Below, piece by piece: positions 1 through 64,000 of a DNA stretch of 64,000 bases; positions within the stretch are counted from its first letter, which is position 1, and every line of letters begins with the position of its first letter. The notes below the pieces were generated by a model, which did no database searches, had not been told where the DNA came from, and saw only the letters and a list, made by a program, of their open reading frames with translations. This DNA is from an uncultured Pseudomonadota bacterium (GTDB lineage Bacteria > Desulfobacterota > Binatia > Binatales > Binataceae): the NCBI GenBank assembly GCA_963805995.1, contig CAWDWL010000007.1, forward strand, positions 544,931 to 608,930, in the 5' to 3' direction. The translations under genes and the position numbers were made by a program.

Positions 1-1
1 G

Positions 2-655
2 GCGATCGAGGCGGCGCAAAAACAAATGGGGATGCCGGCCAGTATCCAGGCCTCCTTTCAGGGTACGGCGGAGGCGTTCCGCGCCTCGCTGACCAATGAG
101 CCGCTACTGATCCTGGCCGCCGTGATTACGGTGTACATCGTTCTGGGGGTGCTCTATGAAAGCTATGTCCATCCCCTGACGATTCTTTCCACCCTGCCTT
201 CCGCGGGTGTCGGCGCAATCCTGGCGCTGCAAATCTGCCACACGGATCTAAGCGTAATCGCGTTAATCGGTATCATCCTGCTGATCGGAATCGTGAAGAA
301 AAACGCGATCATGATGATCGACTTCGCGCTCGAGGCCCAGCGGGAGAACGGTAAACCGCCGTACGAGGCGATCTATGAAGCCTGTCTCTTGCGTTTCCGT
401 CCAATCATGATGACCACGATGGCGGCACTGCTGGGCGGTCTGCCATTGGCGTTGAGCACTGGCGTCGGCTCGGAGCTGCGCCGTCCGCTGGGAATCTCGA
501 TCGTCGGCGGGTTGCTGGTCAGCCAGTTGCTGACCTTATACACCACGCCGGTGGTCTTCCTGTACTTCGACCGCCTGTCATCGGCCTGGGCCAGGTATCG
601 CAACCGCGACACTATTGCGCAACCGCTTGCGGTGGGAGCGCATGAGCATCTCTGA
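2..655 (+). CDS. RND efflux permease (MdtB/AcrB family), C-terminal fragment; the gene starts upstream of the window
   Basis: The reading frame is open from the window start and is in frame with ORF 26..655. The translation shows the conserved C-terminal transmembrane block of HAE1 RND pumps ([27 protein letters not shown]...[16 protein letters not shown]). It is nearly identical to the C-terminus of the next gene, a paralogous MdtB/MdtC-like pair. Confidence 0.85.
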
Positions 656-3600
656 GACCTTCATCCGCAACTCGGTCGGCACCACGCTGCTGACGATCGC
701 GTTGGCCCTGGGGGGGATCATCGCGTTCAGACTGCTGCCGGTGTCACCCCTGCCGGAGGTGGAATTTCCCACGATCCAGGTGCAGGCGTTGTTGCCCGGC
801 GCGAGTCCGCAGACGATGGCGTCGTCGGTGGCCACGCCGCTGGAACGCCAGTTTGGACGAATCGCGGGGTTGACCGAGCTTACTTCGACCAGCTCGCTGG
901 GCGCGACCAGCATCGTGTTGCAGTTCGATCTCAGCCGTAACATCGACGCCGCCTCGCGCGATGTCCAGGCCGCGATTAACGCGGCGCGCAGCCAGCTTCC
1001 GGCCAACCTGCCGCAAAATCCCACGTACCGCAAAGTCAATCCGGCCGACGCGCCGATTCTAATCATTGGACTGACCTCGCCCACCAAGGACCCGGGGCAG
1101 ATGTACGACGCGGCCTCGTCGATTCTGGCGCAAAAGCTCTCCCAGATGCAGGGGGTCGGCCAGGTAGTCGTCGGCGGCAGCGCGCTGCCGGGCGTCCGGG
1201 TGGAGCTCAATCCAACCCAACTCACCAATTACGGACTGGGCCTGGAAGATGTCCGTACTGTGCTAAGCCACGCCAACGCCAATTCACCCAAGGGCGAACT
1301 TTCCGGCGACACCATCTCCTGGACGCTGGGGGCCACCGATCAACTGCTGAAAGCGGATCAGTACAAGCCGCTGATCGTGACCTATCACAACGGCGCGGCG
1401 GTGCGCTTGTCCGATATCGCGGAGGTGGTTGATTCAGTCGAAGACCTGCGCAACGCCGGAATGGTCAACGCGCAGCCGGCCGTTCTGATCATTGTTTTCC
1501 GCCAGCCCGGCGCCAACATTATCGATACCGTGGACCGGGTGCTGGCCGCGCTGCCCCAACTGCAAGCGGCGATTCCGCCCGCCATCAAACTAACCGTCAC
1601 GCTCGACCGCACCACCACCATCAGGGCGTCGGTGCGGGACGTCGAAATCACGCTGCTGATCTCCGTCGCCCTGGTCATCCTGGTGGTCTATGTGTTCCTG
1701 CGCGACGTGTGGGTTACGCTAATCCCGGGGGTCGCGGTTCCCATTTCGCTGATTGGAACCTTCGGGGTGATGTATCTGCTGGGCTTCAGCCTGAACAACC
1801 TCTCGCTGATGGCGCTGACGATCTCGACCGGATTTGTGGTGGACGACGCGATCGTCGTGCTCGAAAACATCATCCGCTACGTCGAACATGGGCTGTCGCC
1901 GTTTGAAGCCGCAATCCGAGGCGCCGGCGAGATCGGGTTCACCGTGGTCTCGATCAGCATCTCGCTGATCGCGGTATTTATTCCGCTGCTGCTGATGGGC
2001 GGAATCGTGGGCCGCCTGTTCCGCGAATTCGCCATCACGCTGTCGGCGGCGGTCCTGGTCTCGATGGTGGTCTCTTTGACCACGACGGCGATGATGTGCT
2101 CGAAGATCCTGCGCGCCCGGCGCGAGGGCGCCAGCCGTGGGTTCCATCGCGCGTCGGAGAACGCGTTCTTATGGATGCATCGCCACTATGAGGTGACGTT
2201 GGCGTGGGTGCTCAAGCATTCGCGCCTGACGCTGACGGTCGCGTTAGCCACGCTCGCGGTGAACATCTACCTGTTCATCATCATACCCAAGGGCTTTTTC
2301 CCCGAGCAGGACACCGGCCGGCTGATGGGCGCGCTGATCGCCGACCAGGACACGTCCTTTCAATCCTTGCACGAACTGCTCACCGAGTTCGTCGCGAGCA
2401 TCGTAAAGGATCCCGCGGTGGAGACCGTAACCGCATTCGGTGGCGGGCAGGCCGGCTCGGTCAACTCGGCGCGGATGTTCATCGGGCTCAAGCCGTTGTC
2501 GAAAAGAAAGATCAGCGCCACCCAGGTAATGGGCCGGCTGCGCAAGCGGCTCGCCGGTATCCCGGGGGGCACGCTCTACCTCCAGCCGGTACAGGATTTG
2601 CGCATCGGCGGCCGCATGAGCAATGCGTTCTTCCAGTACACCTTGCAGGGCCAGGACCTCGACGCGCTTAATCATTGGGGCCCGCTGTTGTTGGAGAAGC
2701 TGCGCAAGCTCAAGCTGCTCACCGACGTCAATACCGACCAGCAAAACAACGGACTGGATGAATCGCTGGTGGTGGATCGGCCCACCGCGTCGCGGCTCGG
2801 GCTCAACCAGCAATTGATCGACGATACGCTGTACGACGCTTTCGGCCAGCGCCAGGTATCGACGATGTACACCGAGTTGAACCAATACCACGTCGTGATG
2901 GAGGCTGCGCCGCAATTCTGGCAACACCCCGATACGCTGCACGATATCTATATGCGGACCAACACCGGCGCCGAGGTGCCGCTCAGCTCCTTCACCCATT
3001 TCCAGGCCTCCAACGCGCCGCTCGCGGTAAACCATCAGGGCCAATTCCCGTCCGTTACCATCGCGTTTAATCTGGCGCCTGGAGTCGCGTTGGGGCAGGC
3101 GGTGGAGGCAATCACCGAGTTGGAGCGGCAGATGGGGATGCCGGCGAGTATCCACGGCAGCTTCTCGGGGACCGCGCAGGCGTTCCAGAGTTCGCTGTCC
3201 AGCGAGCCGATGCTGATACTGGCGGCGCTGGTCGCGGTGTATATCGTGCTCGGCATCCTGTACGAGAGCTACATTCATCCGATCACGATTCTTTCCACGC
3301 TACCTTCGGCGGGGGTGGGCGCGCTGCTGGCGCTGATGCTATGCCATACCGACCTCAGCATCATCGCGCTGATCGGCATTATTCTGCTGATCGGCATCGT
3401 GAAGAAAAACGCCATCCTGATGATCGATTTTGCCCTCGACGCCGAGCGCAACGAAGGCAAAACCGCGACCGAGGCAATCTACGAGGCCTGCCTGCTGCGT
3501 TTCCGTCCGATCATGATGACCACGATGGCGGCGCTGCTGGGTGGATTGCCGCTGGCGGTGGGCGGCGGAGTGGGCTCGGAGTTGCGCCGCCCACTGGGAA

Positions 3601-3842
3601 TCGCGATCGTCGGCGGATTGATCGTGAGTCAGGCGCTGACGCTCTACACCACGCCCGTGATCTATCTGTACATGGACGGTCTCAGCGATTGGAGCGCGCA
3701 CCTGCGCCGGCGCCTGCTCGGGATCATTTCCCGCCATCCCACCCCCGCGGCACCACGCGGCACGGAGGTCCTGCCGCGTGCGGCCAAAGTCGCCGCCCAT
3801 GGCGCAAAGCCGGTGACCACGTTTTCACCCAGCCCGAAGTGA
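615..3842 (+). CDS. RND multidrug efflux permease, MdtC/MdtB-like (HAE1 family), full length 1075 aa
   Basis: A 1075-aa ORF with 12-TM RND architecture and conserved RND motifs. Its start overlaps the end of the upstream RND gene by about 40 nt, the tandem-permease arrangement seen in mdtBC. Confidence 0.9.
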
Positions 3843-3954
3843 TAGTGGTCGTTTTCTCGCGACCGCACCAAGGACAAGCTCTTCGATCGGGAGCGCACCA
3901 GGACGCGTTCTGATCACGCGCTTGACCACCTGCGGTATCGTTGTGGCAGCAGTC

Positions 3955-5649
3955 TCAGGAGCGCAGCACCGCGCCCGGCAGCGCGCCGGTGAATTTGGCG
4001 TTCTCATACACCGGCACGCCATTGACGATGGTGTGCTCAATGCCGCGCGCCTCCATCACCAGACGCTGGGCGCCGCCCGGGAGGTCATTGCGCAACCGGG
4101 CGCGATCGGCCGAACCGACCGTATCATAATCGAAGATCGCCAGATCGGCGGCGTAACCGGTGGCCACTCTTCCCCGCCCCTTGACCCCGAAGTAGTCCGC
4201 CGGTTCCGCGGTGAGCCGCTTCACCCCCTGCTCCAGGGACATGACGCCGGCCTCGCGGACCCAGTTCCCCAGCAGGTAGGTGCAGTAACCGACGTCGCAG
4301 ATCTGATCGACATGGGCCCCGCCGTCGGACAGCGCGATCATCGTTCGCGGATCGTTGACCAGGCGGCCGACGCGCTCGCGGTTATTGTTGAGCAGCGCCA
4401 CGACGAATCTCATTTCCAGGTGGTCTTCCAGCGCCAGGTCGAGCAGCAGGTCGAGACCGTCGGCGGCGCCGCGCTCCCGGGCGATATCGGCCAAGGTCTT
4501 CCCCTCCAGATGTTTGAGCGCCGGGTTGAATGCCTGCAGCACTTCGATGCGTTCAAGATGTTGGCTGAAGATGATGTGGTGCAGGCCCGACTTCTCACAT
4601 TCGTTGCGAATCTGCTGCCGGAATCCCGGATCGGTGTAATGCCCTTTCTGCACTTCGAAGGGACGGTTGAAGATCGACTGCTGGATGCATGGAAAGGTTA
4701 TGAACATCAGCGGGGCGCGCAGGTTTAACTCGATAAACAGCGGGCGGCAGCTAATCTGCGGGATTCCGCCGCGCGCGATCAGCGGTTCGAACCGGGCCAG
4801 CGTCCGCATCGCCCCTTCCGGCATGTCGTCACGGTCGAACAGCGAGATCCAACTAACGGGACGCCGGGATTGGTCAAGCAGAAAGTCCAGGATATCGTAC
4901 TCCCGCTCTGACATGTCGGAGGGTTTGTCGGCCAGGTTCAACTGGATCACGCCCTTGCCGAGGTCGCGCAGCACATGGCAGTAAGCCTTAAGCTCGTCGC
5001 GGCTGGCCAGGCGGCACGCCAGCGGCTTGCCTTCATATCCGATATCGATATTTGACACGCTGGTGGAAATGCCGAGCGCCCCGGCTACCATCGCGGCGCG
5101 CAACGCCTCGCTGATTTGATCCGTCTCCTGCGCGGTAGCCGCCCGGTCCAGTGAATCCCGGCCCATCGCCCAATGCCTGAAGGGGGTCAACGGTGCGAAG
5201 AATCCCAGGTTGATCGCCGACCCGCGCCGGGCGGCTGCGTCCATGTAGCTGGGGAAGGTGTCCCAATCCCAGGTCAGACCGGCTTTGAGTACCTCGAACG
5301 GAATCGCTTCGAGGTTGGTCAGGTCGGAGGCGGTCACCTCGCGATCCGCCGGCTTGCACGGTGCGACGCCGACACCGCAGTTGCCCAGCACGACGCTGGT
5401 AACCCCGTGCCACGAAGAACTGGTAATCTGGGGGTCCCAGCAGATCTGGGCGTCGTAATGCGTATGCGGGTCGATGAACCCCGGCGCCACGATCAGATCG
5501 GTGGCGTCGATCACCTTGCGGGCCGGTTCCGCGATGCGTTTGCCGATTTCCGCGATCTTGCCTGCAACGATGGCCACGTCGGCCTGATAGCGCGACGCGC
5601 CGGTTCCGTCCACGATCGTCCCACCCCGGATAAGCAGATCGTAAGCCAT
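3955..5649 (-). CDS. N-acyl-D-amino-acid deacylase (D-aminoacylase), amidohydrolase superfamily
   Basis: The N-terminus MAYDLLIRGGTIVDGTGASRYQADVAIVAGKI...PGFIDPHTHYD is the hallmark of D-aminoacylases. I moved the start to the internal ATG at 5649, which is preceded by GGAGAAACC. The ORF-track N-extension (to 5712) has no RBS. Confidence 0.85.
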   Translation of the reverse strand: MAYDLLIRGGTIVDGTGASRYQADVAIVAGKIAEIGKRIAEPARKVIDATDLIVAPGFIDPHTHYDAQICWDPQITSSSWHGVTSVVLGNCGVGVAPCKPADREVTASDLTNLEAIPFEVLKAGLTWDWDTFPSYMDAAARRGSAINLGFFAPLTPFRHWAMGRDSLDRAATAQETDQISEALRAAMVAGALGISTSVSNIDIGYEGKPLACRLASRDELKAYCHVLRDLGKGVIQLNLADKPSDMSEREYDILDFLLDQSRRPVSWISLFDRDDMPEGAMRTLARFEPLIARGGIPQISCRPLFIELNLRAPLMFITFPCIQQSIFNRPFEVQKGHYTDPGFRQQIRNECEKSGLHHIIFSQHLERIEVLQAFNPALKHLEGKTLADIARERGAADGLDLLLDLALEDHLEMRFVVALLNNNRERVGRLVNDPRTMIALSDGGAHVDQICDVGYCTYLLGNWVREAGVMSLEQGVKRLTAEPADYFGVKGRGRVATGYAADLAIFDYDTVGSADRARLRNDLPGGAQRLVMEARGIEHTIVNGVPVYENAKFTGALPGAVLRS

Positions 5650-5867
5650 AGCGGTTTCTCCTGCAGGATGCCGGTTTCGCGGCCCTGTTGCTGACGCCCG
5701 CTGGTTCGTCACCAGCGATTCAGAGCATTATTCTCCTCGCTCACCATTGTACAGAGGAAATGCGTCGACTCTTGACTGGACGGCGGACCTGCTGAGAAAG
5801 CTAAAACAAATTGTGAGCGTCAACGTTGTGAGTCGCCAAAGACGCTGAAGATGCACATCCGGCGAAC

Positions 5868-6341
5868 ATGAAGGTCATCAAGCTGATTGTTGCGTTGGCG
5901 GTCATCGCGCTGATTATTGCGCAATTTGTTCCGCTGGATCGGAGTAATCCTCCCGTTACCGCCGACTTAAGCGCCCCGCCCGAAGTCAAGGTGACCCTGA
6001 GGCGCGCCTGCTACGACTGCCATTCCAACGAGACCCGGTGGCCGTGGTACACGAATATCGCGCCGGCTTCGTGGCTGATGGCATACGATGTTCGTGAAGG
6101 ACGCCACAGTCTGAACTATTCGAACTGGGGTAAGCTCGACGAAGGGGTGCGCGTGCGACTGTTGCGGCTGACCCAGCGCGACGTTAACAACCGCAGGATG
6201 CCGCCCTGGTTTTACGTCCATCCGCTTCATCCGGAGGCGCGCCTTTCCGCCGGCGACCGCTCCCGCATTTCTGATTGGGCCGGGAGCGCGCGCGCCGATC
6301 TCATGCGGAAATTCGAAGCCGAAAACCCCGGCCATCGATAG
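5868..6341 (+). CDS. Heme-binding domain protein (Haem_bd, PF14376-like); membrane-anchored, CxxCH motif
   Basis: An N-terminal TM helix, then RACYDCHSNETRWPWYTNIAPASWLMAYDVREGRHSLNYSNWG, which matches the conserved haem-binding domain family signature. Confidence 0.75.
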   Translation: MKVIKLIVALAVIALIIAQFVPLDRSNPPVTADLSAPPEVKVTLRRACYDCHSNETRWPWYTNIAPASWLMAYDVREGRHSLNYSNWGKLDEGVRVRLLRLTQRDVNNRRMPPWFYVHPLHPEARLSAGDRSRISDWAGSARADLMRKFEAENPGHR

Positions 6342-6479
6342 CCTTGCGCTATCGAGCCATAGCAAGAAGGTCCCTTGCGGTTTTCGCCGCCTGGTCTATT
6401 TTGGAGCCGCGTCCGTGCCCGGCTAAGCGTCGTGAGATGAAAGCGCGTGCGCGGATCTCTACTGGAGGAGCTGATCAAG

Positions 6480-6935
6480 ATGGCCAAAAGCAGGGAGCAA
6501 TTGATCGACGACATGGTCGATCGCGAGGCGATCCGCGACCTCGCGGTGCGCTATTGCGATCACATTTGGAAGGACGAAGTCGATGCCGTGGGAGAGTTGT
6601 TTACCGGCGACGGCGCGTTCATCAACAATCCCCCGCCCGGGATCACCCTGGCGGCCCAGGAAACCCATGGCAGGAAAGCCATCGTCGATATGCTCGCGGC
6701 GGGGCTCAAGGGCATGAAGCCGCGGCCCTACATCCACAATCACGCCATCCGGCTTCAGGGCAACGGGCGCGCCACCGGCACGGTGTACGTGGAGTTGCGT
6801 TCGCCGGCGGTCAACTGGGAATGGATCGGGACCGGCTATTACGATGACGTTTACGAAAAAGTCGACGGGGAGTGGAAGTTCAAGTCGCGCAAGATCAACC
6901 TGATGAGGTTCGCACCCCCGCAGGCATCAAAATGA
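6480..6935 (+). CDS. SnoaL-like / NTF2-like fold protein
   Basis: About 150 aa with the NTF2-like pattern (DREAIRDLAVRYCDHIW...GDGAF..., W near the C-terminus). I chose the ATG at 6480, which has GGAGGAG 9 nt upstream. Confidence 0.65.
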   Translation: MAKSREQLIDDMVDREAIRDLAVRYCDHIWKDEVDAVGELFTGDGAFINNPPPGITLAAQETHGRKAIVDMLAAGLKGMKPRPYIHNHAIRLQGNGRATGTVYVELRSPAVNWEWIGTGYYDDVYEKVDGEWKFKSRKINLMRFAPPQASK

Positions 6936-7055
6936 CCTCGCGCGGACGCTTTGCCGTGAGCCCGCGATGGGGGCTATGGTCGCTGTGCCTGGTTAAGGGC
7001 AGCGTCGGATTCGAGAACGGTTGGTTGAATCCTTCCGCGTAAAGGAGAAATCGCG

Positions 7056-8159
7056 ATGGAAAACCTGCGCGTCATATCGGCCGATTCACACGTAGTGGAA
7101 CCAGCCAACTTATGGGAAACCCGGCTGGACAAAAACTTCCGTGATCAGGCGCCCAAGGTGGTCCGCACGGAAAAGGGGCTGTGGGTGATCACCGCTCCAG
7201 GAGGAATTTCGTTTCCCGCCGCCGCGATGTTCGCGGCCGGCAAGCGGGGCCAGGAATTGCGCGAGCACATGGGCAAGGGCTACGAAGCCAGCCGTCCCAG
7301 CGGATGGGATCCAAGCGAGCGGGCCAAGGACCAGGATATCGACGGCGTGTTGGCCGAGGTGCTGTACACCAGCAATGGCCTGCCGCTGTTCGGCCTCGAA
7401 GACGCCGAGCTCCAGTATGCCTGCTTCCGCGTCTTTAATGATTGGCTGGCGGAATACTGCGCGGCCAATCCCAAGCGCCTGATGGGCGTGGCCCTGATTT
7501 CCCTGCGCGACATCGCCACCGGGATTGCGGAGTTGGAGCGCTGCGCCAAAACGGGTTTGCGGGGTGCGATGATTTCCAACCATCCCCTTCAACCCTACGA
7601 CAGTCCGGTTTACAATCCGTTCTGGCAAGCCGCTTCCGAACTCGGAATGCCGATCTCGCTGCATATCATTACCAGCACCAAGAAGCAGAGCCTCGGCTCG
7701 TTTTCCGGCTCCAACACCACCACGCTGCAGATCGAGTACGTGTTCGAGACCCAATGCTGCCTGGCGCTGATGCTGATGGGCGGGGTGCTCGAGCGCTATC
7801 CGAACCTGCGGCTGGTTTCGACCGAGAACGATATTGGCTGGATGCCCTACTTCCTGCATCGCCTCGACCACAACTACGAGCTGGGCGCCGCGGCCCGCAA
7901 TCTACCGCCGCTTAAGCCCAGCGAATACGCCCGCCGTCAGCTATGGGCGACCTTCCAGGACGATCCCTGCGGCGTCGCGCTGTATAAGATGTTTGGGGAA
8001 GACAACTTTATGTGGGCGTCGGACTTTCCGCATTCCGATTCCACCTGGCCCCATTCGCAGGCCGTGATCGCGCAAAACTTCGCGTCGATCCCGCAGCCGG
8101 TGGTCCAGAAAATCGTCGCCGACAACGCTGCGCGGCTATACGGAATCGAGTTGAACTGA
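7056..8159 (+). CDS. Amidohydrolase-2 family metal-dependent hydrolase (ACMSD/PF04909-like)
   Basis: The N-terminal ISADSHVVEP motif and HxH...D pattern typical of the amidohydrolase_2 TIM-barrel family. AAAGGAGAAA RBS 7 nt upstream of the ATG. Confidence 0.85.
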   Translation: MENLRVISADSHVVEPANLWETRLDKNFRDQAPKVVRTEKGLWVITAPGGISFPAAAMFAAGKRGQELREHMGKGYEASRPSGWDPSERAKDQDIDGVLAEVLYTSNGLPLFGLEDAELQYACFRVFNDWLAEYCAANPKRLMGVALISLRDIATGIAELERCAKTGLRGAMISNHPLQPYDSPVYNPFWQAASELGMPISLHIITSTKKQSLGSFSGSNTTTLQIEYVFETQCCLALMLMGGVLERYPNLRLVSTENDIGWMPYFLHRLDHNYELGAAARNLPPLKPSEYARRQLWATFQDDPCGVALYKMFGEDNFMWASDFPHSDSTWPHSQAVIAQNFASIPQPVVQKIVADNAARLYGIELN

Positions 8160-8162
8160 CGC

Positions 8163-8207
8163 TGCGCGCCGGACCTCGAAGGCGTTTGCATCGGCGGTCC
8201 GGCGCGG
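8163..8207 (+). terminator. GC-rich hairpin (11-bp perfect stem CGCGCCGGACC / GGTCCGGCGCG, about 20-nt loop) between the amidohydrolase and LLM genes; possible terminator or intercistronic structure
   Basis: A perfect inverted repeat read directly from the sequence. There is no T-tract after it, which is common in high-GC genomes, so its function is uncertain. Confidence 0.25.
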
Positions 8208-8252
8208 TATATCTCGGTCCAGCTATTTGACGATGCACTGGAGGTGCCACGC

Positions 8253-9269
8253 ATGGCCGGCAGGATACAGTTCGGGCTCAACCTGGAATTCCGCAACCCG
8301 CAGCAGTTCTACCGCGACCCGGCCAAACTGTACGAAGATATCATCGAGCACACGGTGTGGGCCGAGGGCCTGGGCTACGACTACATCTTCCTGACCGAGC
8401 ATCATTTCACCCACGACGACTGGGCGCCGTCGCCGCTGATGCTGCTGAGCGCGATTGCCGCGCGCACCAAGCGCGTGCGCCTGAGCACCAGCATCATGCT
8501 GCTGCCCTTCTACCATCCGGTGCGGCTGGCTGAGGACGGCGCCGTGCTCGATATCATTTCGGGGGGCCGCTATGAGCTTGCCGCCGGCCTGGGCTATCGG
8601 CCCGAGGAGTTCGGCGGCTACGGCATGCAGTTGCTTTCACGCAGCCGGCGCGCCGACGAGATGCTGGAGATCATCCGCCGCCTGTGGGACGGCGAGACGG
8701 TCAACTTCAAGGGCAAGTTCTTCCAGGTTGACAACGTGCGCCTGAGCCCGCGGCCGGTGCAGCAGCCGCGGCCGCCGATCATGGTCGGCGGATACGCGCC
8801 CAACGCGGTCAAACGCGCCGCCCGGATGGGCGACGGATTGGTCGGTGTCACGCCGCAAACCTATGAGATCTATGTCGAAGAACTGCGCCGGCTGGGCAAG
8901 GATCCCGCTAAAGCCAGGGTAATCGGCGGCGGCGGAGCCTGGGTGTTCTGCTCCAACGAGCCCGAGCGGATGTGGAACGAGATGGCCCCCTACTGCATGC
9001 ATTCGGCCAACACCTACGCCAAGTGGATGGAGACCTGGAACACCCCGCCGGCCTATACCGCGGCGCGCGATATCGAGGAGTTCAGGAACAGCCGGCAACT
9101 GCGGATTGTCTCGCCGGAAAAGATGGTCGAATACGTGCGCAAGCAGGTGACGCTGAACCATTGCGACACCTGGTTCTTCATGGGCAACGAAGGCGGCGCC
9201 CCGATGTCGATCATGCGCGAGCATATCGAGCTGTTCGCGACCAAGGTGATGCCGCACTTTCAGCAGTAG
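8253..9269 (+). CDS. LLM-class flavin-dependent oxidoreductase (luciferase-like monooxygenase)
   Basis: The N-terminus FGLNLEF...EGLGYDYIFLTEHHF is the LLM family signature. ATG at 8253 with GGAGGTG 7 nt upstream. Confidence 0.85.
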   Translation: MAGRIQFGLNLEFRNPQQFYRDPAKLYEDIIEHTVWAEGLGYDYIFLTEHHFTHDDWAPSPLMLLSAIAARTKRVRLSTSIMLLPFYHPVRLAEDGAVLDIISGGRYELAAGLGYRPEEFGGYGMQLLSRSRRADEMLEIIRRLWDGETVNFKGKFFQVDNVRLSPRPVQQPRPPIMVGGYAPNAVKRAARMGDGLVGVTPQTYEIYVEELRRLGKDPAKARVIGGGGAWVFCSNEPERMWNEMAPYCMHSANTYAKWMETWNTPPAYTAARDIEEFRNSRQLRIVSPEKMVEYVRKQVTLNHCDTWFFMGNEGGAPMSIMREHIELFATKVMPHFQQ

Positions 9270-9297
9270 GTCAGGCGAAGGTCTCGGAGAGCTGATG

Positions 9298-9573
9298 CTA
9301 TCGATCCTCTCGCGTGTGCCAGAGCCGCAACACGTATAGCGTCGATTTCCGTATCTCGTAACGGAATTCATAGCGCCCAACCACAATACGGCGCACCTCG
9401 CGTGGTTCGAACTCTTCGAGCCTCTCATCGATGCGCGGATGCTGCGGGAGCCCGCCTGCCGCGGCGGTCAGAGACTGCACGATGCGCGCAGCAGCCGGCC
9501 TATTGACCGGGGCGAGGAACTCATAAAGCCGTGCCAGATCGGACAGCGCCTTGCACGTCCACTTCAACTCCAT
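9298..9573 (-). CDS. parE: Type II toxin, ParE/RelE family
   Basis: A 91-aa protein with the ParE-like C-terminus (YVLRLWHTREDR) and the conserved RelE/ParE fold pattern. It is downstream of a small RHH antitoxin ORF. Confidence 0.75.
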   Translation of the reverse strand: MELKWTCKALSDLARLYEFLAPVNRPAAARIVQSLTAAAGGLPQHPRIDERLEEFEPREVRRIVVGRYEFRYEIRKSTLYVLRLWHTREDR

Positions 9574-9639
9574 CAGCGCGGGGTCGGTAACGGCTTATCT
9601 GTATCGAGGCTATCTGCCCAGGCCTGCACGGCTTGGTGG

Positions 9640-9834
9640 TCAATGATTCTGCCGGCATCGACATCGGCAAGCGCCTCCAGTGTCAAACCGTCTGCGCTCT
9701 TCTTCCTGTTCAATCCAGGCGGACAAGGCTTGTTTGATTATCCAACCCCGCGAGCGTTCCAGTCGCGCGGCGAGTTGGTCGACTTTTTTGGCAAGCGGCA
9801 GCGGGACATGCGCGGTAAGTACCTTGGTATTCAT
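9640..9834 (-). CDS. Type II antitoxin, ribbon-helix-helix (ParD/CopG-like)
   Basis: 65 aa starting at the ATG at 9834; the ORF track's TTG start at 9858 is less likely. MNTKVLTAHVPLPLAKKVDQLAARLERSRGWIIKQALSAWIEQEE is a typical RHH antitoxin. It lies immediately upstream of parE on the same strand. Confidence 0.6.
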   Translation of the reverse strand: MNTKVLTAHVPLPLAKKVDQLAARLERSRGWIIKQALSAWIEQEEERRRFDTGGACRCRCRQNH

Positions 9835-9936
9835 CTGATCAATGTGAATCGTTCTCAATCATAGTGATTGAATTTGATTATATCCAATGTGAGATGATTT
9901 GGTGCGACGCCAGGCAGTGGCATTCGGCCCAAGCTC

Positions 9937-10230
9937 TCACTTCGGCAACGCTTCCGCGATCAGCACTCCCGACGCCGTCAATTCCGCGACCTTTTCCTTC
10001 GAGTAGCCCAGATAGCGGCTCAAAACCGCCTCGTTGTGCTCGCCCAGGAAGGCGGTGCGGGCGCGGATTTTCACGCTCGCGTCGGAGACGCGAAAAGGCG
10101 CGCGGGGGAATTGAATCGGACCGATGCCCGGTTGATCGACCTCCTGCATCAGAGCGCGATGCTTCATTTGCGGATGGTTTATGTCGGCGAAAAGAAGCAA
10201 GAAGCAAGCAGACCTCGCCGAGGCCTTCAA
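9937..10230 (-). pseudogene. Displaced 3'-terminal fragment (about 95 codons) of a CaiB/BaiF CoA-transferase gene; remnant of the integration site
   Basis: The translation (..QMKHRALMQEVDQPGIGPIQFPRAPFRVSDASVKIRARTAFLGEHNEAVLSRYLGYSKEKVAELTASGVLIAEALPK) is near-identical to the C-terminus of the intact CoA-transferase at 12871..14097. The two share a 195-nt identical core and are divergent on both sides of it. Confidence 0.75.
9954..10148. repeat. Direct repeat (left copy, 195 bp, 100% identical) of the CoA-transferase 3' region; putative attachment-site core
   Basis: Nucleotide identity with 12888..13082 read directly. The shared 65 codons appear in ORFs 9864..10292 and 12837..13115. Confidence 0.85.
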
Positions 10231-10481
10231 TACGTCTAGAAGTGCCGGGTGATTTTACGGGTCTCCACTTTGGCAATTGCGCTTCCTTTTGACTAATAAC
10301 CAACTTAAGAGCAAAATAGATGACAGCCCTCCGAAGTCAGAAGTCAATGTCGTCGAATGCACGACATCTGAGGGATCTGAAATTCGGTTTTCGGCTAGCT
10401 CGGAGCGGTCAAGCTGTTAGAGATCTTTGATTTATAGAAACTCTCATTGGCAGGCAAAAACGATTACTAGGAACAAGCTTC

Positions 10482-12576
10482 ATGGAAGCCACACCCACGC
10501 AAATTATTAACTATTTTAGCGGTTTCAAACAAAATTTAGTGCCGCTCTTTCAGCGTCCCTATACTTGGGCCGAACGTCAGTGGCGAACGTTGTGGGAGGA
10601 CATTTGTAGCTTTTACGGGCACGAGGAGAACGCCGGCAAAGCCACGCATTTCATGGGCGCTGTTGTTACCATGCCCGCCCGAAGCGTGCCAGTTGGTGTT
10701 TCAAAGTTCCTGGTCATAGATGGGCAGCAGCGGCTTACAACGATAGCGTTATTGCTGTGCGCCCTCCGCGATAACTTGTCCTCCACCGATGTCGTTCCGA
10801 AACGACGGATACAAGACTCATTACTTGACAAACGATGGATTCGAAGGATCTGATTTCTTTAAACTGTTGCCGACGCAAGGTGATCGGTTGGCCTATTCTC
10901 AATTGATTGAAAACTCGACCTCGACAATTCCGGATTCTCAATTCAAAAAGGCATACGATTTCTTTCGTCGTCGGCTCAGAAGCGAGGATGACGAAGGTAA
11001 TCCGCTTGATCCGAAGCGAATCCTAGAAATCATCGAGACTCGGTTGATGGTAGTAATGATCAACCTGAGCGACAATGACGATCCTTATCTGATTTTCGAA
11101 AGTCTCAACTTTAAAGGTTCACCTTTAGAACAGTCAGACCTCGTAAGGAATTATTTTCTAATGCGATTTCCCGTGACCGAGCAGCAGGGCGTTTATGACG
11201 ACCTATGGTTGCCGATGCAGAATCGACTCGGTCCGAGCTTGACGGAGTTTATGCGCCATTTTCTCGGTTCAGAAGGTGAGGAGGTTCGCAAAGGCGACGT
11301 ATACGCTGCTATAAAGCGCCTCACAGCAGATTCGGAACCGCCGTCGGTTCGCCTCCTCATGAGCCGAATGGAGCAATTGTCCACGTTCTACAGTCGAATT
11401 ACTACAACGGCGCCTGAACCTGACGAGAACATTAGCGAGTTTTTTGTCCGATTTCGTCGGCTTGACTTTGGAACCGCATACCCTCTTCTACTTTCGCTGT
11501 ACGAGGACTTCGTGGATGGTCAATTCGGAACGGAGGAATTCGTCGCTAGCCTAAGGATTCTCGATTCCTACATAATTAGGCGCATGGTGGTCGGAGTTCC
11601 ATCCAACTCCCTCGCCGGTATATTTATTTCATTATGCAAGAGTAAACCGATAACCGAGAGCCCGTCTGCCTGGCTCGCGACGGCTCTTAGCCAGGAGACA
11701 AAAAATCGTCGCTGGCCGATCGAAAAGGAGTTTTTTGACAACTGGGTGAATGGGCCGATATACGGTAGCCGAGCTTGTCAGGTAATTCTGGAATGTCTCG
11801 AGAAGCAGTGCGGACATCATGAGGCTGCCTCTCTCAGTGAGGCAAGTGTCGAGCACGTCCTTCCTCAGACTCTAACTCCCGAATGGGAGGAAGCACTTGG
11901 AGATAGGGCAGCCATTACCCATGACGAATGGCTTCACACCATAGGCAATCTTACACTAACCGGATACAACCCCGAACTCAGCAACAAGCCTTACTCAGAA
12001 AAAAGAAACATTCTTGCAATGAGCCATTTTGAGCTCAATAGGTTTTTCGGAAACTGTGAAGTTTGGGATGATTCAGAAATAAAAAAACGCGCAGAGTCCC
12101 TTTTCATAACGGCGCAACAGCTCTGGCAGCGTCCCTCCGAAGTGCTCGAGGAAGAGCCAACGGTACAGCGGTCCACAGCGGCGAATTTCCACGCCGATTG
12201 CATTCGATTAGCTCAGAAGCATCTGGGCGTCGTGTTATCAAAAGTTTCACAGACGCGCTATGAGGCAGGTGATAAAGAGACCCGACTCGTCTGCGCGGTC
12301 TCAGCAGAACATAACGAGAATGGAGGTATCCCCTACTTTTGGTTTGGCTTGCGTCGCAGTCAAGTGGAATTCTTGGAACAAGTGCCTTCCGCGTGGCTCT
12401 GCTTGGGTTGCGGATCGCCTGAACAGACCTTGCTAGTGCCTATTTTAGTCATAAGCCGCGCTCGTTTCCCAGATGAGTGTATCGATGGGAGAGAATCACC
12501 ATTATTGGCACGTTGTAGTCCAAAGAAGAAATGCGAAGTTCGTATTGCGTCTTCTGGGAGGCATGGATGGGCCTGA
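10482..12576 (+). CDS. GmrSD-family type IV (modification-dependent) restriction endonuclease, DUF262 (ParB-like NTPase) + DUF1524 (HNH-like) domains; the frame is interrupted near 10808-10825, so either a pseudogene or a sequencing indel
   Basis: ORF 10482..10853 carries the DUF262 motifs QRPYTW and DGQQRLTT. ORF 10789..12576, in the +1 frame, continues with the DUF262 YLxN...KLLPT region and later the DUF1524 EHVLPQ motif. The frames overlap, consistent with a single-base indel. Local GC is about 45% against about 65% in the flanks. Confidence 0.65.
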
Positions 12577-12870
12577 TTTGCAGGAGTTCCTAATTCCGGA
12601 AAGTGGCGCCTCTGCGACCGTTTCCCATTCCTAATCTGTTGACCTTGATAAGCGGATGTTTGGTCTCCAAAGTCTCTTCGGGGTGGGGCGCATGTAAGGC
12701 CCTGCCCTCAATAATTGAGCTGTATGTTGGGCTTTTAACTGTGGAAGAGTCGGCGGGGGACCGATGACGCCGCGCGGTTAGCAATCCGATTTCGAACTCC
12801 CGGATACATGCCGGGTATTTCGCGTTTATATTAAATTTGCGCGAGTTTTTTGAGCGTTCTCCACAGGGGA

Positions 12871-14097
12871 TTACTTCGGGAGTGGTCCCGCGATCAGCAC
12901 TCCCGACGCCGTCAATTCCGCGACCTTTTCCTTCGAGTAGCCCAGATAGCGGCTCAAAACCGCCTCGTTGTGCTCGCCCAGGAAGGCGGTGCGGGCGCGG
13001 ATTTTCACGCTCGCGTCGGAGACGCGAAAAGGCGCGCGGGGGAATTGAATCGGACCGATGCCCGGTTGATCGACCTCCTGCATCACGCCGCGGAACTTCA
13101 TCTGCGGATGGTTGACCGCCTGGCCGATGTCGAGCACCGGGGCGCTCAGGATGCGATGCTGCTCCAGGATCCGCAGCGGTTCGTCGCGGCTTTCGAAAGA
13201 TAGCAGCCAGTCTTCGATTATTCGCACCAGCTCGAAGCGGTTTTTGGCCCGCTCGGTAGGCGGATTAAACCGTGGATCGCTCAGCAATTCGGGTTTGCCG
13301 ATCGCCTGGGCAAAAGTTTCCCACTGATGGATCAGGGCGGTGATGATCATGTAGCCGTCGCGCGCTTTGAAGATTCCGCACGGCGCGATGCTGCTCAGAT
13401 GCGAGCCGTTACGCATCGGATTGTCCGCGCCATCGCTGATGACATAGCGGGCCAGCGCCAGGTCGTGAAGATTGAACAGGCTCTCCACCAAGGAAATATC
13501 GAGGTAGCGTCCGGCGCCGGTCTGCGCGCGATTGAAGAGCGCCGCGCATACCGCACTGAATGCATGGATGCCGGCGTTGGCATCCGCGATTGATGCACCG
13601 ATATAGGTCGGCACGCCGTCGGGGTCGCCGGTCAGATGTGTCAGCCCGCTCATCGCCACTGCCATCGTATCGTTGCCGTTGCGATGGCTGAACGGACCGT
13701 CCTGCCCGAAAGCGGAGATCGAACACATGATTAGCCGCGGGTTAAGCTTGCGCAGGTCTTCGTAACCCAGGCCGCGTCGTTTGAGCACGCCGGGGCTGTA
13801 GTTTTCGATCAACACGTCGGCCTGGGCGGCCAATTCCCGCGCGACGCGCTTGCCCGCGTCCTTTTCGATGTCGATGCAGACGCTCTCCTTGCCGCGGTTT
13901 TCGAGCATGAAGATGGCGCTCTGACCGGCTTTGAGCGGAGTATAGCCGCGCAAATGGTCGCCGTGCGGACCGAACTCGACTTTGACCACTTCCGCGCCCA
14001 TGTCGGTCATCATGCGCGAGGCCGTGGGGCCGGCGAAGAATTGGCCGAATTCAAGCACCTTCACGCCAGCTAGTAGTCCGTCATTGGATTGATCCAT
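12871..14097 (-). CDS. CoA-transferase, family III (CaiB/BaiF)
   Basis: A 408-aa protein with a CaiB/BaiF-type N-terminus (LAGVKVLEFGQFFAGPTASRMMTDMGAEVVKVE) and the conserved family III domain order. ATG at 14097 with GAGGTA 5 nt upstream. Confidence 0.9.
   Translation of the reverse strand: MDQSNDGLLAGVKVLEFGQFFAGPTASRMMTDMGAEVVKVEFGPHGDHLRGYTPLKAGQSAIFMLENRGKESVCIDIEKDAGKRVARELAAQADVLIENYSPGVLKRRGLGYEDLRKLNPRLIMCSISAFGQDGPFSHRNGNDTMAVAMSGLTHLTGDPDGVPTYIGASIADANAGIHAFSAVCAALFNRAQTGAGRYLDISLVESLFNLHDLALARYVISDGADNPMRNGSHLSSIAPCGIFKARDGYMIITALIHQWETFAQAIGKPELLSDPRFNPPTERAKNRFELVRIIEDWLLSFESRDEPLRILEQHRILSAPVLDIGQAVNHPQMKFRGVMQEVDQPGIGPIQFPRAPFRVSDASVKIRARTAFLGEHNEAVLSRYLGYSKEKVAELTASGVLIAGPLPK
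12888..13082. repeat. Direct repeat (right copy, 195 bp) forming the 3' part of the intact CoA-transferase gene
   Basis: Identical to 9954..10148. Confidence 0.85.
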
Positions 14098-14300
14098 TGA
14101 ATACCTCGCCCGACCACTTGCGCAGCCTTATGCGGATTTGGCAGCGGCATGTTAGCGCCGCTCCGTGCGATTCGCCAAATGCCTTCACTTTTTGGACAAA
14201 TCAGGCGGCGAACCCCTTTGGCCGGAATTGTGAAAACATGCTAGTGATTCCAAACGGAGACACGCATCACGCGGTCTCACCTAAGGAGGAAACCGCCGCC

Positions 14301-15437
14301 ATGAAATTTGGGATTTTCTTTGAATTGTCGGTGCCGCGGCCGTGGACCCATGATTCCGAACGAATCGTTTACGAAAACGCGCTGGAGCAGGCCGCAGTCG
14401 CTGACGAAGTGGGCTTCGACTATGCCTGGGCGGTGGAGCATCACTTCCTCGAGGAATATTCGCATTGTTCCGCACCCGAGTTGTTCTTGACCGCGATCGC
14501 GATGCGGACCAAGCGAATCCGCGTAGGCCATGGGATCATCGTCTGCGTCCCCCAATACACCCATCCGATCAAGGTCGCCGAGCGCACCGCGGTGTTGGAT
14601 ATCCTGTCGGGTGGACGGCTTGAAGTCGGCACCGGCCGATCCGCCACCTGGTGCGAGTTGGGCGGCTTTCGCGCCAATCCGGATGAAACCAAAAAGACCT
14701 GGGATGAATATGTTCACTGCCTGCCCAACATGTGGACCCAGGAGCGCTACTCCTACGAGGGTCGTTCGTGGTCGATGCCGGAGCGCGCGATTCTGCCCAA
14801 GCCCTATCAAAAGCCGCATCCGCCGATGTGGGTCGCGGTTACCAGTCCGGGCACCGAAATCGATGCCGCCCAGCGCGGCATGGGCGCGCTGGGGATCAGC
14901 TACGATCCGCTGCCGGTGCAGGAAAAGAAGCTGCTCGAATACCGGCGCCATATCAAAAATTGCGAGCCGGTTGGCAAAATCATCAACAATCACTGCGCTG
15001 CCTTGACCTTCCTGTACTGCAACGAAGACGACAAGATCGGGATCAAAAAAGGCACCGATATGTTCATGCATTTCGGTTTGCTGGCCAATCAGATCGTGAT
15101 GTGCCGCGAAGCCTACCCGACCAAATCCTACCCTTCGGCCGGCCTGCTGCCGGCGGTGCGCAGCCAGGCCCAGGGTCCAAGCGACACCGGCGGAGTCCCG
15201 CAAGGCGTCGCGATCGGCGATCCCGAGCGCATTTTAAAGACGCTCAAGACCTGGGAGTCGGCCGGCTTTGATTCGATCAACTTCCTGACCAACGCGGTGG
15301 AAATGCTGCCGCAGCAGGAAGTGCTCAACTCGCTGCGGATGTTCGGGAAACATATAATCCCGCATTTCAAAAACCATCGGCCCACGATTCATCCGGTTTC
15401 GGGCAATGGGCTTGCAGCCGCCGCGGGGGGACGCTGA
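14301..15437 (+). CDS. LLM-class flavin-dependent oxidoreductase
   Basis: I chose the internal ATG at 14301, which has AAGGAGG 7 nt upstream (MKFGIFFELSVPRPW...AWAVEHHF). The 68-codon N-extension in the ORF track lacks an RBS and runs through the divergent promoter region. Confidence 0.85.
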   Translation: MKFGIFFELSVPRPWTHDSERIVYENALEQAAVADEVGFDYAWAVEHHFLEEYSHCSAPELFLTAIAMRTKRIRVGHGIIVCVPQYTHPIKVAERTAVLDILSGGRLEVGTGRSATWCELGGFRANPDETKKTWDEYVHCLPNMWTQERYSYEGRSWSMPERAILPKPYQKPHPPMWVAVTSPGTEIDAAQRGMGALGISYDPLPVQEKKLLEYRRHIKNCEPVGKIINNHCAALTFLYCNEDDKIGIKKGTDMFMHFGLLANQIVMCREAYPTKSYPSAGLLPAVRSQAQGPSDTGGVPQGVAIGDPERILKTLKTWESAGFDSINFLTNAVEMLPQQEVLNSLRMFGKHIIPHFKNHRPTIHPVSGNGLAAAAGGR

Positions 15438-16192
15438 TGCCGAGGTTTGGAACGCTTGATGTTAACGAACTGGCTTCCAGCGTGCCGGAGATCGACGGCT
15501 TCGGCACGCAGCGCGAGAGCCTTAAGAATGCGCAACTGCTGAACGTCTCTTACGAGATCTCCGCCAACGGTTCCGACGCGCTGCTGCCGCCGGCGATGAA
15601 TCCGAGCATCCCGCCGTACCTTCAGTGCACGGTGATGGTCTGTCCGGAAAGTCCGTGGGGTCCGTTCACGACCGGCGAGTTACGCCTGGTCGGACGCGCC
15701 GGTTTTCGCCCCCGCGCCTTCACGTTCAAGACCTTCGTGGACAATCCGAAAGCCGCCAGCGAACTGGCGCGGCGTTGGGGATTTCCGGTAGCGCCGGGAA
15801 AAACGCAGATCCATCCGCGCCACGAGCGGATCGTGGTGGAGATCCACGACGACAAGGGCCGGCGCATGCTGGAAGCGGAGATGATCGATCGCGAAGGCAT
15901 TGGCGGCAGCGATATCCAGTACGTCGCCAGCATGCACCTGGCTCATAGCCGCGGTGATGGCAAGCTGGTGATGGTGCAGGTCGACCCCGACTACGTGTTC
16001 ACCAAGGCCGAGCGCGGCTTGTCGCACTTCATCTACCTCGATCAGGAGGCTTGGGGAGCCAAAGGACTGATCACGCCCACCAACCCGATAATTTCAACTT
16101 ATGCGCAGTGCGAAGTGATACTGCCGCAGATTCGCTTCATTTGCGATCCGAACCGCAACGCGCTGGAAAGCACGGTTCGCGTTAACGCGTAA
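15437..16192 (+). CDS. Acetoacetate decarboxylase (ADC)-like family protein (tentative)
   Basis: About 250 aa. Its start codon overlaps the LLM stop (TGATG), indicating translational coupling. The size and secondary-structure-like pattern are compatible with the ADC-like fold. Assigned by recollection of family features only. Confidence 0.5.
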   Translation: MPRFGTLDVNELASSVPEIDGFGTQRESLKNAQLLNVSYEISANGSDALLPPAMNPSIPPYLQCTVMVCPESPWGPFTTGELRLVGRAGFRPRAFTFKTFVDNPKAASELARRWGFPVAPGKTQIHPRHERIVVEIHDDKGRRMLEAEMIDREGIGGSDIQYVASMHLAHSRGDGKLVMVQVDPDYVFTKAERGLSHFIYLDQEAWGAKGLITPTNPIISTYAQCEVILPQIRFICDPNRNALESTVRVNA

Positions 16193-16195
16193 CGG

Positions 16196-16710
16196 TTTCT
16201 ACGCTGTCCCCTCTCCCACATTTAATTGCGGGAGAGGGGACAGTTCTCCCAAAGCGAAAATAGAATATGTCCAGAGCACAAACGCATTGGTGCGGAGGCA
16301 ATTTCTATTTCCCCTCCTTATCCTGAGACTGTCGACAAACTCCTAAAACCTACCTCGGCGTGCGATTTGCGCCAGCAAGTCGCGTGACGGGCGAGGGTGC
16401 AGGCCCTGCCAGGAGGTGTCACGCAGGCAGAATCTCGCAGTGCGCCAATGCGTTTAGCCTACTTGAGGTGTATCAGAACCTTCACCCTCGCCCTCTCCCA
16501 CAACTGAATGTGGGCGAGGGAACAGAACCAAGCCGCCATTGCGCGACCGCGCTATCAAGCATCGTGGCTTTGCCCCTTAGTCGTTTATCGACAGTCTCTG
16601 TCCTCGCCCTAAAGCGAAAATAGTTTTGCGCCTTGAGTGCACGAACACATTGGCGCAGAGGCCATTTCTGTTCCCTCTCCTTATCCTAGGAGAGGGCGAG
16701 GGAGAGGTTA
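16196..16710. repeat. Repeat-rich intergenic block containing MITE-like element A plus nested short palindromes (CCCCTCTCCC / GGGAGAGGGG hairpins, duplicated AAAGCGAAAATAG...CGCATTGG...TTCCCYTCCTTATCCT subunits)
   Basis: Several inverted and tandem sub-repeats read directly. ORF 16360..16623 inside it is repeat-derived and not considered coding. Confidence 0.6.
16325..16600. mobile_element. MITE-like element, family A, copy 1 (about 275 bp) with 16-bp terminal inverted repeats GAGACTGTCGACAAAC ... GTTTATCGACAGTCTC
   Basis: Terminal inverted repeats read directly. About 93% identical, in inverted orientation, to 23357..23690. No transposase is encoded. Confidence 0.55.
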
Positions 16711-17170
16711 CACGCTCCGACCTTGATCCATGTTTCGCCCTCAGCCGAGGCATTTCGCCCCAGATTTTTTTCGCGCTTCAGGACGAAGTGCTTTGATCGG
16801 AAAATTTCAATATTTTGGTTAGGGTTGGAAGAGGGCGAGGAAGAGTTCGCACGCCCCGATATTCGCAACCGCCACGCGCGGTGAATTTCAAGGCCTCGAC
16901 CAGTGAGCTTTTCGATCCCAGCAAGGACAACAAAGGAAATAAGCGCAACTCCCATACGCGAGAAAAGTCTATTTCTCGTGGGCGGTGTCCCGCTGAAAGG
17001 ATCGGGATAGCGTCGCCGGTGCAGTGGACGTGGCCGGAATGGCAGGCGATGAGGTGGCACCGCAAGGCGCCCAGGTCTTCAACGAATTGCTCAAAAAGTA
17101 GGGTCCGCCCAGGAGAGTCCGGCCCGATCGTGTGGTGCTACATAAAGGCAAGGTCTAATTGTCTAATTCT

Positions 17171-18157
17171 ATGAACGACACAACGCCACCGCCCCCATCG
17201 CCTCAATACGAAACCTTGCGGCCGGCGACGGCCATCGCATCGCATCGAGTACTCACCGATAAGGTTGCCGAATACTGCAAGGCGCAGGCGGCCATTACGG
17301 ACACCGCGCGGAAATTCCCGGGATTCGTCGGCACCGAAGTCTTAAGCCCGATTCCCGGTCTTCAAGATGAGTGGGTCGCCATTTTCCGCCTCGAATCCAA
17401 TGAGGCGATGAAACGCTGGCTCGCGGCGCCCGAACGCACCAGGCTGGCCGAACGAATCGAGCAGTACCTCACCGAACCGTCGCACCTGTTGATCCTCGCC
17501 AGTGACGAGCGCACCGAAGCGCCAGTCGCGATGGTCTTCACCCATCGTGTCCCCGAGGGCAGGGTGCCGGATTACCTCGCCTGGAGGCGCAAGGCGATTG
17601 CCGCTCAAGCACACGTTCCCGGCTATCTGGCGACTGAATTTTTCGAACCTCGGGCCAAGGGTCAGGAGGAGTGGGTCGACATCGTACGCTACGATTCCGT
17701 GGAGCATCTGGACGCCTGGATGGAGTCGCAAGAACGGGCCGGTCTCCTGGAGGAACTCAAGCAGATAGTCGAGAGTATGCACTCACATCGAGTAACCGGA
17801 CTGGAAGGATGGTTCGCCGTCAATCGCGGACCCGGCGCGCCGGCCGTTGCGCCGCCGCCGTGGAAACAAGCATTCTCGGTGCTGCTCGCGCTGTATCCCA
17901 CGGTGATGCTGCTTGGCGTGGCCACCAATCCCCTGATGAACGGACTGAGTCTTTCGCTCCAAATGCTGATCGGGAATACACTCTCAGTCGCCCTGTTGAC
18001 CTGGCTAATCATGCCCCGCGTTTCCCGATGGTTGAGTTTCTGGCTCGACCTCCCGGCCGGTGTTCCGTCTTCCGATAAATGGAGGCGGGAAGCGCTCGGC
18101 GTCGGCACCGTCCTGGCACTACTTGCAGCGTTCGTGGGGGTATTTGGGCTGCTATGA
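17171..18157 (+). CDS. Membrane protein with two tandem ABM (antibiotic-biosynthesis-monooxygenase / Dabb-like) domains and C-terminal transmembrane helices
   Basis: Two repeated segments of about 100 aa (..FVGTEVLSP...EWVAIFRLESNEAMKRWL.. and ..GYLATEFFEP...EWVDIVRYDSVEHLDAWM..) followed by 3 predicted TM helices. The ATG at 17171 is preferred over the track's TTG at 17159. Confidence 0.65.
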   Translation: MNDTTPPPPSPQYETLRPATAIASHRVLTDKVAEYCKAQAAITDTARKFPGFVGTEVLSPIPGLQDEWVAIFRLESNEAMKRWLAAPERTRLAERIEQYLTEPSHLLILASDERTEAPVAMVFTHRVPEGRVPDYLAWRRKAIAAQAHVPGYLATEFFEPRAKGQEEWVDIVRYDSVEHLDAWMESQERAGLLEELKQIVESMHSHRVTGLEGWFAVNRGPGAPAVAPPPWKQAFSVLLALYPTVMLLGVATNPLMNGLSLSLQMLIGNTLSVALLTWLIMPRVSRWLSFWLDLPAGVPSSDKWRREALGVGTVLALLAAFVGVFGLL

Positions 18158-18198
18158 TTCTTGCTGTTTGTGGCCTTGGCGGGTGATACGGTTTTCCT

Positions 18199-19518
18199 TC
18201 AGGGCTGGTTTCCGGCCAGACGCGGTCCGATAAACGGTATCTTGCCGATTGCCGCCCGGATTGCGGACTTGATTGCGTGTCCGATTCGATGCAGCAGGAG
18301 TTCGAGTTTGCCCCACGCGATCCGGAACAGGCCGCCGCGATCAATCCCTCTTTGCGTCTCAATCGGCACGCTCAGCAGGGTGCGATCGTCCTCATGGACG
18401 GTGAGACTTCCGACTTTGGTGCCCATCGGGACCGGGGCGACCAGGTAGTTGACGTCCAGGCCTCCGGTGAGTTTGATCTTCTTTTCATCGCCCTTGGGCA
18501 AAGTGATCGTGACCGGTCCGGGCGGAGCCAGCGCGACGATGGAATCCACTCCTTCGTAAACCGGCAGCGAGGCCGGAACCAGCGGGCGCCAATCCGGCGT
18601 AACGTTGACGAAGGAGCGGAACGCCCATGCCAACAGCTTTTCGGTTTCCGTCCGGCGCTTCTCGGCATTGGGCGCGCCCATCAATGCGGAAACCAGACGC
18701 ATATTGTCGGCGTGAGCGGTTGCGACCAGATGAAACCCGGCTTCATCGACGTGGCCGGTCTTCATTCCGTCAACCCGCGCATCGTAAAGCAGCAGGGTGT
18801 TCCAGTTGCGCTGGGTGATCTGATGGAAGGTAAATTCCTTCGCTGAGGTGTACTCCAGGGAATTGGGAAACTGTTTCATCACCAGGGTTGCCAACTTTAC
18901 CATGTCGGACGCCGTGGTGTATTGGTCCGGTTCGGGCAGGCCGTCGGGACTGGCAAAACGGGTCTCGTTCAGGCCCAGGCGATGACAGTAGTCGTTCATC
19001 ATCACCACGAAGCCTTCTTCGCTGCCACCCAAATATTCGGCCAGGGCCATCGCCGCGTCATTGCCCGATGACACCATCAAACCGTAGAGCAGCTGTTTGA
19101 CCGGGACCTGCTGGCCGACCTCTAGAAACATCTTCGACACCGTCTGGTCCACGGACAGCCGCCACGCTTTCTCGCTGATGTTCACCGACGTATCGAGCGT
19201 CAGCTTGCTGTTCTTGAGCGCTTCCAAGGTAATGTAGAAGGTCATTATCTTGGCCAGGCTCGCGGGCTGGATGCGCAGGTGCTCGTTGTACGCATAGAGC
19301 ACCTCGCCGGAGTGGAACTCGGTCAGCATCGCCGCCCGCGCGTCGAGCGCAAACGGCGCCGGATTATTGCCGAGAACTCGAATCTGGTTAAGTGGCTCGA
19401 TTGGAGGCGGCGCCGACGCCATGGCGTGGTGCCTGGCGGCACTCGCGACCGAAAAGGTCCCGAGTAAAATCGCCCCCATAACCCAAATCAACTTCCACCG
19501 CTTGCATGCCCAAGGCAT
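18199..19518 (-). CDS. D-alanyl-D-alanine carboxypeptidase (serine-type, peptidase S11, PBP5/6-like)
   Basis: A signal peptide, then SLAKIMT (the S11 SxxK active-site motif) and the SGN and KTG motifs. GAGGGG RBS upstream of the ATG at 19518. Confidence 0.85.
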   Translation of the reverse strand: MPWACKRWKLIWVMGAILLGTFSVASAARHHAMASAPPPIEPLNQIRVLGNNPAPFALDARAAMLTEFHSGEVLYAYNEHLRIQPASLAKIMTFYITLEALKNSKLTLDTSVNISEKAWRLSVDQTVSKMFLEVGQQVPVKQLLYGLMVSSGNDAAMALAEYLGGSEEGFVVMMNDYCHRLGLNETRFASPDGLPEPDQYTTASDMVKLATLVMKQFPNSLEYTSAKEFTFHQITQRNWNTLLLYDARVDGMKTGHVDEAGFHLVATAHADNMRLVSALMGAPNAEKRRTETEKLLAWAFRSFVNVTPDWRPLVPASLPVYEGVDSIVALAPPGPVTITLPKGDEKKIKLTGGLDVNYLVAPVPMGTKVGSLTVHEDDRTLLSVPIETQRGIDRGGLFRIAWGKLELLLHRIGHAIKSAIRAAIGKIPFIGPRLAGNQP

Positions 19519-19726
19519 AGAGCACCGCCCCTCACGTCCCGCTTAACTAGACATTAGAACCCCGATGACGCGGCGGCAAGCGGCGTGGCAAACACTTGGT
19601 AACAAGCCGGGAATTCCACTGCGTCCACCGGTGCGCCAGTCGCCAAATCGGGTCCACTAGGGATGGTTCGAACTCAACCGAGTCCGACCCCGTAACCCTG
19701 CGGGATCAGCTAAGCACATTGGGACC

Positions 19727-19745
19727 GCTGGCACGAAGGATGCTT
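19727..19745 (+). promoter_or_regulatory. Putative sigma-54 (RpoN) promoter: TGGCACG-aagg-ATGCT (consensus TGGCACG-N4-TTGCW)
   Basis: The GG-N10-GC spacing is exact, with a single mismatch in the -12 element. It lies about 115 nt upstream of ORF 19862. A sigma-54 activator gene is 1.6 kb downstream on the same strand. Confidence 0.45.
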
Positions 19746-19861
19746 CTCAGAAGCCATGGAAATTGGAATGAAGCAAAAGGGCCCCATAGGGCGCAGAAAT
19801 ATGACGCGACTGTGGCCGATTAGGGAGCAATTCCCCGTTTCAATGCCACAAAGGGGATGAA

Positions 19862-20251
19862 ATGGCTATGGAGAGTCCCTCCAGGCAATTTGAAGACAGC
19901 AGCCAGACTTGGGCTGCGGGCAGCAATCTTTTGGCCCCGGATTGTCTGCTGCCGGTTCAATACAATGATCTGATACGAAAGCGCCACGTGCTTGAGGGGG
20001 AAGTTAAGCTGATGATGGCGGTTTTGAAGGACGCAATCCGCGCCTACATCAGGGACATGGACGGACGCACCCCGCAGGCACGGCGCAATTTCCAGGAAAC
20101 TTATCGATGGGTCCATGCCGCAGATCAGGACGGGGTCTTTGCCTACGACAATGTCTGTGACACCTTGGGACTGGAACCCGGCCTGCTGCGCCGATGGCTC
20201 AAATCGCTACACGACGTCGAATTGGCTCTACCGCGCGCCACAGGACGTTGA
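19862..20251 (+). CDS. Hypothetical protein (129 aa), unknown function
   Basis: An ATG with AGGGGA 5 nt upstream. The codon usage matches its neighbours and it sits downstream of the putative sigma-54 promoter. I recognise no family. Confidence 0.5.
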   Translation: MAMESPSRQFEDSSQTWAAGSNLLAPDCLLPVQYNDLIRKRHVLEGEVKLMMAVLKDAIRAYIRDMDGRTPQARRNFQETYRWVHAADQDGVFAYDNVCDTLGLEPGLLRRWLKSLHDVELALPRATGR

Positions 20252-20344
20252 ACCGCTGCTCGCTCCCACCAAGCTCGGCCGATGCGGTTGGCCATCAATC
20301 CGCGCGCTTGGTGGAGTGCGTAAAACGGTGTCTGCGTGGACCGT

Positions 20345-20462
20345 CCAAGGTTTGGTGGTTGCGCGCCTGCGGGAAAGATGGCTTCACTCATACATCTTCT
20401 CTCCTTCTCGGAGAGATAAGTGTGAGGCAGCAGGCAGTGAAAAGGCGGAAATCCTTTTTCCG
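20345..20462. repeat. MITE-like element, family B, copy 1 (5'-truncated); hairpin core TCTTCTCTCC..GGAGAGATAAG and right terminus GGCGGAAATCCTTTTTCCGC
   Basis: About 80-85% identical to 34921..35067 over about 115 bp, read directly. Confidence 0.55.
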
Positions 20463-20764
20463 CGATCTGCCAGGGCCGCCGCTCGCTCCGCTGGCGATGC
20501 TCGCGGGCGTTGGCCCAACAATCAGAGGCGCTAAAACCCAGCCTTTAGACCCACGGAGGCGTCCGGCGGCATCCCGATGACACCGTCGCTCTGTTCCGTA
20601 CCGTCGAGCTGAATCCCGACATTACCGGATAGAACCGGAAGCCCCAAATCCCAGGTCCGAGAGGTCTTGCGGAATCCGCCGACTTCGGCAATATGGTTAT
20701 TTGGCAGAGGGTCGGTCTTCAGACGTCGGGAAGGCCTGATCCGCGCAGTAACGGTTGGGAGGGT

Positions 20765-21370
20765 ATGCTGGTGGGACGTTCTACCCTTGGAGACGCGGGA
20801 GATCAGTCAACTGCCGTACGCGCAGAAGCTTTCAGTCGCAGGCGGTTGCTCAAATGGGGGTCCTTGATAGCGGGTTCCACGCTGGTGCCAGGCGCGGCAT
20901 TCGCTGCTCTGCGCGTGCCCTATCCGCCCGACCGCTCGCTCAGGTTCTACAACCTGCATACCGGTGAGAGCCTCAACACGGTTTACTGCGAGAATGGCCG
21001 TTACATCCCCGGCGCTCTGAGCCAGGTTAACTACATCCTGCGCGATTTCCGGGCCAACGAGATCAAAGCAATCGATCCGCGGCTGCTCGACCTGCTGTAT
21101 TCACTCAATCGCCGGCTTTATACGCAACAACCCTTCGAGATCATCTCCGGCTACCGCTCGCCGGCAACCAACGCAATGCTGGCCGCGCGCAGCGAGGGAG
21201 TGGCTCGCCACAGTCTGCATATCGAAGGCAAGGCCGCCGATATTCGGGTGCCGGACCGGGGATTGCGGGAAGTATGGCGCGCGGCGATGGACATGTGGAG
21301 CGGGGGCGTCGGCTTCTATCCGCGGTCCGACTTCGTCCACGTGGATGTTGGCCGTCCCCGTTTCTGGTAA
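20765..21370 (+). CDS. DUF882 domain protein (YcbK-like, peptidase M15 superfamily) with twin-arginine signal
   Basis: The ATG at 20765 has GGGAGGG 3 nt upstream. The Tat-like signal SRRRLLKWGSLIAGSTLVPGAAFA is followed by the conserved DUF882 core (..SGYRSPATNAML..HSLHIEGKAADI..). Confidence 0.8.
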   Translation: MLVGRSTLGDAGDQSTAVRAEAFSRRRLLKWGSLIAGSTLVPGAAFAALRVPYPPDRSLRFYNLHTGESLNTVYCENGRYIPGALSQVNYILRDFRANEIKAIDPRLLDLLYSLNRRLYTQQPFEIISGYRSPATNAMLAARSEGVARHSLHIEGKAADIRVPDRGLREVWRAAMDMWSGGVGFYPRSDFVHVDVGRPRFW

Positions 21371-21464
21371 GCGCCAAAAGACCGGTATCAGCGCACAACG
21401 CCCGGGGGGAGACGCATCACGCCGCCCTTTTTTAGCGCTGGATTTTGGCGTAAGATCGCCGGAT

Positions 21465-23114
21465 ATGCCCGACATCGGCCGTCCGCGCGCAATCAACGAT
21501 GCCAGAACTGCCGCGAATTCAACGGCCGGATTCCAGTCCTGTCCGGATTCCAAACCCGGTCCGGATTCCAAACCCGGTAAGGACATGCCTGATACCCCTG
21601 GCACTCACCGATTACACTCCGACAGCCCCGCTTATTTTCATTTGCTGTGGGATCACGAACTGGACAGCCTCGCCCCGATTCTGGACTCAATCCTGAGCCG
21701 GCGCGAACAGGTCCTGGCCCACTGGCATCGGCTCTATATCCTGCATTTCGGCGATTCACGCTCACTTTCCGACCGCGAGTTCATGGAGATCTTCGGCGCG
21801 GATCTGGCGGCGACCGTCGGTGACCTGCGGGCCAAGGACGTCAATAAATTCACCGCCGACGTACGTCGGATCGGCGAAGCGCTGGCGGAGCGCCGGGTGC
21901 CGTTCTCGGAGGTCGTGGTCTCGATGCATCTGTTCGAGGAAAGCGCCACCGGTGCCTTCCCGAGCTTTCCGCCCCCGATGCCCAAGATTTACCTCGCATT
22001 CGATAAACTCAGCCATTGCCGGATGATCGTCCTGGCCGACGCCTTTTTCCGTTCGACCGCGGCGGTCGCCAACGCCCGGATCCGTGATCTTGAACGGGAG
22101 GCCTCCCTGTTGCCACGCCAGGCCCGCAGCCGCTTTCATGGCCTCGTTGGGGCCAACCCCGCAATGCGCCAGTTGTATGACCGCGTTGAAGCGGCCGCCA
22201 GGACCCGCGGCACGATTCTGATCGTGGGAGAAAGCGGCACCGGCAAGGAACTGGTGGCCCGGGCGATTCACGAGGTTTCCGGCGAGGTCCGCGCTCCGTT
22301 CGTCGCACTTAACTGTGCGGCGATCCCGCGTGAGCTCATCGAAAGCGAGTTGTTCGGCTACAAGCGCGGCGCGTTCAGTGGCGCCAACGCCGAGCATCTG
22401 GGGCTGTTTCGCTCCGCGGAGGGCGGCACCCTGTTTCTGGACGAAATCACCGAGATGAGCCCTGAAACGCAGACCAAGTTGTTGCGCGTTCTTCAGGAAC
22501 GATCGGTGCGCCCGGTCGGCGGCACCCACGAAATCCCGATCGATGCGCGGGTCGTCGCCACGACCAATCGCGAACCCACCGACGCGGTGCGGACTGGCCA
22601 GCTTCGTTCCGACCTCTATTACCGGCTGCAAGCCAATGTGCTGCGAATCCCGCCGCTAAGAGAGCGTTTGGACGACGTGCCCTTGCTGATCGAGCACTTC
22701 ATCAACGTCTTTAATGAGCGGCTCAAGCGCCCGATTCCGGTAATCGGCATCTCGGAAGATGCGATGGCGGCGATGCAAAACTACGAATGGCCGGGCAACG
22801 TGCGCGAATTGTCCAACTCGATCGAAGGCGCATTTACCTTCGGGCGTTCCGCGAGCATAACACTGGCGGATCTGCCGCCGCAGTTGGCTGGTGCGTACCA
22901 CTCGGAGCCGGCTGCCGCTCAAAGCGCCCCCCCGGAGCCTCCAACCGGATCCGCCCCCGAAGCGGCCAAGGTGCAGAGCTTTGCCGACGTGGAGCGGGAA
23001 CTGATCCGCCGCGCCCTCGAGAACACCGAAGGAAACAAGGTGCAAGCCGCCAAGTTGCTGCGTATTTCGCGCAAGAAGCTTTACGCGAAGATCGAAAAAT
23101 ACGGCCTTACTTGA
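21465..23114 (+). CDS. Sigma-54-dependent transcriptional activator (bacterial enhancer-binding protein; N-terminal sensory domain + AAA+ sigma-54 interaction domain + C-terminal Fis-type HTH)
   Basis: The AAA+ domain carries GESGTGKELVARAIH and the GAFTGA-like sequence ...ESELFGYKRGAFSGA. The C-terminal HTH is KVQAAKLLRISRKKLY. The start is uncertain: 21345 overlaps the upstream gene, and 21465 or 21585 are both possible ATGs with weak RBS. Confidence 0.85.
   Translation: MPDIGRPRAINDARTAANSTAGFQSCPDSKPGPDSKPGKDMPDTPGTHRLHSDSPAYFHLLWDHELDSLAPILDSILSRREQVLAHWHRLYILHFGDSRSLSDREFMEIFGADLAATVGDLRAKDVNKFTADVRRIGEALAERRVPFSEVVVSMHLFEESATGAFPSFPPPMPKIYLAFDKLSHCRMIVLADAFFRSTAAVANARIRDLEREASLLPRQARSRFHGLVGANPAMRQLYDRVEAAARTRGTILIVGESGTGKELVARAIHEVSGEVRAPFVALNCAAIPRELIESELFGYKRGAFSGANAEHLGLFRSAEGGTLFLDEITEMSPETQTKLLRVLQERSVRPVGGTHEIPIDARVVATTNREPTDAVRTGQLRSDLYYRLQANVLRIPPLRERLDDVPLLIEHFINVFNERLKRPIPVIGISEDAMAAMQNYEWPGNVRELSNSIEGAFTFGRSASITLADLPPQLAGAYHSEPAAAQSAPPEPPTGSAPEAAKVQSFADVERELIRRALENTEGNKVQAAKLLRISRKKLYAKIEKYGLT
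21523..21585 (+). repeat. Tandem repeat, about 3 x 18 bp (CCGGATTCCAAACCCGGT), at the 5' end or leader of the sigma-54 activator gene
   Basis: Read directly. If translated it encodes PDSKPG repeats. Confidence 0.7.
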
Positions 23115-23356
23115 AGCGCCAGCGGCTCAGTTCTCGCTCTCCGGCGGCAGCTCCGCGCCCAACGCCAGGCACATGAAGGCGTCGAGCACGTCGCTGCGGG
23201 TCAGCATCCCTACGCGATTGCGCTCGAACCACCACCTCCCGCCGAATCTACGACGGATGAAACACTAGCCGAGACAGTCGGAAATGTCCTTATGCTGGAT
23301 CCGACGGGCCGCAGGACTTAGCGGACTTCAATTTCTTCTTCCTCCGCTCTCCGCGC

Positions 23357-23690
23357 GAGACTGTCGATAAACGACTAAAGGGCAAAGCCAGGTGCTTGGT
23401 AGCGCGGTCGCGCAATGGTGGCTTGGTTCTGTTCCCTCGCCCACATTCAGTTGTGGGAGAGGGCTGAGGGTGAGGGTTCTGATACACCTCAAGTAGGATA
23501 AACGCATTGGCGCACTGCGAGATTCTGCCTGCGTGACACCTCCTTGCAGGGCCGCCTGCACCCTCACCCGTCACGCGACTTGCTGGCGCAAATCGCGTGA
23601 CGACCTCTCCCGGCATGCGCCTGCGGCACCCGAGTCCGCAGCCGCGGGCGAGGTAGGTTTAGGAGTTTATCGACAGTTTCCGCGCGGAAG
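23357..23690. mobile_element. MITE-like element, family A, copy 2 (about 333 bp), inverted relative to copy 1, with terminal inverted repeats GAGACTGTCGATAAAC ... TTTATCGACAGTTTC
   Basis: Its reverse complement aligns with 16325..16600 at about 93% identity, with one insertion of about 55 bp. ORF 23290..23616 within it is repeat-derived. Confidence 0.55.
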
Positions 23691-23704
23691 GGGAGAGGGG
23701 CCAA

Positions 23705-24091
23705 CTACTGCGGTTTGCCGGGGACTCCGGGGGCGCGCAGTTCGATCGTGTTGCCGTCGGGATCGAGCACCCATAGCAGCGAGCCGAAGCCTTCCATCGA
23801 CATCTCGCGGAATTCCAGTCCGCGCTGCTTGATTGCCGCCTTGGCGGCTTCGTAGTCTTCGACCTCGATCGCAACGTGAGGTCCGGTGGGGTCGATACTT
23901 CCGCCCTTCATTGGATTGTCCGCCGAGATGATATGCAGCGCGCTCTCGCCGACGCCGTACCAGGCGCCGCCGATACCCATCTGCGGGCGCGGAATCTGTT
24001 TGAGCCCGATAACGTTCTCATAGAAATCGCAGGCCTTTTCCACGTCGGTCACCCGGAACGCCGCGTGGTTGAGAGCCTTGGGCTTGGTCAT
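23705..24091 (-). CDS. VOC family protein (glyoxalase/bleomycin-resistance/dioxygenase fold)
   Basis: The N-terminus MTKPKALNHAAFRVTDVEKACDFYENVIG is the typical VOC beta-alpha-beta-beta-beta start. I used the internal ATG at 24091 rather than the track extension. Confidence 0.75.
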   Translation of the reverse strand: MTKPKALNHAAFRVTDVEKACDFYENVIGLKQIPRPQMGIGGAWYGVGESALHIISADNPMKGGSIDPTGPHVAIEVEDYEAAKAAIKQRGLEFREMSMEGFGSLLWVLDPDGNTIELRAPGVPGKPQ

Positions 24092-24205
24092 GACGCAACC
24101 TCCCACGGAAGCATTGGATAAGCGCGACGCGCGCATCGCCAAAACGTCGCCACCTGTTGAGCTGTATAACACGCCCTCTTCGCGGGCGTAAGGAACGTGC
24201 GCAAC

Positions 24206-25375
24206 TCAATCGAACGCCGAAAATCCGGTGATATCGCGCCCGAGAATCAGGGTGTGGACGTCGAAGGTTCCTTCGTAAGTGTTGACGGTTTCCAGGTTGA
24301 GCATGTGGCGAATCACCGGGTACTCGTTGACGATACCGTTGGCGCCGAGCATGTCGCGCGCCACCCGGGCAATTTCCAGCGCCGCTCCCACGTTGTTACG
24401 CTTGGCGAAGGAAACCTGCTCCTGGCGCATCTTGCCCTGATCCTTGAGATGGGCCAGGCGCAAGCAGACCATCTGCGCCTTGGTGATTTCCGTCAGCATC
24501 GTGACCAGCTTGTTTTGCACCAACTGATAGCCGGCGAGTTGGCGGCTGAACTGTTTGCGTGATTTGGTGTACTCCAGCGCGCATCGGTAGCACGAACGCG
24601 CCGCACCAATCGCGCCCCAGGCAATTCCGTAACGAGCCTGGGTCAGGCAGGCCAGCGCGGCACGCAAGCCGCGCGCTTCAGGCAGGCGCGCGGAATCATC
24701 GAGCTTGACGTCATCGAAGATCAGTTCTGACGTAAGCGAGGCGCGCATCGAAAACTTGCCTTTGATGTTGTGGGTGGTGAATCCTTGCTTGCCCTTTTCC
24801 ACCAGAAAACCGGCGAAGCCTTCATCGACCTTGGCCCAAACGATGGCCACGTCGGCGATCGAGCCATTGGTGATCCAGCGCTTGGTCCCATTGAGCACCC
24901 ATCCACGCCCATCGCGCCGCGCGCGAGTTTCCATCCCACCCGGATCGGATCCATGATCGGGTTCGGTCAGACCGAAGCAGCCGATCATTTTGCCCTGCGC
25001 CATCTCGGGCAGATAGCGGTTTTTTTGTTCCTCGGAGCCGAAGGCATAAATCGCGTACATCGACAGCGCGCTTTGAACTGAAGCGAAGGAACGCAAGCCA
25101 GAGTCTCCCGCCTCGAGTTCCTGCATGATCAATCCATAAGCTACGTTGTTCATACCGGCGCATCCGTAACCCTTCATGTTGGCGCCAAAGAACCCCAGCT
25201 CGGCCATTTGAGGAATCAGTTCGAGGGGGAAGGTCTCGTTGGCGAAGTGCTTCTCGATATCGGGCAGGACCGCCTTTGCAACGAACTGTTTGACCGTTTC
25301 CCGGGTCATCCGTTCTTCAGAAGTAAGCAGATCGTCGAGGCCAAAATAGTCAAGGTCTTCAAGTATTTGTGTCAT
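24206..25375 (-). CDS. gcdH: Glutaryl-CoA dehydrogenase-like acyl-CoA dehydrogenase
   Basis: Acyl-CoA dehydrogenase motifs, with the GCDH-type FGLTEPDHGSDP and C-terminal YEGTFDVHTLILGRDITG. ATG at 25375 with AGGTG upstream. Confidence 0.85.
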   Translation of the reverse strand: MTQILEDLDYFGLDDLLTSEERMTRETVKQFVAKAVLPDIEKHFANETFPLELIPQMAELGFFGANMKGYGCAGMNNVAYGLIMQELEAGDSGLRSFASVQSALSMYAIYAFGSEEQKNRYLPEMAQGKMIGCFGLTEPDHGSDPGGMETRARRDGRGWVLNGTKRWITNGSIADVAIVWAKVDEGFAGFLVEKGKQGFTTHNIKGKFSMRASLTSELIFDDVKLDDSARLPEARGLRAALACLTQARYGIAWGAIGAARSCYRCALEYTKSRKQFSRQLAGYQLVQNKLVTMLTEITKAQMVCLRLAHLKDQGKMRQEQVSFAKRNNVGAALEIARVARDMLGANGIVNEYPVIRHMLNLETVNTYEGTFDVHTLILGRDITGFSAFD

Positions 25376-25577
25376 CTTCACACCTGAATGGTCGATTCAC
25401 GCGGACTCGCTGCGGATTGGAACTGGCAGCCGTTTGCGTTGCCGGGTTTACTGGAGGATTCCCGCAAAAGCGGCAATCGCACCTCGAATGGATTCCATAT
25501 TCGCCGTCGAAACATTATTTTGGCAACCACTTGCGAACCCGAGACTGCATCAGCTAATCTTATACAAAATCAGAGCC

Positions 25578-26558
25578 ATGCATATCGAGACGCTCAAAGT
25601 TTTTTGCGACATTATCGAAAGCGGGAGCTTCTCTTTCGCGGCGTCGCAGAACTTTGTCACCCAGTCCGCGGTCAGCCAACAAGTTCGTAGCCTTGAGGAA
25701 AAATACGACTGTCGCCTTATAGAGCGGGGCCGGACCGGGGTCAAGCCCACCGACGCCGGCCAACTGCTGTACACGGCGGGCAAGGAAATCGTGCGCCGCT
25801 TCATGGAATTGGAGAACCGTCTGCGCGAGATTGGCTCGGTGGTAGGCGGCTCGATTCGCGTGGGCACGGTTTATAGTGTCGGTCTGCACGAGCTTCCCGC
25901 CTACCTGACGGAATTCCTGCGCAGCTATCCCGCCGTGAATGTGCATCTGGAATACCTGCGCGCGAACAAGATCTACGAGGATCTGATCGAAGGCAAGATT
26001 GACCTCGGCGTCGTCGCGTATCCGGCCAAGCGCAGCCAAATTGTTTCAATCGCCTTTCGGCACGACGAATTGGTGCTGGTGGTCCCGCCCGACAGCCCAC
26101 TGGCCAAATCGACCCGGGTCAGCTTTTCCCAGCTTGAGGGCCAGCGCTTTGTGGGTTACGAACGCGACATTTCAACCCGTAAAGCGGTCGATCGGATTTT
26201 ACGCGAGCATGGCGTAAAGCCCCATTACACGATGGAATTCGATAACGTCGAAACCATCAAGCGCGCGGTCGAAATCGGGCTTGGAGTGGCCATCGTGCCG
26301 CGCCTGACCGCGGAGCACGAGACCTCGCGCGGGTCGCTGAAGATGCTGGACTTCCAGGAAGGGACCTTCACCCGTCCGCTGGCGATCATCTACAAGCGCG
26401 GCCGCGAACTTTCGCCTGCTGTTCGTAAATTCGTCGAAGTTCTTACCAATAACCAAGTGCTACCCAAGTCACCACGTACCGAACGGCCACTGGATCGCAC
26501 AGCAACGGTCGAAACCAATCGTCCCGAACGGGAAAAGCTGGAAAAAGCCGCCTCCTGA
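25578..26558 (+). CDS. LysR-family transcriptional regulator
   Basis: The N-terminal wHTH (MHIETLKVFCDIIESGSFSFAASQNFVTQSAVSQQVRSLEE) plus a LysR substrate-binding domain. It is divergent from gcdH, a common LysR arrangement. The track's N-extension (TTG at 25434) is rejected. Confidence 0.85.
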   Translation: MHIETLKVFCDIIESGSFSFAASQNFVTQSAVSQQVRSLEEKYDCRLIERGRTGVKPTDAGQLLYTAGKEIVRRFMELENRLREIGSVVGGSIRVGTVYSVGLHELPAYLTEFLRSYPAVNVHLEYLRANKIYEDLIEGKIDLGVVAYPAKRSQIVSIAFRHDELVLVVPPDSPLAKSTRVSFSQLEGQRFVGYERDISTRKAVDRILREHGVKPHYTMEFDNVETIKRAVEIGLGVAIVPRLTAEHETSRGSLKMLDFQEGTFTRPLAIIYKRGRELSPAVRKFVEVLTNNQVLPKSPRTERPLDRTATVETNRPEREKLEKAAS

Positions 26559-26724
26559 TTTCTTCCTTTTCTGCCCCGTCGGGGTGGTCTGCCCGGCCAC
26601 ATCAGGTCCTCAATATAGTACGCTCCTTGTATTCGGCCTCGGCTCTTGCTTTCGAGTACGTCGGTCGCGCCAGAAGAAGAACCGGCACGGAGCCGGCGCT
26701 ACGGAAAGCCGAAGATCCGTACCA

Positions 26725-27270
26725 TTAGCGTCCAAAGGTTCCTATAAGGTCTGTAAAAGCAAAGACATGGCCCTTTATCGCCTGCTCGACCGCCGGGCCG
26801 GTCGCGGTGGTGGGAGAGATGCGGCTGTTTAGGGCATAGAGGAGGAACCGGTAATGGTGGGGCTTGCCGGGTGGCGGACAGGGCCCGCCGTAACCATCAC
26901 CGCCGAAGTCATTGCGCCCCTGCGCTCCTCCGCCGGGAATCGACGTGCTCTTGGTCACCGCCTCATCAAGATGCGTCGTCTCCGGCGGCAGGTTGTAAAC
27001 CACCCAATGCACGAAGGCACCGCTGGAAGCATCGGGATCATCGACGATCAAGACGAGGCTCTTGGCGCCTTGCGGCACTCCGCTCCACGACAGCGGCGGT
27101 GAGACGTTTTGGCCGGAGCAGGTGTATTTGGGCGGAATCGGATCGCCGGCCGTAAAGGCGCTGCTGTGGATTTGCATCTTTGATTGGGACCAACTGGTGG
27201 CGGGAAGAATCAATGCTGCCGCGATCCAGACCAGCAGGAACTTGAACCCGCGCTTGGCTCGATTGGGCAT
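26725..27270 (-). CDS. YbhB/YbcL family Raf-kinase-inhibitor-like protein (PEBP family), secreted
   Basis: A signal peptide, then the PEBP motifs (YTCSGQNVSPPLSW, DPDAS..FVHWVVYN, GPCPP.G.HHYRF). GAGGAGG RBS 4 nt upstream of the ATG. Confidence 0.8.
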   Translation of the reverse strand: MPNRAKRGFKFLLVWIAAALILPATSWSQSKMQIHSSAFTAGDPIPPKYTCSGQNVSPPLSWSGVPQGAKSLVLIVDDPDASSGAFVHWVVYNLPPETTHLDEAVTKSTSIPGGGAQGRNDFGGDGYGGPCPPPGKPHHYRFLLYALNSRISPTTATGPAVEQAIKGHVFAFTDLIGTFGR

Positions 27271-27361
27271 GGCGCCTCCTCATGCAGCTTGTCGCGCAAC
27301 TCCCGGACACCTATTTTACCGCGCCGGGTGGCAGTCCGCATCCGAAACGTATCGCGCGCGA

Positions 27362-28801
27362 TCATCCCAGCCGCGAGGCGCGATAGCGCACCATCAACAC
27401 AGACAGAATCAGCAACATGCATACCGTGTGAATGTGATAGTCGAGTAAAGCCAGATAACCGGCCCTTCCCAGTATCGTCCGGTTCAGCAACAGGGCCAGG
27501 ATGATGTAGAGTACCATCGCGGAGCTGGCCGCAACGCCGAAATTCCGCTTCGCAACCCAATCCGCCACGATGAGATAGATAGCCGGGATCGCCAGCACCA
27601 GATGCTGGACCCAGGCGATCGGCGCCAGCAGTGCGGCGAGGATCAGCAAGCCGCTGGTTTCCGCCAGCCAGTTCAACTCCAGGCACTCTCCATAGGGACG
27701 TCTTGAAAACCAGCAGAAGATTCCCACCATCACCAGTGCGGATGCGGCCGAAGCGGCTGGTCCGGAAATGGGGATGGTCCGGGGCCATACTGCCATGAGC
27801 TGCTCGATTGCGGGACCCAGCGCCTGATTCCTGATGTTTTGAGCGCCATAGTAATGAGCGGCGGCAGGGTTAAGTCCCACTGCGAAGCCAGCCGCGGATT
27901 GGATCCATTGCCGCTGGTAAACCCACCAGCTCCAAAGCCCCATCCACAGTGCCGGCAGGGCGATCCAGAACGCCGCCGCGGCGGCGCTATATGCAGCCAG
28001 GCGCCAGCGGCGTTTCCAGAGCAGAAAGGGGATGAAAATACCGGCGGTAGCTTTAAGGGCGGTGGCCGCACCAAGGCATCCCGCGGCGGCAATCTCCCGC
28101 CGGCGCCAGGCGAAATAGACCCCACCCAACGCGAGCGCAAGCAGGATTATGTTCGGGCCGCCGTCGTCGAGGTCGCGAATTATATAGTGGGAGGCGAGAA
28201 TCAAAGTTGCGACGCCGAGTGGTAATCCCCGCTCGCGCAGACCCGGGACCGGCTTCCCTAGCATCGCGGCCAGCATGCGCAGGATCAGCCACAGAGAAGC
28301 AATCGCCAGCGAGTAAAAAATTGCGAAAGCCAGCGGCTTGGGTAGCAGCGAAAAAGCGGAGAAAAACATGGCGGCGGCAGGCAGATAGGGAAAATGAAGG
28401 CCGCCCCGATAGAGCGGCTCGCCATGAATAAATCGCCGCCCCAGTTCCATCGAGATATCGAAGTCACCGGGCTGGCGGATGCGGCGCAGCGCGATTGCGG
28501 CCAAATCGATCGCCGCCGCCACGCCAGCAACCGCGATAGCAGTGTGACGATTCTGGGACTTGCTTGAGGTTTGCAGTGGGATCAGAGGATCGAGCGCCGC
28601 TAATTGATCGATGGACGTTCGGACACCAGCGCCAACGAACTGCGCTGGGCGGAACGCACGCCGCGATCCATCTCGTACAGCACTTCGCGGATCATGCGCA
28701 ACGGGTCGGCGGCATTCCACAGCGGCTTGCCCACCATCAGGTAATCGGCGCCCGATCGAACCGCCTGCGCTGGACCGACGCGATCTGATTTCTCGCGCCA
28801 C
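27362..28801 (-). CDS. Glycosyltransferase family 87 / DUF2029 integral membrane protein
   Basis: Polytopic membrane protein with the DFDISMELGRRFIHGEPLY motif (DFxxY..A..L..G..PY), characteristic of DUF2029/GT87. The start is uncertain: the longest ORF overlaps pyrF by 200 nt, and the true start is probably internal or non-ATG. Confidence 0.65.
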   Translation of the reverse strand: MAREIRSRRSSAGGSIGRRLPDGGQAAVECRRPVAHDPRSAVRDGSRRAFRPAQFVGAGVRTSIDQLAALDPLIPLQTSSKSQNRHTAIAVAGVAAAIDLAAIALRRIRQPGDFDISMELGRRFIHGEPLYRGGLHFPYLPAAAMFFSAFSLLPKPLAFAIFYSLAIASLWLILRMLAAMLGKPVPGLRERGLPLGVATLILASHYIIRDLDDGGPNIILLALALGGVYFAWRRREIAAAGCLGAATALKATAGIFIPFLLWKRRWRLAAYSAAAAAFWIALPALWMGLWSWWVYQRQWIQSAAGFAVGLNPAAAHYYGAQNIRNQALGPAIEQLMAVWPRTIPISGPAASAASALVMVGIFCWFSRRPYGECLELNWLAETSGLLILAALLAPIAWVQHLVLAIPAIYLIVADWVAKRNFGVAASSAMVLYIILALLLNRTILGRAGYLALLDYHIHTVCMLLILSVLMVRYRASRLG

Positions 28802-29406
28802 CCATTCTCGGCCGAGGCGGCGGACGTCACGATCATCACGCGACGGCCGCAGGCCGCCCTGATTCTGCTCACCTGGCGGGGCGATGTGATGACGCCGTCA
28901 AGCGAGGCATCAGCCGCCAGACGCGCCATCCCGGCGATGCGATCCTCAGCCGACCCGGTTTCAGGCGCGCCCCACCCAGCATGTGCGGGCATGGGAGTAA
29001 GCATCGTGACCGCGCAGATATAAGGGCGGCGCAGTCCTTCGTGTTGGCAAATTTTATTAACTTCCTGACGGGTGCGTTCCATCATCTCGGTGCCATGGGC
29101 GCAATAAAGATCGAACATCTTCACGCCCAGCCGGGTCGCTTCAACGGCCGAGCGGCAGACACAATGCGGCGCGTCATGGAATTTCAGGTCGAGAAATACT
29201 TCGCCGCCGCGCTTGCGCACCTCCCGGATGAATTCAGGGCCGGAGTGCATGAACAGATGCTTGCCGACCTTGAACATGCCCACGGCCTTGACCAGATAAT
29301 CGACCATCGCCAGCGCTTCCTGGCGCGGGCAATGATCGAGTTCCACGATCAGGCGTTGCTTAAGGAGGCCTTGGCGCGAAAGCGAAAAAGGCCAATATTC
29401 AGCCAT
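28600..29406 (-). CDS. pyrF: Orotidine-5'-phosphate decarboxylase
   Basis: LIVELD (the catalytic Asp-x-Lys-x-x-Asp region) and FLDLKFHDAP motifs. GAGGTTGGG RBS upstream. Confidence 0.85.
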   Translation of the reverse strand: MAEYWPFSLSRQGLLKQRLIVELDHCPRQEALAMVDYLVKAVGMFKVGKHLFMHSGPEFIREVRKRGGEVFLDLKFHDAPHCVCRSAVEATRLGVKMFDLYCAHGTEMMERTRQEVNKICQHEGLRRPYICAVTMLTPMPAHAGWGAPETGSAEDRIAGMARLAADASLDGVITSPRQVSRIRAACGRRVMIVTSAASAENGWREKSDRVGPAQAVRSGADYLMVGKPLWNAADPLRMIREVLYEMDRGVRSAQRSSLALVSERPSIN

Positions 29407-29735
29407 GAGGACCCAACCTCAGGCGACCAGCCCGCCTTATCGGAAAAGATTTTCAAGACTCAATCCACCAGTAATTACCACGGCTTCGAATTGTCAAGCG
29501 TTTTTGTGCACTCATGGAGGATTGGCCGTCGAAATCGATAAGCGCGGTAGTCAGACCGCATGAGCGAGATAACGCGTTCGATCTGCATCAAAGCGCTCAT
29601 CAGGGATTTTGCCGGACAGACGAAACCCGGTTCGCCGCGCTCGCGTGGATGCGCGGCGAAAACACTGTCGATGCAGGCCGCGAGGAACGACGGCCTTGGA
29701 TTATCGGGTTACGGAGGTTGCCAGTTTGGACCGGA

Positions 29736-31016
29736 CTAACGCCGAAAAAGGCCCTCACCCATCGGCATGCCCAGCAGATGGCGGCGGATCCAGTCCAGCG
29801 CCACTTGCGAGGTGAGAGTCTTTATCCAGTCCCGGGTTCCCCACATCTTGTAGGTGCGCGACGCTTTGAAGCCGTCGGCAACCAGGGCGATGCACACTGT
29901 GCCCACCGGGCGCTCGGGCGTGCCGCCGCCGGGACCGGCGACACCCGAGGTCGCCACGCCGATATCGGCGCCGGTGACCTTACGCACACCGGCGGCCATC
30001 TCCAGCACGCATTGCTCGCTGACGGCGCCGTGCTGCTTGAGGGTTTCCTCGCTGACCCCGAGGAGCTTGACCTTCGAATCGTTGGAGTAGGTCACCAGGT
30101 CGGCGATGAAGTAGTTGGAACTTCCTGCCACGTTGGTGATGCGATGGCCGATCATGCCACCGGTGCAGGATTCCGCGACGCCGAGTTTGAGGTGGCGTTC
30201 CGTAAGCAGGCGCCCGACCACATCCTCCATAGTCACGTCGCCTTCGCCGTAAACATGCTCGGCAATCTTTTCGCGGACGCGGGCGCTGAGTTCGTCGAGT
30301 TTGGTCTGCGCCTCGGTGGGCGTACCCTCCACGGCAACGCGCAGGGAGATCTGCGGAAAGCTGGCGCGGAATGAGACCCGCGCCTCTTCGGGTTTGATCA
30401 GTCCGGCTACGGCCTGATCGAGGCCTGACTCGCTGATTCCATAGGTTTGGAAAGTCTGACTGACGTGGATCTTGTCGTGGCCGCGACTGTCAACCAGCCA
30501 GGGAATCACGATTTGCTCCATCATCGGTTTCATCTCGCGGGGGACGCCGGGCAGCACGATCAGATGTGAGGTGTGGGCCTTTTGCTCTACCGCCATCCGA
30601 AAACCGGGAGCCGTGCCCAAGGCGTTGAGAAGGATCGTGGCGCCTTCGGGGAACATCGCCTGCTTCAGATTGTTCTCGGGCATCTTACGGCCGCCCGACT
30701 CGAACAGGCGGCGCATCTTATCGGCGCTCTCGTTGTCAAACCACAGCTTCTTTCCCGTCAGCCGCGCTACCGTTTCGGTGGTCAGATCATCCGCCGTGGG
30801 TCCGATCCCTCCCGTCGAGATGACCACATCGGCCATTTCCATCGCGGTTTTCCAGGCCCATTCCAGGCGCTCGGGAACATCGCCCACAGTGAGGACGGCG
30901 GCCAGCGTAAGGCCGATCTCGTTGAGTTTGTCGGCGAGATAGTTGGCGTTGGTGTCGACCACCTTGCCGGTGGTGAGTTCATCGCCGGTGGAAAGAATGA
31001 CTGCTCGTTCGATCAT
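29736..31016 (-). CDS. cinA: CinA family protein (MoCF-biosynthesis-like domain + nicotinamide-nucleotide amidohydrolase PncC-like domain)
   Basis: The N-terminus ILSTGDELTTGKVVDTNANYLADKL and the C-terminal CinA domain (GVAESCTGGMIG). GGGAGAA RBS upstream. Confidence 0.85.
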   Translation of the reverse strand: MIERAVILSTGDELTTGKVVDTNANYLADKLNEIGLTLAAVLTVGDVPERLEWAWKTAMEMADVVISTGGIGPTADDLTTETVARLTGKKLWFDNESADKMRRLFESGGRKMPENNLKQAMFPEGATILLNALGTAPGFRMAVEQKAHTSHLIVLPGVPREMKPMMEQIVIPWLVDSRGHDKIHVSQTFQTYGISESGLDQAVAGLIKPEEARVSFRASFPQISLRVAVEGTPTEAQTKLDELSARVREKIAEHVYGEGDVTMEDVVGRLLTERHLKLGVAESCTGGMIGHRITNVAGSSNYFIADLVTYSNDSKVKLLGVSEETLKQHGAVSEQCVLEMAAGVRKVTGADIGVATSGVAGPGGGTPERPVGTVCIALVADGFKASRTYKMWGTRDWIKTLTSQVALDWIRRHLLGMPMGEGLFRR

Positions 31017-31027
31017 AAGTTCTCCCG

Positions 31028-31492
31028 TTAAACCAACAGATGCGCGACGAAGCGCAACGCGATATTGGCATAGACCGCCGCCGCCATATCGTCCAGCATC
31101 ACGCCCAGGCCCCCAGGCAGATTGCGATCGATGCGGTTTGCCGGAAACAATTTCACAATGTCGAACAATCTGAACAGGGCAAAACCGATCAACAGGTGGA
31201 CCCAGCCCAGGGGGTTGAGGAACATGGTCGCGATCATGCCCATTATTTCGTCCACCACTATATGCGAGCTGTCATGGCCGCCGAAAATGGCTTCTGCGCG
31301 GTTGGCGATCAGGCATCCCAAGGCGAAGGCTGCGGCCAGCACCAGGATCCCAATCCATAGATGCGCGTTAAGCCATCCCATCGTCGCCCAAGCCAGAATC
31401 AAACCGACCACCGAACCGGCGGTTCCCGGAGCGCCCGGGACAAAGCCGGTGTAGGCTCCGGTAGAAAAGAAAATGACGATCGCGCGCATCAT
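31028..31492 (-). CDS. pgpA: Phosphatidylglycerophosphatase A
   Basis: Small polytopic protein with GFVPGAPGTAGSVVG (PgpA GxGxxPxAPGTxGS) and a C-terminal ...DDMAAAVYANI. The start may be 31492, 31489, or the TTG at 31540. Confidence 0.75.
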   Translation of the reverse strand: MMRAIVIFFSTGAYTGFVPGAPGTAGSVVGLILAWATMGWLNAHLWIGILVLAAAFALGCLIANRAEAIFGGHDSSHIVVDEIMGMIATMFLNPLGWVHLLIGFALFRLFDIVKLFPANRIDRNLPGGLGVMLDDMAAAVYANIALRFVAHLLV

Positions 31493-31581
31493 GGAGTGGA
31501 CTGGCAAGCGACTATAGAAGCCGCACGCAAGCGCGGTCAAACGGCGGCAGGCAAGACTACGATTCCAGGAAAGGGGACGGC

Positions 31582-32412
31582 CTATTCCGCGCGCAGCGGC
31601 ATGGGCGGCTCGTCGACCTGCAGGTTTACGTGAATCACTCCCGGGACGCGCCGGACAATCGAACTGGCCAACTCATCCCAGGGCGGGACCAGCGCCGAGC
31701 TTTTGAGCATCACGACGCCTGCGCGGGTTTCGACGTCAATCGGGGCGTGACCCATCTTGGGATGCGCAAACAGGGCGGCGCGTACCTGGGCCACCAAACA
31801 AGCGTCCTTAAGGGCCTGGATCGAGGCCGCGTCGGCCTGTTCGTTAATCGATGTAGCGAGGTCCGCGATGGTCGAGACGAACCATGACACGGGCCGCGAC
31901 GCCGTATTGATAATCAGGTCGTAACGGCTGTGGTCCTCCAGATCAACTCCCAAGGAGTGCTGGATCCGGGCACGAACCTCCTGATCGTAATGGCGCACGC
32001 GGCGTTCAGCGGCGACGGCGCTGTCTAACTTTTCCTCGCGCATCACTTCGCGCACGCGGGCGGCCAGGGGCGCGATGGTTCTCAGACGCAGGGCGTGGCG
32101 GCTCTCGGGAGGCACTATGAATGGGATCGAACGTCCCACGACCACGACGTCGCAGCGGCTTATGTGTTTGAGGATTACGGCGCGGAAATAGGCGCCCAGC
32201 CGAGCGCTGTCGGTGGTCAAGCGCTCCCACCAACCCGGTTGACGCTCGTCGAACAGGCTGAATACTTCCGGCGTGATGTTATAATCACGCGCCAGCTCGG
32301 CGGCTATTTCGTCTGGGCCCAGCAGCGGGTACCGCAGTTTTGCGGCCACGAGACCCCCGAGTTCCATGCCGCGCGAGCCAATCTGCTGGGCAATCGCGAC
32401 TACCGCCATAGC
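31582..32412 (-). CDS. Cytidylate-kinase-like family protein (PF13189-like) with C-terminal BON-like domain
   Basis: The N-terminus [38 protein letters not shown] matches the PF13189 pattern. ATG at 32412 with AGGGGGA 9 nt upstream; the track's N-extension is rejected. Confidence 0.6.
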
Positions 32413-32638
32413 GAATAGTCCCCCTGATAGATTTAATCCCCATGTAATCTTAAGACCATCCGCCCATGATCCGCAAATTAAATCTGACGCCGGGTTTTCG
32501 ATCGGACGCCGGCAGCTTGAATCCGTCCGCGGATTTTGTTTGCGTGGCAAGGCCGGCGCGCGGAGGATCAGACTTCACCTGCGCTATCGAGTTGGCGTTT
32601 ACTGGAACGCCGCAATCCACCGGCAAAGCGAGCAAGAG

Positions 32639-33763
32639 ATGGCCCAAAGGAAGAATCGGGGGCTGCTGACCGGAACGCAGATTAACCCCCAAGCGGTGAG
32701 CGGCGATATGACCGCGGCCGACCTGATCGACAACGCATTCCTGGCTTACAACGGGCGCCGTTTGCGCGAGGCGTGCCGGTTGTTTGTGGAAAAAATGCTC
32801 GATGACGACACCTTGGTGGGTATGAGCGTTACCGGCGCTTTGACTCCCGCCGGCTTGGGCATGTCGTGCCTGATTCCGCTCATCGAGCATGGTTTCGTGG
32901 ACTGGATGGTCTCCACCGGCGCCAATCTCTACCACGACACCCACTTCGGTCTGGGCCTCAAGATGTTTCAGGGCGACGCGGAAGCCGACGACGTCGCGTT
33001 GCGCGACGCCGGTGTGGTCCGCATCTACGACATTTTTTTCGATTACAAGGTGCTGCTTTCCACCGACGCGTTTTTCCGCGAGATCGCGCGCCAGGAGGAA
33101 TTTCAGCACTCGATGGGCAGCGCCGAGTTCCACTACCGGGCCGGCCGCTACGTCGCGCAACGCGAGCGCGTGCTCAAGCTTTCCCGCCGCTCTTTGCTCG
33201 CGTCGGCTTACCAACACGCGATGCCGATCTATACCTCATCGCCGGGCGATTCTTCGATCGGCATGAATCTGGCGTTGCTGGAGCTTGAGGGATACGCGCT
33301 GCGCGTGGATCCGTTGACCGACGTTAACGAAACGGCCGCCATCGTTTACGGCGCCAAGAGCCAGGGCATGAAGAGCGCGGTCTTTATTCTCGGCGGCGGC
33401 TCGCCCAAGAATTTCGTGCTGCAGACCGAGCCGCAGATCCAGGAAGTGATGGGCGTGGAGGAAAGCGGCCACGACTACTTTCTGCAGGTGACCGACGCGC
33501 GCCCCGATACCGGCGGCCTGTCGGGCGCGACCCCGTCCGAAGCGGTGAGCTGGGGCAAGATCGACCCCTCAAAGCTCCCCGACTCGGTGGTATGCTACGT
33601 CGATGCGACCGTCGCCCTGCCGCTGATAACCGCCTATGCAATGGCGCGCCGCAAAGCGCGCAAGCCGCGCCGTCTCTACGAGCAGCGCGAACGCCTGATG
33701 GCGGAGATTACCGCCGCCTACGAGGTGGTCCGCAAAAAGCGCCTGAAGAAGGGCCAATCGTGA
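32639..33763 (+). CDS. Deoxyhypusine synthase-like family protein
   Basis: The pattern ([39 protein letters not shown] ... [10 protein letters not shown]) is typical of bacterial DHS-like proteins. The internal ATG at 32639 is preferred. Confidence 0.65.
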
Positions 33764-33804
33764 CAAGAGGCTGCAACTGAGGGTTTTGATTAACCCTCGC
33801 ACAG

Positions 33805-34806
33805 CTAGGCTTTTTGAATTGACCAGTCGTAATGACCAGGACATCCGCCACTTAATGCGCGGAGGCGACGACTGAACCTGACCTTGAGGCGGCGCCGGCG
33901 CCTTGCCGCGAGCCCATCCAGGCCACAAAGGCGCTGAACTCCTGAAAGTCGATCCCATACGCGCGGCTGTGGAATGCCAACGATAGGGCGTCGTTTGCCG
34001 CAAAGGCTCAGCGCTCCGCCATGATCCTGAGCAGCCGGTCTGGGGAAGTCGGTGATAATGCCCGCGACCCCCAAGTCCAGCAGTTCGCGCATCTGGGCCT
34101 CTTCGTTGACCGTCCACACGTGCATCTCAAGTTCTCTGGCGCACGCGGCCGCCACGCTCGTGGGGGTGACCAGCAGCATCGACCCGTGTGAGGGAGGAAT
34201 CTGAATCGCGTCCGCGGGCGGATGATATCCTGACGCCGGTAGCGCCAAGGACCCAAAGAAGGCCAGAACCTCGCGGCCCGAAAAACTGGTGGGCAACTCC
34301 GGCGCAAGTGCCCGAATCTCGTCCAGTGGCTGTTGATGCTCGGACGCGATCAGCGCCCGCTGGCGAGTTCCGGTGGATGACAACGCCTGATTGAGCGACG
34401 CCGTCAGGCTCGGCTCGACCTGTTTGATCTCGATCACGAAAAAGGCGTCGCTAAATAGGCCCAGGACGTCGATCAGCCGGGGAACGCGGACACCCGCACC
34501 GCGGAATGGAAATCTGCCTTCGACCTCGAAGCGATAACCGGCATCGGCCCGTGCAATCTCGGCGTAGTATAGTTCGCGGATCGCATCGCTCAAGTCGGTG
34601 GTGCGCCGCAAGTCGGGGTCATGACAAACCACCAGCACGCCGTCGCGGCTGGCGTGAACGTCGAGTTCGAAATAGCGGATTCCTTCGCGATAAGCCGCGT
34701 TGAAGGCTTCCAGCGTGTTTTCCGGCCGGACGCCGGCGCCCCCGCGATGCGCGATCAGGCGAGGTCCGGGCGGCACAAAAAAATCGGTTTTCAACCCGGC
34801 TCGCAT
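33805..34806 (-). CDS. Glycerophosphodiester phosphodiesterase family protein
   Basis: The N-terminal GDPD signature LIAHRGGAGVRPENTLEAFNAAYREGIRYFELDVH...VCHD. AGGAGG 5 nt upstream of the ATG. Confidence 0.8.
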   Translation of the reverse strand: MRAGLKTDFFVPPGPRLIAHRGGAGVRPENTLEAFNAAYREGIRYFELDVHASRDGVLVVCHDPDLRRTTDLSDAIRELYYAEIARADAGYRFEVEGRFPFRGAGVRVPRLIDVLGLFSDAFFVIEIKQVEPSLTASLNQALSSTGTRQRALIASEHQQPLDEIRALAPELPTSFSGREVLAFFGSLALPASGYHPPADAIQIPPSHGSMLLVTPTSVAAACARELEMHVWTVNEEAQMRELLDLGVAGIITDFPRPAAQDHGGALSLCGKRRPIVGIPQPRVWDRLSGVQRLCGLDGLAARRRRRLKVRFSRRLRALSGGCPGHYDWSIQKA

Positions 34807-34920
34807 GCATGCCTCCTGCCTGGCGATCCGCCGTTCAGTATTCAGAGTCGCTGCCTGTTTCCGGCCCGGCGGGCCTGGCCGACTCGGCCTTAGCCGAGTT
34901 GAGAGTAGTCCTTGCAGGGC

Positions 34921-35067
34921 GCGGGAAAAAGGAGTTTCGTGCTCAACCCAGCGTTTGGTGGCTGCGCACCCTGCATGAAAGGTGGCCTCATTCCTACATC
35001 TTCTCTCCCCCTTGGGAGAGAAGAAGAGTGAGGGGGCAGGCCGAAGAAGCGGAAATCCTTTTTCCGC
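34921..35067. mobile_element. MITE-like element, family B, copy 2 (complete, about 147 bp): terminal inverted repeats GCGGGAAAAAGGAGTTTC ... GAAATCCTTTTTCCGC and a perfect palindrome TCTTCTCTCCCCCTTGGGAGAGAAGA
   Basis: Terminal inverted repeats and the palindrome read directly. It overlaps the 3' end of the M23 peptidase ORF. Confidence 0.6.
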
Positions 35068-35073
35068 AGCCCG

Positions 35074-36672
35074 CTAGAGCGAGGGGTCGCCCAACAAACC
35101 GCCTCGGATCAGATGGTTTAAAGGACTGTCATCGGAACCTTGGGCGGCTTGGCCTTCGCGCAGCAATCCACCTCTAACCAGGTGAATGGGGAGGCGATGG
35201 CGGGAGGAGCGATGCCGGGACCGCGATGATGGCTCAATGTCGGGTATCGCCGGCCGCTGGCTTTCCTCGGCGAGTCCGGCGGTCTCGGTCATGGAAGGAT
35301 CCTCCACCGCGGCTTGCGCGACGCCGCCCTGCGTAACCCCATGCAAACGGGCGAAGACTTTCTCAAACTCATTCTTGAACCGTTCAAACAGTGGACGCCG
35401 ATCGGTCGATATGTATCCGCCGCCTTCATCAAGGTTGGCGGTCAGCGGATCCACGAACTGACCGTCCTTGAACAAGGCGTAATGCAGATGCGGTCCGGTC
35501 GAAAGCCCGGTGCTGCCGACGTATCCAATGATTTGCCCGATCCTGACCGGAGCACCAGCCTTAACTTCCGGACTGATCGCGGACAGATGGGCGTAAACGC
35601 TGACCAAGGCGTTGTCGTGCTCGATCCGGATGCAGCGGCCCAGTTCCCCATCCCAGTTGGCGAATTGGACCTTGCCGTCGCTGACCGCCTGTACCGGAGT
35701 GCCATAGCGGGCGGCCAGGTCGATGCCGACGTGAGGACGGAAGCGATGCAGGATCGGATGATAGCGTGAGGGAGAAAAGCCCGAGGAAATATATAGGAAT
35801 TTTACTGGAAATCGCAGAAACTGCGGTTGCAGGGGCTTGCCCTGCTCGTCGTACAGATGTTCGCGGCCATGCTCGTCATGGAAGGAAAACGCGCTATAAC
35901 TGCGCTGGCCCCGTTGCAGCTTGCAAGCCTCCAGATTCTGATCGCGGTGATGGGCGCCGTCGGACGTGACCAATTCCTTGTACGCCAGCTTGAGCGTGCC
36001 CCCCGCTCCCAATTGCGGCATCCGCGTGGCGTACGCATCCTTGATTTGCTCCACCACGGCGCTGGGCAGATGCTTGCTGGCCGCGGCAATGTCGAGCCCT
36101 TGCGCCAGCGAAAGACTGAAGGCGACCGTTTGGGGCCGGTAGGTCAAGGTTTTCCGGGTGGAAAAAACCACGCCGTCTCCGATAGCTTTGGTCATTATTA
36201 CGGAGTCGTCATCGAGGTCGTACTCGAATGCCTCGACCCGGCCGGTCTCGGGATCTTTGTAGAGCGCCACCTGATGACCGGGGCGCAGGATCCCCCAATG
36301 AGCGGAAGAGCGAAAGGCCTGCGCCCAGGCGTTGCGTTCGGGCTCCTCGAGGCCGGCATCGCGCAGCAGTCCCGCGATGCTCACTGGGTGGTCGAGTTTG
36401 AAGCGCTCAATTGTCGGCTCCGGGGCCGGCTCGACGTTCGCTTCGGCTACGTAGTCGTAACAGGGAGCGGAGCGGCCAGCTTCCAAAGCCCGCAGCAGCT
36501 TGGTTTGTTGGGCTTGGGCCAGCGGACGGGTTGGGGTGGCCTTCACGGCAACCCGGTGATGCTGATTGAGATGCCCGAGCGCGCAGAGCGCACTCAACAC
36601 GCATACCAACGCGATGCAGACCAAAACCGGGAATCGGATTGGGCTGCGGGCGGATGCTTCTGGCCCGGTCAT
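35074..36672 (-). CDS. M23 family metallopeptidase (LytM-like) with N-terminal membrane anchor
   Basis: The M23 motifs HVGIDLAARYGTPV and ...GSTGLSTGPHLHYAL. The last about 10 codons run into the family B MITE. Confidence 0.8.
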   Translation of the reverse strand: MTGPEASARSPIRFPVLVCIALVCVLSALCALGHLNQHHRVAVKATPTRPLAQAQQTKLLRALEAGRSAPCYDYVAEANVEPAPEPTIERFKLDHPVSIAGLLRDAGLEEPERNAWAQAFRSSAHWGILRPGHQVALYKDPETGRVEAFEYDLDDDSVIMTKAIGDGVVFSTRKTLTYRPQTVAFSLSLAQGLDIAAASKHLPSAVVEQIKDAYATRMPQLGAGGTLKLAYKELVTSDGAHHRDQNLEACKLQRGQRSYSAFSFHDEHGREHLYDEQGKPLQPQFLRFPVKFLYISSGFSPSRYHPILHRFRPHVGIDLAARYGTPVQAVSDGKVQFANWDGELGRCIRIEHDNALVSVYAHLSAISPEVKAGAPVRIGQIIGYVGSTGLSTGPHLHYALFKDGQFVDPLTANLDEGGGYISTDRRPLFERFKNEFEKVFARLHGVTQGGVAQAAVEDPSMTETAGLAEESQRPAIPDIEPSSRSRHRSSRHRLPIHLVRGGLLREGQAAQGSDDSPLNHLIRGGLLGDPSL

Positions 36673-36800
36673 CGGACCCGATTGTGTCTGAAAAACAGAA
36701 GTGAAAGCAACCTTTTTTGGAAACTCTCGAAAATCGGAACGCTGTTTCTCAACAGACTTGTTGACACTGTCCTACCCCTGCTACCCTGTCCTTGATCAAG

Positions 36801-37289
36801 ATGAGCTTATTGGGGTTGGACCTGGGCAAGCGCCGGATCGGCGTCGCAATCGTGGATTCGCCGATATTGGGCGTCAGGCCGTTGGCTACCTTGGTCAGAA
36901 GTTCCCTGTCGCGCGACTTCGATGCGCTACGTGCCTTGGTCAACGATTGGCGGGTGAAGCGGATTATCTTGGGGTTGCCACTGAATATGAACGGTAGCGA
37001 GGGGCCGTCTGCGCGCCATGCGCGCGAGTTCGCGCATCAACTTGGCCAGGCACTGGAACTGCCGGTGGAGCTATACGACGAACGTCTGACCAGCTTCGAA
37101 GCGAAGTCCCGCCTGAAGGACAGCTCCCTCAGACGGGCTTCGCGCAAGCTTATGGTGGATCAGATAGCTGCGACTCTGATCCTCGAGGGCTGGCTTGCCG
37201 AACACGGCTCCGATCAGAATTCGTCTGTCGATATAGATGAGGCCGACGCGCCCCCAAAAATTGCGAAGTTGACCGGACGTGACCCATAA
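36801..37289 (+). CDS. ruvX: Holliday junction resolvase RuvX (YqgF)
   Basis: MSLLGLDLGKRRIGVAIVD is the RuvX N-terminus. Conserved ruvX-mltG synteny. I used the ATG at 36801; the track's TTG at 36792 is rejected. Confidence 0.85.
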   Translation: MSLLGLDLGKRRIGVAIVDSPILGVRPLATLVRSSLSRDFDALRALVNDWRVKRIILGLPLNMNGSEGPSARHAREFAHQLGQALELPVELYDERLTSFEAKSRLKDSSLRRASRKLMVDQIAATLILEGWLAEHGSDQNSSVDIDEADAPPKIAKLTGRDP

Positions 37290-37389
37290 CACCGCGCGGC
37301 CGCGAAGCGGCGGCATCCCCAATTGCGCATTGAGTTGGCCCGGGCAGGGTGTTGGGAAAGTATTGAAGGCGGAATGGGAACGATTGATC

Positions 37390-37490
37390 GAATCCAACAC
37401 CGGGTACAAGGGATGGCTGCTTTCCTTGGTCTTCTCTCCCGTTGGGAGGGACCAGAGTGAGGGAGCAGGTCGCGAAGTGTTGTTTTCGCG
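37390..37490. repeat. MITE-like element, family B, copy 3 (degenerate) in the ruvX-mltG intergenic region
   Basis: The core TCTTCTCTCCCGTTGGGAGGGACCAGAGTGAGGGAGCAGG...TTTTCGCGG is similar to copies 1 and 2. Confidence 0.45.
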
Positions 37491-37508
37491 GCTTGGCAGC
37501 ACAGGCGC

Positions 37509-38564
37509 ATGGGAAAAAGACTCACCGCCCTGATTTTCGTCGCGCTGGCCTTGAGCGGCGTGGCCTTTTACTCTCTTGTTCAGCCCGGACCGGCGCTCGA
37601 GGCGCCACGCTTGGTTGAGGTCAAGCGCGACGAGCATTTAAGAACGATCGCAAGAGATCTCGAGCGTGCGCAGGTGGTCCGCAGCGCGTTGGCTCTGCTA
37701 ACTTATGCCCGCTTAAGCGGCGCCGCCAATCGCCTGCAGCCGGGTGACTACAAATTTTCCGGTGGCGAGACTATCGCGGAGGTACTCGGCCACATCGTCA
37801 GAGGCGAGTCGATCGTAATCACGGTGGCGATCCCCGAGGGTTCCAGCGTGCGGCAAATCGCCCGGCGGCTGGAAACGGCGCGCCTGGTTTGCGACTGGAA
37901 GTTCGTGGAAACCGCGCGCCACTCCGCGTTACCCAAAGCACTGGGACTGGCGCCGCTCGGAGTGGAGGGCTATCTGTTTCCCGCCACCTACCGTTTCACT
38001 CCCACCGTGACCCCCGAAGAAGTTCTCGCCGCCATGCTTGAGCGATTCTTCACCCAGCTGACTCCCCAAGTCGAGCAGCGCGCCTTCGACATGGGGCTTA
38101 GCACCCGGGAGTTAGTTACATTGGCGTCGATGATCGAAAAGGAAGCGAAGGTGCCGGCGGAGCGTCCACTAATTGCGAGCGTTTTCTATAACCGGCTGCG
38201 GTTGCACATGCCGCTTCAATCGGACCCGACGGCGCAGTACAGCTTTGAAGGTGTTACCGGCCCGGCGGCGCAAGCGGTTCACACTCCCTCTTCGTTCAAT
38301 ACCTACGATTTCGCGGGGTTGCCGCCTGGACCGATTGCAAATCCGGGGTGGGACTCGATCCATGCGGCTCTTTATCCAGCCACAACCGGTTATCTATACT
38401 TTGTCGCGCGGAAAGATGGGTCGCATATATTTTCCCGGACGCTAAAGGAGCATGATCGCGCAATCGCAACTATCCGCAGGGACAGTCTCACGCCCGCAGG
38501 GAGCAGCCTGAGGGACTCCACCTCGCCGACGAGCAGGAATCAGAGTAGTGACCGACCCGCTTAA
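37509..38564 (+). CDS. mltG: Endolytic murein transglycosylase MltG (YceG)
   Basis: An N-terminal TM helix and the YceG-like domain (..LTIPEGSS..., YFVA..DGSH.F). Conserved position after ruvX. Confidence 0.85.
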   Translation: MGKRLTALIFVALALSGVAFYSLVQPGPALEAPRLVEVKRDEHLRTIARDLERAQVVRSALALLTYARLSGAANRLQPGDYKFSGGETIAEVLGHIVRGESIVITVAIPEGSSVRQIARRLETARLVCDWKFVETARHSALPKALGLAPLGVEGYLFPATYRFTPTVTPEEVLAAMLERFFTQLTPQVEQRAFDMGLSTRELVTLASMIEKEAKVPAERPLIASVFYNRLRLHMPLQSDPTAQYSFEGVTGPAAQAVHTPSSFNTYDFAGLPPGPIANPGWDSIHAALYPATTGYLYFVARKDGSHIFSRTLKEHDRAIATIRRDSLTPAGSSLRDSTSPTSRNQSSDRPA

Positions 38565-40095
38565 AGCATTACAAATCGTCAAGCAGCGCCTGGCGCGTCT
38601 GGCGGCATTGCAGACTCTGATCGCATCTTTGCCGCCGATAATCGTCCTTTTCGGTGCGGCATTAGGCTTACCCGCGTTGGGCTTTTATACCTGGGAACGT
38701 TGGGGCTTCCTGTTGACGCCGAAATCCGCGCACGGCGCGCACACCGCGATTCTGACGGCAGCGGTGATTGGCCTGCTGGCCGCCGCAGTGGCGGCGTTTA
38801 TCGCTTTTCGGCGCAGCGAGGACACTGCCAGGACGGCGGAACTGGTCGATCGCAAGCTCGGAAGCCATGAAGAAGTCCTGACTCTGGCCACGCTGGCCGA
38901 CGCTGGCCAAAACCCTTCGCGCAGTCCGCTCTTTCCAGTCCTGTGGCGCCGCGCCGCCGAGCACCTCGACCGGCTCGACCCGGCGACGGCGTTCCCGTTC
39001 CAGGCCAAAGAGCCACTTAAGCAGGCGTTGTTCCTGACCGTGTGCACGGCTGGTTTACTGATATCCGGGATCACGGTCCTGCTTGCCGCCAACCACCAAC
39101 CGCTGGGCTCCGACGCCCGCCAATTACGCACAATCGCCCGCGAGATTGCCAACAACGCGGGGGCGGATGCGGCGGCCCGGGACTTGGCCGACAAACTGCG
39201 TGCGGTCGCCGCTACGCTCGAGAACCCGACGGTAGCGCCCGAAGCCAGGCTGGAACAACTCGCGAGCGTTGAGCAGCAACTCAAGGCGCAACAGCAGCGG
39301 CATCAACCGCAGGAAGGCGGGTCGGGCAAAAGCGAGACTGCGGCCACAGGAGCCTCAGGGCAAGGATCAGGGCAGGGTAAGGAAGCACAAGGCAAAGAAG
39401 GATCCGGTCAAGGTAAAGAAGGGTCCGGCTCAGGCAAAGAGGGAACCGGGCAGGGTCAGGGTAAGGGTGACGGCAAAGGAACTGGCGGTGCCGATAGCGG
39501 CCCGGCAAAGAATGGGGAGAAGCAGTTGGCCGACGCCCGCAAGGATATCGCCAAGGTTCAGGCCCAACTGGAAGCGCAAGCCGCGAAGCAAAAACCCTCA
39601 AAGCCATCAGCTGCCAATGGGCTAAAGGCGCGGGCGCCACACCCCGGAGAGCAACCTGATATGGCGATGCTGGAGAGCACCAACAACCGCAATCTCAAGC
39701 AGTTGAAGAGTCCCGGCCAGATCAGACCCAGTCGCGATCACGACCAGAAACCGAACCAGGGGCAGACCGCGTCATCGGGCCAGCCGCAGCGCAAGGACTT
39801 CGGCTCGACGCAAGGCGATACGCATCTGGGGCAATTTCCTGAAGCGAGAAAATTTGAAAGGTTCTACAAGGCCGGCGAGCACGGCCCGCCGATGGACATC
39901 AAGAACGCGCGCTATGTCTTGTTTCGCATCCCGCCCGCAGCGTTAAGCGGGGGCGGTGGAAAAACCGTGACCGACAACGAGCGCCGCTCGGCAACGGTGC
40001 CATACGAAAATCTCCCGCTTAATGCCGAGCGCATCGCGGCCGACCCGGACGAACACCAGCTCGTTCCGCCCCGCTACCGTGACCTGCTGAGATAA
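38548..40095 (+). CDS. Hypothetical membrane protein with central low-complexity Gly/Gln/Lys/Glu-rich repeats (GQGKEG...); first gene of the MoxR-VWA operon
   Basis: GTG start with AGGAA upstream. Two TM segments sit near the N-terminus and one more internally. The nucleotide sequence shows GGTCAAGGTAAAGAAGG-type repeats. Confidence 0.55.
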   Translation: MTDPLKALQIVKQRLARLAALQTLIASLPPIIVLFGAALGLPALGFYTWERWGFLLTPKSAHGAHTAILTAAVIGLLAAAVAAFIAFRRSEDTARTAELVDRKLGSHEEVLTLATLADAGQNPSRSPLFPVLWRRAAEHLDRLDPATAFPFQAKEPLKQALFLTVCTAGLLISGITVLLAANHQPLGSDARQLRTIAREIANNAGADAAARDLADKLRAVAATLENPTVAPEARLEQLASVEQQLKAQQQRHQPQEGGSGKSETAATGASGQGSGQGKEAQGKEGSGQGKEGSGSGKEGTGQGQGKGDGKGTGGADSGPAKNGEKQLADARKDIAKVQAQLEAQAAKQKPSKPSAANGLKARAPHPGEQPDMAMLESTNNRNLKQLKSPGQIRPSRDHDQKPNQGQTASSGQPQRKDFGSTQGDTHLGQFPEARKFERFYKAGEHGPPMDIKNARYVLFRIPPAALSGGGGKTVTDNERRSATVPYENLPLNAERIAADPDEHQLVPPRYRDLLR

Positions 40096-40111
40096 CCACC
40101 AAGGAGAAGAG

Positions 40112-41125
40112 ATGGGAGCCGCTCCACAAGCCAGGCCCGAGGATCGGGTGGCTGAGTTTCGTGAAGTTTTCAATCGCGTCGAGGGCGAGATCGGTCGTGT
40201 GATCGTGGGCCATCAGGCGGTGATCCGCAAGGTTCTGAGCGCGCTGTTTTGCGGCGGTCATGTGTTGATCGAGGGCGTGCCCGGACTGGGCAAGACGCTG
40301 ATGGTCAAGGCCGCGAGCGAGGCGCTCGGCCTCAGTTTCAAACGCGTCCAGTTCACGCCCGACCTGATGCCTTCGGATATCACCGGCACGCAGTTCCTGA
40401 ACGAAGTCGATGGACGCCGGCAGTTCGAGTTCAAAGCCGGACCAATCTTCGCCCATATCGTGCTCGGCGACGAGATCAACCGCGCTACCCCCAAAACCCA
40501 GTCGGCGGTGCTGGAAGCGATGGAGGAGCATCAGGTGACGATTTTCGGCACTACCTATCCGTTGGTGCCGCCGTTCTTTGTGCTGGCAACGCAGAACCCC
40601 ATCGAGTTGGAGGGTACCTATCCCCTGCCTGAGGCGCAGATGGACCGCTTCCTGTTCAAGGTCGTGATGGGCTCCCCCAAGCCGGAAGAACTGCGCGAAA
40701 TCCTCAATCGCACGACCACTGCCAAAACTTACCAGCCCAAACCAGTTCTCGAACCGGCCGACGCGCCCCAGAATATCGAACGGCTCAAGCTGCTGGTGCG
40801 CGAGGTGATGACGGCCGAGCCGGTGGAGCGCTACGCCATCGGGATAATCTCATCCTCGACACCAGGGGGTCCCGGAGCGCCGCCCGAGATCTCGCAATAC
40901 TTGCGTTTTGGGCCCAGCCCCCGCGGCGCTCAGGCGCTGCTGCTCTGCGCCAAAGTCAATGCCCTGCTCGACGGCCGGGTGAGCGTCAGCTATGAGGATA
41001 TCGAGGACGCGATCGTTCCCGCCCTGCGTCATCGGCTGCTGCGCAACTTCCAGGCGGAAGCCGAGAACATAACTTCAGAAGCGCTGCTGGAACTGGTGCT
41101 CAAGCGGCTCAAGCGGCCACGGTAG
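40112..41125 (+). CDS. MoxR-family AAA+ ATPase
   Basis: Walker A GVPGLGKT, Walker B VLGDEINRA, and MoxR-specific ATQNPIE motifs. AAGGAGAAG RBS. Confidence 0.9.
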   Translation: MGAAPQARPEDRVAEFREVFNRVEGEIGRVIVGHQAVIRKVLSALFCGGHVLIEGVPGLGKTLMVKAASEALGLSFKRVQFTPDLMPSDITGTQFLNEVDGRRQFEFKAGPIFAHIVLGDEINRATPKTQSAVLEAMEEHQVTIFGTTYPLVPPFFVLATQNPIELEGTYPLPEAQMDRFLFKVVMGSPKPEELREILNRTTTAKTYQPKPVLEPADAPQNIERLKLLVREVMTAEPVERYAIGIISSSTPGGPGAPPEISQYLRFGPSPRGAQALLLCAKVNALLDGRVSVSYEDIEDAIVPALRHRLLRNFQAEAENITSEALLELVLKRLKRPR

Positions 41126-41134
41126 TACAAAGCG

Positions 41135-42034
41135 ATGCTGGGATTGCCGGCCGAATTCACCTCTGATTTTCTCGCTCGCCTCGAGCAGTTGCGCATCAAG
41201 ACCCGGCGCGAGTACGCGGGTCTGGGCAAAGGGTCTCATCTTTCGCCGCGACGCGGCTCGTCTCTGGAATTTGCGGACTTCCGTCGCTATGCGCCCGGCG
41301 ACGACTTTCGCTACGTCGACTGGAGCCTCTACGGCCGCTCCGACAAGCTCTACATCAAGCTGTTCAAGGAAGAAGAGGACCTCCTCACCTATATCTTCAT
41401 CGACGCCAGCGCTTCGATGGGCTATCCCTTGCAGGATCGCAAGTTCGCCGCCGCGGTGACTATCGCGCTGGCGCTGGCTTACGTCGCGCTTTCCTCCGGC
41501 GACCGCGTGATGGTGCGGGTATTGGCCGGAAGCGGCAAGCCGACCGAGCCCACCTTCGTCACCGGACGCCATCGAATTGTCGAGCTGGCGCGGCAACTGG
41601 CCGGCATCAAGCCCGGCGGCCAGCTCGAGTTTGCGTCCGCGCTCGGGCGTGAGCTGGCCGCGTTAAAGCGCGCCGGAAAGGTTTTTGTAATCTCGGATTT
41701 CCAGATGATGTTCAACTCGATCGCGCAAGGGATGGGATTATTCCTGGCCTCCAACATGGACGCCACCGCCGTACACATCCTGGGAAGTGGCGAGCTCGCT
41801 GCCGAGGATCTTGAGGGCGATCTGGAAGTGGTCGACGCCGAAACCGGCGAACGGCTGCGGGTATCGATGAGCCGGCGTTCGCGCGATCAATACAAGGCCA
41901 CCCTGATGCGGCTGTCGCGCGAGATCAGGGCGCTGTGTCTTCAGCGCGGTCTGCGTTACACCCTTTACACCACCGAGCGCAATTTCCAGGATTTCTTTAT
42001 TCGCGCCGTCACTGAACTCGGTCTGGTCCACTAA
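41135..42034 (+). CDS. DUF58 domain protein (VWA-fold partner of MoxR)
   Basis: Motifs typical of DUF58 (SLEFADFRRYAPGDDFRYVDW...FIDASASM). Confidence 0.85.
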   Translation: MLGLPAEFTSDFLARLEQLRIKTRREYAGLGKGSHLSPRRGSSLEFADFRRYAPGDDFRYVDWSLYGRSDKLYIKLFKEEEDLLTYIFIDASASMGYPLQDRKFAAAVTIALALAYVALSSGDRVMVRVLAGSGKPTEPTFVTGRHRIVELARQLAGIKPGGQLEFASALGRELAALKRAGKVFVISDFQMMFNSIAQGMGLFLASNMDATAVHILGSGELAAEDLEGDLEVVDAETGERLRVSMSRRSRDQYKATLMRLSREIRALCLQRGLRYTLYTTERNFQDFFIRAVTELGLVH

Positions 42035-42042
42035 AAGCAGCC

Positions 42043-43854
42043 ATGCCGCCGATGGGCTTCCTTTATCCGGGCGCGCTGGTTTTTTTCGCGCTGATACCGC
42101 TGCTGATAGTCGCCTACCTGGTCCGGGAGCGGCCCCACAGCATTCTGGTCAGCAGCGTTTTGGGCTATCGCGCGTTGCGCGCGGTCAAGTCGGAGCGCCC
42201 TTGGGGCTGGCCCCGTTTCGATTGGCTGTTCCTGATCGAGTTGGTGCTGCTGAGCCTGGTAGTTCTGGCGATGGCGGAGCCGTATGTGATTCATCAGCAT
42301 ACGCCGGTCGCCGTCGTGCTCGATAACTCGGCCGCGATGGAGGCCGGGGTTCCGCCCGGCGCGCGGTTCGAGACGGCCAAGACCACTTTGCAGCGGGCAA
42401 TTCCGAATCAAAATGGCGTCGCGGTCAGTCTTTATGTGACTGCTCCGCAGCCTCATCAGCTACGGACTTCCATGAGCGTCGGGCAGGCGGAGTCGGCGAT
42501 TTCGCACCTCGCGCCGATCGACGCTCCGCAAAGTACCATCTCAGTTGCGAAGATGCTTGGTGACCTCGTCTCTGGCCACCGCTTTACGCAAATCCTGTTC
42601 GCCACCGCCGATCCGGTGAGCCAGCCACTTCCGCCGGGTCTGCACATTTTCAAGGCCGGCGACCCACTGCCGAATTACGCTATCGGCTCTTTCGCGGTCG
42701 GCGGCGCGCAGTTCGGTTCCGGAGCGCTGAGGGCGCGGCTTACCGTCGCGAACTTCAGCGCCCAGCCGCAAAACCTGGAGGTCGCGATCTCCGCCGAAGG
42801 CAAGACCCTGGCCAAAGCGCGGGCTCACGTGGGCGCGCGCGAGATAAGCGGCGTGGAGTTTCCCACCTTGGCGCCGGCCTCCGAATATCGCGCCGATCTG
42901 AAGCCCGCCGACGCGTTCCCACTGGACAACGTGGCTTATGCAACACCCGCCGCCGGGACCGAAATTCAGGTGGTGTTCGTGAGTCCAACGCCAGCGGACG
43001 CGGCGGGATTGACCTCCCTGCCACAGCTCAAGATTCGCACGCTGTCGCCCGAACAGTACTCGCCGGACAAAGCTAAAGCAGACCTGCTCATCTTTGAATA
43101 CGGCATCCCCAAGGAATTGCCCGCGGCCAATGTCCTGTTAGTGATGCCGCCCGGAGGCGACGACGTGTTCGGATTGCGGGTAAAGCCCGGCGCGACCACC
43201 CAGGTAACCGACTGGCGCTCGCCCGACGCGCTGACCGACGGGGTCAATTTTCGGCTCCTGGCGCTGCGCCAGCCCGAGTCCTTTGCGGTCCATCCATGGA
43301 TGGAAAGCGTGGTGAACAGCAATCTCGGTTCGCTGATTCTTCAGGGCAAGCACCAAGGCCATCGTTACGTCGCGCTGGGATTCAATCCTTTCCCCTATCT
43401 TGGAAAAAGGAACCTGCCGATGTCGGTGCTGACGCTGAACATCCTGGGCTATCTCTCGGGATTCGGATCCGAGGATGCGGGGCATCGCACCGGCGAACCC
43501 TGGATTGTCCCGGCGGGGGTAAACAAGATCATCACGCCCGCCGGAAAATCCATCCGCGTCGAACCTGGAACTCCGTTCAATCAGGGAAATCAGCAAGGGA
43601 TTTATCAGCTGATCGAGCCCGGATCGCAAAAGCGCTTGCGTGCGGTAAATCTCGCCGACCTTAACGTGTCGGACCTGGAGAACCCGCCCACGATTAAACT
43701 CGACATCGCGGCCAACGGCGCCGGTCAGCCGCCCGATTTCTCGCAACGTCAAACCTTCACTCCATATCTAATCGCCGCCATTCTGATCCTGGCCGCCGCT
43801 GAGGCGCTGTTTACCTACCGGCGCAGGCGCGCCTATGCTCAGGCATTAACGTGA
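42043..43854 (+). CDS. BatA-domain protein (N-terminal double-TM aerotolerance-regulator domain) with large extracytoplasmic region and C-terminal TM
   Basis: The N-terminus MPPMGFLYPGALVFFALIPLLIVAYLVRERP matches the BatA N-terminal domain pattern. The C-terminal helix is YLIAAILILAAAEALFTY. Confidence 0.75.
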   Translation: MPPMGFLYPGALVFFALIPLLIVAYLVRERPHSILVSSVLGYRALRAVKSERPWGWPRFDWLFLIELVLLSLVVLAMAEPYVIHQHTPVAVVLDNSAAMEAGVPPGARFETAKTTLQRAIPNQNGVAVSLYVTAPQPHQLRTSMSVGQAESAISHLAPIDAPQSTISVAKMLGDLVSGHRFTQILFATADPVSQPLPPGLHIFKAGDPLPNYAIGSFAVGGAQFGSGALRARLTVANFSAQPQNLEVAISAEGKTLAKARAHVGAREISGVEFPTLAPASEYRADLKPADAFPLDNVAYATPAAGTEIQVVFVSPTPADAAGLTSLPQLKIRTLSPEQYSPDKAKADLLIFEYGIPKELPAANVLLVMPPGGDDVFGLRVKPGATTQVTDWRSPDALTDGVNFRLLALRQPESFAVHPWMESVVNSNLGSLILQGKHQGHRYVALGFNPFPYLGKRNLPMSVLTLNILGYLSGFGSEDAGHRTGEPWIVPAGVNKIITPAGKSIRVEPGTPFNQGNQQGIYQLIEPGSQKRLRAVNLADLNVSDLENPPTIKLDIAANGAGQPPDFSQRQTFTPYLIAAILILAAAEALFTYRRRRAYAQALT

Positions 43855-46481
43855 AACTCGATCTGCCGCGCGATATCCCCTGGCTGCACGATTTTAGCTG
43901 GCTGCACGACCTTGGCTCGTCGCGCAATATCACCTGGCTGCACCCCGAGGCGCTCTACCTGCTCATCGCCGTCGGCGTGCTGCTGCTGTGGTGGCTGACG
44001 CGGGTGAACGCGCTGCGCAAGGTTTTCGCGCCCATCATGCGCGCCATGGTGCTGGCACTGTTAGTATTGGTAATGGCGCAGCCGCAGCGGCTCAGCACTT
44101 CGGAGGGCGCCGCCAAGCCGGTGCTGCTCGACGCCTCGATGAGCATCACGCCCGAGATGCGCGCCTGGGCGGCGGACCTGGTCCGCGACCAGCTCAAGCT
44201 CAAGTCCAGCGATCCGGCAATCATTTTTGCCCGGCAGCCGATAGCACAGAATGTCGGCCAGGCCCTGGACGCATTGACCAGCTCCAGTGGATGCCAGGCT
44301 TGCATACCGGGAGCGACCGACATCGCCAGCGCTTTGGCCAAGCTGACGGCACTGGGCGAGGGCAGCGGGCCCGTGGTGCTGGTCACCGACGGATGGGAGA
44401 ACCAGGGCAATTCCGCCCAGGAAGTCGCCAGCCTGCTGGCTGCGCATACCGAACTCTACATCTTTACTCCGCCCGCAGCGGCGTCGATTCACAACGTCGC
44501 GGTAACCGAAGTCACGACGCCGCACGCGCTGGCCAACACCGACTCGTTTCGGGTGGGCGTAAGCCTCGCCAACCTCAACGACCATCCGGTGAGCGGCACC
44601 GTGCATCTGTTCGAAAGCGGCCGGCCTATCGATCAGCGAGCGGTCACCCTCAACCCCGGCTCCGAGCGGGTGGACTTCCCCGTCCGCAGCGCCGGCACCG
44701 GGTTGACTTCGTATCGCGCGACCTTCACCGCGTCGCGGTCAGCCGACGATCTCTATCCGCAGGACAACGAGCTGCAAAGCTGGGTGGGAATCGGGGCGAA
44801 GCGCAAGATGCTGATTTTTGCCGACAGCGCCCAGGACTCCAACTATCTTCAAGCGGTGGCGCGGCGGCTGGCGCTGGAGCCCGAAATTGTGCGTCCCGGC
44901 GACACCCGGTTCGACGACAATCTTCACGGTTTCGACGCCGTCGTGCTCGATAATGTGCCGCGCGAGCAGATGCCGGCCGCGACCCAGAGCGCGCTGGCCC
45001 GCTATGTCGCGGGCGGCGGCGCCCTGGCGATGGTCGGGGGCGATCGGAGCTTCGGGCTGGGCGGATGGCACGGCAGCGCACTGGAAACCATCATGCCGGT
45101 CATCATGAAGCCGCCCGAGCACAAGGAGCGCCAGCGCGCCGTGGTGCTGATTATCGACAAGTCCGGTTCGATGGGCCGGGACGAGAAGCTGGATTACGCC
45201 AAGGCCGCCGCGCGCGCCGCCGCCAACACGCTCAAGGACAACGATCTGATCGAAGTCATCGGCTTCGATTCGCAGCCGTTCGTGGTCGTCCCATTGGAGG
45301 CGATGAGTACGGCGCGTCCTTACCTGGGCCAGATGATCGACCGCCTCAAAGCGCGCGGCACCACCTATCTGATGCCGGCGCTCAAGCAGGCCGATCGCGA
45401 TATCGCGGGCAGCGGCGCCGCGATCAAGCACGTGGTAATCCTGACCGACGGCGAAACCGGCGGGACCGCCGCGATGTATTACGACCTGGTCGCATCGATG
45501 CATCGTCAGGGCGGCGTAACCGTGTCGGCCATCGCGATCGGCAATGAAGCCAACGTGAGGCTGCTCGACGCGCTGACCCGGTACGGCGGCGGCGCCTTCT
45601 ACCAGACTTCGAGCGCCGCGTCGCTGCCGCAGATCATCTTGCAAGATGTCAGCCGCCACACCGGCGACAATAAGACGATGGTGGAGAAGGATTTTGTGCC
45701 TCAGGGAGTCAGCCCTGATCCGATTCTCAAGAACCTCGGCGGACGGGCGCTCCCACCCATCAAGGGTTACGTCAGAACCGAGCTCAGGCCCGGCGCCAGG
45801 CTCGACGTTTATGTTAATCGCGAAGGCCAGCGCGAGCCGCTAATCGCGAGCACTCGTTATGGCGCGGGCAAGACACTGGCGGTAACCACCGACGCCGGCG
45901 GGCGATGGGCCTCTCCGTGGGTGCGTGCCAATGTCTTCGCCGCATTATGGGACCACATTTTGGAGTGGATGACGCCGCCTGCCACCAACCTGCCCAAGTT
46001 CGACGTGGCGATGGGCTATCGTGACGGCCGCATCGCATTAACGTTGACCGATTACGACCCCGACGCCGCGCAAACGCTGGCGCTGGTAAGCGCGCGCGTC
46101 ATGCGGCCCGACGGCGCCCGCGAAGACCTGGTGCTGTCGCAGTCGGCGCCGGGCGAAGTCTTCGGTAGCTTCGCCGCACCCGCCGCCGGCAACTATTACA
46201 TCGAGTTGCGATCCGGCCAGTCGGGCAAGGAACGCCCTTTCCCGTCGCTGGCCTACACCGTAAGTCCGGCGGCTTTTGCGGAACTGCCGCGCCAGCGGCC
46301 CAACTACGATCTACTCGAGCACCTGGCCGCCGCCACCGGCGGGCGGCTCAATCCGCAAATCAGTGAGCTCAAGATGGCGCGCCCGCAGTTCAAGCATTCC
46401 GAAGGCTTCGCCCAACAGTTGCTGGCCGCCGCGATGCTCCTGCTAATCGGCGAAGCGATCGTCCGCCGCCTGACCTCGTGA
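43851..46481 (+). CDS. Membrane-anchored von Willebrand factor A (VWA) domain protein (BatB-like), 876 aa
   Basis: The GTG start overlaps the BatA stop. The VWA MIDAS region is VVLIIDKSGSMG...; the C-terminal TM is QQLLAAAMLLLIG. Confidence 0.8.
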   Translation: MKLDLPRDIPWLHDFSWLHDLGSSRNITWLHPEALYLLIAVGVLLLWWLTRVNALRKVFAPIMRAMVLALLVLVMAQPQRLSTSEGAAKPVLLDASMSITPEMRAWAADLVRDQLKLKSSDPAIIFARQPIAQNVGQALDALTSSSGCQACIPGATDIASALAKLTALGEGSGPVVLVTDGWENQGNSAQEVASLLAAHTELYIFTPPAAASIHNVAVTEVTTPHALANTDSFRVGVSLANLNDHPVSGTVHLFESGRPIDQRAVTLNPGSERVDFPVRSAGTGLTSYRATFTASRSADDLYPQDNELQSWVGIGAKRKMLIFADSAQDSNYLQAVARRLALEPEIVRPGDTRFDDNLHGFDAVVLDNVPREQMPAATQSALARYVAGGGALAMVGGDRSFGLGGWHGSALETIMPVIMKPPEHKERQRAVVLIIDKSGSMGRDEKLDYAKAAARAAANTLKDNDLIEVIGFDSQPFVVVPLEAMSTARPYLGQMIDRLKARGTTYLMPALKQADRDIAGSGAAIKHVVILTDGETGGTAAMYYDLVASMHRQGGVTVSAIAIGNEANVRLLDALTRYGGGAFYQTSSAASLPQIILQDVSRHTGDNKTMVEKDFVPQGVSPDPILKNLGGRALPPIKGYVRTELRPGARLDVYVNREGQREPLIASTRYGAGKTLAVTTDAGGRWASPWVRANVFAALWDHILEWMTPPATNLPKFDVAMGYRDGRIALTLTDYDPDAAQTLALVSARVMRPDGAREDLVLSQSAPGEVFGSFAAPAAGNYYIELRSGQSGKERPFPSLAYTVSPAAFAELPRQRPNYDLLEHLAAATGGRLNPQISELKMARPQFKHSEGFAQQLLAAAMLLLIGEAIVRRLTS

Positions 46482-46639
46482 ACAGTGCGAGTGACTCGCG
46501 GAAACCCGAGCCAGTATTTACGGCCAGGCGATGAGGGTCTGCGCGTTTCTGTGGATGCATCCCCCGGCAATCGCTTGATCGCATAGCGAGCACGCGCAAA
46601 TCTGGTGGTAGCTTTGCAGGCGCCGCGCAGTTTTTCGCT

Positions 46640-48976
46640 ATGGCCGTTGATCCTTTAGCGCAGATGGCTTTTCCGCTTACGCCGGGCGATCCGGAGGAGA
46701 ATGCCCGCGAATGCGCCGATATCCTCACCAATGCAATGACGGATCCGGCAATGACTTCTGGATTCCTGGAGCTGGCCGAAGAAGCGCTGCGCGCCCATCC
46801 CCACGACCCCTTCATTTTGTGCCTCGCCGCGACGGCGGCCCTGCTGGATGAGCAACCTAAATGGGCATTGATCTTCCTGAAGCGGTATCTCAAACGCTAT
46901 CTGCCCCACGACACCTATCACTTGCTGCATGCCCTGGCGCTGGCGCAGCGCAACCAACTGGACGCGGCGGGCGCGATTCTGGAGCGCCATGACCTGACCG
47001 TGTATTACCGGGCCATGCCGGTCTTTCCGGGTGGTCCGGGGCGCAGCAAATGGCTCATGAAATTGCTCGACCGCGTCTTGAAACGCGGCCAGGCAGCCGC
47101 GCGCACACGTGCGACTGCCGCCGGCCGGCCGGCGTCCAAGGCCGCCGCGAAGGCCCGGCCCCGCGCGCATCCGCATCGCGCATCGCCACCGCGCCCGCCG
47201 GTGGCCGCAGACGAAGCATCCGTTGCGCCGCCCAGTCTGCCGCGGATTGACATTGAAATTCCACTCACGATCGAGTTCGATCCCGCTCCGCTGCTGGCCG
47301 CCGGGAAGACCGCGCCAGAATCCGACGGCGGGTGGTATCGACTGCGCGAACGCTTTGCCCATCTGGGTCTGGCCCAGGGTTTCGACGAGTTGCTGTGTTT
47401 GCCCCATCTGCATGGGATCGAAACCTTCAGGTATCAGGTCGAGACCGTGCGCAAGGTGCTCAAGCAGTTCCGCGGCCGGGTACTGTTGGCGGACGAAGTC
47501 GGGCTCGGTAAGACCATCGAAGCCGGCATGGTGCTCAAGGAGTACCTGCTGCGCGGCATGGTCGAGAGCGTGTTGGTGCTGGTGCCGGCATCGCTGGTCG
47601 GACAGTGGCGCGAGGAGCTGGAGACCAAGTTCGACGTCGCCTGCGCCACCACCCACGATGCGCTGGTGCGCAGCGACCCGGATCAGTTCTGGAGCCAGAA
47701 GCGGCTGATCGCGTCGATGGCGCTGGCGCGCAGGAGTGAGCACGCCCAGCAATTGCTCAAACGCAAATTCGACCTCGTCGTGGTTGATGAGGCCCATCAT
47801 TTACGCGTGCGCAGCAGCCAGAGCTACAAGCTGGTGGATGGGTTGAACAAGCGCTTCCTGCTGCTGCTATCCGCCACCCCGGTGCAGAACGAACTGACCG
47901 AGCTGTACAATCTGCTGACCTTGCTCAAGCCGGGCATTTTCAAGACCCTGAAGGAATTCCGCGCCGCCTACATGATCGCCGGCAAGCCACGCCAGCCGGC
48001 CAACCCTGAGCGCCTGCGCGAGCTGATGCGCGGCGCCATGGTCCGCAACACCCGCGCCGTGGTCGCGCTGACGCTGCCGCGCCGTCATGCCACCACCATT
48101 CGGGTCGAGGGGTCCGAAGGCGAGCGCCGCGCCTACGGAGATCTGGCCACGGCTGTACGCGACCTCGCTGCCGCCGGTGATCGGGCGCGACATCGTCTCG
48201 CATTGCATCACCTGCTCGGAGCCGCGGGATCGTCGCCGGCCGCTGCAGCCGCAACGGTTGCTCGCTTCGCCGCGCGCCGCACCGACGAGCCGGTTTGGCA
48301 AGCGCTTGCGGAGCAGTGGTCGGCTTTGGACGCCGGCGGCAAGGAGGCAGCTCTGATCGAACTGCTGCGGCGCAATCCCGTGGAAAAGAAGCTGGTCTTC
48401 GTCCATTACCGCGAAACCCTGAATCATCTCGCCGCTTTGCTCGTACGCGAAGGTATCGGGTTCGCGTGCTTCGAAGGCGCTCTCAGTGGTCCCGACAAGG
48501 ACGCTGCGATTGCCGACTTTCGGGATCGCGTGCCGGTGCTGCTGTGCACCGAATCGGGCGGCGAGGGCCGCAACATTCAATTCTGCAACACTCTGATCAA
48601 TTTCGATGTCCCCTGGAATCCCATGACCATCGAACAACGCATCGGCCGCGTCGATCGCATCGGCCAGCAGCGCAACGTGTTCGTGTTCAATCTCGTAACC
48701 CGCGGCACACTGGAGGAGCGCATCCTGCACCTGCTCGAAGAAAAGATCTCCATGTTCGAGCTGGTGGTGGGCGAAGTCGGTGCAATCCTCGGAAGTCTCG
48801 AGGAAGACCGGGATTTCTCCGAACTGGTGCTGGCCGCGTGGTTGGAAACCACCGAAACCACCAGGACCCAGGCCTTCGACGCCATCGCCCACCTTCTGGA
48901 CGGGGCGCGGGGTGATCACGATGACGCCAAGGTCCTCGACGAAACCCTGTTCGGCGAAGACTTCGAGACCGCATGA
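46640..48976 (+). CDS. SNF2-family DEAD/DEAH-box helicase (RapA/HepA-like) with an N-terminal alpha-helical/Ala-Pro-rich extension of about 250 aa
   Basis: Motif I LLADEVGLGKTIEAG, motif II VVVDEAHHLR, motif III LLLSATPVQN, and the helicase-C domain (..LLCTESGGEGRN.QF.., QRIGRVDRIGQ). Confidence 0.9.
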   Translation: MAVDPLAQMAFPLTPGDPEENARECADILTNAMTDPAMTSGFLELAEEALRAHPHDPFILCLAATAALLDEQPKWALIFLKRYLKRYLPHDTYHLLHALALAQRNQLDAAGAILERHDLTVYYRAMPVFPGGPGRSKWLMKLLDRVLKRGQAAARTRATAAGRPASKAAAKARPRAHPHRASPPRPPVAADEASVAPPSLPRIDIEIPLTIEFDPAPLLAAGKTAPESDGGWYRLRERFAHLGLAQGFDELLCLPHLHGIETFRYQVETVRKVLKQFRGRVLLADEVGLGKTIEAGMVLKEYLLRGMVESVLVLVPASLVGQWREELETKFDVACATTHDALVRSDPDQFWSQKRLIASMALARRSEHAQQLLKRKFDLVVVDEAHHLRVRSSQSYKLVDGLNKRFLLLLSATPVQNELTELYNLLTLLKPGIFKTLKEFRAAYMIAGKPRQPANPERLRELMRGAMVRNTRAVVALTLPRRHATTIRVEGSEGERRAYGDLATAVRDLAAAGDRARHRLALHHLLGAAGSSPAAAAATVARFAARRTDEPVWQALAEQWSALDAGGKEAALIELLRRNPVEKKLVFVHYRETLNHLAALLVREGIGFACFEGALSGPDKDAAIADFRDRVPVLLCTESGGEGRNIQFCNTLINFDVPWNPMTIEQRIGRVDRIGQQRNVFVFNLVTRGTLEERILHLLEEKISMFELVVGEVGAILGSLEEDRDFSELVLAAWLETTETTRTQAFDAIAHLLDGARGDHDDAKVLDETLFGEDFETA

Positions 48977-48991
48977 GGCGGGCGGCAGGCG

Positions 48992-50170
48992 ATGGGTGAA
49001 TTGCGGGATTTCGTCGCCGGGATACTGGAGCATCAAGGCGCCGCGGTCGAGATCATAGAACCCGACCAGCTTGAAGCGCTGGTGCCCCAATCGTTGCAGC
49101 AAACCACGGGCTGGCCGGAACTGGCCCGGCTCAGGTTCGGGGCCCAAGGACCGGAGCGGGCCATTCCGATTGGACTGGAAGGGGATTGGCTGGAGCGCTT
49201 TGGCTCGCTCTTGGGCGAACATGGCCGCTGGGCCGAGCGAGAGCTCACGCTGTGGAACGCGGACGCGCCGGGCGATCCGGAACGAGCGATCGAACGCGCG
49301 CTCGAACTGCCCAATGCGGTCTGGCGCTTCCAAGGCCTGACCCCGACCTTCACCTGCTGTCTGGTGCTGGTCTTCCGTTGCACCGCGGTATCGGACGAAA
49401 AACGCGAGGGACTGATCTGGCTCGGATTCAATCTCGCTACCGGCGCCGTCGTCGATGAGATCGTGCCGCGGCTGCGGACCGTTCTGGCTCAGGACCCGGA
49501 ATGGCAGGTTCCCACGGCGGCGGCACGTCTTGCGGCGGGGCCAGGGTGGGATTCGACCGTGCTCGAACGGCGGGTCCGACCGTTGCTCGACTATCGGGAA
49601 CGACGGGAGTTGGAACCGTTCCTGCGCTCCATGCGGCGGCGCCTTGAGCGCGACCGCAACCGCGTGCACGCCTACCATAACGACTTGCACCGGGCGTCGC
49701 GCAAGCGGCTCGCGGCGCTGGGCGGCGACACCGGAAGTGAAAAATCCGAAGCCGAGCGCGCGCGTGAGCGGCTGCGGATAACGGCAATCGAACGCGAGTA
49801 CCAGGCCAAGCTCGACGATCTGCGTCACAACTACGCCTTGCGAATCACGGTCGAGTGGGTTCAAGGCTTGAAATTGTATTTGCCGGTGCAGCGCTTTGAA
49901 GTGCTGGTTCGCCGCCGCAAAGGAGAACGGTTAATCCGGCTGGACTGGCATCCTTTGGCCCGGCTGACTGAACCGCCCCCCTGCGACTGGGGATTGGGTC
50001 TGGATCGGGTCCGCCTCGTCTGCGACGAGAAGCTGCATTTGACCGAACCTTCCGGCCAGGACCCGTGCCCCTCCTGCGGCAAAGCATGGTGCCGCGCCTG
50101 CCATCCCACCCGCTGCCCCCGCTGCGGCGAGACGAGTAAGCGAAACGGCAGCGGATTGATGGGAATTTGA
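48992..50170 (+). CDS. Hypothetical protein (392 aa) with a central coiled-coil/Arg-rich region and a C-terminal Cys-rich zinc-ribbon (CPSCGKAWCRACHPTRCPRCGE); partner of the SNF2 helicase
   Basis: It starts 16 nt after the helicase stop on the same strand. CxxC...CxxCH...CxxC motifs at the C-terminus. I recognise no family. Confidence 0.65.
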   Translation: MGELRDFVAGILEHQGAAVEIIEPDQLEALVPQSLQQTTGWPELARLRFGAQGPERAIPIGLEGDWLERFGSLLGEHGRWAERELTLWNADAPGDPERAIERALELPNAVWRFQGLTPTFTCCLVLVFRCTAVSDEKREGLIWLGFNLATGAVVDEIVPRLRTVLAQDPEWQVPTAAARLAAGPGWDSTVLERRVRPLLDYRERRELEPFLRSMRRRLERDRNRVHAYHNDLHRASRKRLAALGGDTGSEKSEAERARERLRITAIEREYQAKLDDLRHNYALRITVEWVQGLKLYLPVQRFEVLVRRRKGERLIRLDWHPLARLTEPPPCDWGLGLDRVRLVCDEKLHLTEPSGQDPCPSCGKAWCRACHPTRCPRCGETSKRNGSGLMGI

Positions 50171-50218
50171 GGGATGCGATGTGAGAACACCTTAAGCGAC
50201 GGCCGCCCAATCACTAGC

Positions 50219-50921
50219 TCAATCGCGATCGGTCGCTCGCCCGGTAGCCTTTAGATGAACTTCCAGCAATTGCTTGGCGAGAGCCTCATCTAATAACGCT
50301 TCCAACTCGCCGACATCCAAGCGGTTCGTTTTCCAAGCTTCGTCCGCAGCTTCAAGAGCCTTGTAATATGGGGCCTTATTGTTTGCTATCTGTTCAAATA
50401 TTGCGTTAGTTCCGGGGAGTTCGTAGCCCAGTCGGATACAAAGCAATGCATACGAGGCCATCCGCGACGTTCTTCCGTTGCCGTCGTCAAAGGGATGAAT
50501 CCAATTGACTCGCCAGATCAAATAGGCTGCGATGTGAATTGGTGGCTTTTCTGGGTTATCATTGACATAGTCGCACATTTCTTCCATTAGGCTGGGAACC
50601 ATATCCGGCGGAGGAGGATTATGCCGACTGTAGCTGATTTCCATTTCGTCCGGGCGATAAACCCCGGGAAATGGAATTCAGTCCTTTGATTGCCGCCCGA
50701 TTCAAGCCGAGGACATGTGACGGGCGCAAGCGAAATCCGTGAGAGCTAGCTATCGCCTCTCTGATTAGCGCGCGAGCAAAATCTACCTGAAGCAAACCGT
50801 TGCGGGCTTCAAGAAGCGCTATTTCCTCAGGGTCAGTTGGCAGTTCTGCCCTCTGCGGTTTGCTTGCGCGTTCGCCCTGTTTATTCAGATCGTTCCTCCT
50901 CCAGCAGGCGAGCGGCCTGTT
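50219..50921 (-). pseudogene. Fic/Doc family protein (Fido domain), disrupted by a frameshift near 50655-50671
   Basis: The C-terminal frame (50219..50659) carries the Fic motif HPFDDGNGRTSR and, upstream of it, the YRPDE-EISYSRHNPPPPDMVPSLMEEMCDYVN block. The N-terminal part (..FARALIREAIASSHGFRLRPSHVLGLNRAAIKGLNSI..) lies in another frame, and no ATG start is evident. Confidence 0.6.
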
Positions 50922-51060
50922 CTATGGTCGCTTTGGTGATCCGATCGTTTTCAATCTTCGTATTTCCATAGGCTAGGCTGCGTCTCTGTTGTTCATACTC
51001 TTCAGCGGTCATTCTGACCGTGCGAGCCTTGTCTAGAAGAGCCTGTAATTCCTTAGACAA
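50881..51060 (-). CDS. Small ORF (59 aa, TTG start with GGAGGT 9 nt upstream), possible Fic-associated antitoxin-like protein
   Basis: Translated manually: MSKELQALLDKARTVRMTAEEYEQQRRSLAYGNTKIENDRITKATIEQAARLLEEERSE. Its stop abuts or overlaps the start region of the Fic pseudogene. It is absent from the ORF track because of its size and non-ATG start. Confidence 0.3.
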   Translation of the reverse strand: MSKELQALLDKARTVRMTAEEYEQQRRSLAYGNTKIENDRITKATIEQAARLLEEERSE

Positions 51061-51226
51061 AGCGTAGTACCTCCAGTCTCCGGTTCGCTCTTTGGGGCCA
51101 AAAACGGTAGCGACAACTGCGGGCCAATAGCAACGCCACAGTATCAGGTTTTAGCAGTTTCATCTCTATATCGTACCGAAGACGCCGCACTCTCGAAAAC
51201 CTTTAGAATCAGCGAGATTTTCGCGC

Positions 51227-51787
51227 TCACGGCATGCGATCGATCAACACCTCGCAGGGGGCGCGGCGGAGTACGATGTCGCTGGTGCGGCCGAAGATCA
51301 TGTCCGCGGCGCCGATGCGCTTGCGGATACCCATCACGATCAGATCGATATCGAGGCGATCGGCCAAATCGCAGATTTCATCCCCGGCCTGGCGCGCCCG
51401 CCGCACCACGGTCTCGACCTCGAGGCCGCTCAACTTGACGATCTCGGCGGCCTGGCCGAGGATCTCGGCAGCGCGCTGGTCGGCCTCCTCCAGGCGCGCT
51501 TCGAGCGCCAGCGTGCGGGGAATCTCCACGATATAGGCCAGAAAGATCGCCGCCTTTTGCTGGCTCCCCAGCCGGCAGGCCATCTCGATGGCGCGATCCG
51601 AATAGACCTGCCCTACGGTCGGTACCAAAATACGCCGCCAGGCTTTGACCGATTCCCGTACTTTGGCGATTTGTCGTCCCAGCGGCGGCGGAACGTGGAG
51701 CATCCACCAGAACAACGAACCCATCGAACCGCTGAATGCCAGGGCCAGGATGATGCCGAGCCAGGAGAACTGCAACGTCCGGTTCAT
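51227..51787 (-). CDS. Universal stress protein (UspA) family protein with N-terminal TM helix
   Basis: The Usp domain pattern (ILVPTVGQVYSDRAIEMA...DLIVMGIRKRIGAADMIFGRTSDIVLRRAPCEVLI). I chose the internal ATG at 51787; the ORF-track N-extension is Arg/Gly-rich and non-protein-like. Confidence 0.75.
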   Translation of the reverse strand: MNRTLQFSWLGIILALAFSGSMGSLFWWMLHVPPPLGRQIAKVRESVKAWRRILVPTVGQVYSDRAIEMACRLGSQQKAAIFLAYIVEIPRTLALEARLEEADQRAAEILGQAAEIVKLSGLEVETVVRRARQAGDEICDLADRLDIDLIVMGIRKRIGAADMIFGRTSDIVLRRAPCEVLIDRMP

Positions 51788-52059
51788 CCGGACCCTTTCG
51801 CCCGCAAATGACGCAACAGGTAGTAGGTGCGCACCGCCCCCAGCCCGGCGACCGACGTACCCAGCAGCAGACCGGAGACAACTGCGCCGCCGGCGACCGC
51901 TCGATAGCCGATGATGCAGCCCAGTCCCAGCAGCGGCAGGCCGCTCCAGGCCCTGACCTGCTCGGCCATCCGGGCCGTCATCGCGGGCTGCGATCCGCCA
52001 TCTTTGTAATCGCGTTCGCGAGTTGAGCTGCGAAGGATATCCATGGGCCGCCAGAGCAT
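51784..52059 (-). CDS. Possible small membrane protein (91 aa, 2 predicted TM) translationally coupled (ATGA overlap) to the Usp gene
   Basis: Hydrophobic segments LPLLGLGCIIGY and VVSGLLLGTSVAGLGAV. No clear RBS. Low confidence. Confidence 0.3.
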   Translation of the reverse strand: MLWRPMDILRSSTRERDYKDGGSQPAMTARMAEQVRAWSGLPLLGLGCIIGYRAVAGGAVVSGLLLGTSVAGLGAVRTYYLLRHLRAKGSG

Positions 52060-52308
52060 AGTAGATTACCGGTTCGGGGACGAGGCCCAATCAACCCGAA
52101 TCGAATTCTTGATCAACAAAGACCTGCCGGATTTCCCGGACGGGACCGCAAGCGCCGGTCCACCGCGCGCGGGCACTTTGGATTCGCAGCCGGTATTTCG
52201 CCAGCGGCTTCAACCTTGATTTAATATAACATCAGCCGCCCTAAGCGGCGAACGAAACGGGAAAGTGCGTTGCCGCCGTATGATGGGCGTGATAATTCGG
52301 GAGGCGCG

Positions 52309-53172
52309 ATGGCGAAGCGTTCAATAGGCTCGGTCGGCTTGGTGATCAAGCGGGGCCATTCCCGGGCGCTGGCGTTGGGCGCGGAGCTGGCGCAGTGGCT
52401 GCGCTCGCGCGGGCTGGAGATACTCGCCGAGCCCGAGGCCGCGTCGCAAATCGACGCCGTGCCGCTGACCAAAGCGGACCTGGCTCAGCGCGCGGATCTA
52501 ATCGTGGTGCTTGGGGGAGACGGCACGTTGCTCAGTATCGCGCGCTTCGTCGGCGAACGTGAAACCCCGATTCTGGGCATCAATCTGGGCGCGCTGGGGT
52601 TCCTGACCCACGCGTCGATGGACGGGGCACGCTCGTCGCTTGAGCGCGTGCTCGACGGCGATTACACCGTCGATCGCCGAATCACTCTGGAAGCCAGAGT
52701 AATTTCGTCAGACGGAAACACCGGGCAGGCGACGCTGACCGCGCTCAACGACGTGGTCATTCATCAGCGCCAACTCGGCCGCCTGCTCGAAATGGATGTA
52801 ACCGCCGACGGGCAGCAGTTCTGCTCTTACCGCGCCGACGGCCTAATCGTCGCGACGCCGACGGGTTCTACCGCCTACGCCCTGAGCGCCGGCGGCCCGA
52901 TAATTTTCCCCACCCTCGAAGTCGTGGTGCTGGCGCCAATCTGTCCGCATACTTTGACCAATCGCCCGGTCGTACTACCCGACTCGTGTGTGCTTGAGCT
53001 GCGCACTCAAGCCACCGATCATGACGCGATACTGACCGCTGACGGCCAGGAAGGGATCGCGCTTGGCGCCACTGACCGGGTGCTGATTGGCAAGGGCAAG
53101 AGCCCCGTCATACTGGTGCGGTCATCGCACAGCTACTTTGAGATCTGGCGGAATAAGTTACGATGGGGGTGA
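52309..53172 (+). CDS. nadK: NAD(+) kinase
   Basis: GGDGT motif (LIVVLGGDGTLL) and NDVVIH...ADGLIVATPTGSTAYALSAGGPI. GGGAGG RBS. Conserved nadK-recN adjacency. Confidence 0.9.
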   Translation: MAKRSIGSVGLVIKRGHSRALALGAELAQWLRSRGLEILAEPEAASQIDAVPLTKADLAQRADLIVVLGGDGTLLSIARFVGERETPILGINLGALGFLTHASMDGARSSLERVLDGDYTVDRRITLEARVISSDGNTGQATLTALNDVVIHQRQLGRLLEMDVTADGQQFCSYRADGLIVATPTGSTAYALSAGGPIIFPTLEVVVLAPICPHTLTNRPVVLPDSCVLELRTQATDHDAILTADGQEGIALGATDRVLIGKGKSPVILVRSSHSYFEIWRNKLRWG

Positions 53173-53236
53173 CGCAGGCCCTGAAAGTCCCCTGTAACAG
53201 CCTGCCTGCATTCGGCGGAGCATTCCGGGGTGAGCG

Positions 53237-54925
53237 ATGCTGCTGGAGCTGAGGATTCGGAACTTCGCAATTATCGACCAGGTGGCGCTGGATTTCGGCG
53301 CCGGTCTCAACGTCCTGTCGGGCGAAACCGGCGCCGGCAAGACCATCATTATGAACGCGCTGGGACTGCTGCTGGGGATGCGCGCCTCACCCGAAATGGT
53401 CCGCGCCGACCACAAAGAAGCGCTCGTCGAGGGCCTGTTCCAGGTCGAGGGCGAAGGCGGGCCCGATTTGCCCGAAGGGTTCGATCCGGCTTCGGGAGAA
53501 TTGATCGTCAAGCGGGTGGTGTCGGAGTCCGGCCGCTCCAAGGTGCTGATCAACGACGAGATGGCGACGGTGCAAACCTTGGCCCGCATCGGTTCCGCGC
53601 TGGTCGAAGTCTATGGGCAACACGAGCAGCAATCGCTGCTGCGCACCGAAAATCATCTTGCCATCCTGGACCGCTTTGCCGCCCTGGAGCCCACCGTCGC
53701 CGCGTACCGTGGCGGCTACGCGCGGGCCCGCGAGCTTACCGCGCAGCTTAGTGGTCTGGAGCAGCGTGCCCGTGAGCGCGAGCGGCGCCTGGAAATAGCT
53801 CGCTTCGAGCTGGAAGAGCTGGACCGCGCGCAGCTGGACGTGGAGGAAGAGCGCAAGCTCGCCGCCGAGCGCGCCATCCTGGCCAACGCGGCCCGGCTGA
53901 TGAGTTCGGTCAGCGCGGCCGAGCTGTTGCTGATGGATCAGGACGGGGCCGCGACCGAACTGCTGGGCCGCGCGCAGACCGCGCTTAGCGAGAGTGCGCT
54001 TCTGGACCCCAAACTGGCGGAGCCGGTTGAACTGATCGCGTCGGCGCGGGTCGCACTGGAGGAGGCGGCACATTCGCTGCGCTCATATCGGGAGCGCATT
54101 GAAGCCGACCCGGGACGGCTCGAACAGATCGACAACCGCATCCAGGAAATCGTGCGAGTAAAGCGCAAATACGGCGGCAGCGTGGAAAGCGCGCTGGAAA
54201 TCATGGAGCGGTTGCGCTCCGAGGTCGCGGAGCTGGACCGGATGGAGGAGAGCATCGCCGGAATCAAGGCCGAGTCGGACCAGGCGCTGGCTGAGGCGGC
54301 TTCGATTGCGCGCCAACTCCATGACGCGCGGCTGCGCGGCGGCGTGCAACTCAAGCAAAAAATGGAGACGGAGCTCAAGACCCTGGGCATGCGCAATGCG
54401 GTCTTCGAGGTCCGTCTTGCCACGGCCGCCGGAGATTCCGGTCTTGCTGGCGACGGATTAAAGCTGGGTCCCGACGGAATCGACGAGTGCGAGTTCAACA
54501 TCGCGCCCAACCTGGGCCAGCCGCCGATGGGGCTGGCCAAGATCGCCTCGGGCGGCGAGTTGTCGCGCGTGATGCTGGCGCTCAAGCGCCTGGAAGCGCA
54601 ACGGCGCGGGGTTGCGACGATGATTTTCGACGAAGTGGACGCCGGAATCGGAGGCGCGATCGCCGAAGTGGTCGGACGCAAACTCAAGGAGCTCTCACGC
54701 TTTCATCAGATCCTCTGTATCACTCATTTGCCGCAGATCGCCTCGTTTGCCGACCGTCATTTCCGGGTTGAAAAGCAAGAGCGCCGCGGAGCAACCGTCA
54801 GCAAGGTAACCGAATTGGACAAGCCGCAACGGGTGGAGGAGCTGGCGCGGATGCTGGGCGGCGCCGCGGTCAGTGACCGCTTCCGGCGCGCCGCGCGTGA
54901 ACTGCTCGAACGCGGCCATCAGTAA
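53237..54925 (+). CDS. recN: DNA repair protein RecN
   Basis: N-terminal Walker A LNVLSGETGAGKTI, long coiled-coil, C-terminal signature/Walker B (ASGGELSRVMLALK...MIFDEVDAGIGG). Confidence 0.9.
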   Translation: MLLELRIRNFAIIDQVALDFGAGLNVLSGETGAGKTIIMNALGLLLGMRASPEMVRADHKEALVEGLFQVEGEGGPDLPEGFDPASGELIVKRVVSESGRSKVLINDEMATVQTLARIGSALVEVYGQHEQQSLLRTENHLAILDRFAALEPTVAAYRGGYARARELTAQLSGLEQRARERERRLEIARFELEELDRAQLDVEEERKLAAERAILANAARLMSSVSAAELLLMDQDGAATELLGRAQTALSESALLDPKLAEPVELIASARVALEEAAHSLRSYRERIEADPGRLEQIDNRIQEIVRVKRKYGGSVESALEIMERLRSEVAELDRMEESIAGIKAESDQALAEAASIARQLHDARLRGGVQLKQKMETELKTLGMRNAVFEVRLATAAGDSGLAGDGLKLGPDGIDECEFNIAPNLGQPPMGLAKIASGGELSRVMLALKRLEAQRRGVATMIFDEVDAGIGGAIAEVVGRKLKELSRFHQILCITHLPQIASFADRHFRVEKQERRGATVSKVTELDKPQRVEELARMLGGAAVSDRFRRAARELLERGHQ

Positions 54926-55068
54926 TTTCGCGCACCCGCCGGTTTCTTAATCTATTCTTAAAAAAGTCCCATGTTGCTCCGGTTTTGAACCGTGTAGAAT
55001 GGACTCGAAATCGCAGCGAAAGCACACCGACAGTTTCCGACTGCTGGCCTTGAGGCAGCGCGTAAGTA

Positions 55069-56955
55069 GTGGCACCCGGCCATCCGGCATCAGGGCTGCC
55101 CGTAGGTACTCGATTGAAAGACGCAACACCGCCGGCCGTCGCTCCCACAGATGGGAAACTCGACGACCTCATAGATCGGCTGCTTGAGATCCGTCGGACT
55201 CTGCAAGAGTCTGAAAGAGAGTTCGAATCCCGGGTGAATCGCACCGATCCGACTTATCGAAAGAGTGCCAGCAACCTCACCGATTACATTGCGCTGCGCC
55301 ATCGTGACGTTCGAGACCTGCAGCGTGAACTGGCCGAACTGGGGCTCTCCTCGCTGGGCCGGGCGGAGGCCCACGTGATGGCGACGCTCGATTCCGTGCT
55401 CGCAGCCGTCCACGGTCTGGCCGGGCGGTCATGGAGCCACTCGCCCCCCGGGCTTCATTTTCGCGAGGGCAACAAGTTGCTGCGCGAGCATACCGAGGCA
55501 TTGCTGGGCCCGGCCCCGCCCAACCGCGCGGTGCGCATCATGGTGACGATGCCGGGTGAGGCCGCTTCGGACTACCAGTTGGTTCGCGAACTGGTGGCCC
55601 GCGGGATGAACTGCATGCGGATCAACTGCGCCTATGACGATCGCCAGGCGTGGGTTGCGATGGCCGAACATCTGAAGCGCGCCCGGCACGAACTGGGCAA
55701 AGCATGCCGCATCTCGATGGATCTTGCCGGTCCAAAGTTGCGGGTGGGCCCGATCGAGCCAGGTCCCGAAGTAATCAAAATCCGTCCCCGGCGCGACGTT
55801 ATGGGGACCGTCGTGGAACCGGCCCGAATCTGCCTGGTTGCGCAGACGCCAGCCGGCGCGCCCCGGCCCGGCGCCGTATCGATACCAATGGCCGCGGGCG
55901 ATCTGGCCTCCCTACGCGTTGGAGAAAAACTCGACTTTACCGACACGCGCGGGTCCAACCGGCGGCTGGTGATAACCGCGCGGACCGGCGAGGCGGTCGA
56001 GGCCGAATGCAGCCGCACCTTTTATCTGGCTTCGGGAAGCGAATTGCGGCGCCAGGGCGACGGCGTGTTGCGCGTCGGCCGCCTGTCTCCACAGGATCAA
56101 CCGATCGTGCTCCGCAAGGGCGATACTGTCATCCTGTCGGATAAGCTGCCTGTGGGTAAAGACGCCGATTACGACGAAAACGGAGGCGTGCTGCGGCCGG
56201 CGACGATAACCTGCACCATCCCCGAGATTCTCGGCGACCTTAAGGCGGGGGAGCGGGTGTGGTTTGACGATGGCAAGATCGGCGGGATGATTCAGCGCGT
56301 CGCCGATTCGGAGGCCGTCATCGAGATTACGCATGCGGCCGCCGCGGGCGCCAAGCTGCGCGGGAACAAGGGCATCAATCTGCCCGACAGCGATTTACAC
56401 ATCGCGTCCCTTACTCCCAAAGACCTCCAGGACCTGCAGGTCGCGGCCGAACAGGCCGACATCGTGGGCATGTCGTTCGTGCGCTCGCCCGCCGACGTGG
56501 AAAGTCTCCAGGCACATCTGTCAGCGCTTCACCGTGACGATCTTGGCATCATGTTGAAAATCGAGACCCGCCAGGCGTTCGACGATCTGCCCCACCTGGT
56601 GCTGGCCGCGATGCGTCGGCCCGCCGCGGGAGTGATGATCGCGCGCGGCGACCTGGCCGTGGAATGCGGCTATGAGCGGATGGCGGAGCTGCAAGAGGAG
56701 ATCCTGTGGGTGTGCGAGGCCGCGCATATGCCGGTGGTCTGGGCCACCCAGGTGTTGGAAAGCCTGGCCAAGAAGGGTTTGCCGTCGCGGGCGGAGATCA
56801 CCGACGCCGCGATGGGCGAGCGCGCCGAATGCGTGATGCTCAACAAGGGGCCGCATCTGTGCGACGCGGTGGAAGCGCTCGACGACATCCTGCGGCGAAT
56901 GCAGGATCATCAGGTCAAGAAGAGCGCGATGCTGCGGCGGCTGAAACGCTGGTAA
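55069..56955 (+). CDS. pyk: Pyruvate kinase with an N-terminal extension of about 150 aa
   Basis: The PK core starts around RIMVTMPGEAAS...GMNCMRINCAYD and contains ...MIARGDLAVE... and VWATQVLESL. The track uses a GTG start at 55069, and the true start is uncertain. Confidence 0.8.
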   Translation: MAPGHPASGLPVGTRLKDATPPAVAPTDGKLDDLIDRLLEIRRTLQESEREFESRVNRTDPTYRKSASNLTDYIALRHRDVRDLQRELAELGLSSLGRAEAHVMATLDSVLAAVHGLAGRSWSHSPPGLHFREGNKLLREHTEALLGPAPPNRAVRIMVTMPGEAASDYQLVRELVARGMNCMRINCAYDDRQAWVAMAEHLKRARHELGKACRISMDLAGPKLRVGPIEPGPEVIKIRPRRDVMGTVVEPARICLVAQTPAGAPRPGAVSIPMAAGDLASLRVGEKLDFTDTRGSNRRLVITARTGEAVEAECSRTFYLASGSELRRQGDGVLRVGRLSPQDQPIVLRKGDTVILSDKLPVGKDADYDENGGVLRPATITCTIPEILGDLKAGERVWFDDGKIGGMIQRVADSEAVIEITHAAAAGAKLRGNKGINLPDSDLHIASLTPKDLQDLQVAAEQADIVGMSFVRSPADVESLQAHLSALHRDDLGIMLKIETRQAFDDLPHLVLAAMRRPAAGVMIARGDLAVECGYERMAELQEEILWVCEAAHMPVVWATQVLESLAKKGLPSRAEITDAAMGERAECVMLNKGPHLCDAVEALDDILRRMQDHQVKKSAMLRRLKRW

Positions 56956-56960
56956 CGCGA

Positions 56961-58001
56961 TTATTGTCGGGGGAGCTCAAACTTGCTGAAGAACCGCCAC
57001 ATTTCCTCGTTGGCGTCGATCAGATCGGTGCTGCGGCCGATAATGTTCTTAAGCCGATTCTGAACTCCGCCTGGCCAAACATGGCCTGAACCGGTGAACT
57101 TCCACAGCACGATTTCGGTAGCGTTGTTGCACGGGCTCCAGTCGTATTTAGTCACTGTGATCCCCTGGTTCGAAGTGCCGGGCTGACCGCTTAACGTAGC
57201 GCTCACTTGCGCCTGCTCCGGACAGCCGTCGAACTCTCTCCACTTCTGGAGTATTTTCTCGACGCCCGGTTTACCGCCGTCGCGCCCGAAAAGCGCGGCC
57301 ACCGCACTTCCCGCGCCGCCTTCATAGCGCACATAAGGATCGTCAACGCTATGGAAATGCATGATCGGCATCGGATGCTTGGGCATGAAGGTGCGCGTCA
57401 CCATCGTTCCCGCCACCGCAGCGATCGCGGCAATGTGGCTGGAGGCCTGCGTCGCCAGGCGGTAGGACATCATCGCTCCGTTGGAGAGTCCGGCCGCATA
57501 GACCCGGCGGTTTTCGATCGGAGTCCGCGCCGCCAGATCTTCGATAAGCGCTATCGCGAACCCCACGTCATCGATCTGATGCGTCATCGCATAGCCGCAG
57601 CAAAAACCGGCGTTCCAGGTCAGATGATTCCCCAGTCCGCCGCTGGTGCCATTGGGATAGACGGCGATGAAACCGTCGCGGTCGGACGCATCATCCATCC
57701 GGGTATACTTCTCCTGCATTGCGCCGTTCATGCCGGCGCCGTGAAAGTTCATCACGACCGGGAGGCGGGCGCCGGCTGCGGCCTGGGGCGGGACATGAAC
57801 CAGATAGCTGCGGTTGGCGTCGTCATGCTTGACGATGAAGCTGTAATTACCCGGGGCGAGGCCGGTCCGGGCCGCGTTTTCCGTCCCTCCTGCGGCCATC
57901 GCAACCGCCGGCAGCAGCGCCATCGCAACCGCGGCGAATGCCTGAGACGCCAGGCGCCTTATTGTGCGCACGAACAAGTTGTTAACCTCATTTGCCCGCA
58001 A
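56961..58001 (-). CDS. PHB-depolymerase family esterase (LpqC-like alpha/beta hydrolase), secreted
   Basis: A signal peptide, then VHVPPQ...LPVVMNFHGAG...GLSNGAMMS (GxSxG). It is convergent with pyk and separated by only 5 nt. Start uncertain (TTG at 58001 or internal ATG). Confidence 0.7.
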   Translation of the reverse strand: MRANEVNNLFVRTIRRLASQAFAAVAMALLPAVAMAAGGTENAARTGLAPGNYSFIVKHDDANRSYLVHVPPQAAAGARLPVVMNFHGAGMNGAMQEKYTRMDDASDRDGFIAVYPNGTSGGLGNHLTWNAGFCCGYAMTHQIDDVGFAIALIEDLAARTPIENRRVYAAGLSNGAMMSYRLATQASSHIAAIAAVAGTMVTRTFMPKHPMPIMHFHSVDDPYVRYEGGAGSAVAALFGRDGGKPGVEKILQKWREFDGCPEQAQVSATLSGQPGTSNQGITVTKYDWSPCNNATEIVLWKFTGSGHVWPGGVQNRLKNIIGRSTDLIDANEEMWRFFSKFELPRQ

Positions 58002-58104
58002 TGCTAATCAATCGGATATCGGCGAGCCAGCCCGTGAAGCGAGCTATTGCCGGGGCGCAGGGCGCGGCTCATGATAGACGATTACCTGCGAGCGCGGAGC
58101 TGCG

Positions 58105-59361
58105 ATGGCCATAGACCGAAATCGCCTCAAGTTCCTGATCGATGATATCGACGAGCTCTTCGAAAGCATTTCCGCGCCGCTGGGAGAGCGGCTGAGGGAG
58201 TGGATCAAGACCGCCCTGATGGGCCCCGCGTTCGCCGAGCTGCGCGAGTTCATCGAAGAAAGCCGCCCTCCGGTGTTGTTCCTGGCCGGCCGCAGCGGCC
58301 ACGGCAAATCCTCGGTAATCAACGCCCTGGCCGGGCGGAAAATCGCCGAGACCGGTCACGTCAGGCCCACGACTCCCGAAGCGCTGGCGCACCTGATCAC
58401 CTTTCCCGAACGCTTCGCCACCTGGCAGGTAATCGATTCACGGGGAATCTTCGAGACCTCGGCGCCCGGCGGCGCGCCGAGCCCCGACGCCACCCAGGCC
58501 TTGGGCGACGCGATGCTCAAGTATCGGCCCGACGTGGTCTTGCACATCATCTCGACTCCCGAGGTTCGCGCGCTTTCCAACGACCTGCGGGTGATGGCGG
58601 AAATCATGGACCGCCTGCGCGAGCAGACCGGCGGCGAGACTCCGCTGGTGGTGGTGCTCAGCAAACCCGATATCATCGGCAACCCGCGTCAATGGCCCCC
58701 GGAGCGCTACCCGCGCAAGGCGGCGCAAATCAAGGAGTGCCTCGACTATTTCATCGCTGATGGCCTGAAGATCGCCGCGGGCTACAAGCCCCTGGACCTC
58801 AACACGCCCTACCGCGGCTACGAGTTCGGTCCCAACGAGCGCAACGTGTTCTGCGTGGTGCCGGTTTTCGCCATGGAAGAGGAGCCGGCCTGGAACGTCG
58901 AGGTGCTGGTTCAGGCGATCGGCGACCGGCTGCCCAAAAGCGCGCGCCTGGATTTCTATCAGGCGCAGCAGCGCAAGGAATTCCTGCGCCGGCTCTCCGA
59001 TTCGGTGATCAAGCGGTTCGCCGCGATTGCGACCGCGGTAGGAACCTCGCCGATTCCAGTGTCGGACATCGTGGTCCTGACGCCCCTGCAATTGATGATG
59101 ATCGCGGTGATCGCGGGGTTATCGTGCCAACAACTTTCCGTGGGTTCGGCGACGCAATTCCTGACCGCCGCGGGAATCAACGTCAGCGGCGCGGTCGGGA
59201 TGCGCACCATCGCGCAACAACTGGTCAAGCTGATTCCGGGCGCCGGTCCCGCGGTTTCGGGCGGAATCGCCGGCGCCGGCACCTACGCCTTGGGCAAATC
59301 GGCGCAGAATTATTTCTTTTCCGGTGAGATCAGACCACCCGAGGAATTCAAGGAAGACTAG
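58105..59361 (+). CDS. GTP-binding protein (Era/YfjP-like G domain) fused to a C-terminal DUF697-like membrane-associated domain
   Basis: P-loop GRSGHGKSSVINAL, then the DxxG and NKxD-like (SKPD) regions. The C-terminal hydrophobic stretch is VVLTPLQLMMIAVIAGLSCQ...GGIAGAGTYALGKSAQNYF. Confidence 0.65.
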   Translation: MAIDRNRLKFLIDDIDELFESISAPLGERLREWIKTALMGPAFAELREFIEESRPPVLFLAGRSGHGKSSVINALAGRKIAETGHVRPTTPEALAHLITFPERFATWQVIDSRGIFETSAPGGAPSPDATQALGDAMLKYRPDVVLHIISTPEVRALSNDLRVMAEIMDRLREQTGGETPLVVVLSKPDIIGNPRQWPPERYPRKAAQIKECLDYFIADGLKIAAGYKPLDLNTPYRGYEFGPNERNVFCVVPVFAMEEEPAWNVEVLVQAIGDRLPKSARLDFYQAQQRKEFLRRLSDSVIKRFAAIATAVGTSPIPVSDIVVLTPLQLMMIAVIAGLSCQQLSVGSATQFLTAAGINVSGAVGMRTIAQQLVKLIPGAGPAVSGGIAGAGTYALGKSAQNYFFSGEIRPPEEFKED

Positions 59362-60243
59362 ATGGAACTGGGCAAGACCCTTGGGGTGATCTTCAATATC
59401 GAGGTGATGCGGGGAGGGCCGGCCGCGGACTTCGCGCGTCAGGTCGAAAAACTCGGATACAGCGCGTTGTGGTATGGCGAGGGGGTCAGCGGGCGCGACC
59501 CTTTCGTAATCGGCGGCCATCTGATGGCCAACACCGACCAGCTCATCATCGGGACCTGCATCGTCAACGTCTGGAAGCGCTCGGCGATCGCGATGGTCGG
59601 CGCGGCCAAGGGACTGGCCGAAATCTACGGCCCGCGCTTCGTTCTGGGCCTGGGCGTCAGTCATCAGCCTTACATGGAGCGCTATGGATTCAAGTACGAA
59701 AAGCCCCTTACCTACATGCGCGAATATCTGGCCCAGATGAAGGATACGCGTTACTTCGCGCCGCGTCCTGGTGAAGACCCGCCCATCCTGCTCGGCGCCG
59801 TACGTCCGAAGATGCTGGAACTCGCGGCCACCGCGGCCGATGGCGTCCTGCCGGCCAACTGCGGCGTCGAACTCATCGCCCGGGCGCGTGCCGCGGTGGG
59901 TCCCGATAAATTGGTCTGCGCCTCGGTAAGCGTGGTGTTCGAGAGCGACCCGGCGACGGCGCGTGCGGTCGCTCGCGAATTCATCAAGTTCTATCTGCGG
60001 CTGGAGAATTATCGGCGCAACTGGCGCATGTTCGGCTTCACCGACGCGGATTTCGCCGACGGCGGGAGCGATCGGCTGGTGGACACCCTCGTCGCCTGGG
60101 GCGATGAAACACGTATTCGCGAGCGCATCGATCAGCATTACGCGGCCGGGGCGAACCATGTTCTGATTTATCCAGTCCGCTCGGACGCCAGCATCTTCCT
60201 GCCCGAGCAGCGTACACTCGAGGCGCTGGCGCCCGCGCGTTGA
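59362..60243 (+). CDS. LLM-class F420-dependent oxidoreductase (TIGR03620-like)
   Basis: A pattern of about 290 aa, LGYSALWYGEG...GLGVSH, typical of the short F420-dependent LLM subfamily. AAGGAAGAC RBS, and the stop of the GTPase gene directly abuts its ATG. Confidence 0.75.
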   Translation: MELGKTLGVIFNIEVMRGGPAADFARQVEKLGYSALWYGEGVSGRDPFVIGGHLMANTDQLIIGTCIVNVWKRSAIAMVGAAKGLAEIYGPRFVLGLGVSHQPYMERYGFKYEKPLTYMREYLAQMKDTRYFAPRPGEDPPILLGAVRPKMLELAATAADGVLPANCGVELIARARAAVGPDKLVCASVSVVFESDPATARAVAREFIKFYLRLENYRRNWRMFGFTDADFADGGSDRLVDTLVAWGDETRIRERIDQHYAAGANHVLIYPVRSDASIFLPEQRTLEALAPAR

Positions 60244-60289
60244 CGAGAGGCTTGTCAGCCTGTCACTAAGTTTCTACATTGCGTGAGTG

Positions 60290-60440
60290 TGTCATCCTGA
60301 GCCGGCGAGCAACGCCAGTCGTGTCGAAGGATCTAAGCGGAGCGATTTGCCTGGAGCGGCAGAACAAAGAAAGAATCGCTTTGCGTGGATCCTTCGGCGC
60401 CGGCAGCCGGCGCTCAGGATGACTTTAGGAGCGGGCCTTC
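60290..60440. repeat. Long imperfect inverted repeat / hairpin element (arms of about 55 nt: GTCATCCTGAGC..GAAGGATC..AGCGATT / AATCGCT..GATCCTTC..GCTCAGGATGAC) in a 680-bp intergenic region
   Basis: Read directly. ORF 60287..60541 over it is judged spurious. It could be a structured ncRNA, a REP/MITE-like element or a regulatory hairpin. Confidence 0.45.
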
Positions 60441-60920
60441 AGCTCGCGCCGACTTTCCACCAACTTTGCCGGTGTAGCCGAAGGACTCCCTGCGCATCTA
60501 CTCGTGGCTCAGTTCACGGCAGCCTTCTGAGCGTCTGCTGAACAATCGACCAATCGTTCATAACGAACGCTCAGTTTTTCTTGACTTGACCGGGATCGTC
60601 GGGTACGAGTTGAGCTTGCGCGGAGGGATCGACGATCGGCGTGCCTGGGGAAGATCGCCATGGTGGACTGGTCGTGGAACAATTCAAAGGACGTTTGGGG
60701 CTTTGCGTCACCTGCCTTGATTAAGAAACCGGTGCGACTCTCAGCCACCCCGCCGCGCCTGCATCTATTTGGTTTGGACGGGTGTCCGGCGTTTCCCGTC
60801 GGGTCTGAAAAGAGACCTTAACAGGATACCGGCAAAAGCGCCTGGGGAGGCGGGTAAGATTCAGTGTCCGCCGCATGAATCCATGCATGTGAATGAAATC
60901 CATTGGGAACGGTATTGGAT

Positions 60921-62279
60921 ATGAGAAAGCGGTACAGCGGGATCATCGGTGCGATGTTGCTGGCGTTGGCGATGGCGGGCGTTGCGAACGCCCAGTTGTC
61001 ATACAGCGATGCCACCTATACTTCGATGGCTGACGCGAGTTCGAGCGCGTCGATACCGCCGGGCACCACCATAACCTTGCAAAACTGGCAGCAGTACAAG
61101 CAGTTCATGCCGGCGTCTCTGTTGGCCGGTTACGGTCAGCAATATGGCTGGAAGATCGGATCCGACCCGCGCTACGCGATCGTAGTCGGACCCACGATCC
61201 AGGAGCAGCCGTTCAAGCAGCTTCGCGAGAATACCGAAAAGTACGCCGGGCAGACCCGACTGAAGAAGATCGCGACCGGCGGTTATACTATTGAGGGTTA
61301 CGTTGCCGGGGTACCTTTCCCAAAGCCGTCCGGAGAGCTCAAGCCTTACCAGGTCTTCTACAATGTTTGGACCTACTACTTCCCGTCCTACTCCTATTTT
61401 GACGACATCAGTTGCCAGATCGATCGCTTTCACAACCTGTTTCCGCAGGGCGTGGATGTTCAGCAATGGCGGATGAGTCACACCAGCGATGAAGGTTTTC
61501 CCACCAATCCGGACTATGGCAAGGGTATCCTGCAGGCCAGCCGCTATCTGGTGAAGTTCCCCGAGCAGACCAAGTACACCACCCAGCTTGCGCATCTGCC
61601 CGACGACCCGGAGAAGCTGCAGGAAGTGTACGTTTTCCTGCCCTCGCTGCGGCGTTCGCTGCGCTTGTCCTCGGCGGCGCGATGCTCGCCGATTCTGGGC
61701 AGCGACTGGACCCAGGACGACAATGGCGACGGGATGTTCCTGCAGCCCGCCAACTTTTCCATGAAACTGCTGGGAGAGAAAAAAGTCATCGCCTTGATGC
61801 ATGCCGATGCCAATAACATGTACGGCGGCAATTCCCGCGGCGGCGAGAAGCTCTACGACCGGGTGGGCATGGCCGGCTGGCCGGCACCGGCGGTAGGCAA
61901 GTGGGAACTGCGCGACGCGTATGTGCTCGACGTGGTGCCGCTGCCGGTAATGAGCGGCGGCTACTGCTACGGGCACAAGATCATTTTTGTGGACAAGGAG
62001 AGCTTCGTCCAGCTCTACTTCGACAATTACGACCCGTCCGGAAAGCTCTACAAGACCGAACTCATGTACTACCGGCCGCTCGAAGTCACCGACACCGAGA
62101 AGTACTGGGTTCGCGCCCACCAGCCCGAGGTAATGATGGATTGGCAAAATACGCATGCCACGACTTCATTGCTCGAACATGCACCGATACTCAATAAGAA
62201 GTGCATCGCTCTGGGCGATTCGTGCGCGAACGTTAGTACCTACGCATTTCCCGCGGGCTTGACGACGATCATGAAGTAG
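60921..62279 (+). CDS. DUF1329 domain protein (secreted, LolA-like fold family)
   Basis: A signal peptide (MRKRYSGIIGAMLLALAMAGVANA), and the size and Tyr/Trp-rich pattern typical of DUF1329. ATG at 60921; the track's TTG at 60903 is rejected. Confidence 0.65.
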   Translation: MRKRYSGIIGAMLLALAMAGVANAQLSYSDATYTSMADASSSASIPPGTTITLQNWQQYKQFMPASLLAGYGQQYGWKIGSDPRYAIVVGPTIQEQPFKQLRENTEKYAGQTRLKKIATGGYTIEGYVAGVPFPKPSGELKPYQVFYNVWTYYFPSYSYFDDISCQIDRFHNLFPQGVDVQQWRMSHTSDEGFPTNPDYGKGILQASRYLVKFPEQTKYTTQLAHLPDDPEKLQEVYVFLPSLRRSLRLSSAARCSPILGSDWTQDDNGDGMFLQPANFSMKLLGEKKVIALMHADANNMYGGNSRGGEKLYDRVGMAGWPAPAVGKWELRDAYVLDVVPLPVMSGGYCYGHKIIFVDKESFVQLYFDNYDPSGKLYKTELMYYRPLEVTDTEKYWVRAHQPEVMMDWQNTHATTSLLEHAPILNKKCIALGDSCANVSTYAFPAGLTTIMK

Positions 62280-62484
62280 GGATTGGGTCCGGACAAAGCT
62301 GCGGAACAACTGGACTTCTAAAAGGGACGTAGTTCCTCGTTTATGTGCTTGGCGTGCGACGGGGAGACCGGTTCGATGAGTTTCAACGGGACGCGAGTTT
62401 GTAGTATCGCAATCGAATTTGTAATGTTGAAACGAAAAGGACCATGGCCGCCGCAGCCGCGCGGCGCGGTTGAAGGAGATCCGG

Positions 62485-62865
62485 ATGCCGACCGAGAAAG
62501 AAATGATTCGTGCGGTTCATGACTACGTCGCCGCGTTCGAGAAGAACGACTCGGAATTGGCGGTCGCGCTCTTCGCTGAGAACGCAACCGTCGAAGATCC
62601 GGTTGGATCGCCAATTCTAAAGGGACGTGCCGCGATCCGGGATTTCTACGCCCGAGTTATGGCGCGGGGGGCCAAGCTGCGACTCGAAGGGGCGGTCCGC
62701 GCGGGCGCCAACTATGCTGCGTTCGCGTTTTCGGCTCTGATGGACCCAAGCGGTGAAAAAAGGATCGAGGTCATCGACACCTTTCGCTTCGACGATCAGG
62801 GAAAGGTGGTCGAGATGCGCGCCTTCTGGGGACCCGGAAACACGCATGGGCTCAAAGCGACTTGA
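62485..62865 (+). CDS. NTF2-like / SnoaL-like (ketosteroid-isomerase-like) protein
   Basis: A 126-aa protein with an NTF2-like pattern (VHDYVAAFEKNDSELAVALFAENATVEDPVGSP..). GAAGGAG RBS upstream of the ATG at 62485. Confidence 0.7.
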   Translation: MPTEKEMIRAVHDYVAAFEKNDSELAVALFAENATVEDPVGSPILKGRAAIRDFYARVMARGAKLRLEGAVRAGANYAAFAFSALMDPSGEKRIEVIDTFRFDDQGKVVEMRAFWGPGNTHGLKAT

Positions 62866-63274
62866 ACGCAGGCCGGGCCAGATTCGGGTCCGCTCGGGCG
62901 ATTCATGCCTGAGCGTCACTATTCTGCGCGTTCCCTGCGGGCTTTGACGATCATGAAGTGGGCTGTGGCTTGAGGAAGGCTGCGGGCGGCCCTGGCCCCC
63001 GTGCGCAGAACACTACACGCCAGGGAGGAGCAAAAAGATTTTAACCCGGATTTCCGTTCTCCCTGGGAAAGGGTCATTTTCGGGCGTTACGCGCTCGCCG
63101 GAGGCGAAACCGGCCCCTTTCGGCGCCGCTGGGAGAACCGTCGACCAATACCGGGCGAAGCCCTTGCAGAGAGAGGTCGTCCGGCCTATATGCGAGTTGG
63201 AACAGGAGAGTCAAAACGGAAATTCCGGATAAAGCAGTCACTGGCTCGTTTCATGTCCAGAGGAAATAGCTCAC

Positions 63275-63850
63275 ATGGAAAAGATCTCACAGTATGCAGG
63301 GAATCTTCTGAATCACGTCGAGACCTTGTATCGCCCTGGCGAACGCGACATCGCTATACAACTTGCCGAGGCACTCGGCTGCACGATAACGGACACCGGC
63401 TTTAAGGGGGACGGTCACGAGACATTTCTGGCCGTTCATCCTAACCCGAACGATTTAAATCCGCAGAACAATGCTTTTTACATGTCGCCAATGCGGCCGG
63501 AACAACAGGCGCTTGAAGATCACCTAAGGCGGTTAAGCGGCGATGACCGCGACCTGCGAACGAAGCTGGAAGCGTATCGAATGACCGCTCGCACCAAGCC
63601 CTTTGGCGTACCCCACTTCGCGCTGCGCTATACGTCAGGAAAGGCAGTCCAGGAAGTTGCCGATCGTGTTAATGCAGTGTTATCGCAAAGGCTTGGTGAT
63701 CGCTTGCATGTTCGAGTCTTTCGGCCTGGCGACGCTGACGCTGCGGTCGACGAGCTTGTGCAAGGATTTGTCTACCAGGATGTAATCGTATCTGGCGCCT
63801 TTCTTTACGGGCAGTTGATAGAACTGCAGAGTCAGCCGCTTCACACGTAG
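63275..63850 (+). CDS. Hypothetical protein (191 aa)
   Basis: An ATG start and an ORF with moderately lower GC (about 52%). I recognise no family. Confidence 0.45.
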   Translation: MEKISQYAGNLLNHVETLYRPGERDIAIQLAEALGCTITDTGFKGDGHETFLAVHPNPNDLNPQNNAFYMSPMRPEQQALEDHLRRLSGDDRDLRTKLEAYRMTARTKPFGVPHFALRYTSGKAVQEVADRVNAVLSQRLGDRLHVRVFRPGDADAAVDELVQGFVYQDVIVSGAFLYGQLIELQSQPLHT

Positions 63851-63960
63851 CTTAGCGGCCAAGTCGGGCCGCTGGCTTCTCTGCGGATATTCATCGCCGC
63901 CGGGCTGACTGGGCTATGAAGTAGTGAATCCCCGTTTAAGGAGCATTCTCCTTTTAGCTC

Positions 63961-64000
63961 GAAGAGCGTAGCTTGTTCCCTCGCCCACGTTGGTTAGAGA
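63961..64000. repeat. Partial copy of the family A repeat motif (GTTCCCTCGCCCAC...) at the window edge
   Basis: Matches the internal GTTCCCTCGCCCACATTCAGTTGTGGGAGAGGGC segment of the family A elements. Confidence 0.3.

Follow-up and report, generated by a model that had tools for sequence, protein, structure and literature searches.

A strain-variable GmrSD restriction islet at the 3' end of a CoA-transferase gene in an uncultured soil bacterium of the Binataceae

An uncultured soil bacterium of the Binataceae has acquired a chromosomal islet by horizontal transfer, which sits at the 3' end of a CoA-transferase gene and brings a single restriction gene of the GmrSD family. The insertion is real, varies between strains and is of a familiar kind. 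We regard it as one of the ordinary defence islets; it illustrates a known phenomenon in good resolution and is not a new system. The native-allele identity of its flanking repeats and their mosaic edges suggest that homologous recombination or gene conversion was at work, and we give a somewhat better than even chance to entry by homologous (RecA-type) recombination of circular foreign DNA into the gene tail. All positions refer to the window, the whole 64-kb stretch of DNA that was analysed (Table 1).

Table 1. Features of the islet and of its immediate surroundings, in window positions
Feature	Position	Strand	Remarks
ParE-family toxin gene	9298..9573	-	91 aa; Pfam PF05016, E 2e-15
RHH (CopG/RelB3-type) antitoxin gene	9573..9858	-	Pfam RHH_1, E 2e-11; native flank
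Native spacer	9902..9936	.	Collinear with the post-stop sequence in L002, L046 and L059
Native downstream arm B'	9937..9953	-	Last 5 codons of the displaced tail, AEALPK, TGA
Repeat copy 1, 198-bp core	9954..10151	-	In displaced, promoterless CoA-transferase 3' fragment
Foreign upstream arm P	10152..10179	-	CoA-transferase-like coding; NHPQMKHRALMQ versus native NHPQMKFRGVMQ
Left non-coding island part	10180..10481	+	With sigma-70-like site and hairpin/T-run
Hairpin and T-run	10226..10203	-	Consensus match only
Sigma-70-like site	10289..10317		Upstream of GmrSD; consensus match only
GmrSD-family type IV restriction gene	10482..12634	+	Pfam, PADLOC; frame disrupted in the window
Right non-coding island part	12635..12870	.	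Between the convergent GmrSD and CoA-transferase stops
Foreign downstream arm P'	12871..12887	-	Island-borne last codons AGPLPK, TAA
Repeat copy 2, 198-bp core	12888..13085	-	Within the intact gene
Family III (CaiB/BaiF) CoA-transferase gene, intact	12871..14097	-	408 aa

The islet is bounded by an exact direct repeat of 198 bp. The perfect repeat of 195 bp described in the earlier note is real and lies inside it, the true length being 3 bp more. No further copies of this core were found within the 64-kb window, and no terminal inverted repeats were detected. Including its surroundings, the in-register homology (9920..10179 versus 12854..13113) amounts to 92%. Outside the core, the two copies match at 24 of 31 positions on the gene-upstream side (10149..10179) and at 11 of 17 on the stop-codon side, where the native arm B' is compared with P'. 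Farther beyond the core edges the level of matching is random (20/81), and the homology to the gene ends sharply at 10179/10180. As had been described before, the gene ends in AGPLPK and the left copy, which corresponds to the last 81 codons of the gene and contains NHPQMKHRALMQ, ends in AEALPK. The island proper (10180..12853) has a GC content of 49%, compared to 61% for the window; these recomputed values replace the 45% and 65% given previously. The net gain is 2,934 bp, one repeat copy included, of which non-coding island DNA makes up no more than about 300 nt on the left and 236 nt on the right.

The target gene consists of a native 5' part, the core and five island-borne final codons. 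Its product matches the Pfam family PF02515 (CoA_transf_3) over profile positions 1-366 of 366 (E 1e-109), and orthologues in the Binataceae show 83-99% identity. All matches to substrate-specific NCBIfam equivalogs were far under the cut-off, the formyl-CoA transferase model, for example, scoring 247 bits where 442 are required.

Five contigs from relatives (L002, L046, L047, L059 and L060) have an empty site, in which the CoA-transferase gene, its tail present once, is followed by the RHH antitoxin, ParE and LLM genes. These relatives without the island carry a single copy of the core, as had been anticipated. The nucleotide identity at the empty site is 85% for L002 and 93-96% for L046 and L047; L059 belongs to the same species, with flanks at 98.2-98.7% and a core identical at 198/198 positions. 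L002, L046 and L059 were aligned base by base with the window, and the assignment of the arms is unambiguous in these alignments. Both island-proximal arms, P and P', are foreign, and both outer arms are native. B' agrees with the gene ends of these three relatives and differs from P', and every native relative has the other version of P. In the island-free genomes the spacer comes after the stop codon of the CoA-transferase gene; in the window it goes with the displaced 3' fragment. The core, on the other hand, is native sequence, since its divergence from the relatives is no greater than that of the rest of the gene. Both copies in the window are identical to the single copy of L059.

Moreover, we found that the site between the CoA-transferase gene and the RHH/ParE genes is variable, which is in line with its earlier description as a hotspot. 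It is empty in five contigs, holds the islet in four and a remodelled 9-kb allele in two (L048 and L050; L049 displays only the GmrSD part of this allele), and carries an unrelated 8.6-kb insert in another species (L003). L048 and L050 are of the same species, with flanks at 98%, but the left repeat is missing and GmrSD is truncated. They share the right-hand junction (TAA followed by island sequence) and the 3' half of GmrSD (97.4%), and contain 6 kb of other genes, encoding among others Usp, an ion channel and a Na/H exchanger. The right non-coding island part, which is missing at the empty sites, is present with the same gene junction in L045, L048 and L050. On the left, the segment 10239..10425 is 86.6% identical to the remodelled allele.

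The edges of identity between the repeats are not fixed among the carriers, and there are mosaic differences between strains. P' occurs in three states, one of them mosaic and all of them followed by TAA and island sequence: GGACCACTC in the window, L001 and L058, GAACCGTTG in L048, and the native-like GAAGCGTTG in L045 and L050. P is found in two states, one site being converted to the native base in L001 and L058. In addition, L058 has two SNPs in one core copy. The compared contigs show many mutual single-base indels, which are possible consensus errors, and for this reason the frameshifts reported below and some arm variants, such as an extra C in L048, may be errors.

The sole gene on the island is of the GmrSD (DUF262-DUF1524) type, as the earlier note had recognised. 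By family, the cargo is predicted to be a single-chain, modification-dependent (type IV) restriction enzyme. Its architecture comprises DUF262/GmrS_N, DUF1524/GmrD_C and a C-terminal extension of roughly 150 aa. The N-terminal profile (GmrSD_N, PF03235) is matched in two pieces, at profile positions 3-78 in the ORF 10482..10853 and 82-199 in the ORF 10789..12576, and the DGQQR motif is present in the translation as VIDGQQRLTT. GmrSD_C (PF07510) is matched with an E value of 1e-23, and PADLOC returned Orf5 (7e-175), HEC-06 and mREase_IV. In the family, a ParB-like DUF262 domain with a DGQ(Q/H)R motif, a helical linker of about 200-400 aa and a DUF1524 HNH-type nuclease domain are joined in one chain (PMC4619093), and mobile DNA and defence islands are where such genes usually occur (PMC4619093, PMC4437046, PMC8565348); family descriptions are available (PMC4619093, PMC4437046). 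Like Eco94GmrSD, BrxU and their relatives, the islet protein has an N-terminal DUF262/GmrS part with DGQQR, the helical linker and a C-terminal DUF1524/GmrD part of the HNH type. Unlike Eco94GmrSD and BrxU, it has the additional 150 aa or so at the C-terminus, which match no family, and unlike the family in general its frame is broken twice in the window.

This broken frame had been overlooked before. What had been read as one ORF (10482..12576) is interrupted, in comparison with L001, by insertions of 1 nt at 10817 and 12455, neither of which lies within a homopolymer run, and the true stop is at 12634. In L001 and L058, GmrSD is an intact single-chain ORF of 716 aa. The two breaks could represent a real pseudogene or consensus error; if they are genuine, GmrSD in the window is probably inactive. 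Judging from its family, the intact protein would cut the DNA of phages with modified bases and thus have anti-phage activity.

Next to the left repeat is the putative ParDE pair mentioned in the earlier note. ParE is intact and an RHH antitoxin gene adjoins it, but the antitoxin gene is frameshifted in the window. When it is aligned with L046, L059 and L048 and translated in three frames, the frame is seen to break after ...EQEEERRR through an extra base in the A-run 9685..9687, and because of this frameshift the antitoxin ORF (9640..9858) is without the RelB3_C part. The same frameshift before the RelB3_C part is found in L001 and L058. The antitoxin is intact in L046, L047, L048 and L060, and is interrupted by other single-base indels in L059. 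ParE belongs to the native flank outside the island and occupies the same place in all five empty-site contigs.

With regard to its origin, no match to an integrase, recombinase or transposase family of Pfam was found in the island or in the other tested ORFs (57 in the 64-kb window), which bears out the earlier statement that an integrase is absent, and no recombinase was found in the remodelled 9-kb allele. A KHRAL-type sequence occurs in none of 134 homologues, and the P arm gave no match in the JGI metagenomes; a donor CoA-transferase gene or circle with KHRALMQ...AGPLPK was found in neither. A 22-mer from the left of the island had no match in viral contigs. There were no phage matches for the unit, and plasmids yielded only one 119-nt match to DUF262; the islet unit was not found at other loci or in other genomes among the JGI metagenomes, viral contigs, phages and plasmids. 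The closest GmrSD genes outside the locus (68-86% nucleotide identity) have only the coding sequence in common with the islet and stand in unrelated, defence-type surroundings, and the left part of the island has no homology to the flanks of other GmrSD genes.

Entry by homologous recombination would require foreign DNA, circular or circularly permuted, that bore a diverged copy of the same last 81 codons. One crossover with these codons of the resident gene, a Campbell-type or 'ends-in' integration, would duplicate the shared segment, keep the gene intact with an island-borne end and displace the native tail. The layout conforms to the circle-integration topology suggested before: the gene now ends in P', and the native end is displaced together with its spacer. 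Gap repair or heteroduplex correction would then copy the resident allele into both repeats, which could explain why 198 bp are of the native allele and only the island-proximal edges are foreign. We infer both the homologous mechanism and the circular intermediate. The two repeats would also permit a precise, RecA-dependent loss of the islet, in keeping with the fact that one strain of the species has no island.

Campbell-type integration is known from the single crossover of suicide plasmids and from 'ends-in' integration with gap repair in yeast. In these systems, as at our locus, the shared segment is doubled around the insert, gap repair puts the chromosomal allele in both copies, donor sequence persists only at the insert-proximal edges, and the insert can be lost by recombination between the repeats. 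The pattern predicted from them, with the resident allele in both copies and donor sequence confined to these edges, is what we see. They are laboratory or plasmid phenomena, whereas the islet is natural.

It is also possible, but in our view less probable, that the islet is a site-specific integrative element whose attP contained the CoA-transferase 3' end and whose tyrosine or serine recombinase has since been deleted or acts in trans; the 198-bp identity would then have arisen later, by gene conversion or by allelic recombination with island-free strains. Elements driven by an integrase classically leave such a footprint, in which the 3' end of a gene is replaced and the original one displaced as a pseudo-end, as in e14 and phage 21, which insert in the 3' end of icd of Escherichia coli and leave a displaced icd' of 163 bp (PMC6379469). 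In both cases the target gene stays intact because the element brings a slightly different replacement end, and the native end is left on the far side as a pseudo-fragment, which measures 243 bp at the islet. The foreign arms show that the incoming DNA had its own version of the gene end, and the islet is flanked by direct repeats, of which the empty sites of relatives have one copy. The same topology is seen in SGI1 at the trmE 3' end, which like the dusA-targeting islands is a small island with cargo, direct repeats and helper-dependent transfer (PMC8409611). The islet resembles these as a small cargo island with direct-repeat flanks at the end of a housekeeping gene. Moreover, the recombinase search spanned 64 kb of the genome and an enzyme acting in trans could lie beyond, and since conversion clearly happens at the locus, the core could have been homogenised after an integrase event.

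However, e14 and phage 21 are prophage-sized and encode an integrase, and the SGI1 and dusA islands have retained integrase and excisionase genes of their own. Their attachment repeats are short, about 18 bp in SGI1. The islet has single-gene cargo, and neither such genes nor such repeats were found in it; there is no recombinase or remnant of one in the island, the remodelled allele or the tested ORFs of the window, and the module is found in no other genome or context searched. Furthermore, unlike in e14 and phage 21, the central 198 bp of both copies are of the native allele and the identity edges vary among strains (P' in three states, P in two). A conservative exchange at a fixed point cannot on its own make both copies native over 198 bp, and would give this result only if the element already had that exact allele. 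The earlier view of site-specific recombination by a decayed integrative element is thus not upheld.

A further reading, which we consider rather unlikely, is that the islet is a self-propagating, integrase-free unit that homes in a RecA-dependent manner via a captured gene fragment. Recombination between the 198-bp repeats would free a 2.9-kb circle with GmrSD and a hybrid P-core-P' tail, which might be transferred, for instance by transformation or vesicles. The gene fragment would serve as homing arm for re-insertion into the same gene of related Binataceae, and would be the entire integration machinery of the element; with each cycle, host sequence would renew the central part of the arm, only its edges staying foreign. 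To our knowledge, no class of natural defence islets with a gene fragment as the only 'integration module' has been described. The minimal mobile elements of Neisseria are integrase-less, variable cassettes between conserved genes. Like these, the locus has varied cargo at one spot without mobility genes (the window, L048, L003 and the empty sites). For the Neisseria-type cassettes, exchange presumably relies on homologous recombination between the flanking regions; this is a double-crossover replacement without duplication of a flanking gene, whereas the islet duplicates the gene tail.

It is improbable that the 2.7-kb islet was left by deletions in a larger island, possibly one like the 9-kb allele, and that the mobility genes went with the deleted remainder. 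The shared right junction, the similar GmrSD 3' half and the 6 kb of other genes in L048 and L050 speak for this, as these alleles show that the locus is undergoing remodelling. But these 6 kb are without a recombinase, and the 9-kb allele is derived and not ancestral for GmrSD, because the gene is truncated there and intact in L001 and L058. The left part, only 86.6% identical, suggests import from another lineage and not ancestry. An ancient tandem duplication of the gene 3' end with a later insertion, or an assembly artefact, can hardly account for the locus: the copies are directly oriented and near each other, but the checks proposed in the earlier note contradict both, as the core is single in island-free strains of the same and a sister species, the contrast in GC content is real, the non-native island-proximal arms were not copied from the resident gene, and contigs from two further samples (L001 and L058) show the islet with two repeats again, while one from another sample (L045) contains its right-hand half, so that it is not an artefact.

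Defence islets that consist of one gene and lack mobility genes are frequent, and their movement usually goes unexplained. Here the junctions are clean, and the species also has alleles that are remodelled or lack the island, so that the mechanism can be read from the sequence. The point of entry appears to be a foreign copy of the tail of a host gene, and the pattern of native and foreign bases agrees with homologous recombination followed by gap repair. Were this general, the spread of defence genes within a species could need no more than short gene fragments that have been captured, and no integrase. Our data would also show how a type IV restriction gene is gained, is remodelled and decays in the Binatia, a barely studied soil lineage.

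Comparison of the window with itself showed that the tail of the CoA-transferase gene is present in two identical copies of 198 bp (9954..10151 and 12888..13085), with no third copy in the 64-kb window. The perfect direct repeat of 195 bp described in the earlier note is thus present and extends three bases further. Similarity in register is 92% across 9920..10179 and 12854..13113. Next to the exact core, 24 of 31 bases match on the gene-upstream side and 11 of 17 on the stop-codon side, and past these arms the copies match at a random level (20 of 81). The segment between the copies has a G+C content of 49%, compared to 61% for the window; the contrast has the direction first reported, while the earlier values of 45% and 65% were too extreme. 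No terminal inverted repeats were found in the island. Rfam gave zero matches in 9000..24500, hence there is no tRNA-type target, and a promoter and terminator scan returned no more sites than shuffled sequence.

Features of the island locus, carriers and empty sites (nucleotide identities are to the window)
Feature	Position	Strand	Description
ParE toxin gene	9298..9573		just outside left repeat
RHH antitoxin ORF	9640..9858		gene 9573..9858; just outside left repeat
Native downstream arm	9937..9953		AEALPK-TGA, beside left copy; native spacer 9902..9936 beyond
CoA-transferase 3' fragment	left copy		last 81 codons only
P arm (upstream, foreign)	10152..10179		encodes MKHRALMQ; AAGCATCGCGCTCTGATGCAG
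Island-left sequence			CTTCCTTTTGACTAATAACCAA
P' arm (downstream, foreign)	12871..12887		AGPLPK-TAA
Intact family III CoA-transferase gene	12871..14097	-	408 aa; Pfam CoA_transf_3, E 1e-109; right core copy is the gene end
Native upstream arm	13086 onwards		...MKFRGVMQ, beside right copy
P' arm, state 1			GGACCACTC; window, L001, L058
P' arm, state 2 (mosaic)			GAACCGTTG; L048
P' arm, state 3 (native-like)			GAAGCGTTG; L045, L050
Empty site L002			85% nucleotide identity
Empty sites L046, L047			93-96% nucleotide identity
Empty site L060			gene about 89% nucleotide identity
Empty site L059			48.5 kb, same species; flanks 98.2-98.7% nucleotide identity

The same island and repeats were found in two contigs from other samples, L001 and L058, so the repeat structure is not an assembly artefact, a doubt that had been raised about the identity of the copies. 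L001, an ENA metagenome contig that has the CoA-transferase protein, is 99.4% identical to window 2871..19660 and is a distinct sequence, with 104 differing positions and one IS insertion. Among named relatives, Candidatus Binataceae MAGs are the closest. In all five empty-site contigs the RHH antitoxin gene, ParE and a luciferase-like gene come directly after the CoA-transferase gene, and each contig holds one copy of the gene tail, as was anticipated for relatives lacking the island. L044, a short-read contig of 1,375 nt that resembles an empty site, ends 4 nt past the stop codon and was left out of the evidence, as it may be a repeat-resolution artefact. Tail alignments with L002, L046 and L059 assigned the native and foreign arms unambiguously. 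Judged from these alignments, the arms are what would be expected if a circle bearing diverged last 81 codons had undergone a single reciprocal exchange with the chromosome, in agreement with the circular topology proposed earlier.

The window core matches the one copy present in L059 at 198 of 198 positions. Against L002, L046, L060 and L003, the latter from a related Binataceae species, the divergence of the core shows no consistent excess or deficit over that of the remaining gene (84.3% versus 86.4% identity for L002). Since the core equals the L059 allele and is diverged like the rest of the gene, both repeat copies carry the resident species allele, and incoming sequence was kept only in the 28 nt and 17 nt that border the island. 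An import of the core together with the island was ruled out on the same gene-like divergence and on its identity with an island-free allele of the same species. The edges vary among carriers. Three states of the P' arm were found, all directly preceding TAA and the same island sequence, the P arm of L001 and L058 carries the native base at one position (KHRAVMQ), and one core copy in L058 has two substitutions. Such variation shows that gene conversion, or allelic recombination up to the heterology, is at work at the locus. The donor gene, a KHRAL-type CoA-transferase, was absent from 134 homologues, and a degenerate P-arm pattern matched nothing in JGI metagenomes. Related orthologues ending in ...PLPK or ...PLP exist (for example P0125 and P0122), which suggests that the foreign fragment derives from a Binataceae orthologue.

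We prefer homologous recombination as the mechanism of integration and hold it, with modest confidence, to be probable. A Campbell single crossover between circle and chromosome, with heteroduplex correction, would have inserted the island; alternatively, in an 'ends-in' integration, the circle would have been broken inside the homology and the gap repaired from the chromosome. Laboratory integration of the Campbell or ends-in type leaves resident sequence in both copies and donor sequence only at the insert-proximal edges, and the edges of identity are variable. Homologous integration is favoured because this predicted pattern is the one observed.

When site-specific recombination is conservative and occurs at a fixed point, each copy should come out as a hybrid of native and element-derived sequence. 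The earlier note had proposed site-specific recombination, but both copies are the native allele across 198 bp, which such an exchange could yield only if the element already had exactly that allele. An element with the exact 198-bp allele is unlikely, given that its arms diverge by 23-35% and that 10-12 positions separate the core from that of sister species. An integrase event with later conversion is a less probable, tentative explanation. It has precedents in e14, which leaves a 163-bp icd' in icd (PMC6379469), and in islands targeting trmE and dusA (PMC8409611). Integrase, recombinase or transposase domains were detected neither in the island, as the first reading had stated for integrases and recombinases, nor in the other tested ORFs of the window (57 in all, 64 kb). 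We regard it as improbable that the island is an integrase-free unit homing via the captured gene fragment. Flanking repeats were absent around GmrSD relatives in the contigs L041 and L043, and in L048, a remodelled variant of the locus. One-sided homology-facilitated illegitimate recombination of a linear fragment was ruled out, since it predicts a fully native left copy, yet the upstream arm is foreign.

The only gene between the repeats is of the GmrSD type (Pfam GmrSD_N and GmrSD_C), which bears out the cargo first described. In the window its frame is split, with GmrSD_N positions 3-78 in ORF 10482..10853 and positions 82-199 together with GmrSD_C in ORF 10789..12576, while L001 and L058 have an intact ORF of 716 aa. 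Compared with L001, the window carries one inserted base each at 10817 and 12455, both outside homopolymer runs. The insertions may truly inactivate the gene or may be consensus errors, as the compared contigs differ mutually by many single-base indels. The gene is possibly decayed in the window. The intact protein comprises a DUF262/GmrS domain with a DGQQR motif, a linker of about 200 aa and a DUF1524/GmrD HNH-type domain, beyond which about 150 residues have no family match. In PADLOC the best matches were Orf5 (7e-175), HEC-06 and mREase_IV, and NCBIfam gave no match. By family, the cargo belongs to the modification-dependent type IV restriction enzymes, with presumed activity and substrate (PMC4619093, PMC4437046, PMC8565348).

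The nearest GmrSD proteins outside the locus are 77-85% identical, and their neighbourhoods are unrelated to it and defence-island-like, as in L041 with HepT/MNT, Cas6, Cas3 and BrxT/A. DNA similarity of these metagenomic relatives to the island ends at the limits of the CDS, and the gene is G+C-poor relative to its surroundings in two of three other measured loci (L041 and L054). In L054 (812..3211), a JGI metagenome contig, the relative (85% aa identity, 303 residues) adjoins a 799-aa Piwi-domain, prokaryotic Argonaute-like gene. An island-specific 22-mer had no match in viral contigs. Matches to the island were absent from phages and limited in plasmids to one DUF262 stretch of 119 nt.

The proposed hotspot proved to be a strain-variable locus. 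The flanks of L048 and L050 are 98% identical to the window, and both contigs share the right-hand junction and the 3' half of GmrSD (97.4% identical). The left repeat (window 9902..10238) is absent, the left non-coding part is just 86.6% identical, and the 5' half of GmrSD is replaced by six kb of other genes (Usp, ion channel, Na/H exchanger). This arrangement was ruled out as the donor form, as the 59 nt at 10180..10240 of the window are unmatched past the island there and GmrSD is truncated in both contigs. In L003 (protein 83% identical), an unrelated 8.6-kb block (11312..19609) with genes for a Ser/Thr protein kinase, AAA_16 ATPases, a TPR protein and an ECF sigma factor lies at the same intergenic spot, with no ParDE. 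The ParDE pair described outside the left repeat was recovered in the window. ParE is intact, and the RHH/RelB3-type antitoxin is frameshifted after ...EQEEERRR by an extra base in the A-run 9685..9687, with loss of the RelB3_C part. The window, L001 and L058, the three full-length carriers of the island, all have this base, which L046, L059 and L048 lack; a further indel, in an A6/A7 run, occurs in L001 and L058.

IS content varies among near-identical strains. L001 has a DDE_Tnp_1 IS (3280..4356) at window position ~19657, which the window lacks, L048 a DDE_Tnp_1_4 IS (11110..12486) between GmrSD and the CoA-transferase gene, and L050 an IS110-family gene nearby (15253..16065). Elsewhere in the window, an inverted-repeat pair of about 250 nt (16355..16605 and 23357..23603, 6.8 kb apart, 92-97% complementary across three segments) encloses genes for an ABM-domain protein, a PBP5-type carboxypeptidase, an M15 peptidase and a sigma-54 activator. 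A 52-nt direct repeat (16273 and 16636) lies near it, and about 100 nt in the sequenced part of L046 match the pair, possibly a repeat of the MITE-like or intergenic kind. A SNF2/ResIII-type helicase gene (46640..48976) precedes an ORF of 392 aa (48992..50170) that has no match in Pfam and, in convergent orientation, an ORF with a Fic/DOC domain (50219..50644). The three coincide with a G+C dip to 58-60% at 49-52 kb and may form another acquired or defence-related segment. The MoxR-type AAA_3 ATPase, DUF58, BatA and VWA-domain genes at 40112..46481, a Bat/aerotolerance-like operon, appear to be ordinary chromosomal content.

The 198-bp repeats should permit precise RecA-dependent loss of the island. 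L059 may have lost the island in this way or may always have lacked it; its sequence is compatible with both. Overall, the island is a genuine defence islet, horizontally acquired and variable among strains, and its Campbell-type footprint is clean; it is ordinary in kind and well resolved in detail.

Follow-up and report, generated by a model that had tools for sequence, protein, structure and literature searches.

The locus examined here, a 64,000-nucleotide stretch of DNA (the window), belongs to an uncultured soil population of the bacterial family Candidatus Binataceae and raises a question about a pair of inverted non-coding repeats, c1 and c2, that bracket a 6.6-kb gene block. Are these repeats the arms of a unit that moves or flips the genes between them, or are they insertions of a small mobile element in their own right? 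We favor the second reading, with a probability of roughly 80%: the repeats form a family (A) of non-coding DNA transposons (MITEs) with an apparent preference for hairpin loops as targets, and c1 and c2 are old insertions that have become fixed in the population rather than composite arms.

The two copies (Table 1) are 94.9% identical across their 272 shared alignment columns, or 94.6% over 241 bp and 90.9% over a 33-nt end. The initial annotation had estimated about 93%, where the measured value is about 94%; it had also placed both starts correctly (16325 and 23357) and had overshot the ends, given as 16600 and 23690, by 2 and 10 nt. Similarity between c1 and c2 stops exactly at the ends of a 16-nt inverted repeat, GAGACTGTCGAYAAAC, which is found on all four ends with 0-1 mismatch. 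A scan for this repeat allowing up to 3 mismatches gave 5 matches against 0.43 expected, a count reached by 0 of 100 shuffles, and the assertion that each copy has terminal inverted repeats of its own therefore holds far above chance. The copies were likewise said to encode no protein, and this stands. No gene is called within A elements in any strain contig; a search of 5.8 billion proteins with the open reading frames that cross them (87-108 aa) gave no homologue; and the spurious 108-aa frame, used as a probe for copies miscalled as genes, found nothing in a collection of that size. At 274-324 bp, the non-coding copies are within the MITE size range of under about 600 bp.

Table 1. Features of the two family A copies and of the neighboring repeats, in window coordinates.
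Feature	Position	Strand	Evidence or remark
Family A copy c1, 274 bp	16325..16598	+	nhmmer E 5.5e-93; deletion derivative without the 48-bp hairpin
Family A copy c2, full length (324 bp), in reverse orientation to c1	23357..23680	-	nhmmer E 1e-117
c1 terminal inverted repeat, TCCTAA end, GAGACTGTCGACAAAC	16325..16340	+	0 mismatches
c1 terminal inverted repeat, GACTAA end, GAGACTGTCGATAAAC	16583..16598	-	0 mismatches
c2 terminal inverted repeat, GACTAA end	23357..23372	+	0 mismatches
c2 terminal inverted repeat, TCCTAA end, GAAACTGTCGATAAAC	23665..23680	-	1 mismatch
Target sequence CTTATCCT, B1 hairpin loop, left of c1	16317..16324		compared with perfect CTTATCTT in L083
CGCGC direct repeat flanking c2	left 23352..23356, right 23681-23685		read from sequence
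48-bp hairpin segment CGGCTGCGGAC..GTGCCGCAGGCG, in c2, deleted from the window's c1	23604..23651		alignments
Palindrome TCACGCGA..TCGCGTGA (TCACGCGATTTGCGCCAGCAAGTCGCGTGA)	23569..23602		self reverse-complement match; stem changes that compensate each other relative to L011
A interior related to family B and REP-like hairpin	23420..23560	+	alignment with 16196-16330
REP-like hairpin CCCTCTCCCAC..GGGAGAGGG, just past the ADC stop codon	16204..16243		repeat-family analysis
B1 left half, B profile positions 6-84, interrupted by c1	16249..16324	+	nhmmer E 5.9e-8
B1 right half, B profile positions 86-123, after c1 and B2	16828..16865	+	nhmmer E 0.006
B2, intact family B MITE	16605..16785	+	nhmmer E 1.3e-51
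CBS-domain gene remnant, last 43 codons	23130..23255	-	tblastn E 9e-12; DNA alignment

A third, diverged copy of A, c3, is present in a sister strain (L083:15982-16291; nhmmer E 3e-53), where it is 77-81% identical to c1 and c2, retains degenerate terminal inverted repeats, and is flanked on both sides by a perfect 8-bp target duplication, CTTATCTT. It splits an element of a second family, B, in its hairpin loop; the half on one side matches B profile positions 15 to about 84, that on the other side positions 73-139. In the window, c1 splits the element B1 at the same B position (84/86), and a truncated A end in L071 (at 4076), in the opposite orientation, abuts the left half of a B element near profile position 82; this relic lies in an unrelated gene context and contig (L031/L071). 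The interrupted B sequences occur intact elsewhere, as B2, at L071:3813-4003, and in L072 and L073. The species-level relatives L008-L012 lack family A at both of the window's sites and retain the gene order. Together, the c3 duplication, the truncated copy in L031/L071, and the related species without A support the original description of the element as MITE-like.

Target-site duplications were clear at one copy only. Next to the perfect 8 bp of c3, the right flank of c1 carries a degenerate copy, TGTCCT at 16599-16604, of the CTTATCCT on its left, and the repeat around c2 is 5 bp long, lies inside the CG-rich loop of a similar hairpin, and is weak alone; the duplication thus differs in length from copy to copy, with no clean match at c1 or c2. 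An inversion between the copies was considered as the cause of the poor duplication at c1 and rejected: swapping the flanks restores none, and c2 retains its own repeat.

Family B, as judged by its termini, is itself a MITE derived from an insertion sequence of the IS1380 family. Its inverted repeat, TAACCYYAAAGCGARAATAATTT, matches the ends of such an insertion sequence in L001 (5790-7299, NF033539), so MITEs have arisen in this lineage. The right half of B1 is stronger in L001 than in the window (profile positions 62-123 at 11210-11277, E 9.4e-5). B2 is 89% identical to L071:3815-3955 and is absent from L001 and L085, in which the whole of 16605-16806 is missing as an indel.

The nesting of A in B admits a different reading, which we regard as improbable: A may not be, or may no longer be, independently mobile and may travel as a passenger in B, the nested pair being moved by the IS1380-family transposase or copied by recombination. 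The parent insertion sequence of B is indeed present in the population, and c1 in B1 and c3 in its own B element are identical in junction and orientation even though similarity between the B halves is only about 65-70%. Because they share both, these two may not be independent insertions. The 8-bp duplication, however, lies at the ends of A and not at those of B; A is oppositely oriented within B in L071; and c2 stands outside any recognizable full B element, with no match to the B profile (nhmmer) near 23.3 kb.

The interior of A is a patchwork of hairpin modules that are also found alone in Binataceae genomes. The 48-bp segment is part of a 94-nt double-hairpin module that stands by itself between convergent genes in L011 (20128-20222). 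Because the orthologous c1 of L001 and L085 (323 bp) carries these 48 bp, the segment is ancestral and was lost from the window's c1. The initial annotation had credited c2 with an extra palindrome of about 55 bp, but the sequence it quoted, TCACGCGATTTGCGCCAGCAAGTCGCGTGA, is present in both copies (in c1 at about 16360-16388) and the true extra is the other, 48-bp hairpin. The B-related interior segment recurs in c1 at 16395-16535 on the minus strand, and the A profile itself matches 16161-16390 on the minus strand (nhmmer E 2e-10). The motif of the REP-like hairpin beyond the ADC gene is repeated inside A, at 16491-16525 and 23429-23463. A partial third copy had also been reported at the end of the window (63961-64000). 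The resemblance there is confined to about 18 nt of hairpin arm (GTTCCCTCGCCCAC): neither BLAST nor nhmmer matches A in this interval, and the inverted repeat and the roughly 70 nt expected upstream, in the orientation that the arm implies, are missing.

Such modules could also mean that A is a REP/BIME-like palindrome mosaic, or a structured RNA or regulatory element kept for a host function, with the "TIR" as its outermost stem. We consider this very unlikely. In its favor, predicted folding is very strong (z = -8.5 for c2 and -4.4 for c1), and, relative to the lone module in L011, 4 of 39 predicted pairs keep pairing with both sides changed. The c2 copy, like that module, sits between convergent gene ends. 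Transcription termination, mRNA stability, and protein binding were the host functions considered. On the other hand, no family in Rfam 15 matches at gathering score anywhere in the window, with only Antizyme_FSE hairpin matches below that score in 15900-24000; no promoter-like site is found inside c1 or c2; and A is missing from the orthologous sites of relatives. The precise 8-bp duplication and the split B elements are characteristic of transposition and not of REP propagation.

Between c1 and c2 lie genes for an ABM protein, a PBP5-type carboxypeptidase, a hypothetical protein, a DUF882/Peptidase_M15 protein, and a sigma-54 activator, and annotation confirms this content as first described. 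A composite transposon or an invertible cassette with c1 and c2 as its arms, by which this 6.6-kb block is moved or flipped, would account for two repeats of 274 and 324 bp, about 94% identical, on either side of it. In L083, the PBP5-to-sigma-54 block is also found between two A copies, there in direct orientation, and a tract of c1 states in the c2 of one strain (L004) indicates that the copies interact. Nonetheless, this explanation is extremely unlikely. In the relative L012, the LLM, ADC, PBP5, DUF882, and sigma-54 genes lie side by side with unchanged relative orientation and with no A element present, and L009-L011 keep the order PBP5, hypothetical protein, DUF882, sigma-54, likewise without A; a composite insertion, as raised in the initial annotation, is therefore not supported. 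Inversion, though physically possible, was seen in none of the seven assemblies: a single arrangement is found in the window and in the six long-read strain contigs (96.5-99.5% identical), and c2 has the same site and orientation in each of the six. Furthermore, c2 is still flanked by a direct repeat of its own, and an inversion between the copies would have split it. Both copies lie in variable intergenic regions, and the gene order breaks beside c2 at what is left of a CBS-domain gene whose intact form is found in related species (Pfam CBS for L009:6273-6752).

Few copies of A were found: three sites within a single species and one relic on a different contig. A 22-mer pattern of the inverted repeat had 0 matches in 185,579 GTDB reference genomes, and two scans of viral contigs returned 0. 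In JGI metagenomes, a 20-mer pattern found 43 stretches, of which 42 match the repeat alone (25 nt or less) and only L031 extends further. Blastn of plasmids with the A element and its 48-nt end gave nothing or chance matches; a match in Moraxella does not lie at an insertion-sequence end. Using IS5-family transposase copies to sample the genome recovered only short contigs, and full-text literature contained the inverted-repeat sequence in unrelated primers only. We give almost no credence to A as a one-off, immobile local inverted duplication: only two copies lie in the 64 kb and the reference genomes contain none, but c3 in L083 and the L071 relic occupy different contexts, copy boundaries coincide with inverted repeats, and B elements are interrupted.

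The strain contigs contain three insertion sequences, of the IS5, IS1380, and IS110 families (the last in L085). No transposase with inverted repeats matching those of A was found among the IS5- and IS1380-family ends in these contigs or on plasmids. Two candidate parents of A were rejected because their ends are unrelated: the IS5-family element at 19657 and that of the IS1380 family in L001.

Under the preferred reading of A as a MITE, the element would have been about 324 bp ancestrally. A DDE-type transposase, presumably supplied in trans by a full-length insertion sequence outside the window, would bind and cut at its 16-nt terminal repeats. Integration would proceed through a staggered cut of about 8 bp, as the one perfect 8-bp duplication suggests. 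The preferred target may be the loop of CCCTCTCC..GGAGAGGG hairpins, notably the central hairpin of family B, a preference that we infer from three or four insertions. Once in place, c1 and c2 would have become fixed, and they appear to exchange sequence by gene conversion, a conversion-like tract being seen in L004 only. The strains compared show no presence/absence differences for c1 or c2, and there is therefore no sign of recent activity.

Among known repeats, the movement of REPINs requires a RAYT gene and is not known to leave a target duplication, whereas A has its 8-bp duplication at c3. REPINs are REP doublets that form hairpins and are mobilized by RAYT transposases (PMC3116915, PMC3333891); they resemble A in being palindromic and intergenic and in forming long hairpins. 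Parallels are also found in bacterial MITEs, including the Correia elements of Neisseria, ERIC/IRU, RUP, and Nezha (reviewed in PMC3184786). Like A, these are small, non-coding, and intergenic; they end in inverted repeats, can fold into strong hairpins, occur in either orientation, and have a target-site duplication, which in A is perfect at c3. A differs in that its 324 bp are at the large end of the range, the copy number seen so far is very low, and its interior is a patchwork of local repeat modules with no visible deleted transposase gene. Family B shares the genomes and the intergenic nests of A, and A carries a B-related segment in its interior, but the terminal repeats are distinct (TAACCYYAAAGCGARAATAATTT versus GAGACTGTCGAYAAAC) and a parent is identified for B alone. 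Finally, IS1397, ISKpn1, and ISPpu9/10 are insertion sequences that target REP/BIME palindromes (PMC1525189, PMC12288879). As with A, they enter the loop of an extragenic hairpin that occurs in many copies, or land next to it, and nests of repeats result. Those elements are autonomous members of the IS3 or IS110 families, whereas A is non-autonomous, and the hairpin that it targets belongs to another MITE, not to a classical REP, a preference drawn from three or four cases only.

The biology of A is that of ordinary MITEs, and the apparent hairpin-loop target preference is the sole feature that might repay further work. A bolder reading, which we consider less likely than not, is that the A transposase recognizes DNA structure or a very specific loop sequence and inserts into the B loop in a defined register. 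If so, Binataceae intergenic regions would grow as ordered "MITE-in-MITE" nests, and the pairing-conserved hairpin modules of A would have a function, as single-stranded DNA or RNA structures that travel with the element.

A full-text search found no paper on mobile elements in Binatota. Two MITE families occur at this locus, and for one of them an IS1380-family parent is identified; IS5-, IS1380-, and IS110-family insertions, present in some strains and absent from others, are found here as well. The repeats coincide with the places at which strains and species differ in gene content: the ABM gene and B2 are each present in some and absent from others, and the CBS gene is truncated. They also break short-read assemblies of these genomes, five short-read contigs ending inside or beside them, and they could be used as strain markers.

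Family A, a small non-coding MITE-like repeat, is represented in the window (60.6% G+C) by two copies, c1 and c2, that lie in inverted orientation and, as the initial annotation had stated, each carry their own terminal inverted repeats. The copies share 94.6% identity over 241 bp and 90.9% over a 33-nt end (94.9% over 272 shared columns), and their likeness ends exactly at the 16-nt terminal inverted repeat GAGACTGTCGAYAAAC, which stands with no more than one mismatch at all four ends. A scan for GAGACTGTCGAYAAAC allowing up to three mismatches returned five matches relative to 0.43 expected, a number reached by no shuffle. The palindrome TCACGCGA..TCGCGTGA, previously described as an extra segment of c2, is found in both copies; the true extra segment is a 48-bp hairpin at 23604-23651. 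Because the orthologous c1 copies of two strain contigs (L001 and L085) have kept these 48 bp, the window c1 is a deletion derivative. The region at 63961-64000, once reported as a third copy, shares with A no more than an 18-nt arm of a hairpin; the ~70 nt and the inverted repeat expected ahead of this arm, given the orientation it implies, are missing, and BLAST and nhmmer searches of the region for family A gave no match. In addition, ~70 nt to the left of c2, GAGACAGTCGGAAATG (23271-23286) agrees with the A inverted repeat at 11 of 16 positions and may be either a chance resemblance or a relic end.

The insertion history of A is recorded at several sites. In strain contig L083, the spacer between the PBP5-type carboxypeptidase gene (PBP5) and ADC lacks the ABM gene and holds instead a diverged third copy, c3, with a perfect 8-bp direct repeat, CTTATCTT, on both sides. 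c3 lies within an element of family B, a second small repeat, whose left half (positions 15 to ~84 of the B nhmmer profile) and right half (73-139) are found on either side of it. In the window, c1 likewise splits element B1 into a left part (profile 6-84) and a right part (86-123), c1 itself being flanked by CTTATCCT on the left and a degenerate TGTCCT on the right. On an unrelated contig (L031/L071), a truncated A copy consists of the terminal 49 nt (94% identical), starts exactly at the inverted repeat and adjoins the left half of a B element at ~position 82, in the opposite orientation. Finally, c2 bears a CGCGC direct repeat within a similar CTCTCC..GGAGAG hairpin. Together with the absence of A from both the c1 and c2 sites in related species, these cases show transposition-type insertion of A, and the perfect duplication around c3, the split B elements and the A-free relatives bear out its earlier description as a MITE-like element. 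The loop of a B-type hairpin appears to be the preferred target, judging from three to four cases, two of which perhaps derive from one event. Duplications of 8-9 bp are produced by the IS256, IS1595, IS4, ISAs1 and IS66 families.

Coordinates of repeat elements and the associated pseudogene (window positions unless a contig is named)
Feature	Position	Strand or orientation	Remarks
c1	16325-16598	inverted relative to c2	family A copy
c2	23357-23680	inverted relative to c1	family A copy
c3	L083:15982-16291	same strand as c2	family A copy; nhmmer E 3e-53; 77-81% identical to c1 and c2
Family B in window	16249-16324, 16605-16785, 16828-16865		first and last intervals, left and right parts of B1
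Family B elsewhere	L071:3720-4012; L072:4380-4554; L073:12592-12763		
CBS-domain pseudogene fragment	23130-23255	-	last 43 codons only

Family B measures ~175-200 bp and is present in the window (B1 and B2) and on contigs L071, L072 and L073. Its terminal repeat, TAACCYYAAAGCGARAATAATTT, agrees with both termini of an insertion sequence of the IS1380 family in strain L001 (NF033539; L001:5790-7299). B is thus a MITE derived from this insertion sequence, its identifiable parent, and is common to several Binataceae contigs. The spacer at 16193-17170 is a nest in which a REP-like hairpin is followed by B1, itself broken by c1 and B2. A 202-bp segment (16605-16806) comprising most of B2 is found in the window and in L002-L004 and is missing from L001 and L085.

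The strain contigs, long-read metagenome contigs recovered by exact-protein look-up, originate from ENA ERZ25039458, -467, -468, -482, -537 and -590 and are 96.5-99.5% identical to the window. c2 occupies the same site and orientation in all six long contigs, and c1 is found in five of them, the sixth being L083 (~94% identical to the window). Among reference genomes, the closest are MAGs of Candidatus Binataceae; their PBP5 proteins share 77-80% identity with the window protein. Short-read contigs (L005-L007, L081 and L082) terminate within or beside the repeats, which lends weak support to the sequence being repeated.

The two copies bracket a 6.6-kb block (ABM, PBP5, a hypothetical gene, DUF882 and a sigma-54 activator) that was initially proposed to be invertible or a composite insertion. 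Inversion between the copies finds no counterpart in the assemblies, where the opposite orientation of the block was sought and not seen. The composite reading is contradicted by the related species L012, in which the LLM, ADC, PBP5, DUF882 and sigma-54 genes adjoin one another in unchanged relative orientation and both A and ABM are missing; PBP5-hypothetical-DUF882-sigma-54 is also retained in L009-L011. Given this shared gene order, the block is ancestral, neither a composite insertion nor inverted. In strain contig L004, 5 of 14 diagnostic sites of c2 (L004:17919-18238) show the c1-type state, and they form a tract agreeing with the L001-type c1 allele. This copy is 6-7% diverged from the window c2, whereas the whole contig is 99.2% identical to the window, which suggests gene conversion between the inverted copies, although noise in this long-read assembly may also account for it.

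The PBP5-ADC spacer is a site of variation: it is 131 bp in L012, contains DUF1329 and MFS genes in the related species L008, and holds the nest plus ABM in the window; in L083, 612 bp with the B element and c3 (L083:15893-16503) replace window 16198-18210, ABM and nest included. Gene order is disrupted on the right side of c2. Downstream of the sigma-54 activator, relatives carry a complete CBS-domain gene; a fragment of this gene is left in the window, and only in this species do VOC, acyl-CoA dehydrogenase and LysR genes come next.

The locus also features other insertions and repeats. In L003 (14227-15561), a CTAG site between PBP5 and the hypothetical gene is occupied by an insertion sequence of the IS5 family (NF033581; ends CAGGATGCGGAAAAA); a copy lacking its 5' end lies at the same site in L001 (14083-14920), and window 19657-19660 (CTAG) is the empty site. 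In L085 (a 1.19-Mb contig), an IS110-family transposase gene (DEDD_Tnp_IS110; 17043-18091) with B-like segments on both flanks maps upstream of ABM, between window 17020 and 17068. A pair of 260-nt direct repeats (9920-10179 and 12854-13113; 92% identical) represents the duplicated 3' end of a CoA-transferase gene and brackets ~2.7 kb with a GmrSD-type gene; L002 has one repeat copy and no islet. Two ~80% identical blocks with identical spacing lie 14.6 kb apart (20366-20476, upstream of DUF882, and 34970-35080), include a terminator-like hairpin on the minus strand (20463-20445) and could represent a repeated regulatory region or a small RNA. A 300-nt direct repeat (23-322 and 3129-3428; 76% identity) probably derives from paralogous genes.

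The interior of A is a patchwork of other repeat modules. One, a 94-nt double hairpin, is found alone between convergent genes of another Binataceae MAG (L011:20128-20222), where it shares 82% identity with A positions 23561-23654 and where compensatory changes on both sides preserve pairing at four predicted pairs; another part consists of a B-like segment and a REP-like hairpin. Folding of the element is much stronger than that of shuffled sequence (z = -8.5 for c2, -4.4 for c1), and Rfam contains no match to it. Scans for the inverted-repeat pattern yielded no matches in reference genomes or viral contigs and one real match in JGI metagenomes, and plasmids gave chance matches only. As candidate parents of A, the IS5- and IS1380-family insertion sequences of the strain contigs were rejected, their ends being unrelated. 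Overall, A is a genuine family of MITEs from an uncultured lineage and lies nested inside a second MITE.

Follow-up and report, generated by a model that had tools for sequence, protein, structure and literature searches.

A conserved sigma-54 promoter motif beside peptidoglycan 3-3 cross-link genes and an activator gene in Binataceae

Described systems and the cell-wall genes of the locus

The roles of MepK, L,D-transpeptidase and DD-carboxypeptidase in 3-3 cross-linking are described in the literature (PMC8262268, PMC12729407). In E. coli, ldtD (ycbB) and mepK (ycbK), with DacA/DacC, are under the Cpx envelope-stress response, and the same gene set is present at the Binataceae loci studied here. 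As in E. coli, a YkuD-family gene, intact in relatives, adjoins the gene for a Tat-exported MepK of the DUF882 type, and an S11 DD-carboxypeptidase is encoded alongside, a likeness in gene content. Unlike E. coli LdtD, the transpeptidase of the relatives is a 330-aa, LdtE-like protein, and its gene is a pseudogene in the window, by which we mean the whole 64-kb stretch of DNA analyzed. The loci also differ from the CpxR-controlled E. coli genes in having a predicted sigma-54 promoter next door. The neighboring activator resembles the one-component enhancer-binding proteins of the NtrC/NifA class, for example those of Desulfovibrio regulons (PMC4641369), in its Sigma54_activat domain, GAFSGA loop and Fis-type HTH. 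It is also like this class in that, in relatives, tandem palindromes lie between divergent sigma-54 promoters beside its gene. Unlike in the described examples, no named family scores above threshold for its sensor, and the window has lost the presumed enhancer together with the two target promoters.

In the window, a dacC-like gene encoding an S11 D-Ala-D-Ala carboxypeptidase of 439 aa is located at 18199-19518 on the minus strand (Pfam Peptidase_S11, 7e-77; PBP5_C domain). This agrees with the first-pass annotation, which had placed such a carboxypeptidase divergently upstream of a small gene. The protein scores under the NCBIfam DacA/DacC/DacD equivalog cut-offs. The gene, divergent from the small gene in the window, is syntenic in at least 10 orthologous loci and has a dN/dS of 0.07-0.14. 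A candidate sigma-70-like promoter of dacC, TTGCCG and TAATGT with a 17-nt spacer (19551-19579, minus strand), was recognized by conservation, its hexamers being assigned by eye. Across the region between dacC and the small gene, the only blocks conserved in all orthologous loci are those of this promoter and the sigma-54 motif P1.

The open reading frame at 20765-21370 (plus strand) encodes a DUF882/Peptidase_M15_2 protein (Pfam, E 4e-53) that scores 207.8 bits against the NCBIfam equivalog PtglEndpepMepK (NF053624), for which the cut-off is 185. Direct reading of its signal, SRRRLLKWGSLIAGSTLVPGAAFA, reveals the twin-arginine motif FSRRRLLKWG, a hydrophobic stretch and then AFA. The Tat-secreted DUF882 peptidase noted at first is thus confirmed and, judged by the equivalog, the Pfam domain and the signal, is an orthologue of the peptidoglycan L,D-endopeptidase MepK, with predicted 3-3 endopeptidase activity. 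The best start of mepK is the ATG at 20765, preceded by the ribosome-binding site GGGAGGG, and its dN/dS is 0.07-0.18. Together with the activator gene, mepK forms an invariant pair in the orthologous loci.

About 70-100 nt 5' of the mepK start we find a conserved sigma-70-like block, CTTGCGGAATCC...GGCAATATGGTT (20666-20698, plus strand), termed P2. It is kept in 11 of 11 orthologous loci, whether it falls within the ykuD coding sequence or ykuD is missing altogether, and in L005, a near-identical relative of the window, it is preserved exactly at a deletion boundary. An ATG in the block is in a frame relative to mepK that is inconsistent among the loci, as read directly. The -10 hexamer is poor and a consensus scan misses the site; its conservation suggests that P2 functions as a promoter.

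The interval between the small gene and mepK (20252-20764) had been taken for a MITE. It consists mostly of a ykuD remnant, with a 125-nt repeat in addition. Intact ykuD genes of 325-330 aa occupy this position in L001-L004, L011, L113 and L120, and the 5' end of the gene is present in L104, where it is cut by the contig end. Using the intact L001 YkuD in a tblastn search, together with the translation, we located the window pseudogene at 20549-20867 (plus strand). Only the C-terminal third is left (residues ~199-330), split over two frames and missing the N-terminus; the catalytic THGC has become THGG (Cys to Gly), and there is an in-frame stop. The remnant has no intact YkuD catalytic domain with the (S/T)HGC cysteine. 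DacC, the L,D-transpeptidase of the relatives and MepK form a coherent gene set for 3-3 cross-links. If these proteins act as their E. coli counterparts do, tetrapeptide donors would come from DacC and 3-3 links from YkuD, and Tat-exported MepK would cleave those links.

The sigma-54 motif and the 129-residue protein family

P1, TGGCACGAAGGATGCT (19729-19744, plus strand), reads TGGCACG-AAGG-ATGCT, matching 11 of the 12 specified positions of TGGCACG-N4-TTGCW with exact GG-N10-GC spacing, and lies 118 nt 5' of the small-gene ATG in the window. The one-mismatch RpoN site first reported at 19729-19743 is therefore present, and a scan of both strands of the window shows it to be the only site with at most one mismatch. 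Its uniqueness does not make it significant: shuffled versions of the window contained a mean of 0.81 such sites, with at least one in 55 of 100 shuffles, so on the window alone P1 is not beyond chance.

The case for P1 comes from conservation across loci, not from window statistics. Each of the 10 distinct orthologous loci of Binataceae (the window, L001, L004, L005, L006, L007, L011, L012, L104 and L113) keeps a motif matching at least 10 of 12 positions 5' of the small gene, in diverged flanks and at a variable distance of 35-120 nt from the start codon. From dacC to the 3' end of the activator gene, each locus has a single strong sigma-54 motif. In the three loci that lack the small gene (L013, L014 and L018), mepK and the activator gene are retained and no sigma-54 motif was found. 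By its phylogenetic footprint, P1 is a genuine sigma-54 promoter, predicted to fire, and the comparison of loci indicates that it accompanies the small gene and neither mepK nor the activator gene. No RpoN box was detected in the 64-kb window; we infer the presence of rpoN in the genome from the activator gene.

The gene behind P1 (19862-20251, plus strand) encodes a protein of 129 aa to which a Pfam search assigned no family, in line with its first description as an uncharacterized ORF. Purifying selection acting on it marks it as a real gene. Its product is one of a large family of all-helical, unannotated proteins with 4987 cluster representatives, or about 5000 clusters at 50% identity. 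Sigma-54 motifs are common 5' of family genes in unrelated loci: within 350 nt, a match of at least 10/12 is found for 29 of 71 genes (1.15 expected) and a match at 11/12 for 11 of 71 (0.2 expected), a 25- to 55-fold enrichment. The median distance from motif to domain start is ~115 nt. The 3' neighbors are diverse and on the opposite strand in 21 of 37 cases, and an activator gene is near in only 4 of 34 loci of at least 5 kb. Family genes would thus appear to carry sigma-54 promoters in many unrelated contexts, often as monocistronic units.

The last two predicted helices of the 129-aa protein (95-102 and 106-122) give a weak HTH match (E 0.05), as do two of its relatives (E 0.006-0.01). In this the protein may resemble small HTH proteins (HTH_Tnp_1, HTH_28) with homeodomain/XRE-like tri-helical folds, and XRE and homeodomain proteins are its top Foldseek matches. 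The family is probably DNA-binding and regulatory.

The activator and the region lost downstream of it

The activator gene is located at 21585-23114 on the plus strand, with an alternative start at 21465. Its product contains Sigma54_activat (PF00158, 1e-65), AAA_lid_14 (5e-25) and HTH_8 (1e-12), the last being the Fis-type HTH at about 22980-23102 (plus strand). The AAA+ loop reads GAFSGA, a variant of GAFTGA listed as compatible with activation (PMC4641369), and these features identify the protein as an enhancer-binding protein. In NCBIfam it reaches no equivalog at its cut-off. The first-pass annotation had described a sigma-54 activator with an unassigned N-terminal domain; indeed, about 180 N-terminal residues have no Pfam assignment.

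This putative sensor region, encoded at about 21624-22142 (plus strand), may resemble globin-coupled sensors, Protoglobin and the RsbR proteins of the stressosome, which have a non-haem globin as their N-domain. In 9 of 39 relatives, Protoglobin (PF11563) aligns over its full length, in several activator paralogues from profile position 13 to 155 of 158, and the domain of the relatives finds the RsbR-like PDB chain 7o0i_B with an E value of 0.22. All scores (13.6-21.5 bits) are under the gathering score of 25, and the window domain itself has no Protoglobin match. Invariant His residues occur in the domain family, whose first long helix also carries Trp and Tyr. We consider the activator a one-component enhancer-binding protein, by its domain content, with a novel N-terminal sensor that looks protoglobin-like; haem binding is hypothetical.

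Where might such an activator act? Near paralogous activators of the same family, a sigma-54 motif of at least 11/12 is found within 1.5 kb on the 3' side in 28 of 63 cases, versus 7 of 63 on the 5' side. In the relatives of the window, two divergent sigma-54 promoters, P3 for a CBS gene and P4 for a Usp-CBS gene, are predicted directly 3' of the activator gene. Between them lie paired 17-bp palindromes, TGTATCC-N3-GGATACA, 41-44 bp apart and 120-190 bp 5' of the sigma-54 promoters (-122 to -188 from P4). All 8 loci that retain the downstream side have P4 and the palindromes, and all 7 of those with the CBS gene have P3. The paired palindromes are a probable enhancer, assigned to the adjacent activator by adjacency and conservation only.

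In the window, most of this region is gone. The CBS-domain gene is reduced to its last 43 codons (23130-23255, minus strand), which a tblastn search with the L001 CBS protein aligns at 79% identity over residues 108-150. The window lacks the rest of this gene as well as the paired palindromes, P4 and the Usp-CBS gene, and scanning with an enhancer PWM found no palindrome of at least 10 bits anywhere in the 64 kb. At the synteny break after the remnant sits a MITE-like element (23357-23680) whose terminal inverted repeats are 23 nt long and which has a partner copy in inverted orientation at 16325-16598 (22-23-nt terminal inverted repeats). Both copies also occur in L005; none of the remaining orthologous loci has the element in full, and only L004 has a matching fragment, of 44 nt (86% identity). 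The window lineage has thus deleted the palindromes and the P3/P4 region next to a MITE-like element, and what the window still contains would be the remnant of a sigma-54 cluster that once had three promoters and has since decayed. The activator gene is under purifying selection (dN/dS 0.13) with its presumed targets gone, which hints at other targets.

Genes possibly served by the sigma-54 promoter

The reading we lean towards, with moderate confidence, is that P1 is an RpoN-dependent promoter private to the 129-aa gene, and that the cell-wall genes and the activator are the remnant of a decayed larger cluster and not a self-contained switch. In this arrangement dacC, ykuD and mepK would be an ancestral 3-3 cross-link set and not one sigma-54 operon, with dacC served by its own sigma-70-like promoter and mepK and the activator gene by P2. 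In relatives, ykuD alone lies directly behind the small gene, so its co-transcription from P1 is possible there; in the window it is dead. The activator would most likely act via the paired palindromes on the CBS gene of P3 and the Usp-CBS gene of P4. P1 itself may respond to this neighbor through a weak downstream site, or to another activator of the genome; a search around P1 revealed no motif common to all loci. The self-contained module with a dedicated activator that had been proposed at first is not supported by these observations, since the promoter follows the small gene and the other pair persists in three loci that have neither. Likewise, co-occurrence of the three genes holds in 10 loci and breaks down in L013, L014 and L018. 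What survives of the proposed sigma-54-controlled cell-wall remodeling is the coherent gene set; the control is doubtful, with ykuD inactivated behind P1 and separate candidate promoters for mepK and dacC.

We also considered, as a weaker possibility, that P1 has a dedicated activator in the adjacent gene product. One transcript would then cover the small gene, ykuD where present, mepK and the activator gene; 3-3 remodeling would be sigma-54-controlled with positive autoregulation, and the small protein would be a partner of the activator. The small and activator genes are indeed on the same strand, 1.3-2.3 kb apart, in all 10 loci with the small gene. Transcription from P1 could continue into mepK and the activator gene, because the search revealed no intrinsic terminator in the interval that separates the small gene from mepK, nor a terminator-like hairpin between the small and activator genes. 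Paralogous small genes occur near activator genes in L008, L009, L043, L091, L119 and L160. Moreover, palindrome-like single sites that score 12.6-12.8 bits (empirical p 0.003-0.005) are found 105-125 nt 3' of P1 in L007, L012 and L113, with weak look-alikes in the window (19768-19784, 8.7 bits, p 0.025), L004 and L104. Enhancer sites 3' of promoters are documented in Desulfovibrio (PMC4641369), and through such single sites the neighboring activator could still act on P1. However, a palindrome of the P3/P4 type is absent 5' of P1 in 9 of 10 loci, whereas the strong paired palindromes and their sigma-54 promoters are found beyond the activator gene in every locus that retains that side. The conserved P2, the loci in which mepK and the activator gene stand without small gene or P1, and the family-wide tendency of these sigma-54 promoters to be far from activator genes also argue against a dedicated activator, as does the fact that the sole cell-wall gene directly behind P1 in the window is a pseudogene.

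It is unlikely, in our estimate, that a distant activator serves P1 and that the small protein works as a second-tier transcription factor on the neighboring cell-wall genes, for example at the dacC promoter or P2, a route by which sigma-54 input would reach the cell wall indirectly. Consistent with this idea, the family proteins are mostly basic (median pI 9.4) with weakly HTH-like last helices, synteny of the small gene with dacC and mepK holds in 10 loci, and in the window clade a palindrome, CTTGGTAACAAG, lies between the dacC promoter and P1. Less probable still is that P1 matches the consensus by chance and that an ordinary promoter drives the ORF. The shuffles allow for such a match in any one window, but the persistence of the motif in diverged flanks and its enrichment across the family effectively refute this reading.

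Beyond the private-promoter reading, and more speculatively, the 129-aa family may be a widespread, undescribed small regulator and a common output of sigma-54 regulons, and its neighbor here the first globin-coupled sigma-54 activator. If so, many different sigma-54 regulons would share the family, centered on Binatia and related soil bacteria, as an output. Its members could be small proteins that bind DNA or an activator, are produced whenever an enhancer-binding protein fires, and relay or feed back on sigma-54 transcription. Separately, the neighboring activator would be an O2, NO or redox sensor controlling Usp and CBS stress proteins.

The 125-nt repeat behind the small gene (20345-20470) has one further copy in the window (34955-35070, 81% identity). 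It matches nothing in Rfam, a search for terminal inverted repeats found none at its ends, and the stretch is absent from L005. On the minus strand, the repeat carries the hairpin GCGGAAAAAGGATTTCCGC.

Gene layout and the sigma-54 promoter of the small gene

The window has a G+C content of 60.6%, and its nearest named relatives are Candidatus Binataceae metagenome-assembled genomes. The first-pass annotation had described a self-contained sigma-54 module, and the features it listed were all found in place. On the minus strand, Pfam identifies an S11 D-Ala-D-Ala carboxypeptidase gene (dacC, 18199-19518). Diverging from it on the plus strand are a sigma-54 motif, TGGCACGAAGGATGCT (P1; 19729-19744, by motif match), the 129-aa ORF, here called the small gene, which has no Pfam family (19862-20251), a gene for a DUF882/Peptidase_M15_2 protein with the twin-arginine signal FSRRRLLKWG...AFA (20765-21370), and a gene for a sigma-54 enhancer-binding protein, the activator, which extends to 23114. 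In the activator, some 180 N-terminal residues that have no domain assignment precede an AAA+ domain, which carries the GAFSGA loop, and a Fis-type HTH.

P1 is the sole site with at most one mismatch in the window. Shuffled sequences average 0.81 such sites, and by this test the motif is not significant beyond chance within the window alone. Orthologous loci were gathered in three ways: via the small protein, via the activator N-terminal domain and via a metagenome scan. A GG-N10-GC motif matching at least 10 of 12 positions is found upstream of the small gene, in the right orientation, in all ten distinct loci that hold this gene (the window and the relative or metagenome loci L001, L004, L005, L006, L007, L011, L012, L104 and L113). 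From dacC through to the 3' end of the activator gene, each locus has exactly one strong sigma-54 motif. The spacer varies (GAAG, GCTG, GATG, GGTC, ACTC, GATC, GCTC) and the remaining intergenic DNA has diverged; the only other conserved parts of the region between dacC and the small gene are the dacC blocks, TTGCCG-17-TAATGT and a ribosome-binding site. It is this comparative evidence that settles the matter: the proposed sigma-54 promoter before the 129-aa ORF is borne out by conservation in 10/10 loci, not by window statistics. A k-mer enumeration across the orthologous loci, run to find an enhancer common to the sequences ahead of P1, yielded the dacC promoter blocks and nothing else, and the P1 leader has no Rfam match.

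A second match to TGGCAC-N6-TGC, TGGCACCTCCAGTGCA at 8235-8249 on the minus strand, is antisense, between the plus-strand ORFs 7056-8159 and 8244-9269, and is most likely a chance occurrence. A palindrome, CTTGGTAACAAG (19590-19610), lies in the interval that separates P1 from the dacC promoter, some 130-150 nt ahead of P1. It is restricted to the clade of the window, with equivalents in L001, L005 and L104, and is perfect in L104 as CTTGTTAACAAG. L011 and L006 have a different palindrome, GATGTGCACAAC, at a position nearer P1. These clade-specific palindromes could be regulator sites.

A small-protein family with its own promoter class

The small gene is under purifying selection, with a dN/dS of about 0.3 relative to both L001 and L004; Cys99 and Trp83 of its product are invariant. 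A word-index search found only nine close relatives of its product, and a profile search of 1.84 billion cluster representatives retrieved 4987 proteins at E<=1e-3, of which 1029 reach E<=1e-10. Seventy diverse family members had no match in Pfam, NCBIfam or PHROGs, the small protein matched nothing among PDB sequences, and tblastn against plasmids and phages returned no matches. All source labels encountered for family members read 'hypothetical protein', and no domain fusions were seen in the longer members. Scanning genome contigs with the orthologue alignment gave no match; the 70-member alignment is too diverse to seed such a scan.

Paralogues occur in very different contexts with the same promoter type. 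In L008 and L009, for example, the family gene lies beside a cytochrome oxidase cluster and the motif TGGCACACTCGATGCT is placed 45 nt before the ATG. The association was tested family-wide on 80 further metagenome loci, picked solely for encoding a family member, in which 71 genes had at least 200 nt of upstream sequence. Within 350 nt upstream, a motif matching at least 10 of 12 positions was present for 29 of the 71 genes, where the remainder of these loci predicts 1.15; at 11 or more positions the count was 11, compared with 0.2 expected. The distance from the motif to the start of the conserved domain is stereotyped, with a median of about 115 nt.

The neighbours of the family genes are heterogeneous. 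A DUF155 (RMND1-like) gene is upstream in 10 of 34 loci, a convergent PNPOx-like gene is downstream in 7 of 31, and the downstream neighbour is on the opposite strand in 21 of 37. Activator genes are not enriched beside family genes, being present in 4 of the 34 loci of at least 5 kb. The sequence upstream of the sigma-54 promoters differs among family subgroups, suggesting that different activators serve them. By these comparisons, the sigma-54 promoter appears to belong to the small-protein family and not to the locus. A conserved promoter class on a large unnamed family offers a way to name the family and to work out what it does. Palindromes specific to single subgroups are also seen upstream of the promoters, such as GATGCCG...CGGCATC in L130 and L158 (from the L091-L170 set).

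Cell-wall genes and transcription units

With 207.8 bits against a cut-off of 185, the DUF882 protein passes the NCBIfam equivalog model of the L,D-endopeptidase MepK. MepK, a zinc enzyme exported by the Tat pathway, cuts 3-3 mDAP-mDAP cross-links (PMC8262268), and the tetrapeptide donors for L,D-transpeptidases come from DD-carboxypeptidases (PMC12729407). An intact YkuD L,D-transpeptidase gene, encoding 325-330 aa, lies between the small gene and mepK in L001-L004, L011, L113 and L120. In L104 the contig end cuts the gene, leaving only its 5' end; L007 and L012 have the small gene without ykuD, and L013, L014 and L018 have neither. Considering the roles of the three enzymes, dacC, ykuD and mepK fit together as a set for 3-3 cross-links, much as ldtD-mepK and DacA/DacC do in E. 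coli. Comparative work has led to the proposal that sigma-54 is linked to the cell exterior (PMC3162934); the ancestral cluster, in which an L,D-transpeptidase stands behind a sigma-54 promoter and next to MepK and DacC, would extend this link to 3-3 cross-linking.

In the window, ykuD is a remnant: only residues ~199-330 are left, in two frames, with THGC changed to THGG at the active site and a stop codon. The stretch 20252-20764, previously labelled a MITE, does contain a repeat, but is largely this pseudogene. L005, a near-identical relative, has also lost sequence at the ykuD site, through a different deletion, which is larger.

The block CTTGCGGAaTCC...GGCAAtATGgTT is common to all 11 orthologous loci, some 70-100 nt ahead of the mepK start. 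It is kept both where it falls within the ykuD reading frame and where ykuD is missing, and the deletion in L005 ends exactly at it. The 'ATG' in the block was considered as a longer mepK start and ruled out, as its frame is inconsistent between loci, indicating that the block is not MepK coding sequence. We infer that this block (P2; 20666-20698 in the window) is a sigma-70-like promoter, one that a generic consensus scan does not call. The loci without the small gene (L013, L014 and L018) keep the mepK-activator pair and have no sigma-54 motif before mepK, and no second sigma-54 promoter was found before mepK or the activator gene when the orthologous loci were scanned. No terminator-like hairpin was found between the small gene and mepK, so read-through from P1 into mepK is possible.

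In the loci with intact ykuD, as at L001 7382-7553, the 3' end of ykuD, which also holds the P2 block, shares about 100 nt with the beginning of mepK in a different frame. The gene-called mepK start in L001 (168 aa) removes the Tat signal; the correct start codon lies some 30 codons further upstream and follows GGGAGG.

The activator and its candidate targets

Activators and promoters define sigma-54 regulons. The N-terminal domain of the activator marks a Binatia-wide family of paralogous activators, with 124 confirmed loci in one-genome-per-species data and often several per genome. Adjacency to mepK is limited to activators whose N-terminal domain is at least 83% identical to that of the window. 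Full-length, sub-threshold alignments to Pfam Protoglobin were obtained for 9 of 39 members (best 21.5 bits against a cut-off of 25), and the profile of the domain touches an RsbR-like chain at E 0.22; a globin-coupled-sensor fold is plausible. The activator gene of the window is intact, with a dN/dS of 0.13, which argues that the protein still has a job in the source genome. The L001 start codon (MPEVPQIQR...) corresponds to the window ATG at 21499. As this ATG is not in the activator frame, the window protein must start at 21465 or 21585. Its conserved domain starts at PAYFHLLWD, and the 5' region of the gene contains an exact 18-nt tandem duplication (GTCCGGATTCCAAACCCG twice, 21541-21576).

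Eight loci include DNA downstream of the activator gene (L001, L004, L007, L011-L014 and L018). In all eight, a putative sigma-54 promoter, P4 (TGGCACG-N4-GTCGCT, plus strand), precedes a Usp-CBS gene. A divergent one, P3 (TGGCAGA-N4-CTTGCT, minus strand), precedes a CBS gene in the seven loci that keep this gene; L007 has no CBS gene and retains P4 and the palindromes. Between the divergent promoters (L001 10354-10556), 122-188 bp upstream of P4, are two 17-bp palindromes, 41-44 bp apart, with the consensus TGTATCC-N3-GGATACA. This is the classical layout, with an activator gene beside its enhancer and targets. Of 63 loci with paralogous activators, 28 have a motif matching at least 11 of 12 positions in the 1.5 kb downstream, compared with 7 of 63 upstream. 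P3, P4 and the palindromes form a clean candidate regulon of the protoglobin-like activator, a stress regulon that is possibly oxygen-responsive. The window and L005 are without this side: the last 43 codons of the CBS gene remain in the window (23130-23255, minus strand), and the palindrome PWM finds no site of at least 10 bits in the whole 64 kb.

The proposal that the adjacent activator is dedicated to P1 seems doubtful to us. Upstream of P1, the palindrome PWM scores at chance level in 9 of 10 loci. Enhancer sites downstream of promoters are known (PMC4641369), and single palindrome look-alikes do lie downstream of P1 in L007 (+125), L012 (+105) and L113 (+117), at 12.6-12.8 bits and empirical p values of 0.003-0.005. 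Weaker ones are present in L004, L104 and the window (19768-19784, 8.7 bits, p 0.025), and nothing convincing was found in L001 (best 6.4 bits, p 0.07), L006 or L011. All of these sites are in the variable 5' part of the small gene and are not independent of shared descent. On balance we favor a reading in which P1 would be the family-typical promoter of the small gene, served either by the neighbouring activator or by another activator of the genome, and mepK and the activator gene would be transcribed from P2. The dedicated module was over-called from gene adjacency alone; the likeliest targets of the activator, and the transpeptidase, have been lost in the source genome.

Binatia, a soil lineage, are abundant and uncultured, and no paper that mentions both 'Binatia' and 'sigma-54' came up in a full-text search. 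Sigma-54 promoters, enhancer-binding proteins, MepK, DacC and YkuD are known kinds, of which this locus is a further instance in an uncultured lineage. What is new is the small-protein family and its statistical association with sigma-54 promoters, the ancestral cluster of three promoters and a candidate enhancer, and a protoglobin-like sensor domain on an activator. None of the three is categorically new biology, and the window locus is a degraded copy. The activator family, with its sensor, the candidate enhancer and the Usp/CBS targets, is a testable item.

Several smaller features surround the locus. An ABM-domain protein of 332 aa (Pfam; 17159-18157), encoded between an ADC-like gene and dacC, is confined to the window/L005 lineage, and its L005 orthologue has an additional Y2318_C tail; in L001 the ADC-like gene directly abuts dacC. 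The contig of L005, the closest relative, is a noisy assembly (4105-6606), with dacC in two pieces and the small gene frameshifted into a 201-aa artefact (P0009), and its indels, other than the large ykuD-site deletion, are not to be taken as biological. The 125-nt repeat ahead of the ykuD remnant (20345-20470) has one other copy, 81% identical, at 34955-35070, between two minus-strand genes. Its minus strand has a hairpin, GCGGAAAAAGGATTTCCGC, and after it an RBS-like GGAGAGAAGATG; the repeat has no Rfam match and could be a small mobile element or a leader/terminator cassette. Two MITE-like elements in inverted orientation (16325-16598 and 23357-23680; 275-325 nt, 92-97% complementary, with 22-23-nt terminal inverted repeats, GAGACTGTCGAyAAAC...) bracket 6.8 kb of DNA that runs from the ABM-domain gene as far as the CBS remnant. 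Both copies occur in L005 as well; of the other orthologous loci, only L004 has a trace of the element, a 44-nt fragment at 86% identity. The right-hand copy marks the point where synteny breaks off and the CBS/Usp side has been lost.

Follow-up and report, generated by a model that had tools for sequence, protein, structure and literature searches.

A SNF2 ATPase gene and its downstream partner

The window, that is, the whole stretch of 64,000 nt that was analysed, contains on its + strand a two-gene operon in which an ORF for a SNF2 ATPase is followed by an ORF for a partner protein, both starting with ATG. The coordinates, strand and product lengths (778 aa and 392 aa) agreed with the original prediction, and the spacer, given there as 16 nt, measured 15 nt:

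46640..48976, + strand: SNF2-family ATPase gene, YqhH-type, 778 aa (ORF; Pfam SNF2-rel_dom 3e-37, Helicase_C 3e-22; BLASTP to YqhH)
48977..48991, + strand: intergenic spacer GGCGGGCGGCAGGCG, stop to ATG, 15 nt (ORF coordinates; 5-20 nt at 69 of 75 related loci; overlaps of 4-14 nt occur elsewhere)
48992..50170, + strand: gene for the partner, a long-form YqhG-like protein of 392 aa whose zinc module is C-terminal (ORF; homologs)

Neither a promoter-like nor a terminator-like site was found in the 15-nt spacer, and translational coupling of the two genes is plausible at the sequence level. The neighbourhood had been described as typical of defence and mobile islands. What lies upstream of the pair in the window is an ordinary MoxR(AAA_3)-DUF58-BatA-VWA operon, and NAD kinase (NADK), RecN and pyruvate kinase are encoded downstream; the flanks also include Usp and a decayed Fic module adjoining the pair. 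No insertion scars were found around the pair, where repeats occur at chance level only; no RNA element there matched Rfam, and the whole window contains no tRNA genes.

Domains and motifs of the ATPase

The ATPase can be divided into four parts:

46640..47044, + strand: N-terminal extension, residues 1-135, with weak hints of a helical/TPR-like nature (ANAPC3 (TPR) E 0.004)
47045..47317, + strand: Ala/Pro/Arg-rich basic linker, residues 136-226 (pI 11.5; 35 Ala+Pro in 91 residues)
47318..48844, + strand: SNF2 motor with short flanks, residues 227-735, motifs I-VI intact (collinear with YqhH 20-518)
48845..48973, + strand: acidic C-terminal tail, residues 736-778, pI 4.1 (composition)

Residues 270-675 gave strong matches to Pfam SNF2-rel_dom and Helicase_C, and the predicted set of helicase motifs was intact on direct reading: motif I GLGKT (288-292), Ia (312-323), II DEAH (383-386), III SATP (411-414), V GGEG (640-643) and VI QRIGRVDRIGQ (666-676). 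Residues 1-226 contain no Pfam domain above threshold, and the N-terminal extension matched nothing significantly among PDB sequences (TPR protein PA4667, E 1.3). The extension is kept at most of the 78 loci described below, long-form SNF2 relatives being 773-786 aa in length, and it was not alignable with that of a distant long-form SNF2 protein of equal length (locus L166).

Among proteins of solved structure, the motor is most closely related to RapA, residues 157-633 of which align with ATPase residues 265-707 only (BLASTP; 30% identity, 23% gaps, 156 bits). B. subtilis YqhH is nearer, with 35% identity over 514 aa (BLASTP; E 1e-105, 323 bits versus 156 bits for the RapA motor), in an alignment that spans YqhH residues 20-518 of 557.

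Architecture of the partner protein

The following features were delimited in the partner:

48992..49690, + strand: YqhG-homologous region, residues 1-233 (hhalign profile-profile comparison; hmmscan matches in register)
49391..49405, + strand: invariant S-D-E-K-R loop capping a long beta-hairpin, residues 134-138 (alignment; model; aligns with SD(M/R)KKD of YqhG)
49553..49831, + strand: Arg-rich antiparallel helical hairpin, residues 188-280, within the YqhG-like fold (AF2 model; pI 10.7)
49841..49948, + strand: beta-hairpin, residues 284-319, completing a sheet with strands 110-147 (AF2 model)
49982..50125, + strand: Cys/His-rich zinc module, C331, C344, H349, C359, C362, C367, C370, H371, C375 and C378 (alignment; direct reading)

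No match above threshold to the partner was obtained in Pfam, NCBIfam, PADLOC or PHROGs, and a PDB sequence search with its profile returned only apolipoprotein-like coiled-coil noise. The AF2 model of the whole protein is of moderate quality (pLDDT 71.5), with the zinc module at low model confidence, and yielded no informative fold match; the hairpin helices (188-244 and 250-280) have pLDDT values of 83-94. Residues 1-189 predicted alone gave a poor model (pLDDT 56), and as this truncated model collapses, the N-terminal domain was taken to need strands 284-319. Segment 188-283 is strongly basic (pI 10.7, 25 Arg+Lys) and the N-domain is acidic, a distribution of charge consistent with an adaptor that binds nucleic acid through one arm. 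The tip of the helical hairpin is not conserved among homologs.

Direct reading recovered exactly the predicted CxxC-x4-CxxCH-x3-CxxC pattern at the C-terminus (C359-x2-C362-x4-C367-x2-C370-H371-x3-C375-x2-C378), and all six of its Cys are retained throughout a set of 34 homologs. The number of Zn sites is probably two in this module and three in its ancestral form. It gave weak zinc-ribbon-type matches to the HypA, IBR and Zn_ribbon families, whereas the suggestion that it was SWIM-like failed, the motif being multi-CxxC and none of 34 members giving a SWIM match with an E of 5 or less.

The pair is a long form of the Bacillus yqhH-yqhG module

The partner had been left without a family. Profile-profile comparison places it as a remote homolog of YqhG (Pfam PF11079): its profile aligned with that of YqhG at 94.8% probability (E 5.3e-8, 205 columns; hhalign, A2 vs A3), compared with 0.2% in the reversed control. 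The N-terminal part alone reached 91.8%, and with a narrower partner profile (A1 vs A3) residues 1-305 aligned with YqhG 1-265. In hmmscan, the window partner scored 11.1 bits against Pfam YqhG (E 0.19, under the 25-bit gathering threshold; B. subtilis YqhG itself scores 419 bits), and the best match among 67 diverse relatives of the partner had an E of 1.2e-5 and was in register.

The yqhH-yqhG pair of Bacillus resembles the window pair in having the SNF2 gene first, on the same strand, with a 20-nt or overlapping junction, and YqhG is homologous to the window partner along its whole length, including the SDxKxD/E loop. Since order and spacing are the same and the proteins are homologous, we regard the window pair as the long form of the yqhH-yqhG module. 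The differences are additions: about 225 N-terminal residues in the 778-aa ATPase compared with the motor-only YqhH of about 550 aa, and in the 392-aa partner a far longer basic helical hairpin than in YqhG (264 aa), together with the Cys-rich C-terminus that YqhG lacks. The genomic behaviour of the two forms also differs, the Bacillus pair being core and syntenic and the long form sporadic, in varying contexts. In B. subtilis and Anoxybacillus, yqhH-yqhG occupies a conserved position beside gcvT, supporting that it behaves as a core operon and not as part of an island.

A published list of B. subtilis Swi2/Snf2 translocases that interact with RNAP includes YqhH ('HepA') and calls it poorly characterised (PMC7385302). 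In B. thuringiensis, a yqhH knockout was UV-sensitive and the purified protein had ATPase and unwinding activity (PMC10054049). In the literature we found no paper tying YqhG-family proteins to SNF2 or defence, nor any experiment or structure tying YqhG-type proteins to SNF2 binding, RNAP or DNA. Papers on 'yqhG' of E. coli and S. aureus appear to treat a different protein, described as periplasmic.

Linkage and distribution of the pair

Linkage was assessed at 80 genome loci, 78 of which retained upstream DNA. The SNF2 gene was immediately upstream of the partner gene at all 78, always from the same SNF2 clade, and this arrangement recurred at partner identities of 26-50% in Acidobacteriota, Planctomycetota and a lineage from groundwater. 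The predicted self-contained module of a SNF2 ATPase and a zinc protein, linked in other genomes as well, was thus confirmed. No third conserved gene emerged from ORF clustering or the Pfam census, and none of the window neighbours recurred across the 80 loci. Nor does the pair represent a housekeeping RapA locus kept in synteny among relatives: a 74%-identical copy lies in a different context and the neighbours are not recurrent.

With more than 1,200 clusters of partner homologs at 90% identity and 1,068 at the 50% level, the observation is far beyond chance. The pair is scattered among bacteria from soil that belong to at least five phyla and is patchy inside genera, being present in some Bradyrhizobium strains and one Azospirillum brasilense. 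Long forms of Alphaproteobacteria and Binatia are about 60-70% identical, implying horizontal transfer. At two loci (L083 and L084) the pair lies inside an integrative mobilisable element, between relaxase/AlpA and integrase genes; toxin-antitoxin (TA) genes are often near long-form loci, and IS elements or integrases are present at many of them. Location in an element and nearby toxin-antitoxin genes amount to accessory-gene behaviour, which is typical of defence genes too. Of 72,556 plasmids only 1 carried the pair, and of 50,697 phages none did. The plasmid copy, from Rhodovastum, adjoins a RepB primase gene and IS elements. With respect to covariation of the two extensions, this plasmid seemed to combine a short SNF2 protein with a long partner, but the SNF2 protein starts right at motif I and looks 5'-truncated.

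A proposed remodelling machine

We propose that the two genes encode subunits of one machine, a long-form YqhH-YqhG module. The ATPase would be a double-strand DNA translocase of a RapA-related YqhH clade, and the partner a non-enzymatic targeting or regulatory subunit, whose acidic YqhG-like alpha/beta domain may dock on the motor while its basic hairpin and zinc module bind to nucleic acid or to a protein on DNA. The bound target would most plausibly be RNA polymerase in a stalled or post-termination state, or a complex halted at a lesion, which ATP-driven translocation could dislodge or remodel. That the pair is such a targeting subunit and translocase acting on stalled protein-DNA complexes, as an accessory of stress response or repair and not of immunity, we judge to be about an even chance.

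This reading is favoured by the fact that the two genes are obligately linked as an operon in five or more phyla, by the homology of the partner to YqhG together with the full-length alignment of the ATPase to YqhH, and by the published RNAP listing, UV sensitivity and ATPase/unwinding activity of YqhH (PMC7385302, PMC10054049). It is favoured further by the core-type behaviour of the Bacillaceae pair, the lack of effector domains and the few defence genes among the nearest neighbours counted. It is weakened by the patchy distribution of the long form, its horizontal transfer and partial location on a mobile element, and by a moderate AF2 model of the partner without an informative fold match.

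Alternative readings

A stand-alone two-gene defence against phages or mobile elements is possible but the less likely reading compared with remodelling of DNA/RNA-polymerase complexes. Here a zinc/coiled-coil partner would sense foreign DNA or a phage protein, and a nuclease-free SNF2 motor would strip invader DNA or block its replication or transcription. The patchy, multi-phylum distribution with signs of horizontal transfer, the cargo position in the integrase/relaxase element, the TA modules, IS elements or integrases near many loci and the decayed Fic module beside the window pair are all consistent with defence, and the motor scores well against the DrmD, BrxH, DpdE, HmaA and ZorD models. 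However, these matches are limited to the generic motor and fall far under every equivalog cutoff, the partner has no PADLOC or PHROG match, and neither protein contains a nuclease, methylase or other effector domain (Pfam, PADLOC, NCBIfam). Defence-type surroundings, as originally suggested, found little support either. In a census of two genes per side at the first ~48 of the 80 loci, the 150 nearest neighbours were heterogeneous metabolic genes spread over 147 Pfam families with few PADLOC matches, about four of them genuine defence matches (mad3 twice, mad8 and AriA). The rarity of the pair on plasmids and phages and the syntenic core operon formed by its Bacillus homolog also argue against this reading.

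A broader and fairly doubtful suggestion is that SNF2-YqhG proteins constitute an unrecognised, widespread superfamily of two-subunit remodelers (about 1,000 long-form clusters at 50% identity plus the Bacillaceae short form), with the multi-zinc partner as sensor. Its horizontally mobile long form could then provide effector-less immunity or act against mobile elements, by evicting or blocking replication or transcription complexes of foreign origin. Alternatively, it could correspond in bacteria to the damage-response remodelers of eukaryotes that combine SNF2 with a RING-type component.

It is improbable that the pair is a mobile-element helper that remodels host nucleoid or transcription complexes for the integration, excision or establishment of islands, with the chromosomal copies as remnants. 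Such a role would agree with the position between relaxase/AlpA and integrase, with the plasmid copy beside RepB primase and IS elements and with the integrases or transposases that are nearest neighbours at a few loci, but these genes make up only ~8 of the 150 nearest neighbours, most loci have plain metabolic neighbours, the pair is virtually absent from plasmids and phages, and the Bacillus homologs are core genes. Finally, an orthodox RapA (HepA) RNA-polymerase recycling factor followed by an unrelated gene is very improbable and, by sequence-based membership tests, already contradicted: although RapA is the closest solved structure and its NCBIfam model (NF003426) matches the ATPase at 243.5 bits, the 576-bit equivalog cutoff is not reached, the gapped alignment leaves the N- and C-terminal domains of RapA unaligned, the constant linkage of the downstream gene means that it is not unrelated, and the locus is not syntenic among relatives.

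The assignment joins a large orphan family, for which Pfam, NCBIfam and PADLOC offer no model and whose members almost always bear the label 'hypothetical', to the named but unstudied B. subtilis gene yqhG. YqhG-type proteins become obligate partners of one bacterial SNF2 clade, in a partnership spanning Bacillota, Pseudomonadota, Acidobacteriota, Planctomycetota and Binatia, and the function of this widespread clade becomes testable in a genetic model organism. The case also cautions that motor-domain similarity alone is no basis for calling stand-alone SNF2 pairs defence systems.

Comparison with known systems

The window ATPase resembles DrmD, BrxHII (BREX type 3), DpdE, ZorD and HmaA at the level of the motor (PADLOC E 1e-40 to 1e-70), but all its scores are far under the family cutoffs of the defence SNF2 models (for the DrmD equivalog, 250 bits versus a cutoff of 610), and it carries no fused nuclease or Tudor domain. 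The DISARM-type setting that had been invoked was not found, companion genes of DISARM, BREX, Dpd and Zorya being absent: drmA, drmB, drmC and methylase genes are not recurrent neighbours at the 80 loci, and neither the window flanks nor the neighbour census contained companion genes of BREX type 3, Dpd, Zorya or Hma.

SNF2 and SWIM pairs likewise place a SNF2 ATPase gene beside a gene for a zinc-binding protein, but SWIM is CxCxnCxH, whereas the window module is multi-CxxC with weak zinc-ribbon/RING/IBR-like matches. Among factors that combine a coiled-coil hairpin and a zinc finger, DksA/TraR offer a functional analogy for the partner. The likeness to the CT398/HP0958 family is that of a generic helical hairpin, which in the window partner interrupts an alpha/beta fold of YqhG-like type, and no sequence relationship to such factors was found.

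RapA has tandem Tudor-like domains at its N-terminus and alpha+beta domains at its C-terminus (PMC12839542, PMC8501970), neither of which was detected in the window ATPase at the sequence level, and as these domains are lacking, the RNAP link cannot be transferred from RapA. A 'split RapA', with the partner in place of the RapA C-terminal domains, was rejected (hhalign 0.2%, in a weak single-sequence test). RapA acts alone, as one polypeptide with no obligate partner gene, whereas the window ATPase is paired; nevertheless, RapA, a bacterial translocase of the SNF2 type whose substrate is a protein-DNA complex, provides the best functional analogy for the window pair.

Gene arrangement and conservation of the SNF2-partner pair

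The two open reading frames (ORFs) were found on one strand, confirming their placement in the original prediction:

46640-48976, + strand: SNF2 ATPase gene, 778 aa (ORF call)
48992-50170, + strand: partner gene, 392 aa (ORF call)

The genes are separated by 15 nt, in which no promoter-like or terminator-like site was found. The pair is flanked by a MoxR-DUF58-BatA-VWA operon and by NADK-RecN-PK, with only a decayed Fic module lying between it and the core genes, and no insertion marks (repeats, tRNA, RNA element) were detected at this position.

Clustered at 90% identity, homologs of the partner make up more than 1,200 groups, and at 50% identity 1,068; nearly all are stand-alone proteins of 370-395 aa annotated as "hypothetical". 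Scanning a single genome for each species identified 80 loci. Most belong to Hyphomicrobiales or further Alphaproteobacteria, among them certain strains of Bradyrhizobium, Rhodoplanes, Vineibacter and Azospirillum brasilense, and Binataceae are represented as well. The predicted linkage held, as every one of the 78 loci for which upstream DNA is available has the same SNF2 gene (56-76% identity) directly 5' of the partner gene; the junction is 5-20 nt long in 69 of 75. MoxR, DUF58, BatA, VWA, Fic, Usp, NADK, RecN and PK were absent from all those loci. ORF clustering revealed no third conserved gene, with no other family in more than about six loci, and the 150 nearest neighbours (two genes per side at the first ~48 loci) represented 147 Pfam families, none of them in more than three loci. 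Pairing was kept down to partner identities of 26-50%. SNF2 proteins of 773 aa in a groundwater lineage (4-nt overlap), 776 aa in Planctomycetes and 786 aa in Blastocatellia (one 194-aa ORF intervening) were all paired with the partner, and further named partner matches came from Pyrinomonadaceae and Deferrisomatales. The SNF2 gene and its partner are an obligate, self-contained module.

The intervening ORF of the Blastocatellia locus (L174, 7420-8004, + strand) overlaps the partner gene by 4 nt and contains no Pfam domain except for a weak SAM_2 hint. At loci L085 (7665-9990) and L086 (3-1842) the SNF2 gene is divided between two predicted ORFs (369/207+ and 407 aa). The break point is identical in these two independent assemblies, and could be a true frameshift or split gene of that lineage, or a common sequencing error.

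The ATPase belongs to the YqhH clade

Strong matches to SNF2-rel_dom and Helicase_C were obtained for the ATPase, in which motifs I (GLGKT, 288-292), Ia, II (DEAH, 383-386), III (SATP, 411-414), V and VI (QRIGRVDRIGQ, 666-676) are intact. No domain scored above threshold in residues 1-226, comprising a region with weak TPR-type hints (1-135) and a basic linker rich in Ala/Pro/Arg (136-226). Alignment to the whole of YqhH gave 323 bits (35% identity, 5% gaps), and to its Anoxybacillus ortholog 330 bits, compared to 156 bits for E. coli RapA, with 23% gaps and over the motor only. RapA is also the nearest solved structure. Scores against the RapA, DrmD, DpdE and ZorD models were 77-250 bits, with cutoffs of 500-1500. 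Because of the full-length YqhH alignment, the motor-only RapA alignment and these sub-cutoff scores, identity as a RapA or DrmD ortholog was rejected, and sequence comparison places the ATPase as a YqhH-clade SNF2 protein with an added N-terminal extension. No support was found for the partner as the source of RapA's missing C-terminal domains.

The partner is a long-form YqhG

The N-terminal half of the partner is acidic, and its strongly basic central segment forms a long helical hairpin in the AF2 model (pLDDT 71.5). At the C-terminal end lies the motif C359-x2-C362-x4-C367-x2-C370-H-x3-C375-x2-C378, whose six Cys are invariant among 34 homologs, as is the S-D-E-K-R loop at residues 134-138. 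The ancestral zinc module had about 11 Cys and one His, ligands sufficient for roughly three Zn sites; two positions were lost in the window's clade, in which the partner probably binds two Zn.

Searches of the partner against Pfam, NCBIfam, PADLOC and PHROGs returned nothing over threshold, those of the PDB no sequence relatives, and its AF2 model no informative fold match. When relatives were scanned one by one, a weak but recurrent match to Pfam YqhG appeared around the SDEKR loop in constant register, in five of the 34 close members and seven of the 67 diverse ones (best E 1.2e-5); in one of the relatives, P0203, residues 114-233 correspond to profile positions 111-230. When a profile built from 67 diverse relatives was compared with one from 24 YqhG sequences, the match had 94.8% probability (E 5.3e-8, 205 columns), with partner 1-233 aligned on YqhG 1-225. 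As controls, the reversed YqhG profile gave 0.2%, and the partner's non-helical N-terminal part by itself 91.8% (E 7e-7). A narrower partner profile aligned residues 1-305 on YqhG 1-265. As residues 1-189 predicted alone produced a collapsed model, the YqhG-like unit would span approximately residues 1-320.

In B. subtilis, yqhG adjoins yqhH, a Swi2/Snf2 ATPase (PMC6123443, PMC7385302). This locus, located via SinR, encodes YqhH (557 aa) and, after a 20-nt gap, YqhG (264 aa), the same gene order as in the window. Together, the profile-profile result and the conserved gene context establish homology between the partner and YqhG, so that a protein originally considered unassignable is, at the level of sequence, a long-form YqhG.

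Contrasting behaviour of the short and long forms

The short-form YqhH-YqhG pair of Bacillaceae behaves as core genes, since it adjoins the genes for glycine cleavage in B. subtilis as well as in Anoxybacillus and is intact in every subtilis-group locus. The long form acts as an accessory module: its presence is strain-specific, its identity across phyla is 60-70%, its contexts differ even at 74% identity, one case lies within an element carrying relaxase, AlpA and HigB with an adjacent integrase, and it often has toxin-antitoxin neighbours. Toxin-antitoxin genes (RHH_1, HigB, HTH+SocA_Panacea, Phd+PIN, Phd, ParE+antitoxin) were observed within ~3 kb of the pair at L081, L083/L084, L167, L169, L170 and L175; the pair adjoins such genes in most annotated contexts inspected, and likewise a Fic fragment in the window.

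The module was found on one of 72,556 plasmids and on none of 50,697 phages. The plasmid copy (L170, 5428-8143 of Rhodovastum atsumiense plasmid RHOApc) lies among IS630/IS66 elements and adjoins a RepB-primase gene. Its SNF2 gene, annotated at 522 aa, is probably 5'-truncated, as the start falls right at motif I.

In the window segment 50219-51060 (- strand), a 141-aa Fic ORF keeps the HPFxxGNGR motif but matches just the C-terminal two-thirds of the Fic profile. Upstream of it are a 58-aa ORF in a different frame (50619-50795) and a 59-aa ORF (50881-51060), neither with Pfam matches, the latter being a possible antitoxin; the arrangement fits a decayed Fic toxin module. Immediately 5' of the MoxR gene, a 515-aa ORF (38548-40095, + strand) with a long, low-complexity Gly/Ser/Lys/Gln-rich centre had no Pfam match. 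A GmrSD-type type IV restriction endonuclease (10482-12576, + strand), 35 kb away from the pair, consists of two overlapping ORFs (GmrSD_N, then GmrSD_N plus GmrSD_C) in the window's only low-GC region (0.50 vs ~0.61), and is probably a defence gene of horizontal origin that carries a frameshift.

Proposed function

We infer complex formation, target and activity of the pair as follows, giving the scheme about an even chance. The partner would be a non-enzymatic targeting or regulatory subunit, contacting the motor through its acidic YqhG-like domain and engaging nucleic acid or a DNA-bound protein through its basic hairpin and zinc module, while the ATPase, a putative dsDNA translocase, would remove or remodel a stalled complex by translocation. 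RNA polymerase or lesion-stalled complexes would be the likeliest targets, given that the closest characterised relative is RapA and that a yqhH knockout in B. thuringiensis is UV-sensitive (PMC10054049).

The main alternative, a nuclease-less defence or anti-mobile-element system, is appreciably less probable. Neither protein contains an effector domain; credible defence matches among the 150 nearest neighbours were limited to mad3 (twice), mad8 and AriA, and integrases or transposases to about eight; and the module is nearly absent from plasmids and absent from phages. With so few defence genes nearby and ordinary flanks in the window, free of insertion marks and with the decayed Fic module alone separating the pair from core genes, the "defence island" reading is not supported. 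Less likely than defence is that the pair serves mobile elements such as the relaxase-carrying one, which we regard as improbable, and an orthodox RapA, with its motor-only alignment, is very improbable.

Comparison with known systems

Neither the long form nor YqhG as an SNF2 partner was found described in the searchable literature. B. subtilis genetics now offers a way to test a large orphan family together with an SNF2 clade that is widespread in bacteria. The pair is of the YqhH-YqhG kind, known but uncharacterised, and the long form, which has no family model, represents a distinct variant of it. RapA aligns with the window ATPase over the motor only, and YqhH lacks the N-terminal extension of the window ATPase. 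YqhG has the alpha/beta plus beta-sheet unit in common with the partner, whereas the inserted basic hairpin is much longer in the partner and the zinc module is the partner's addition.
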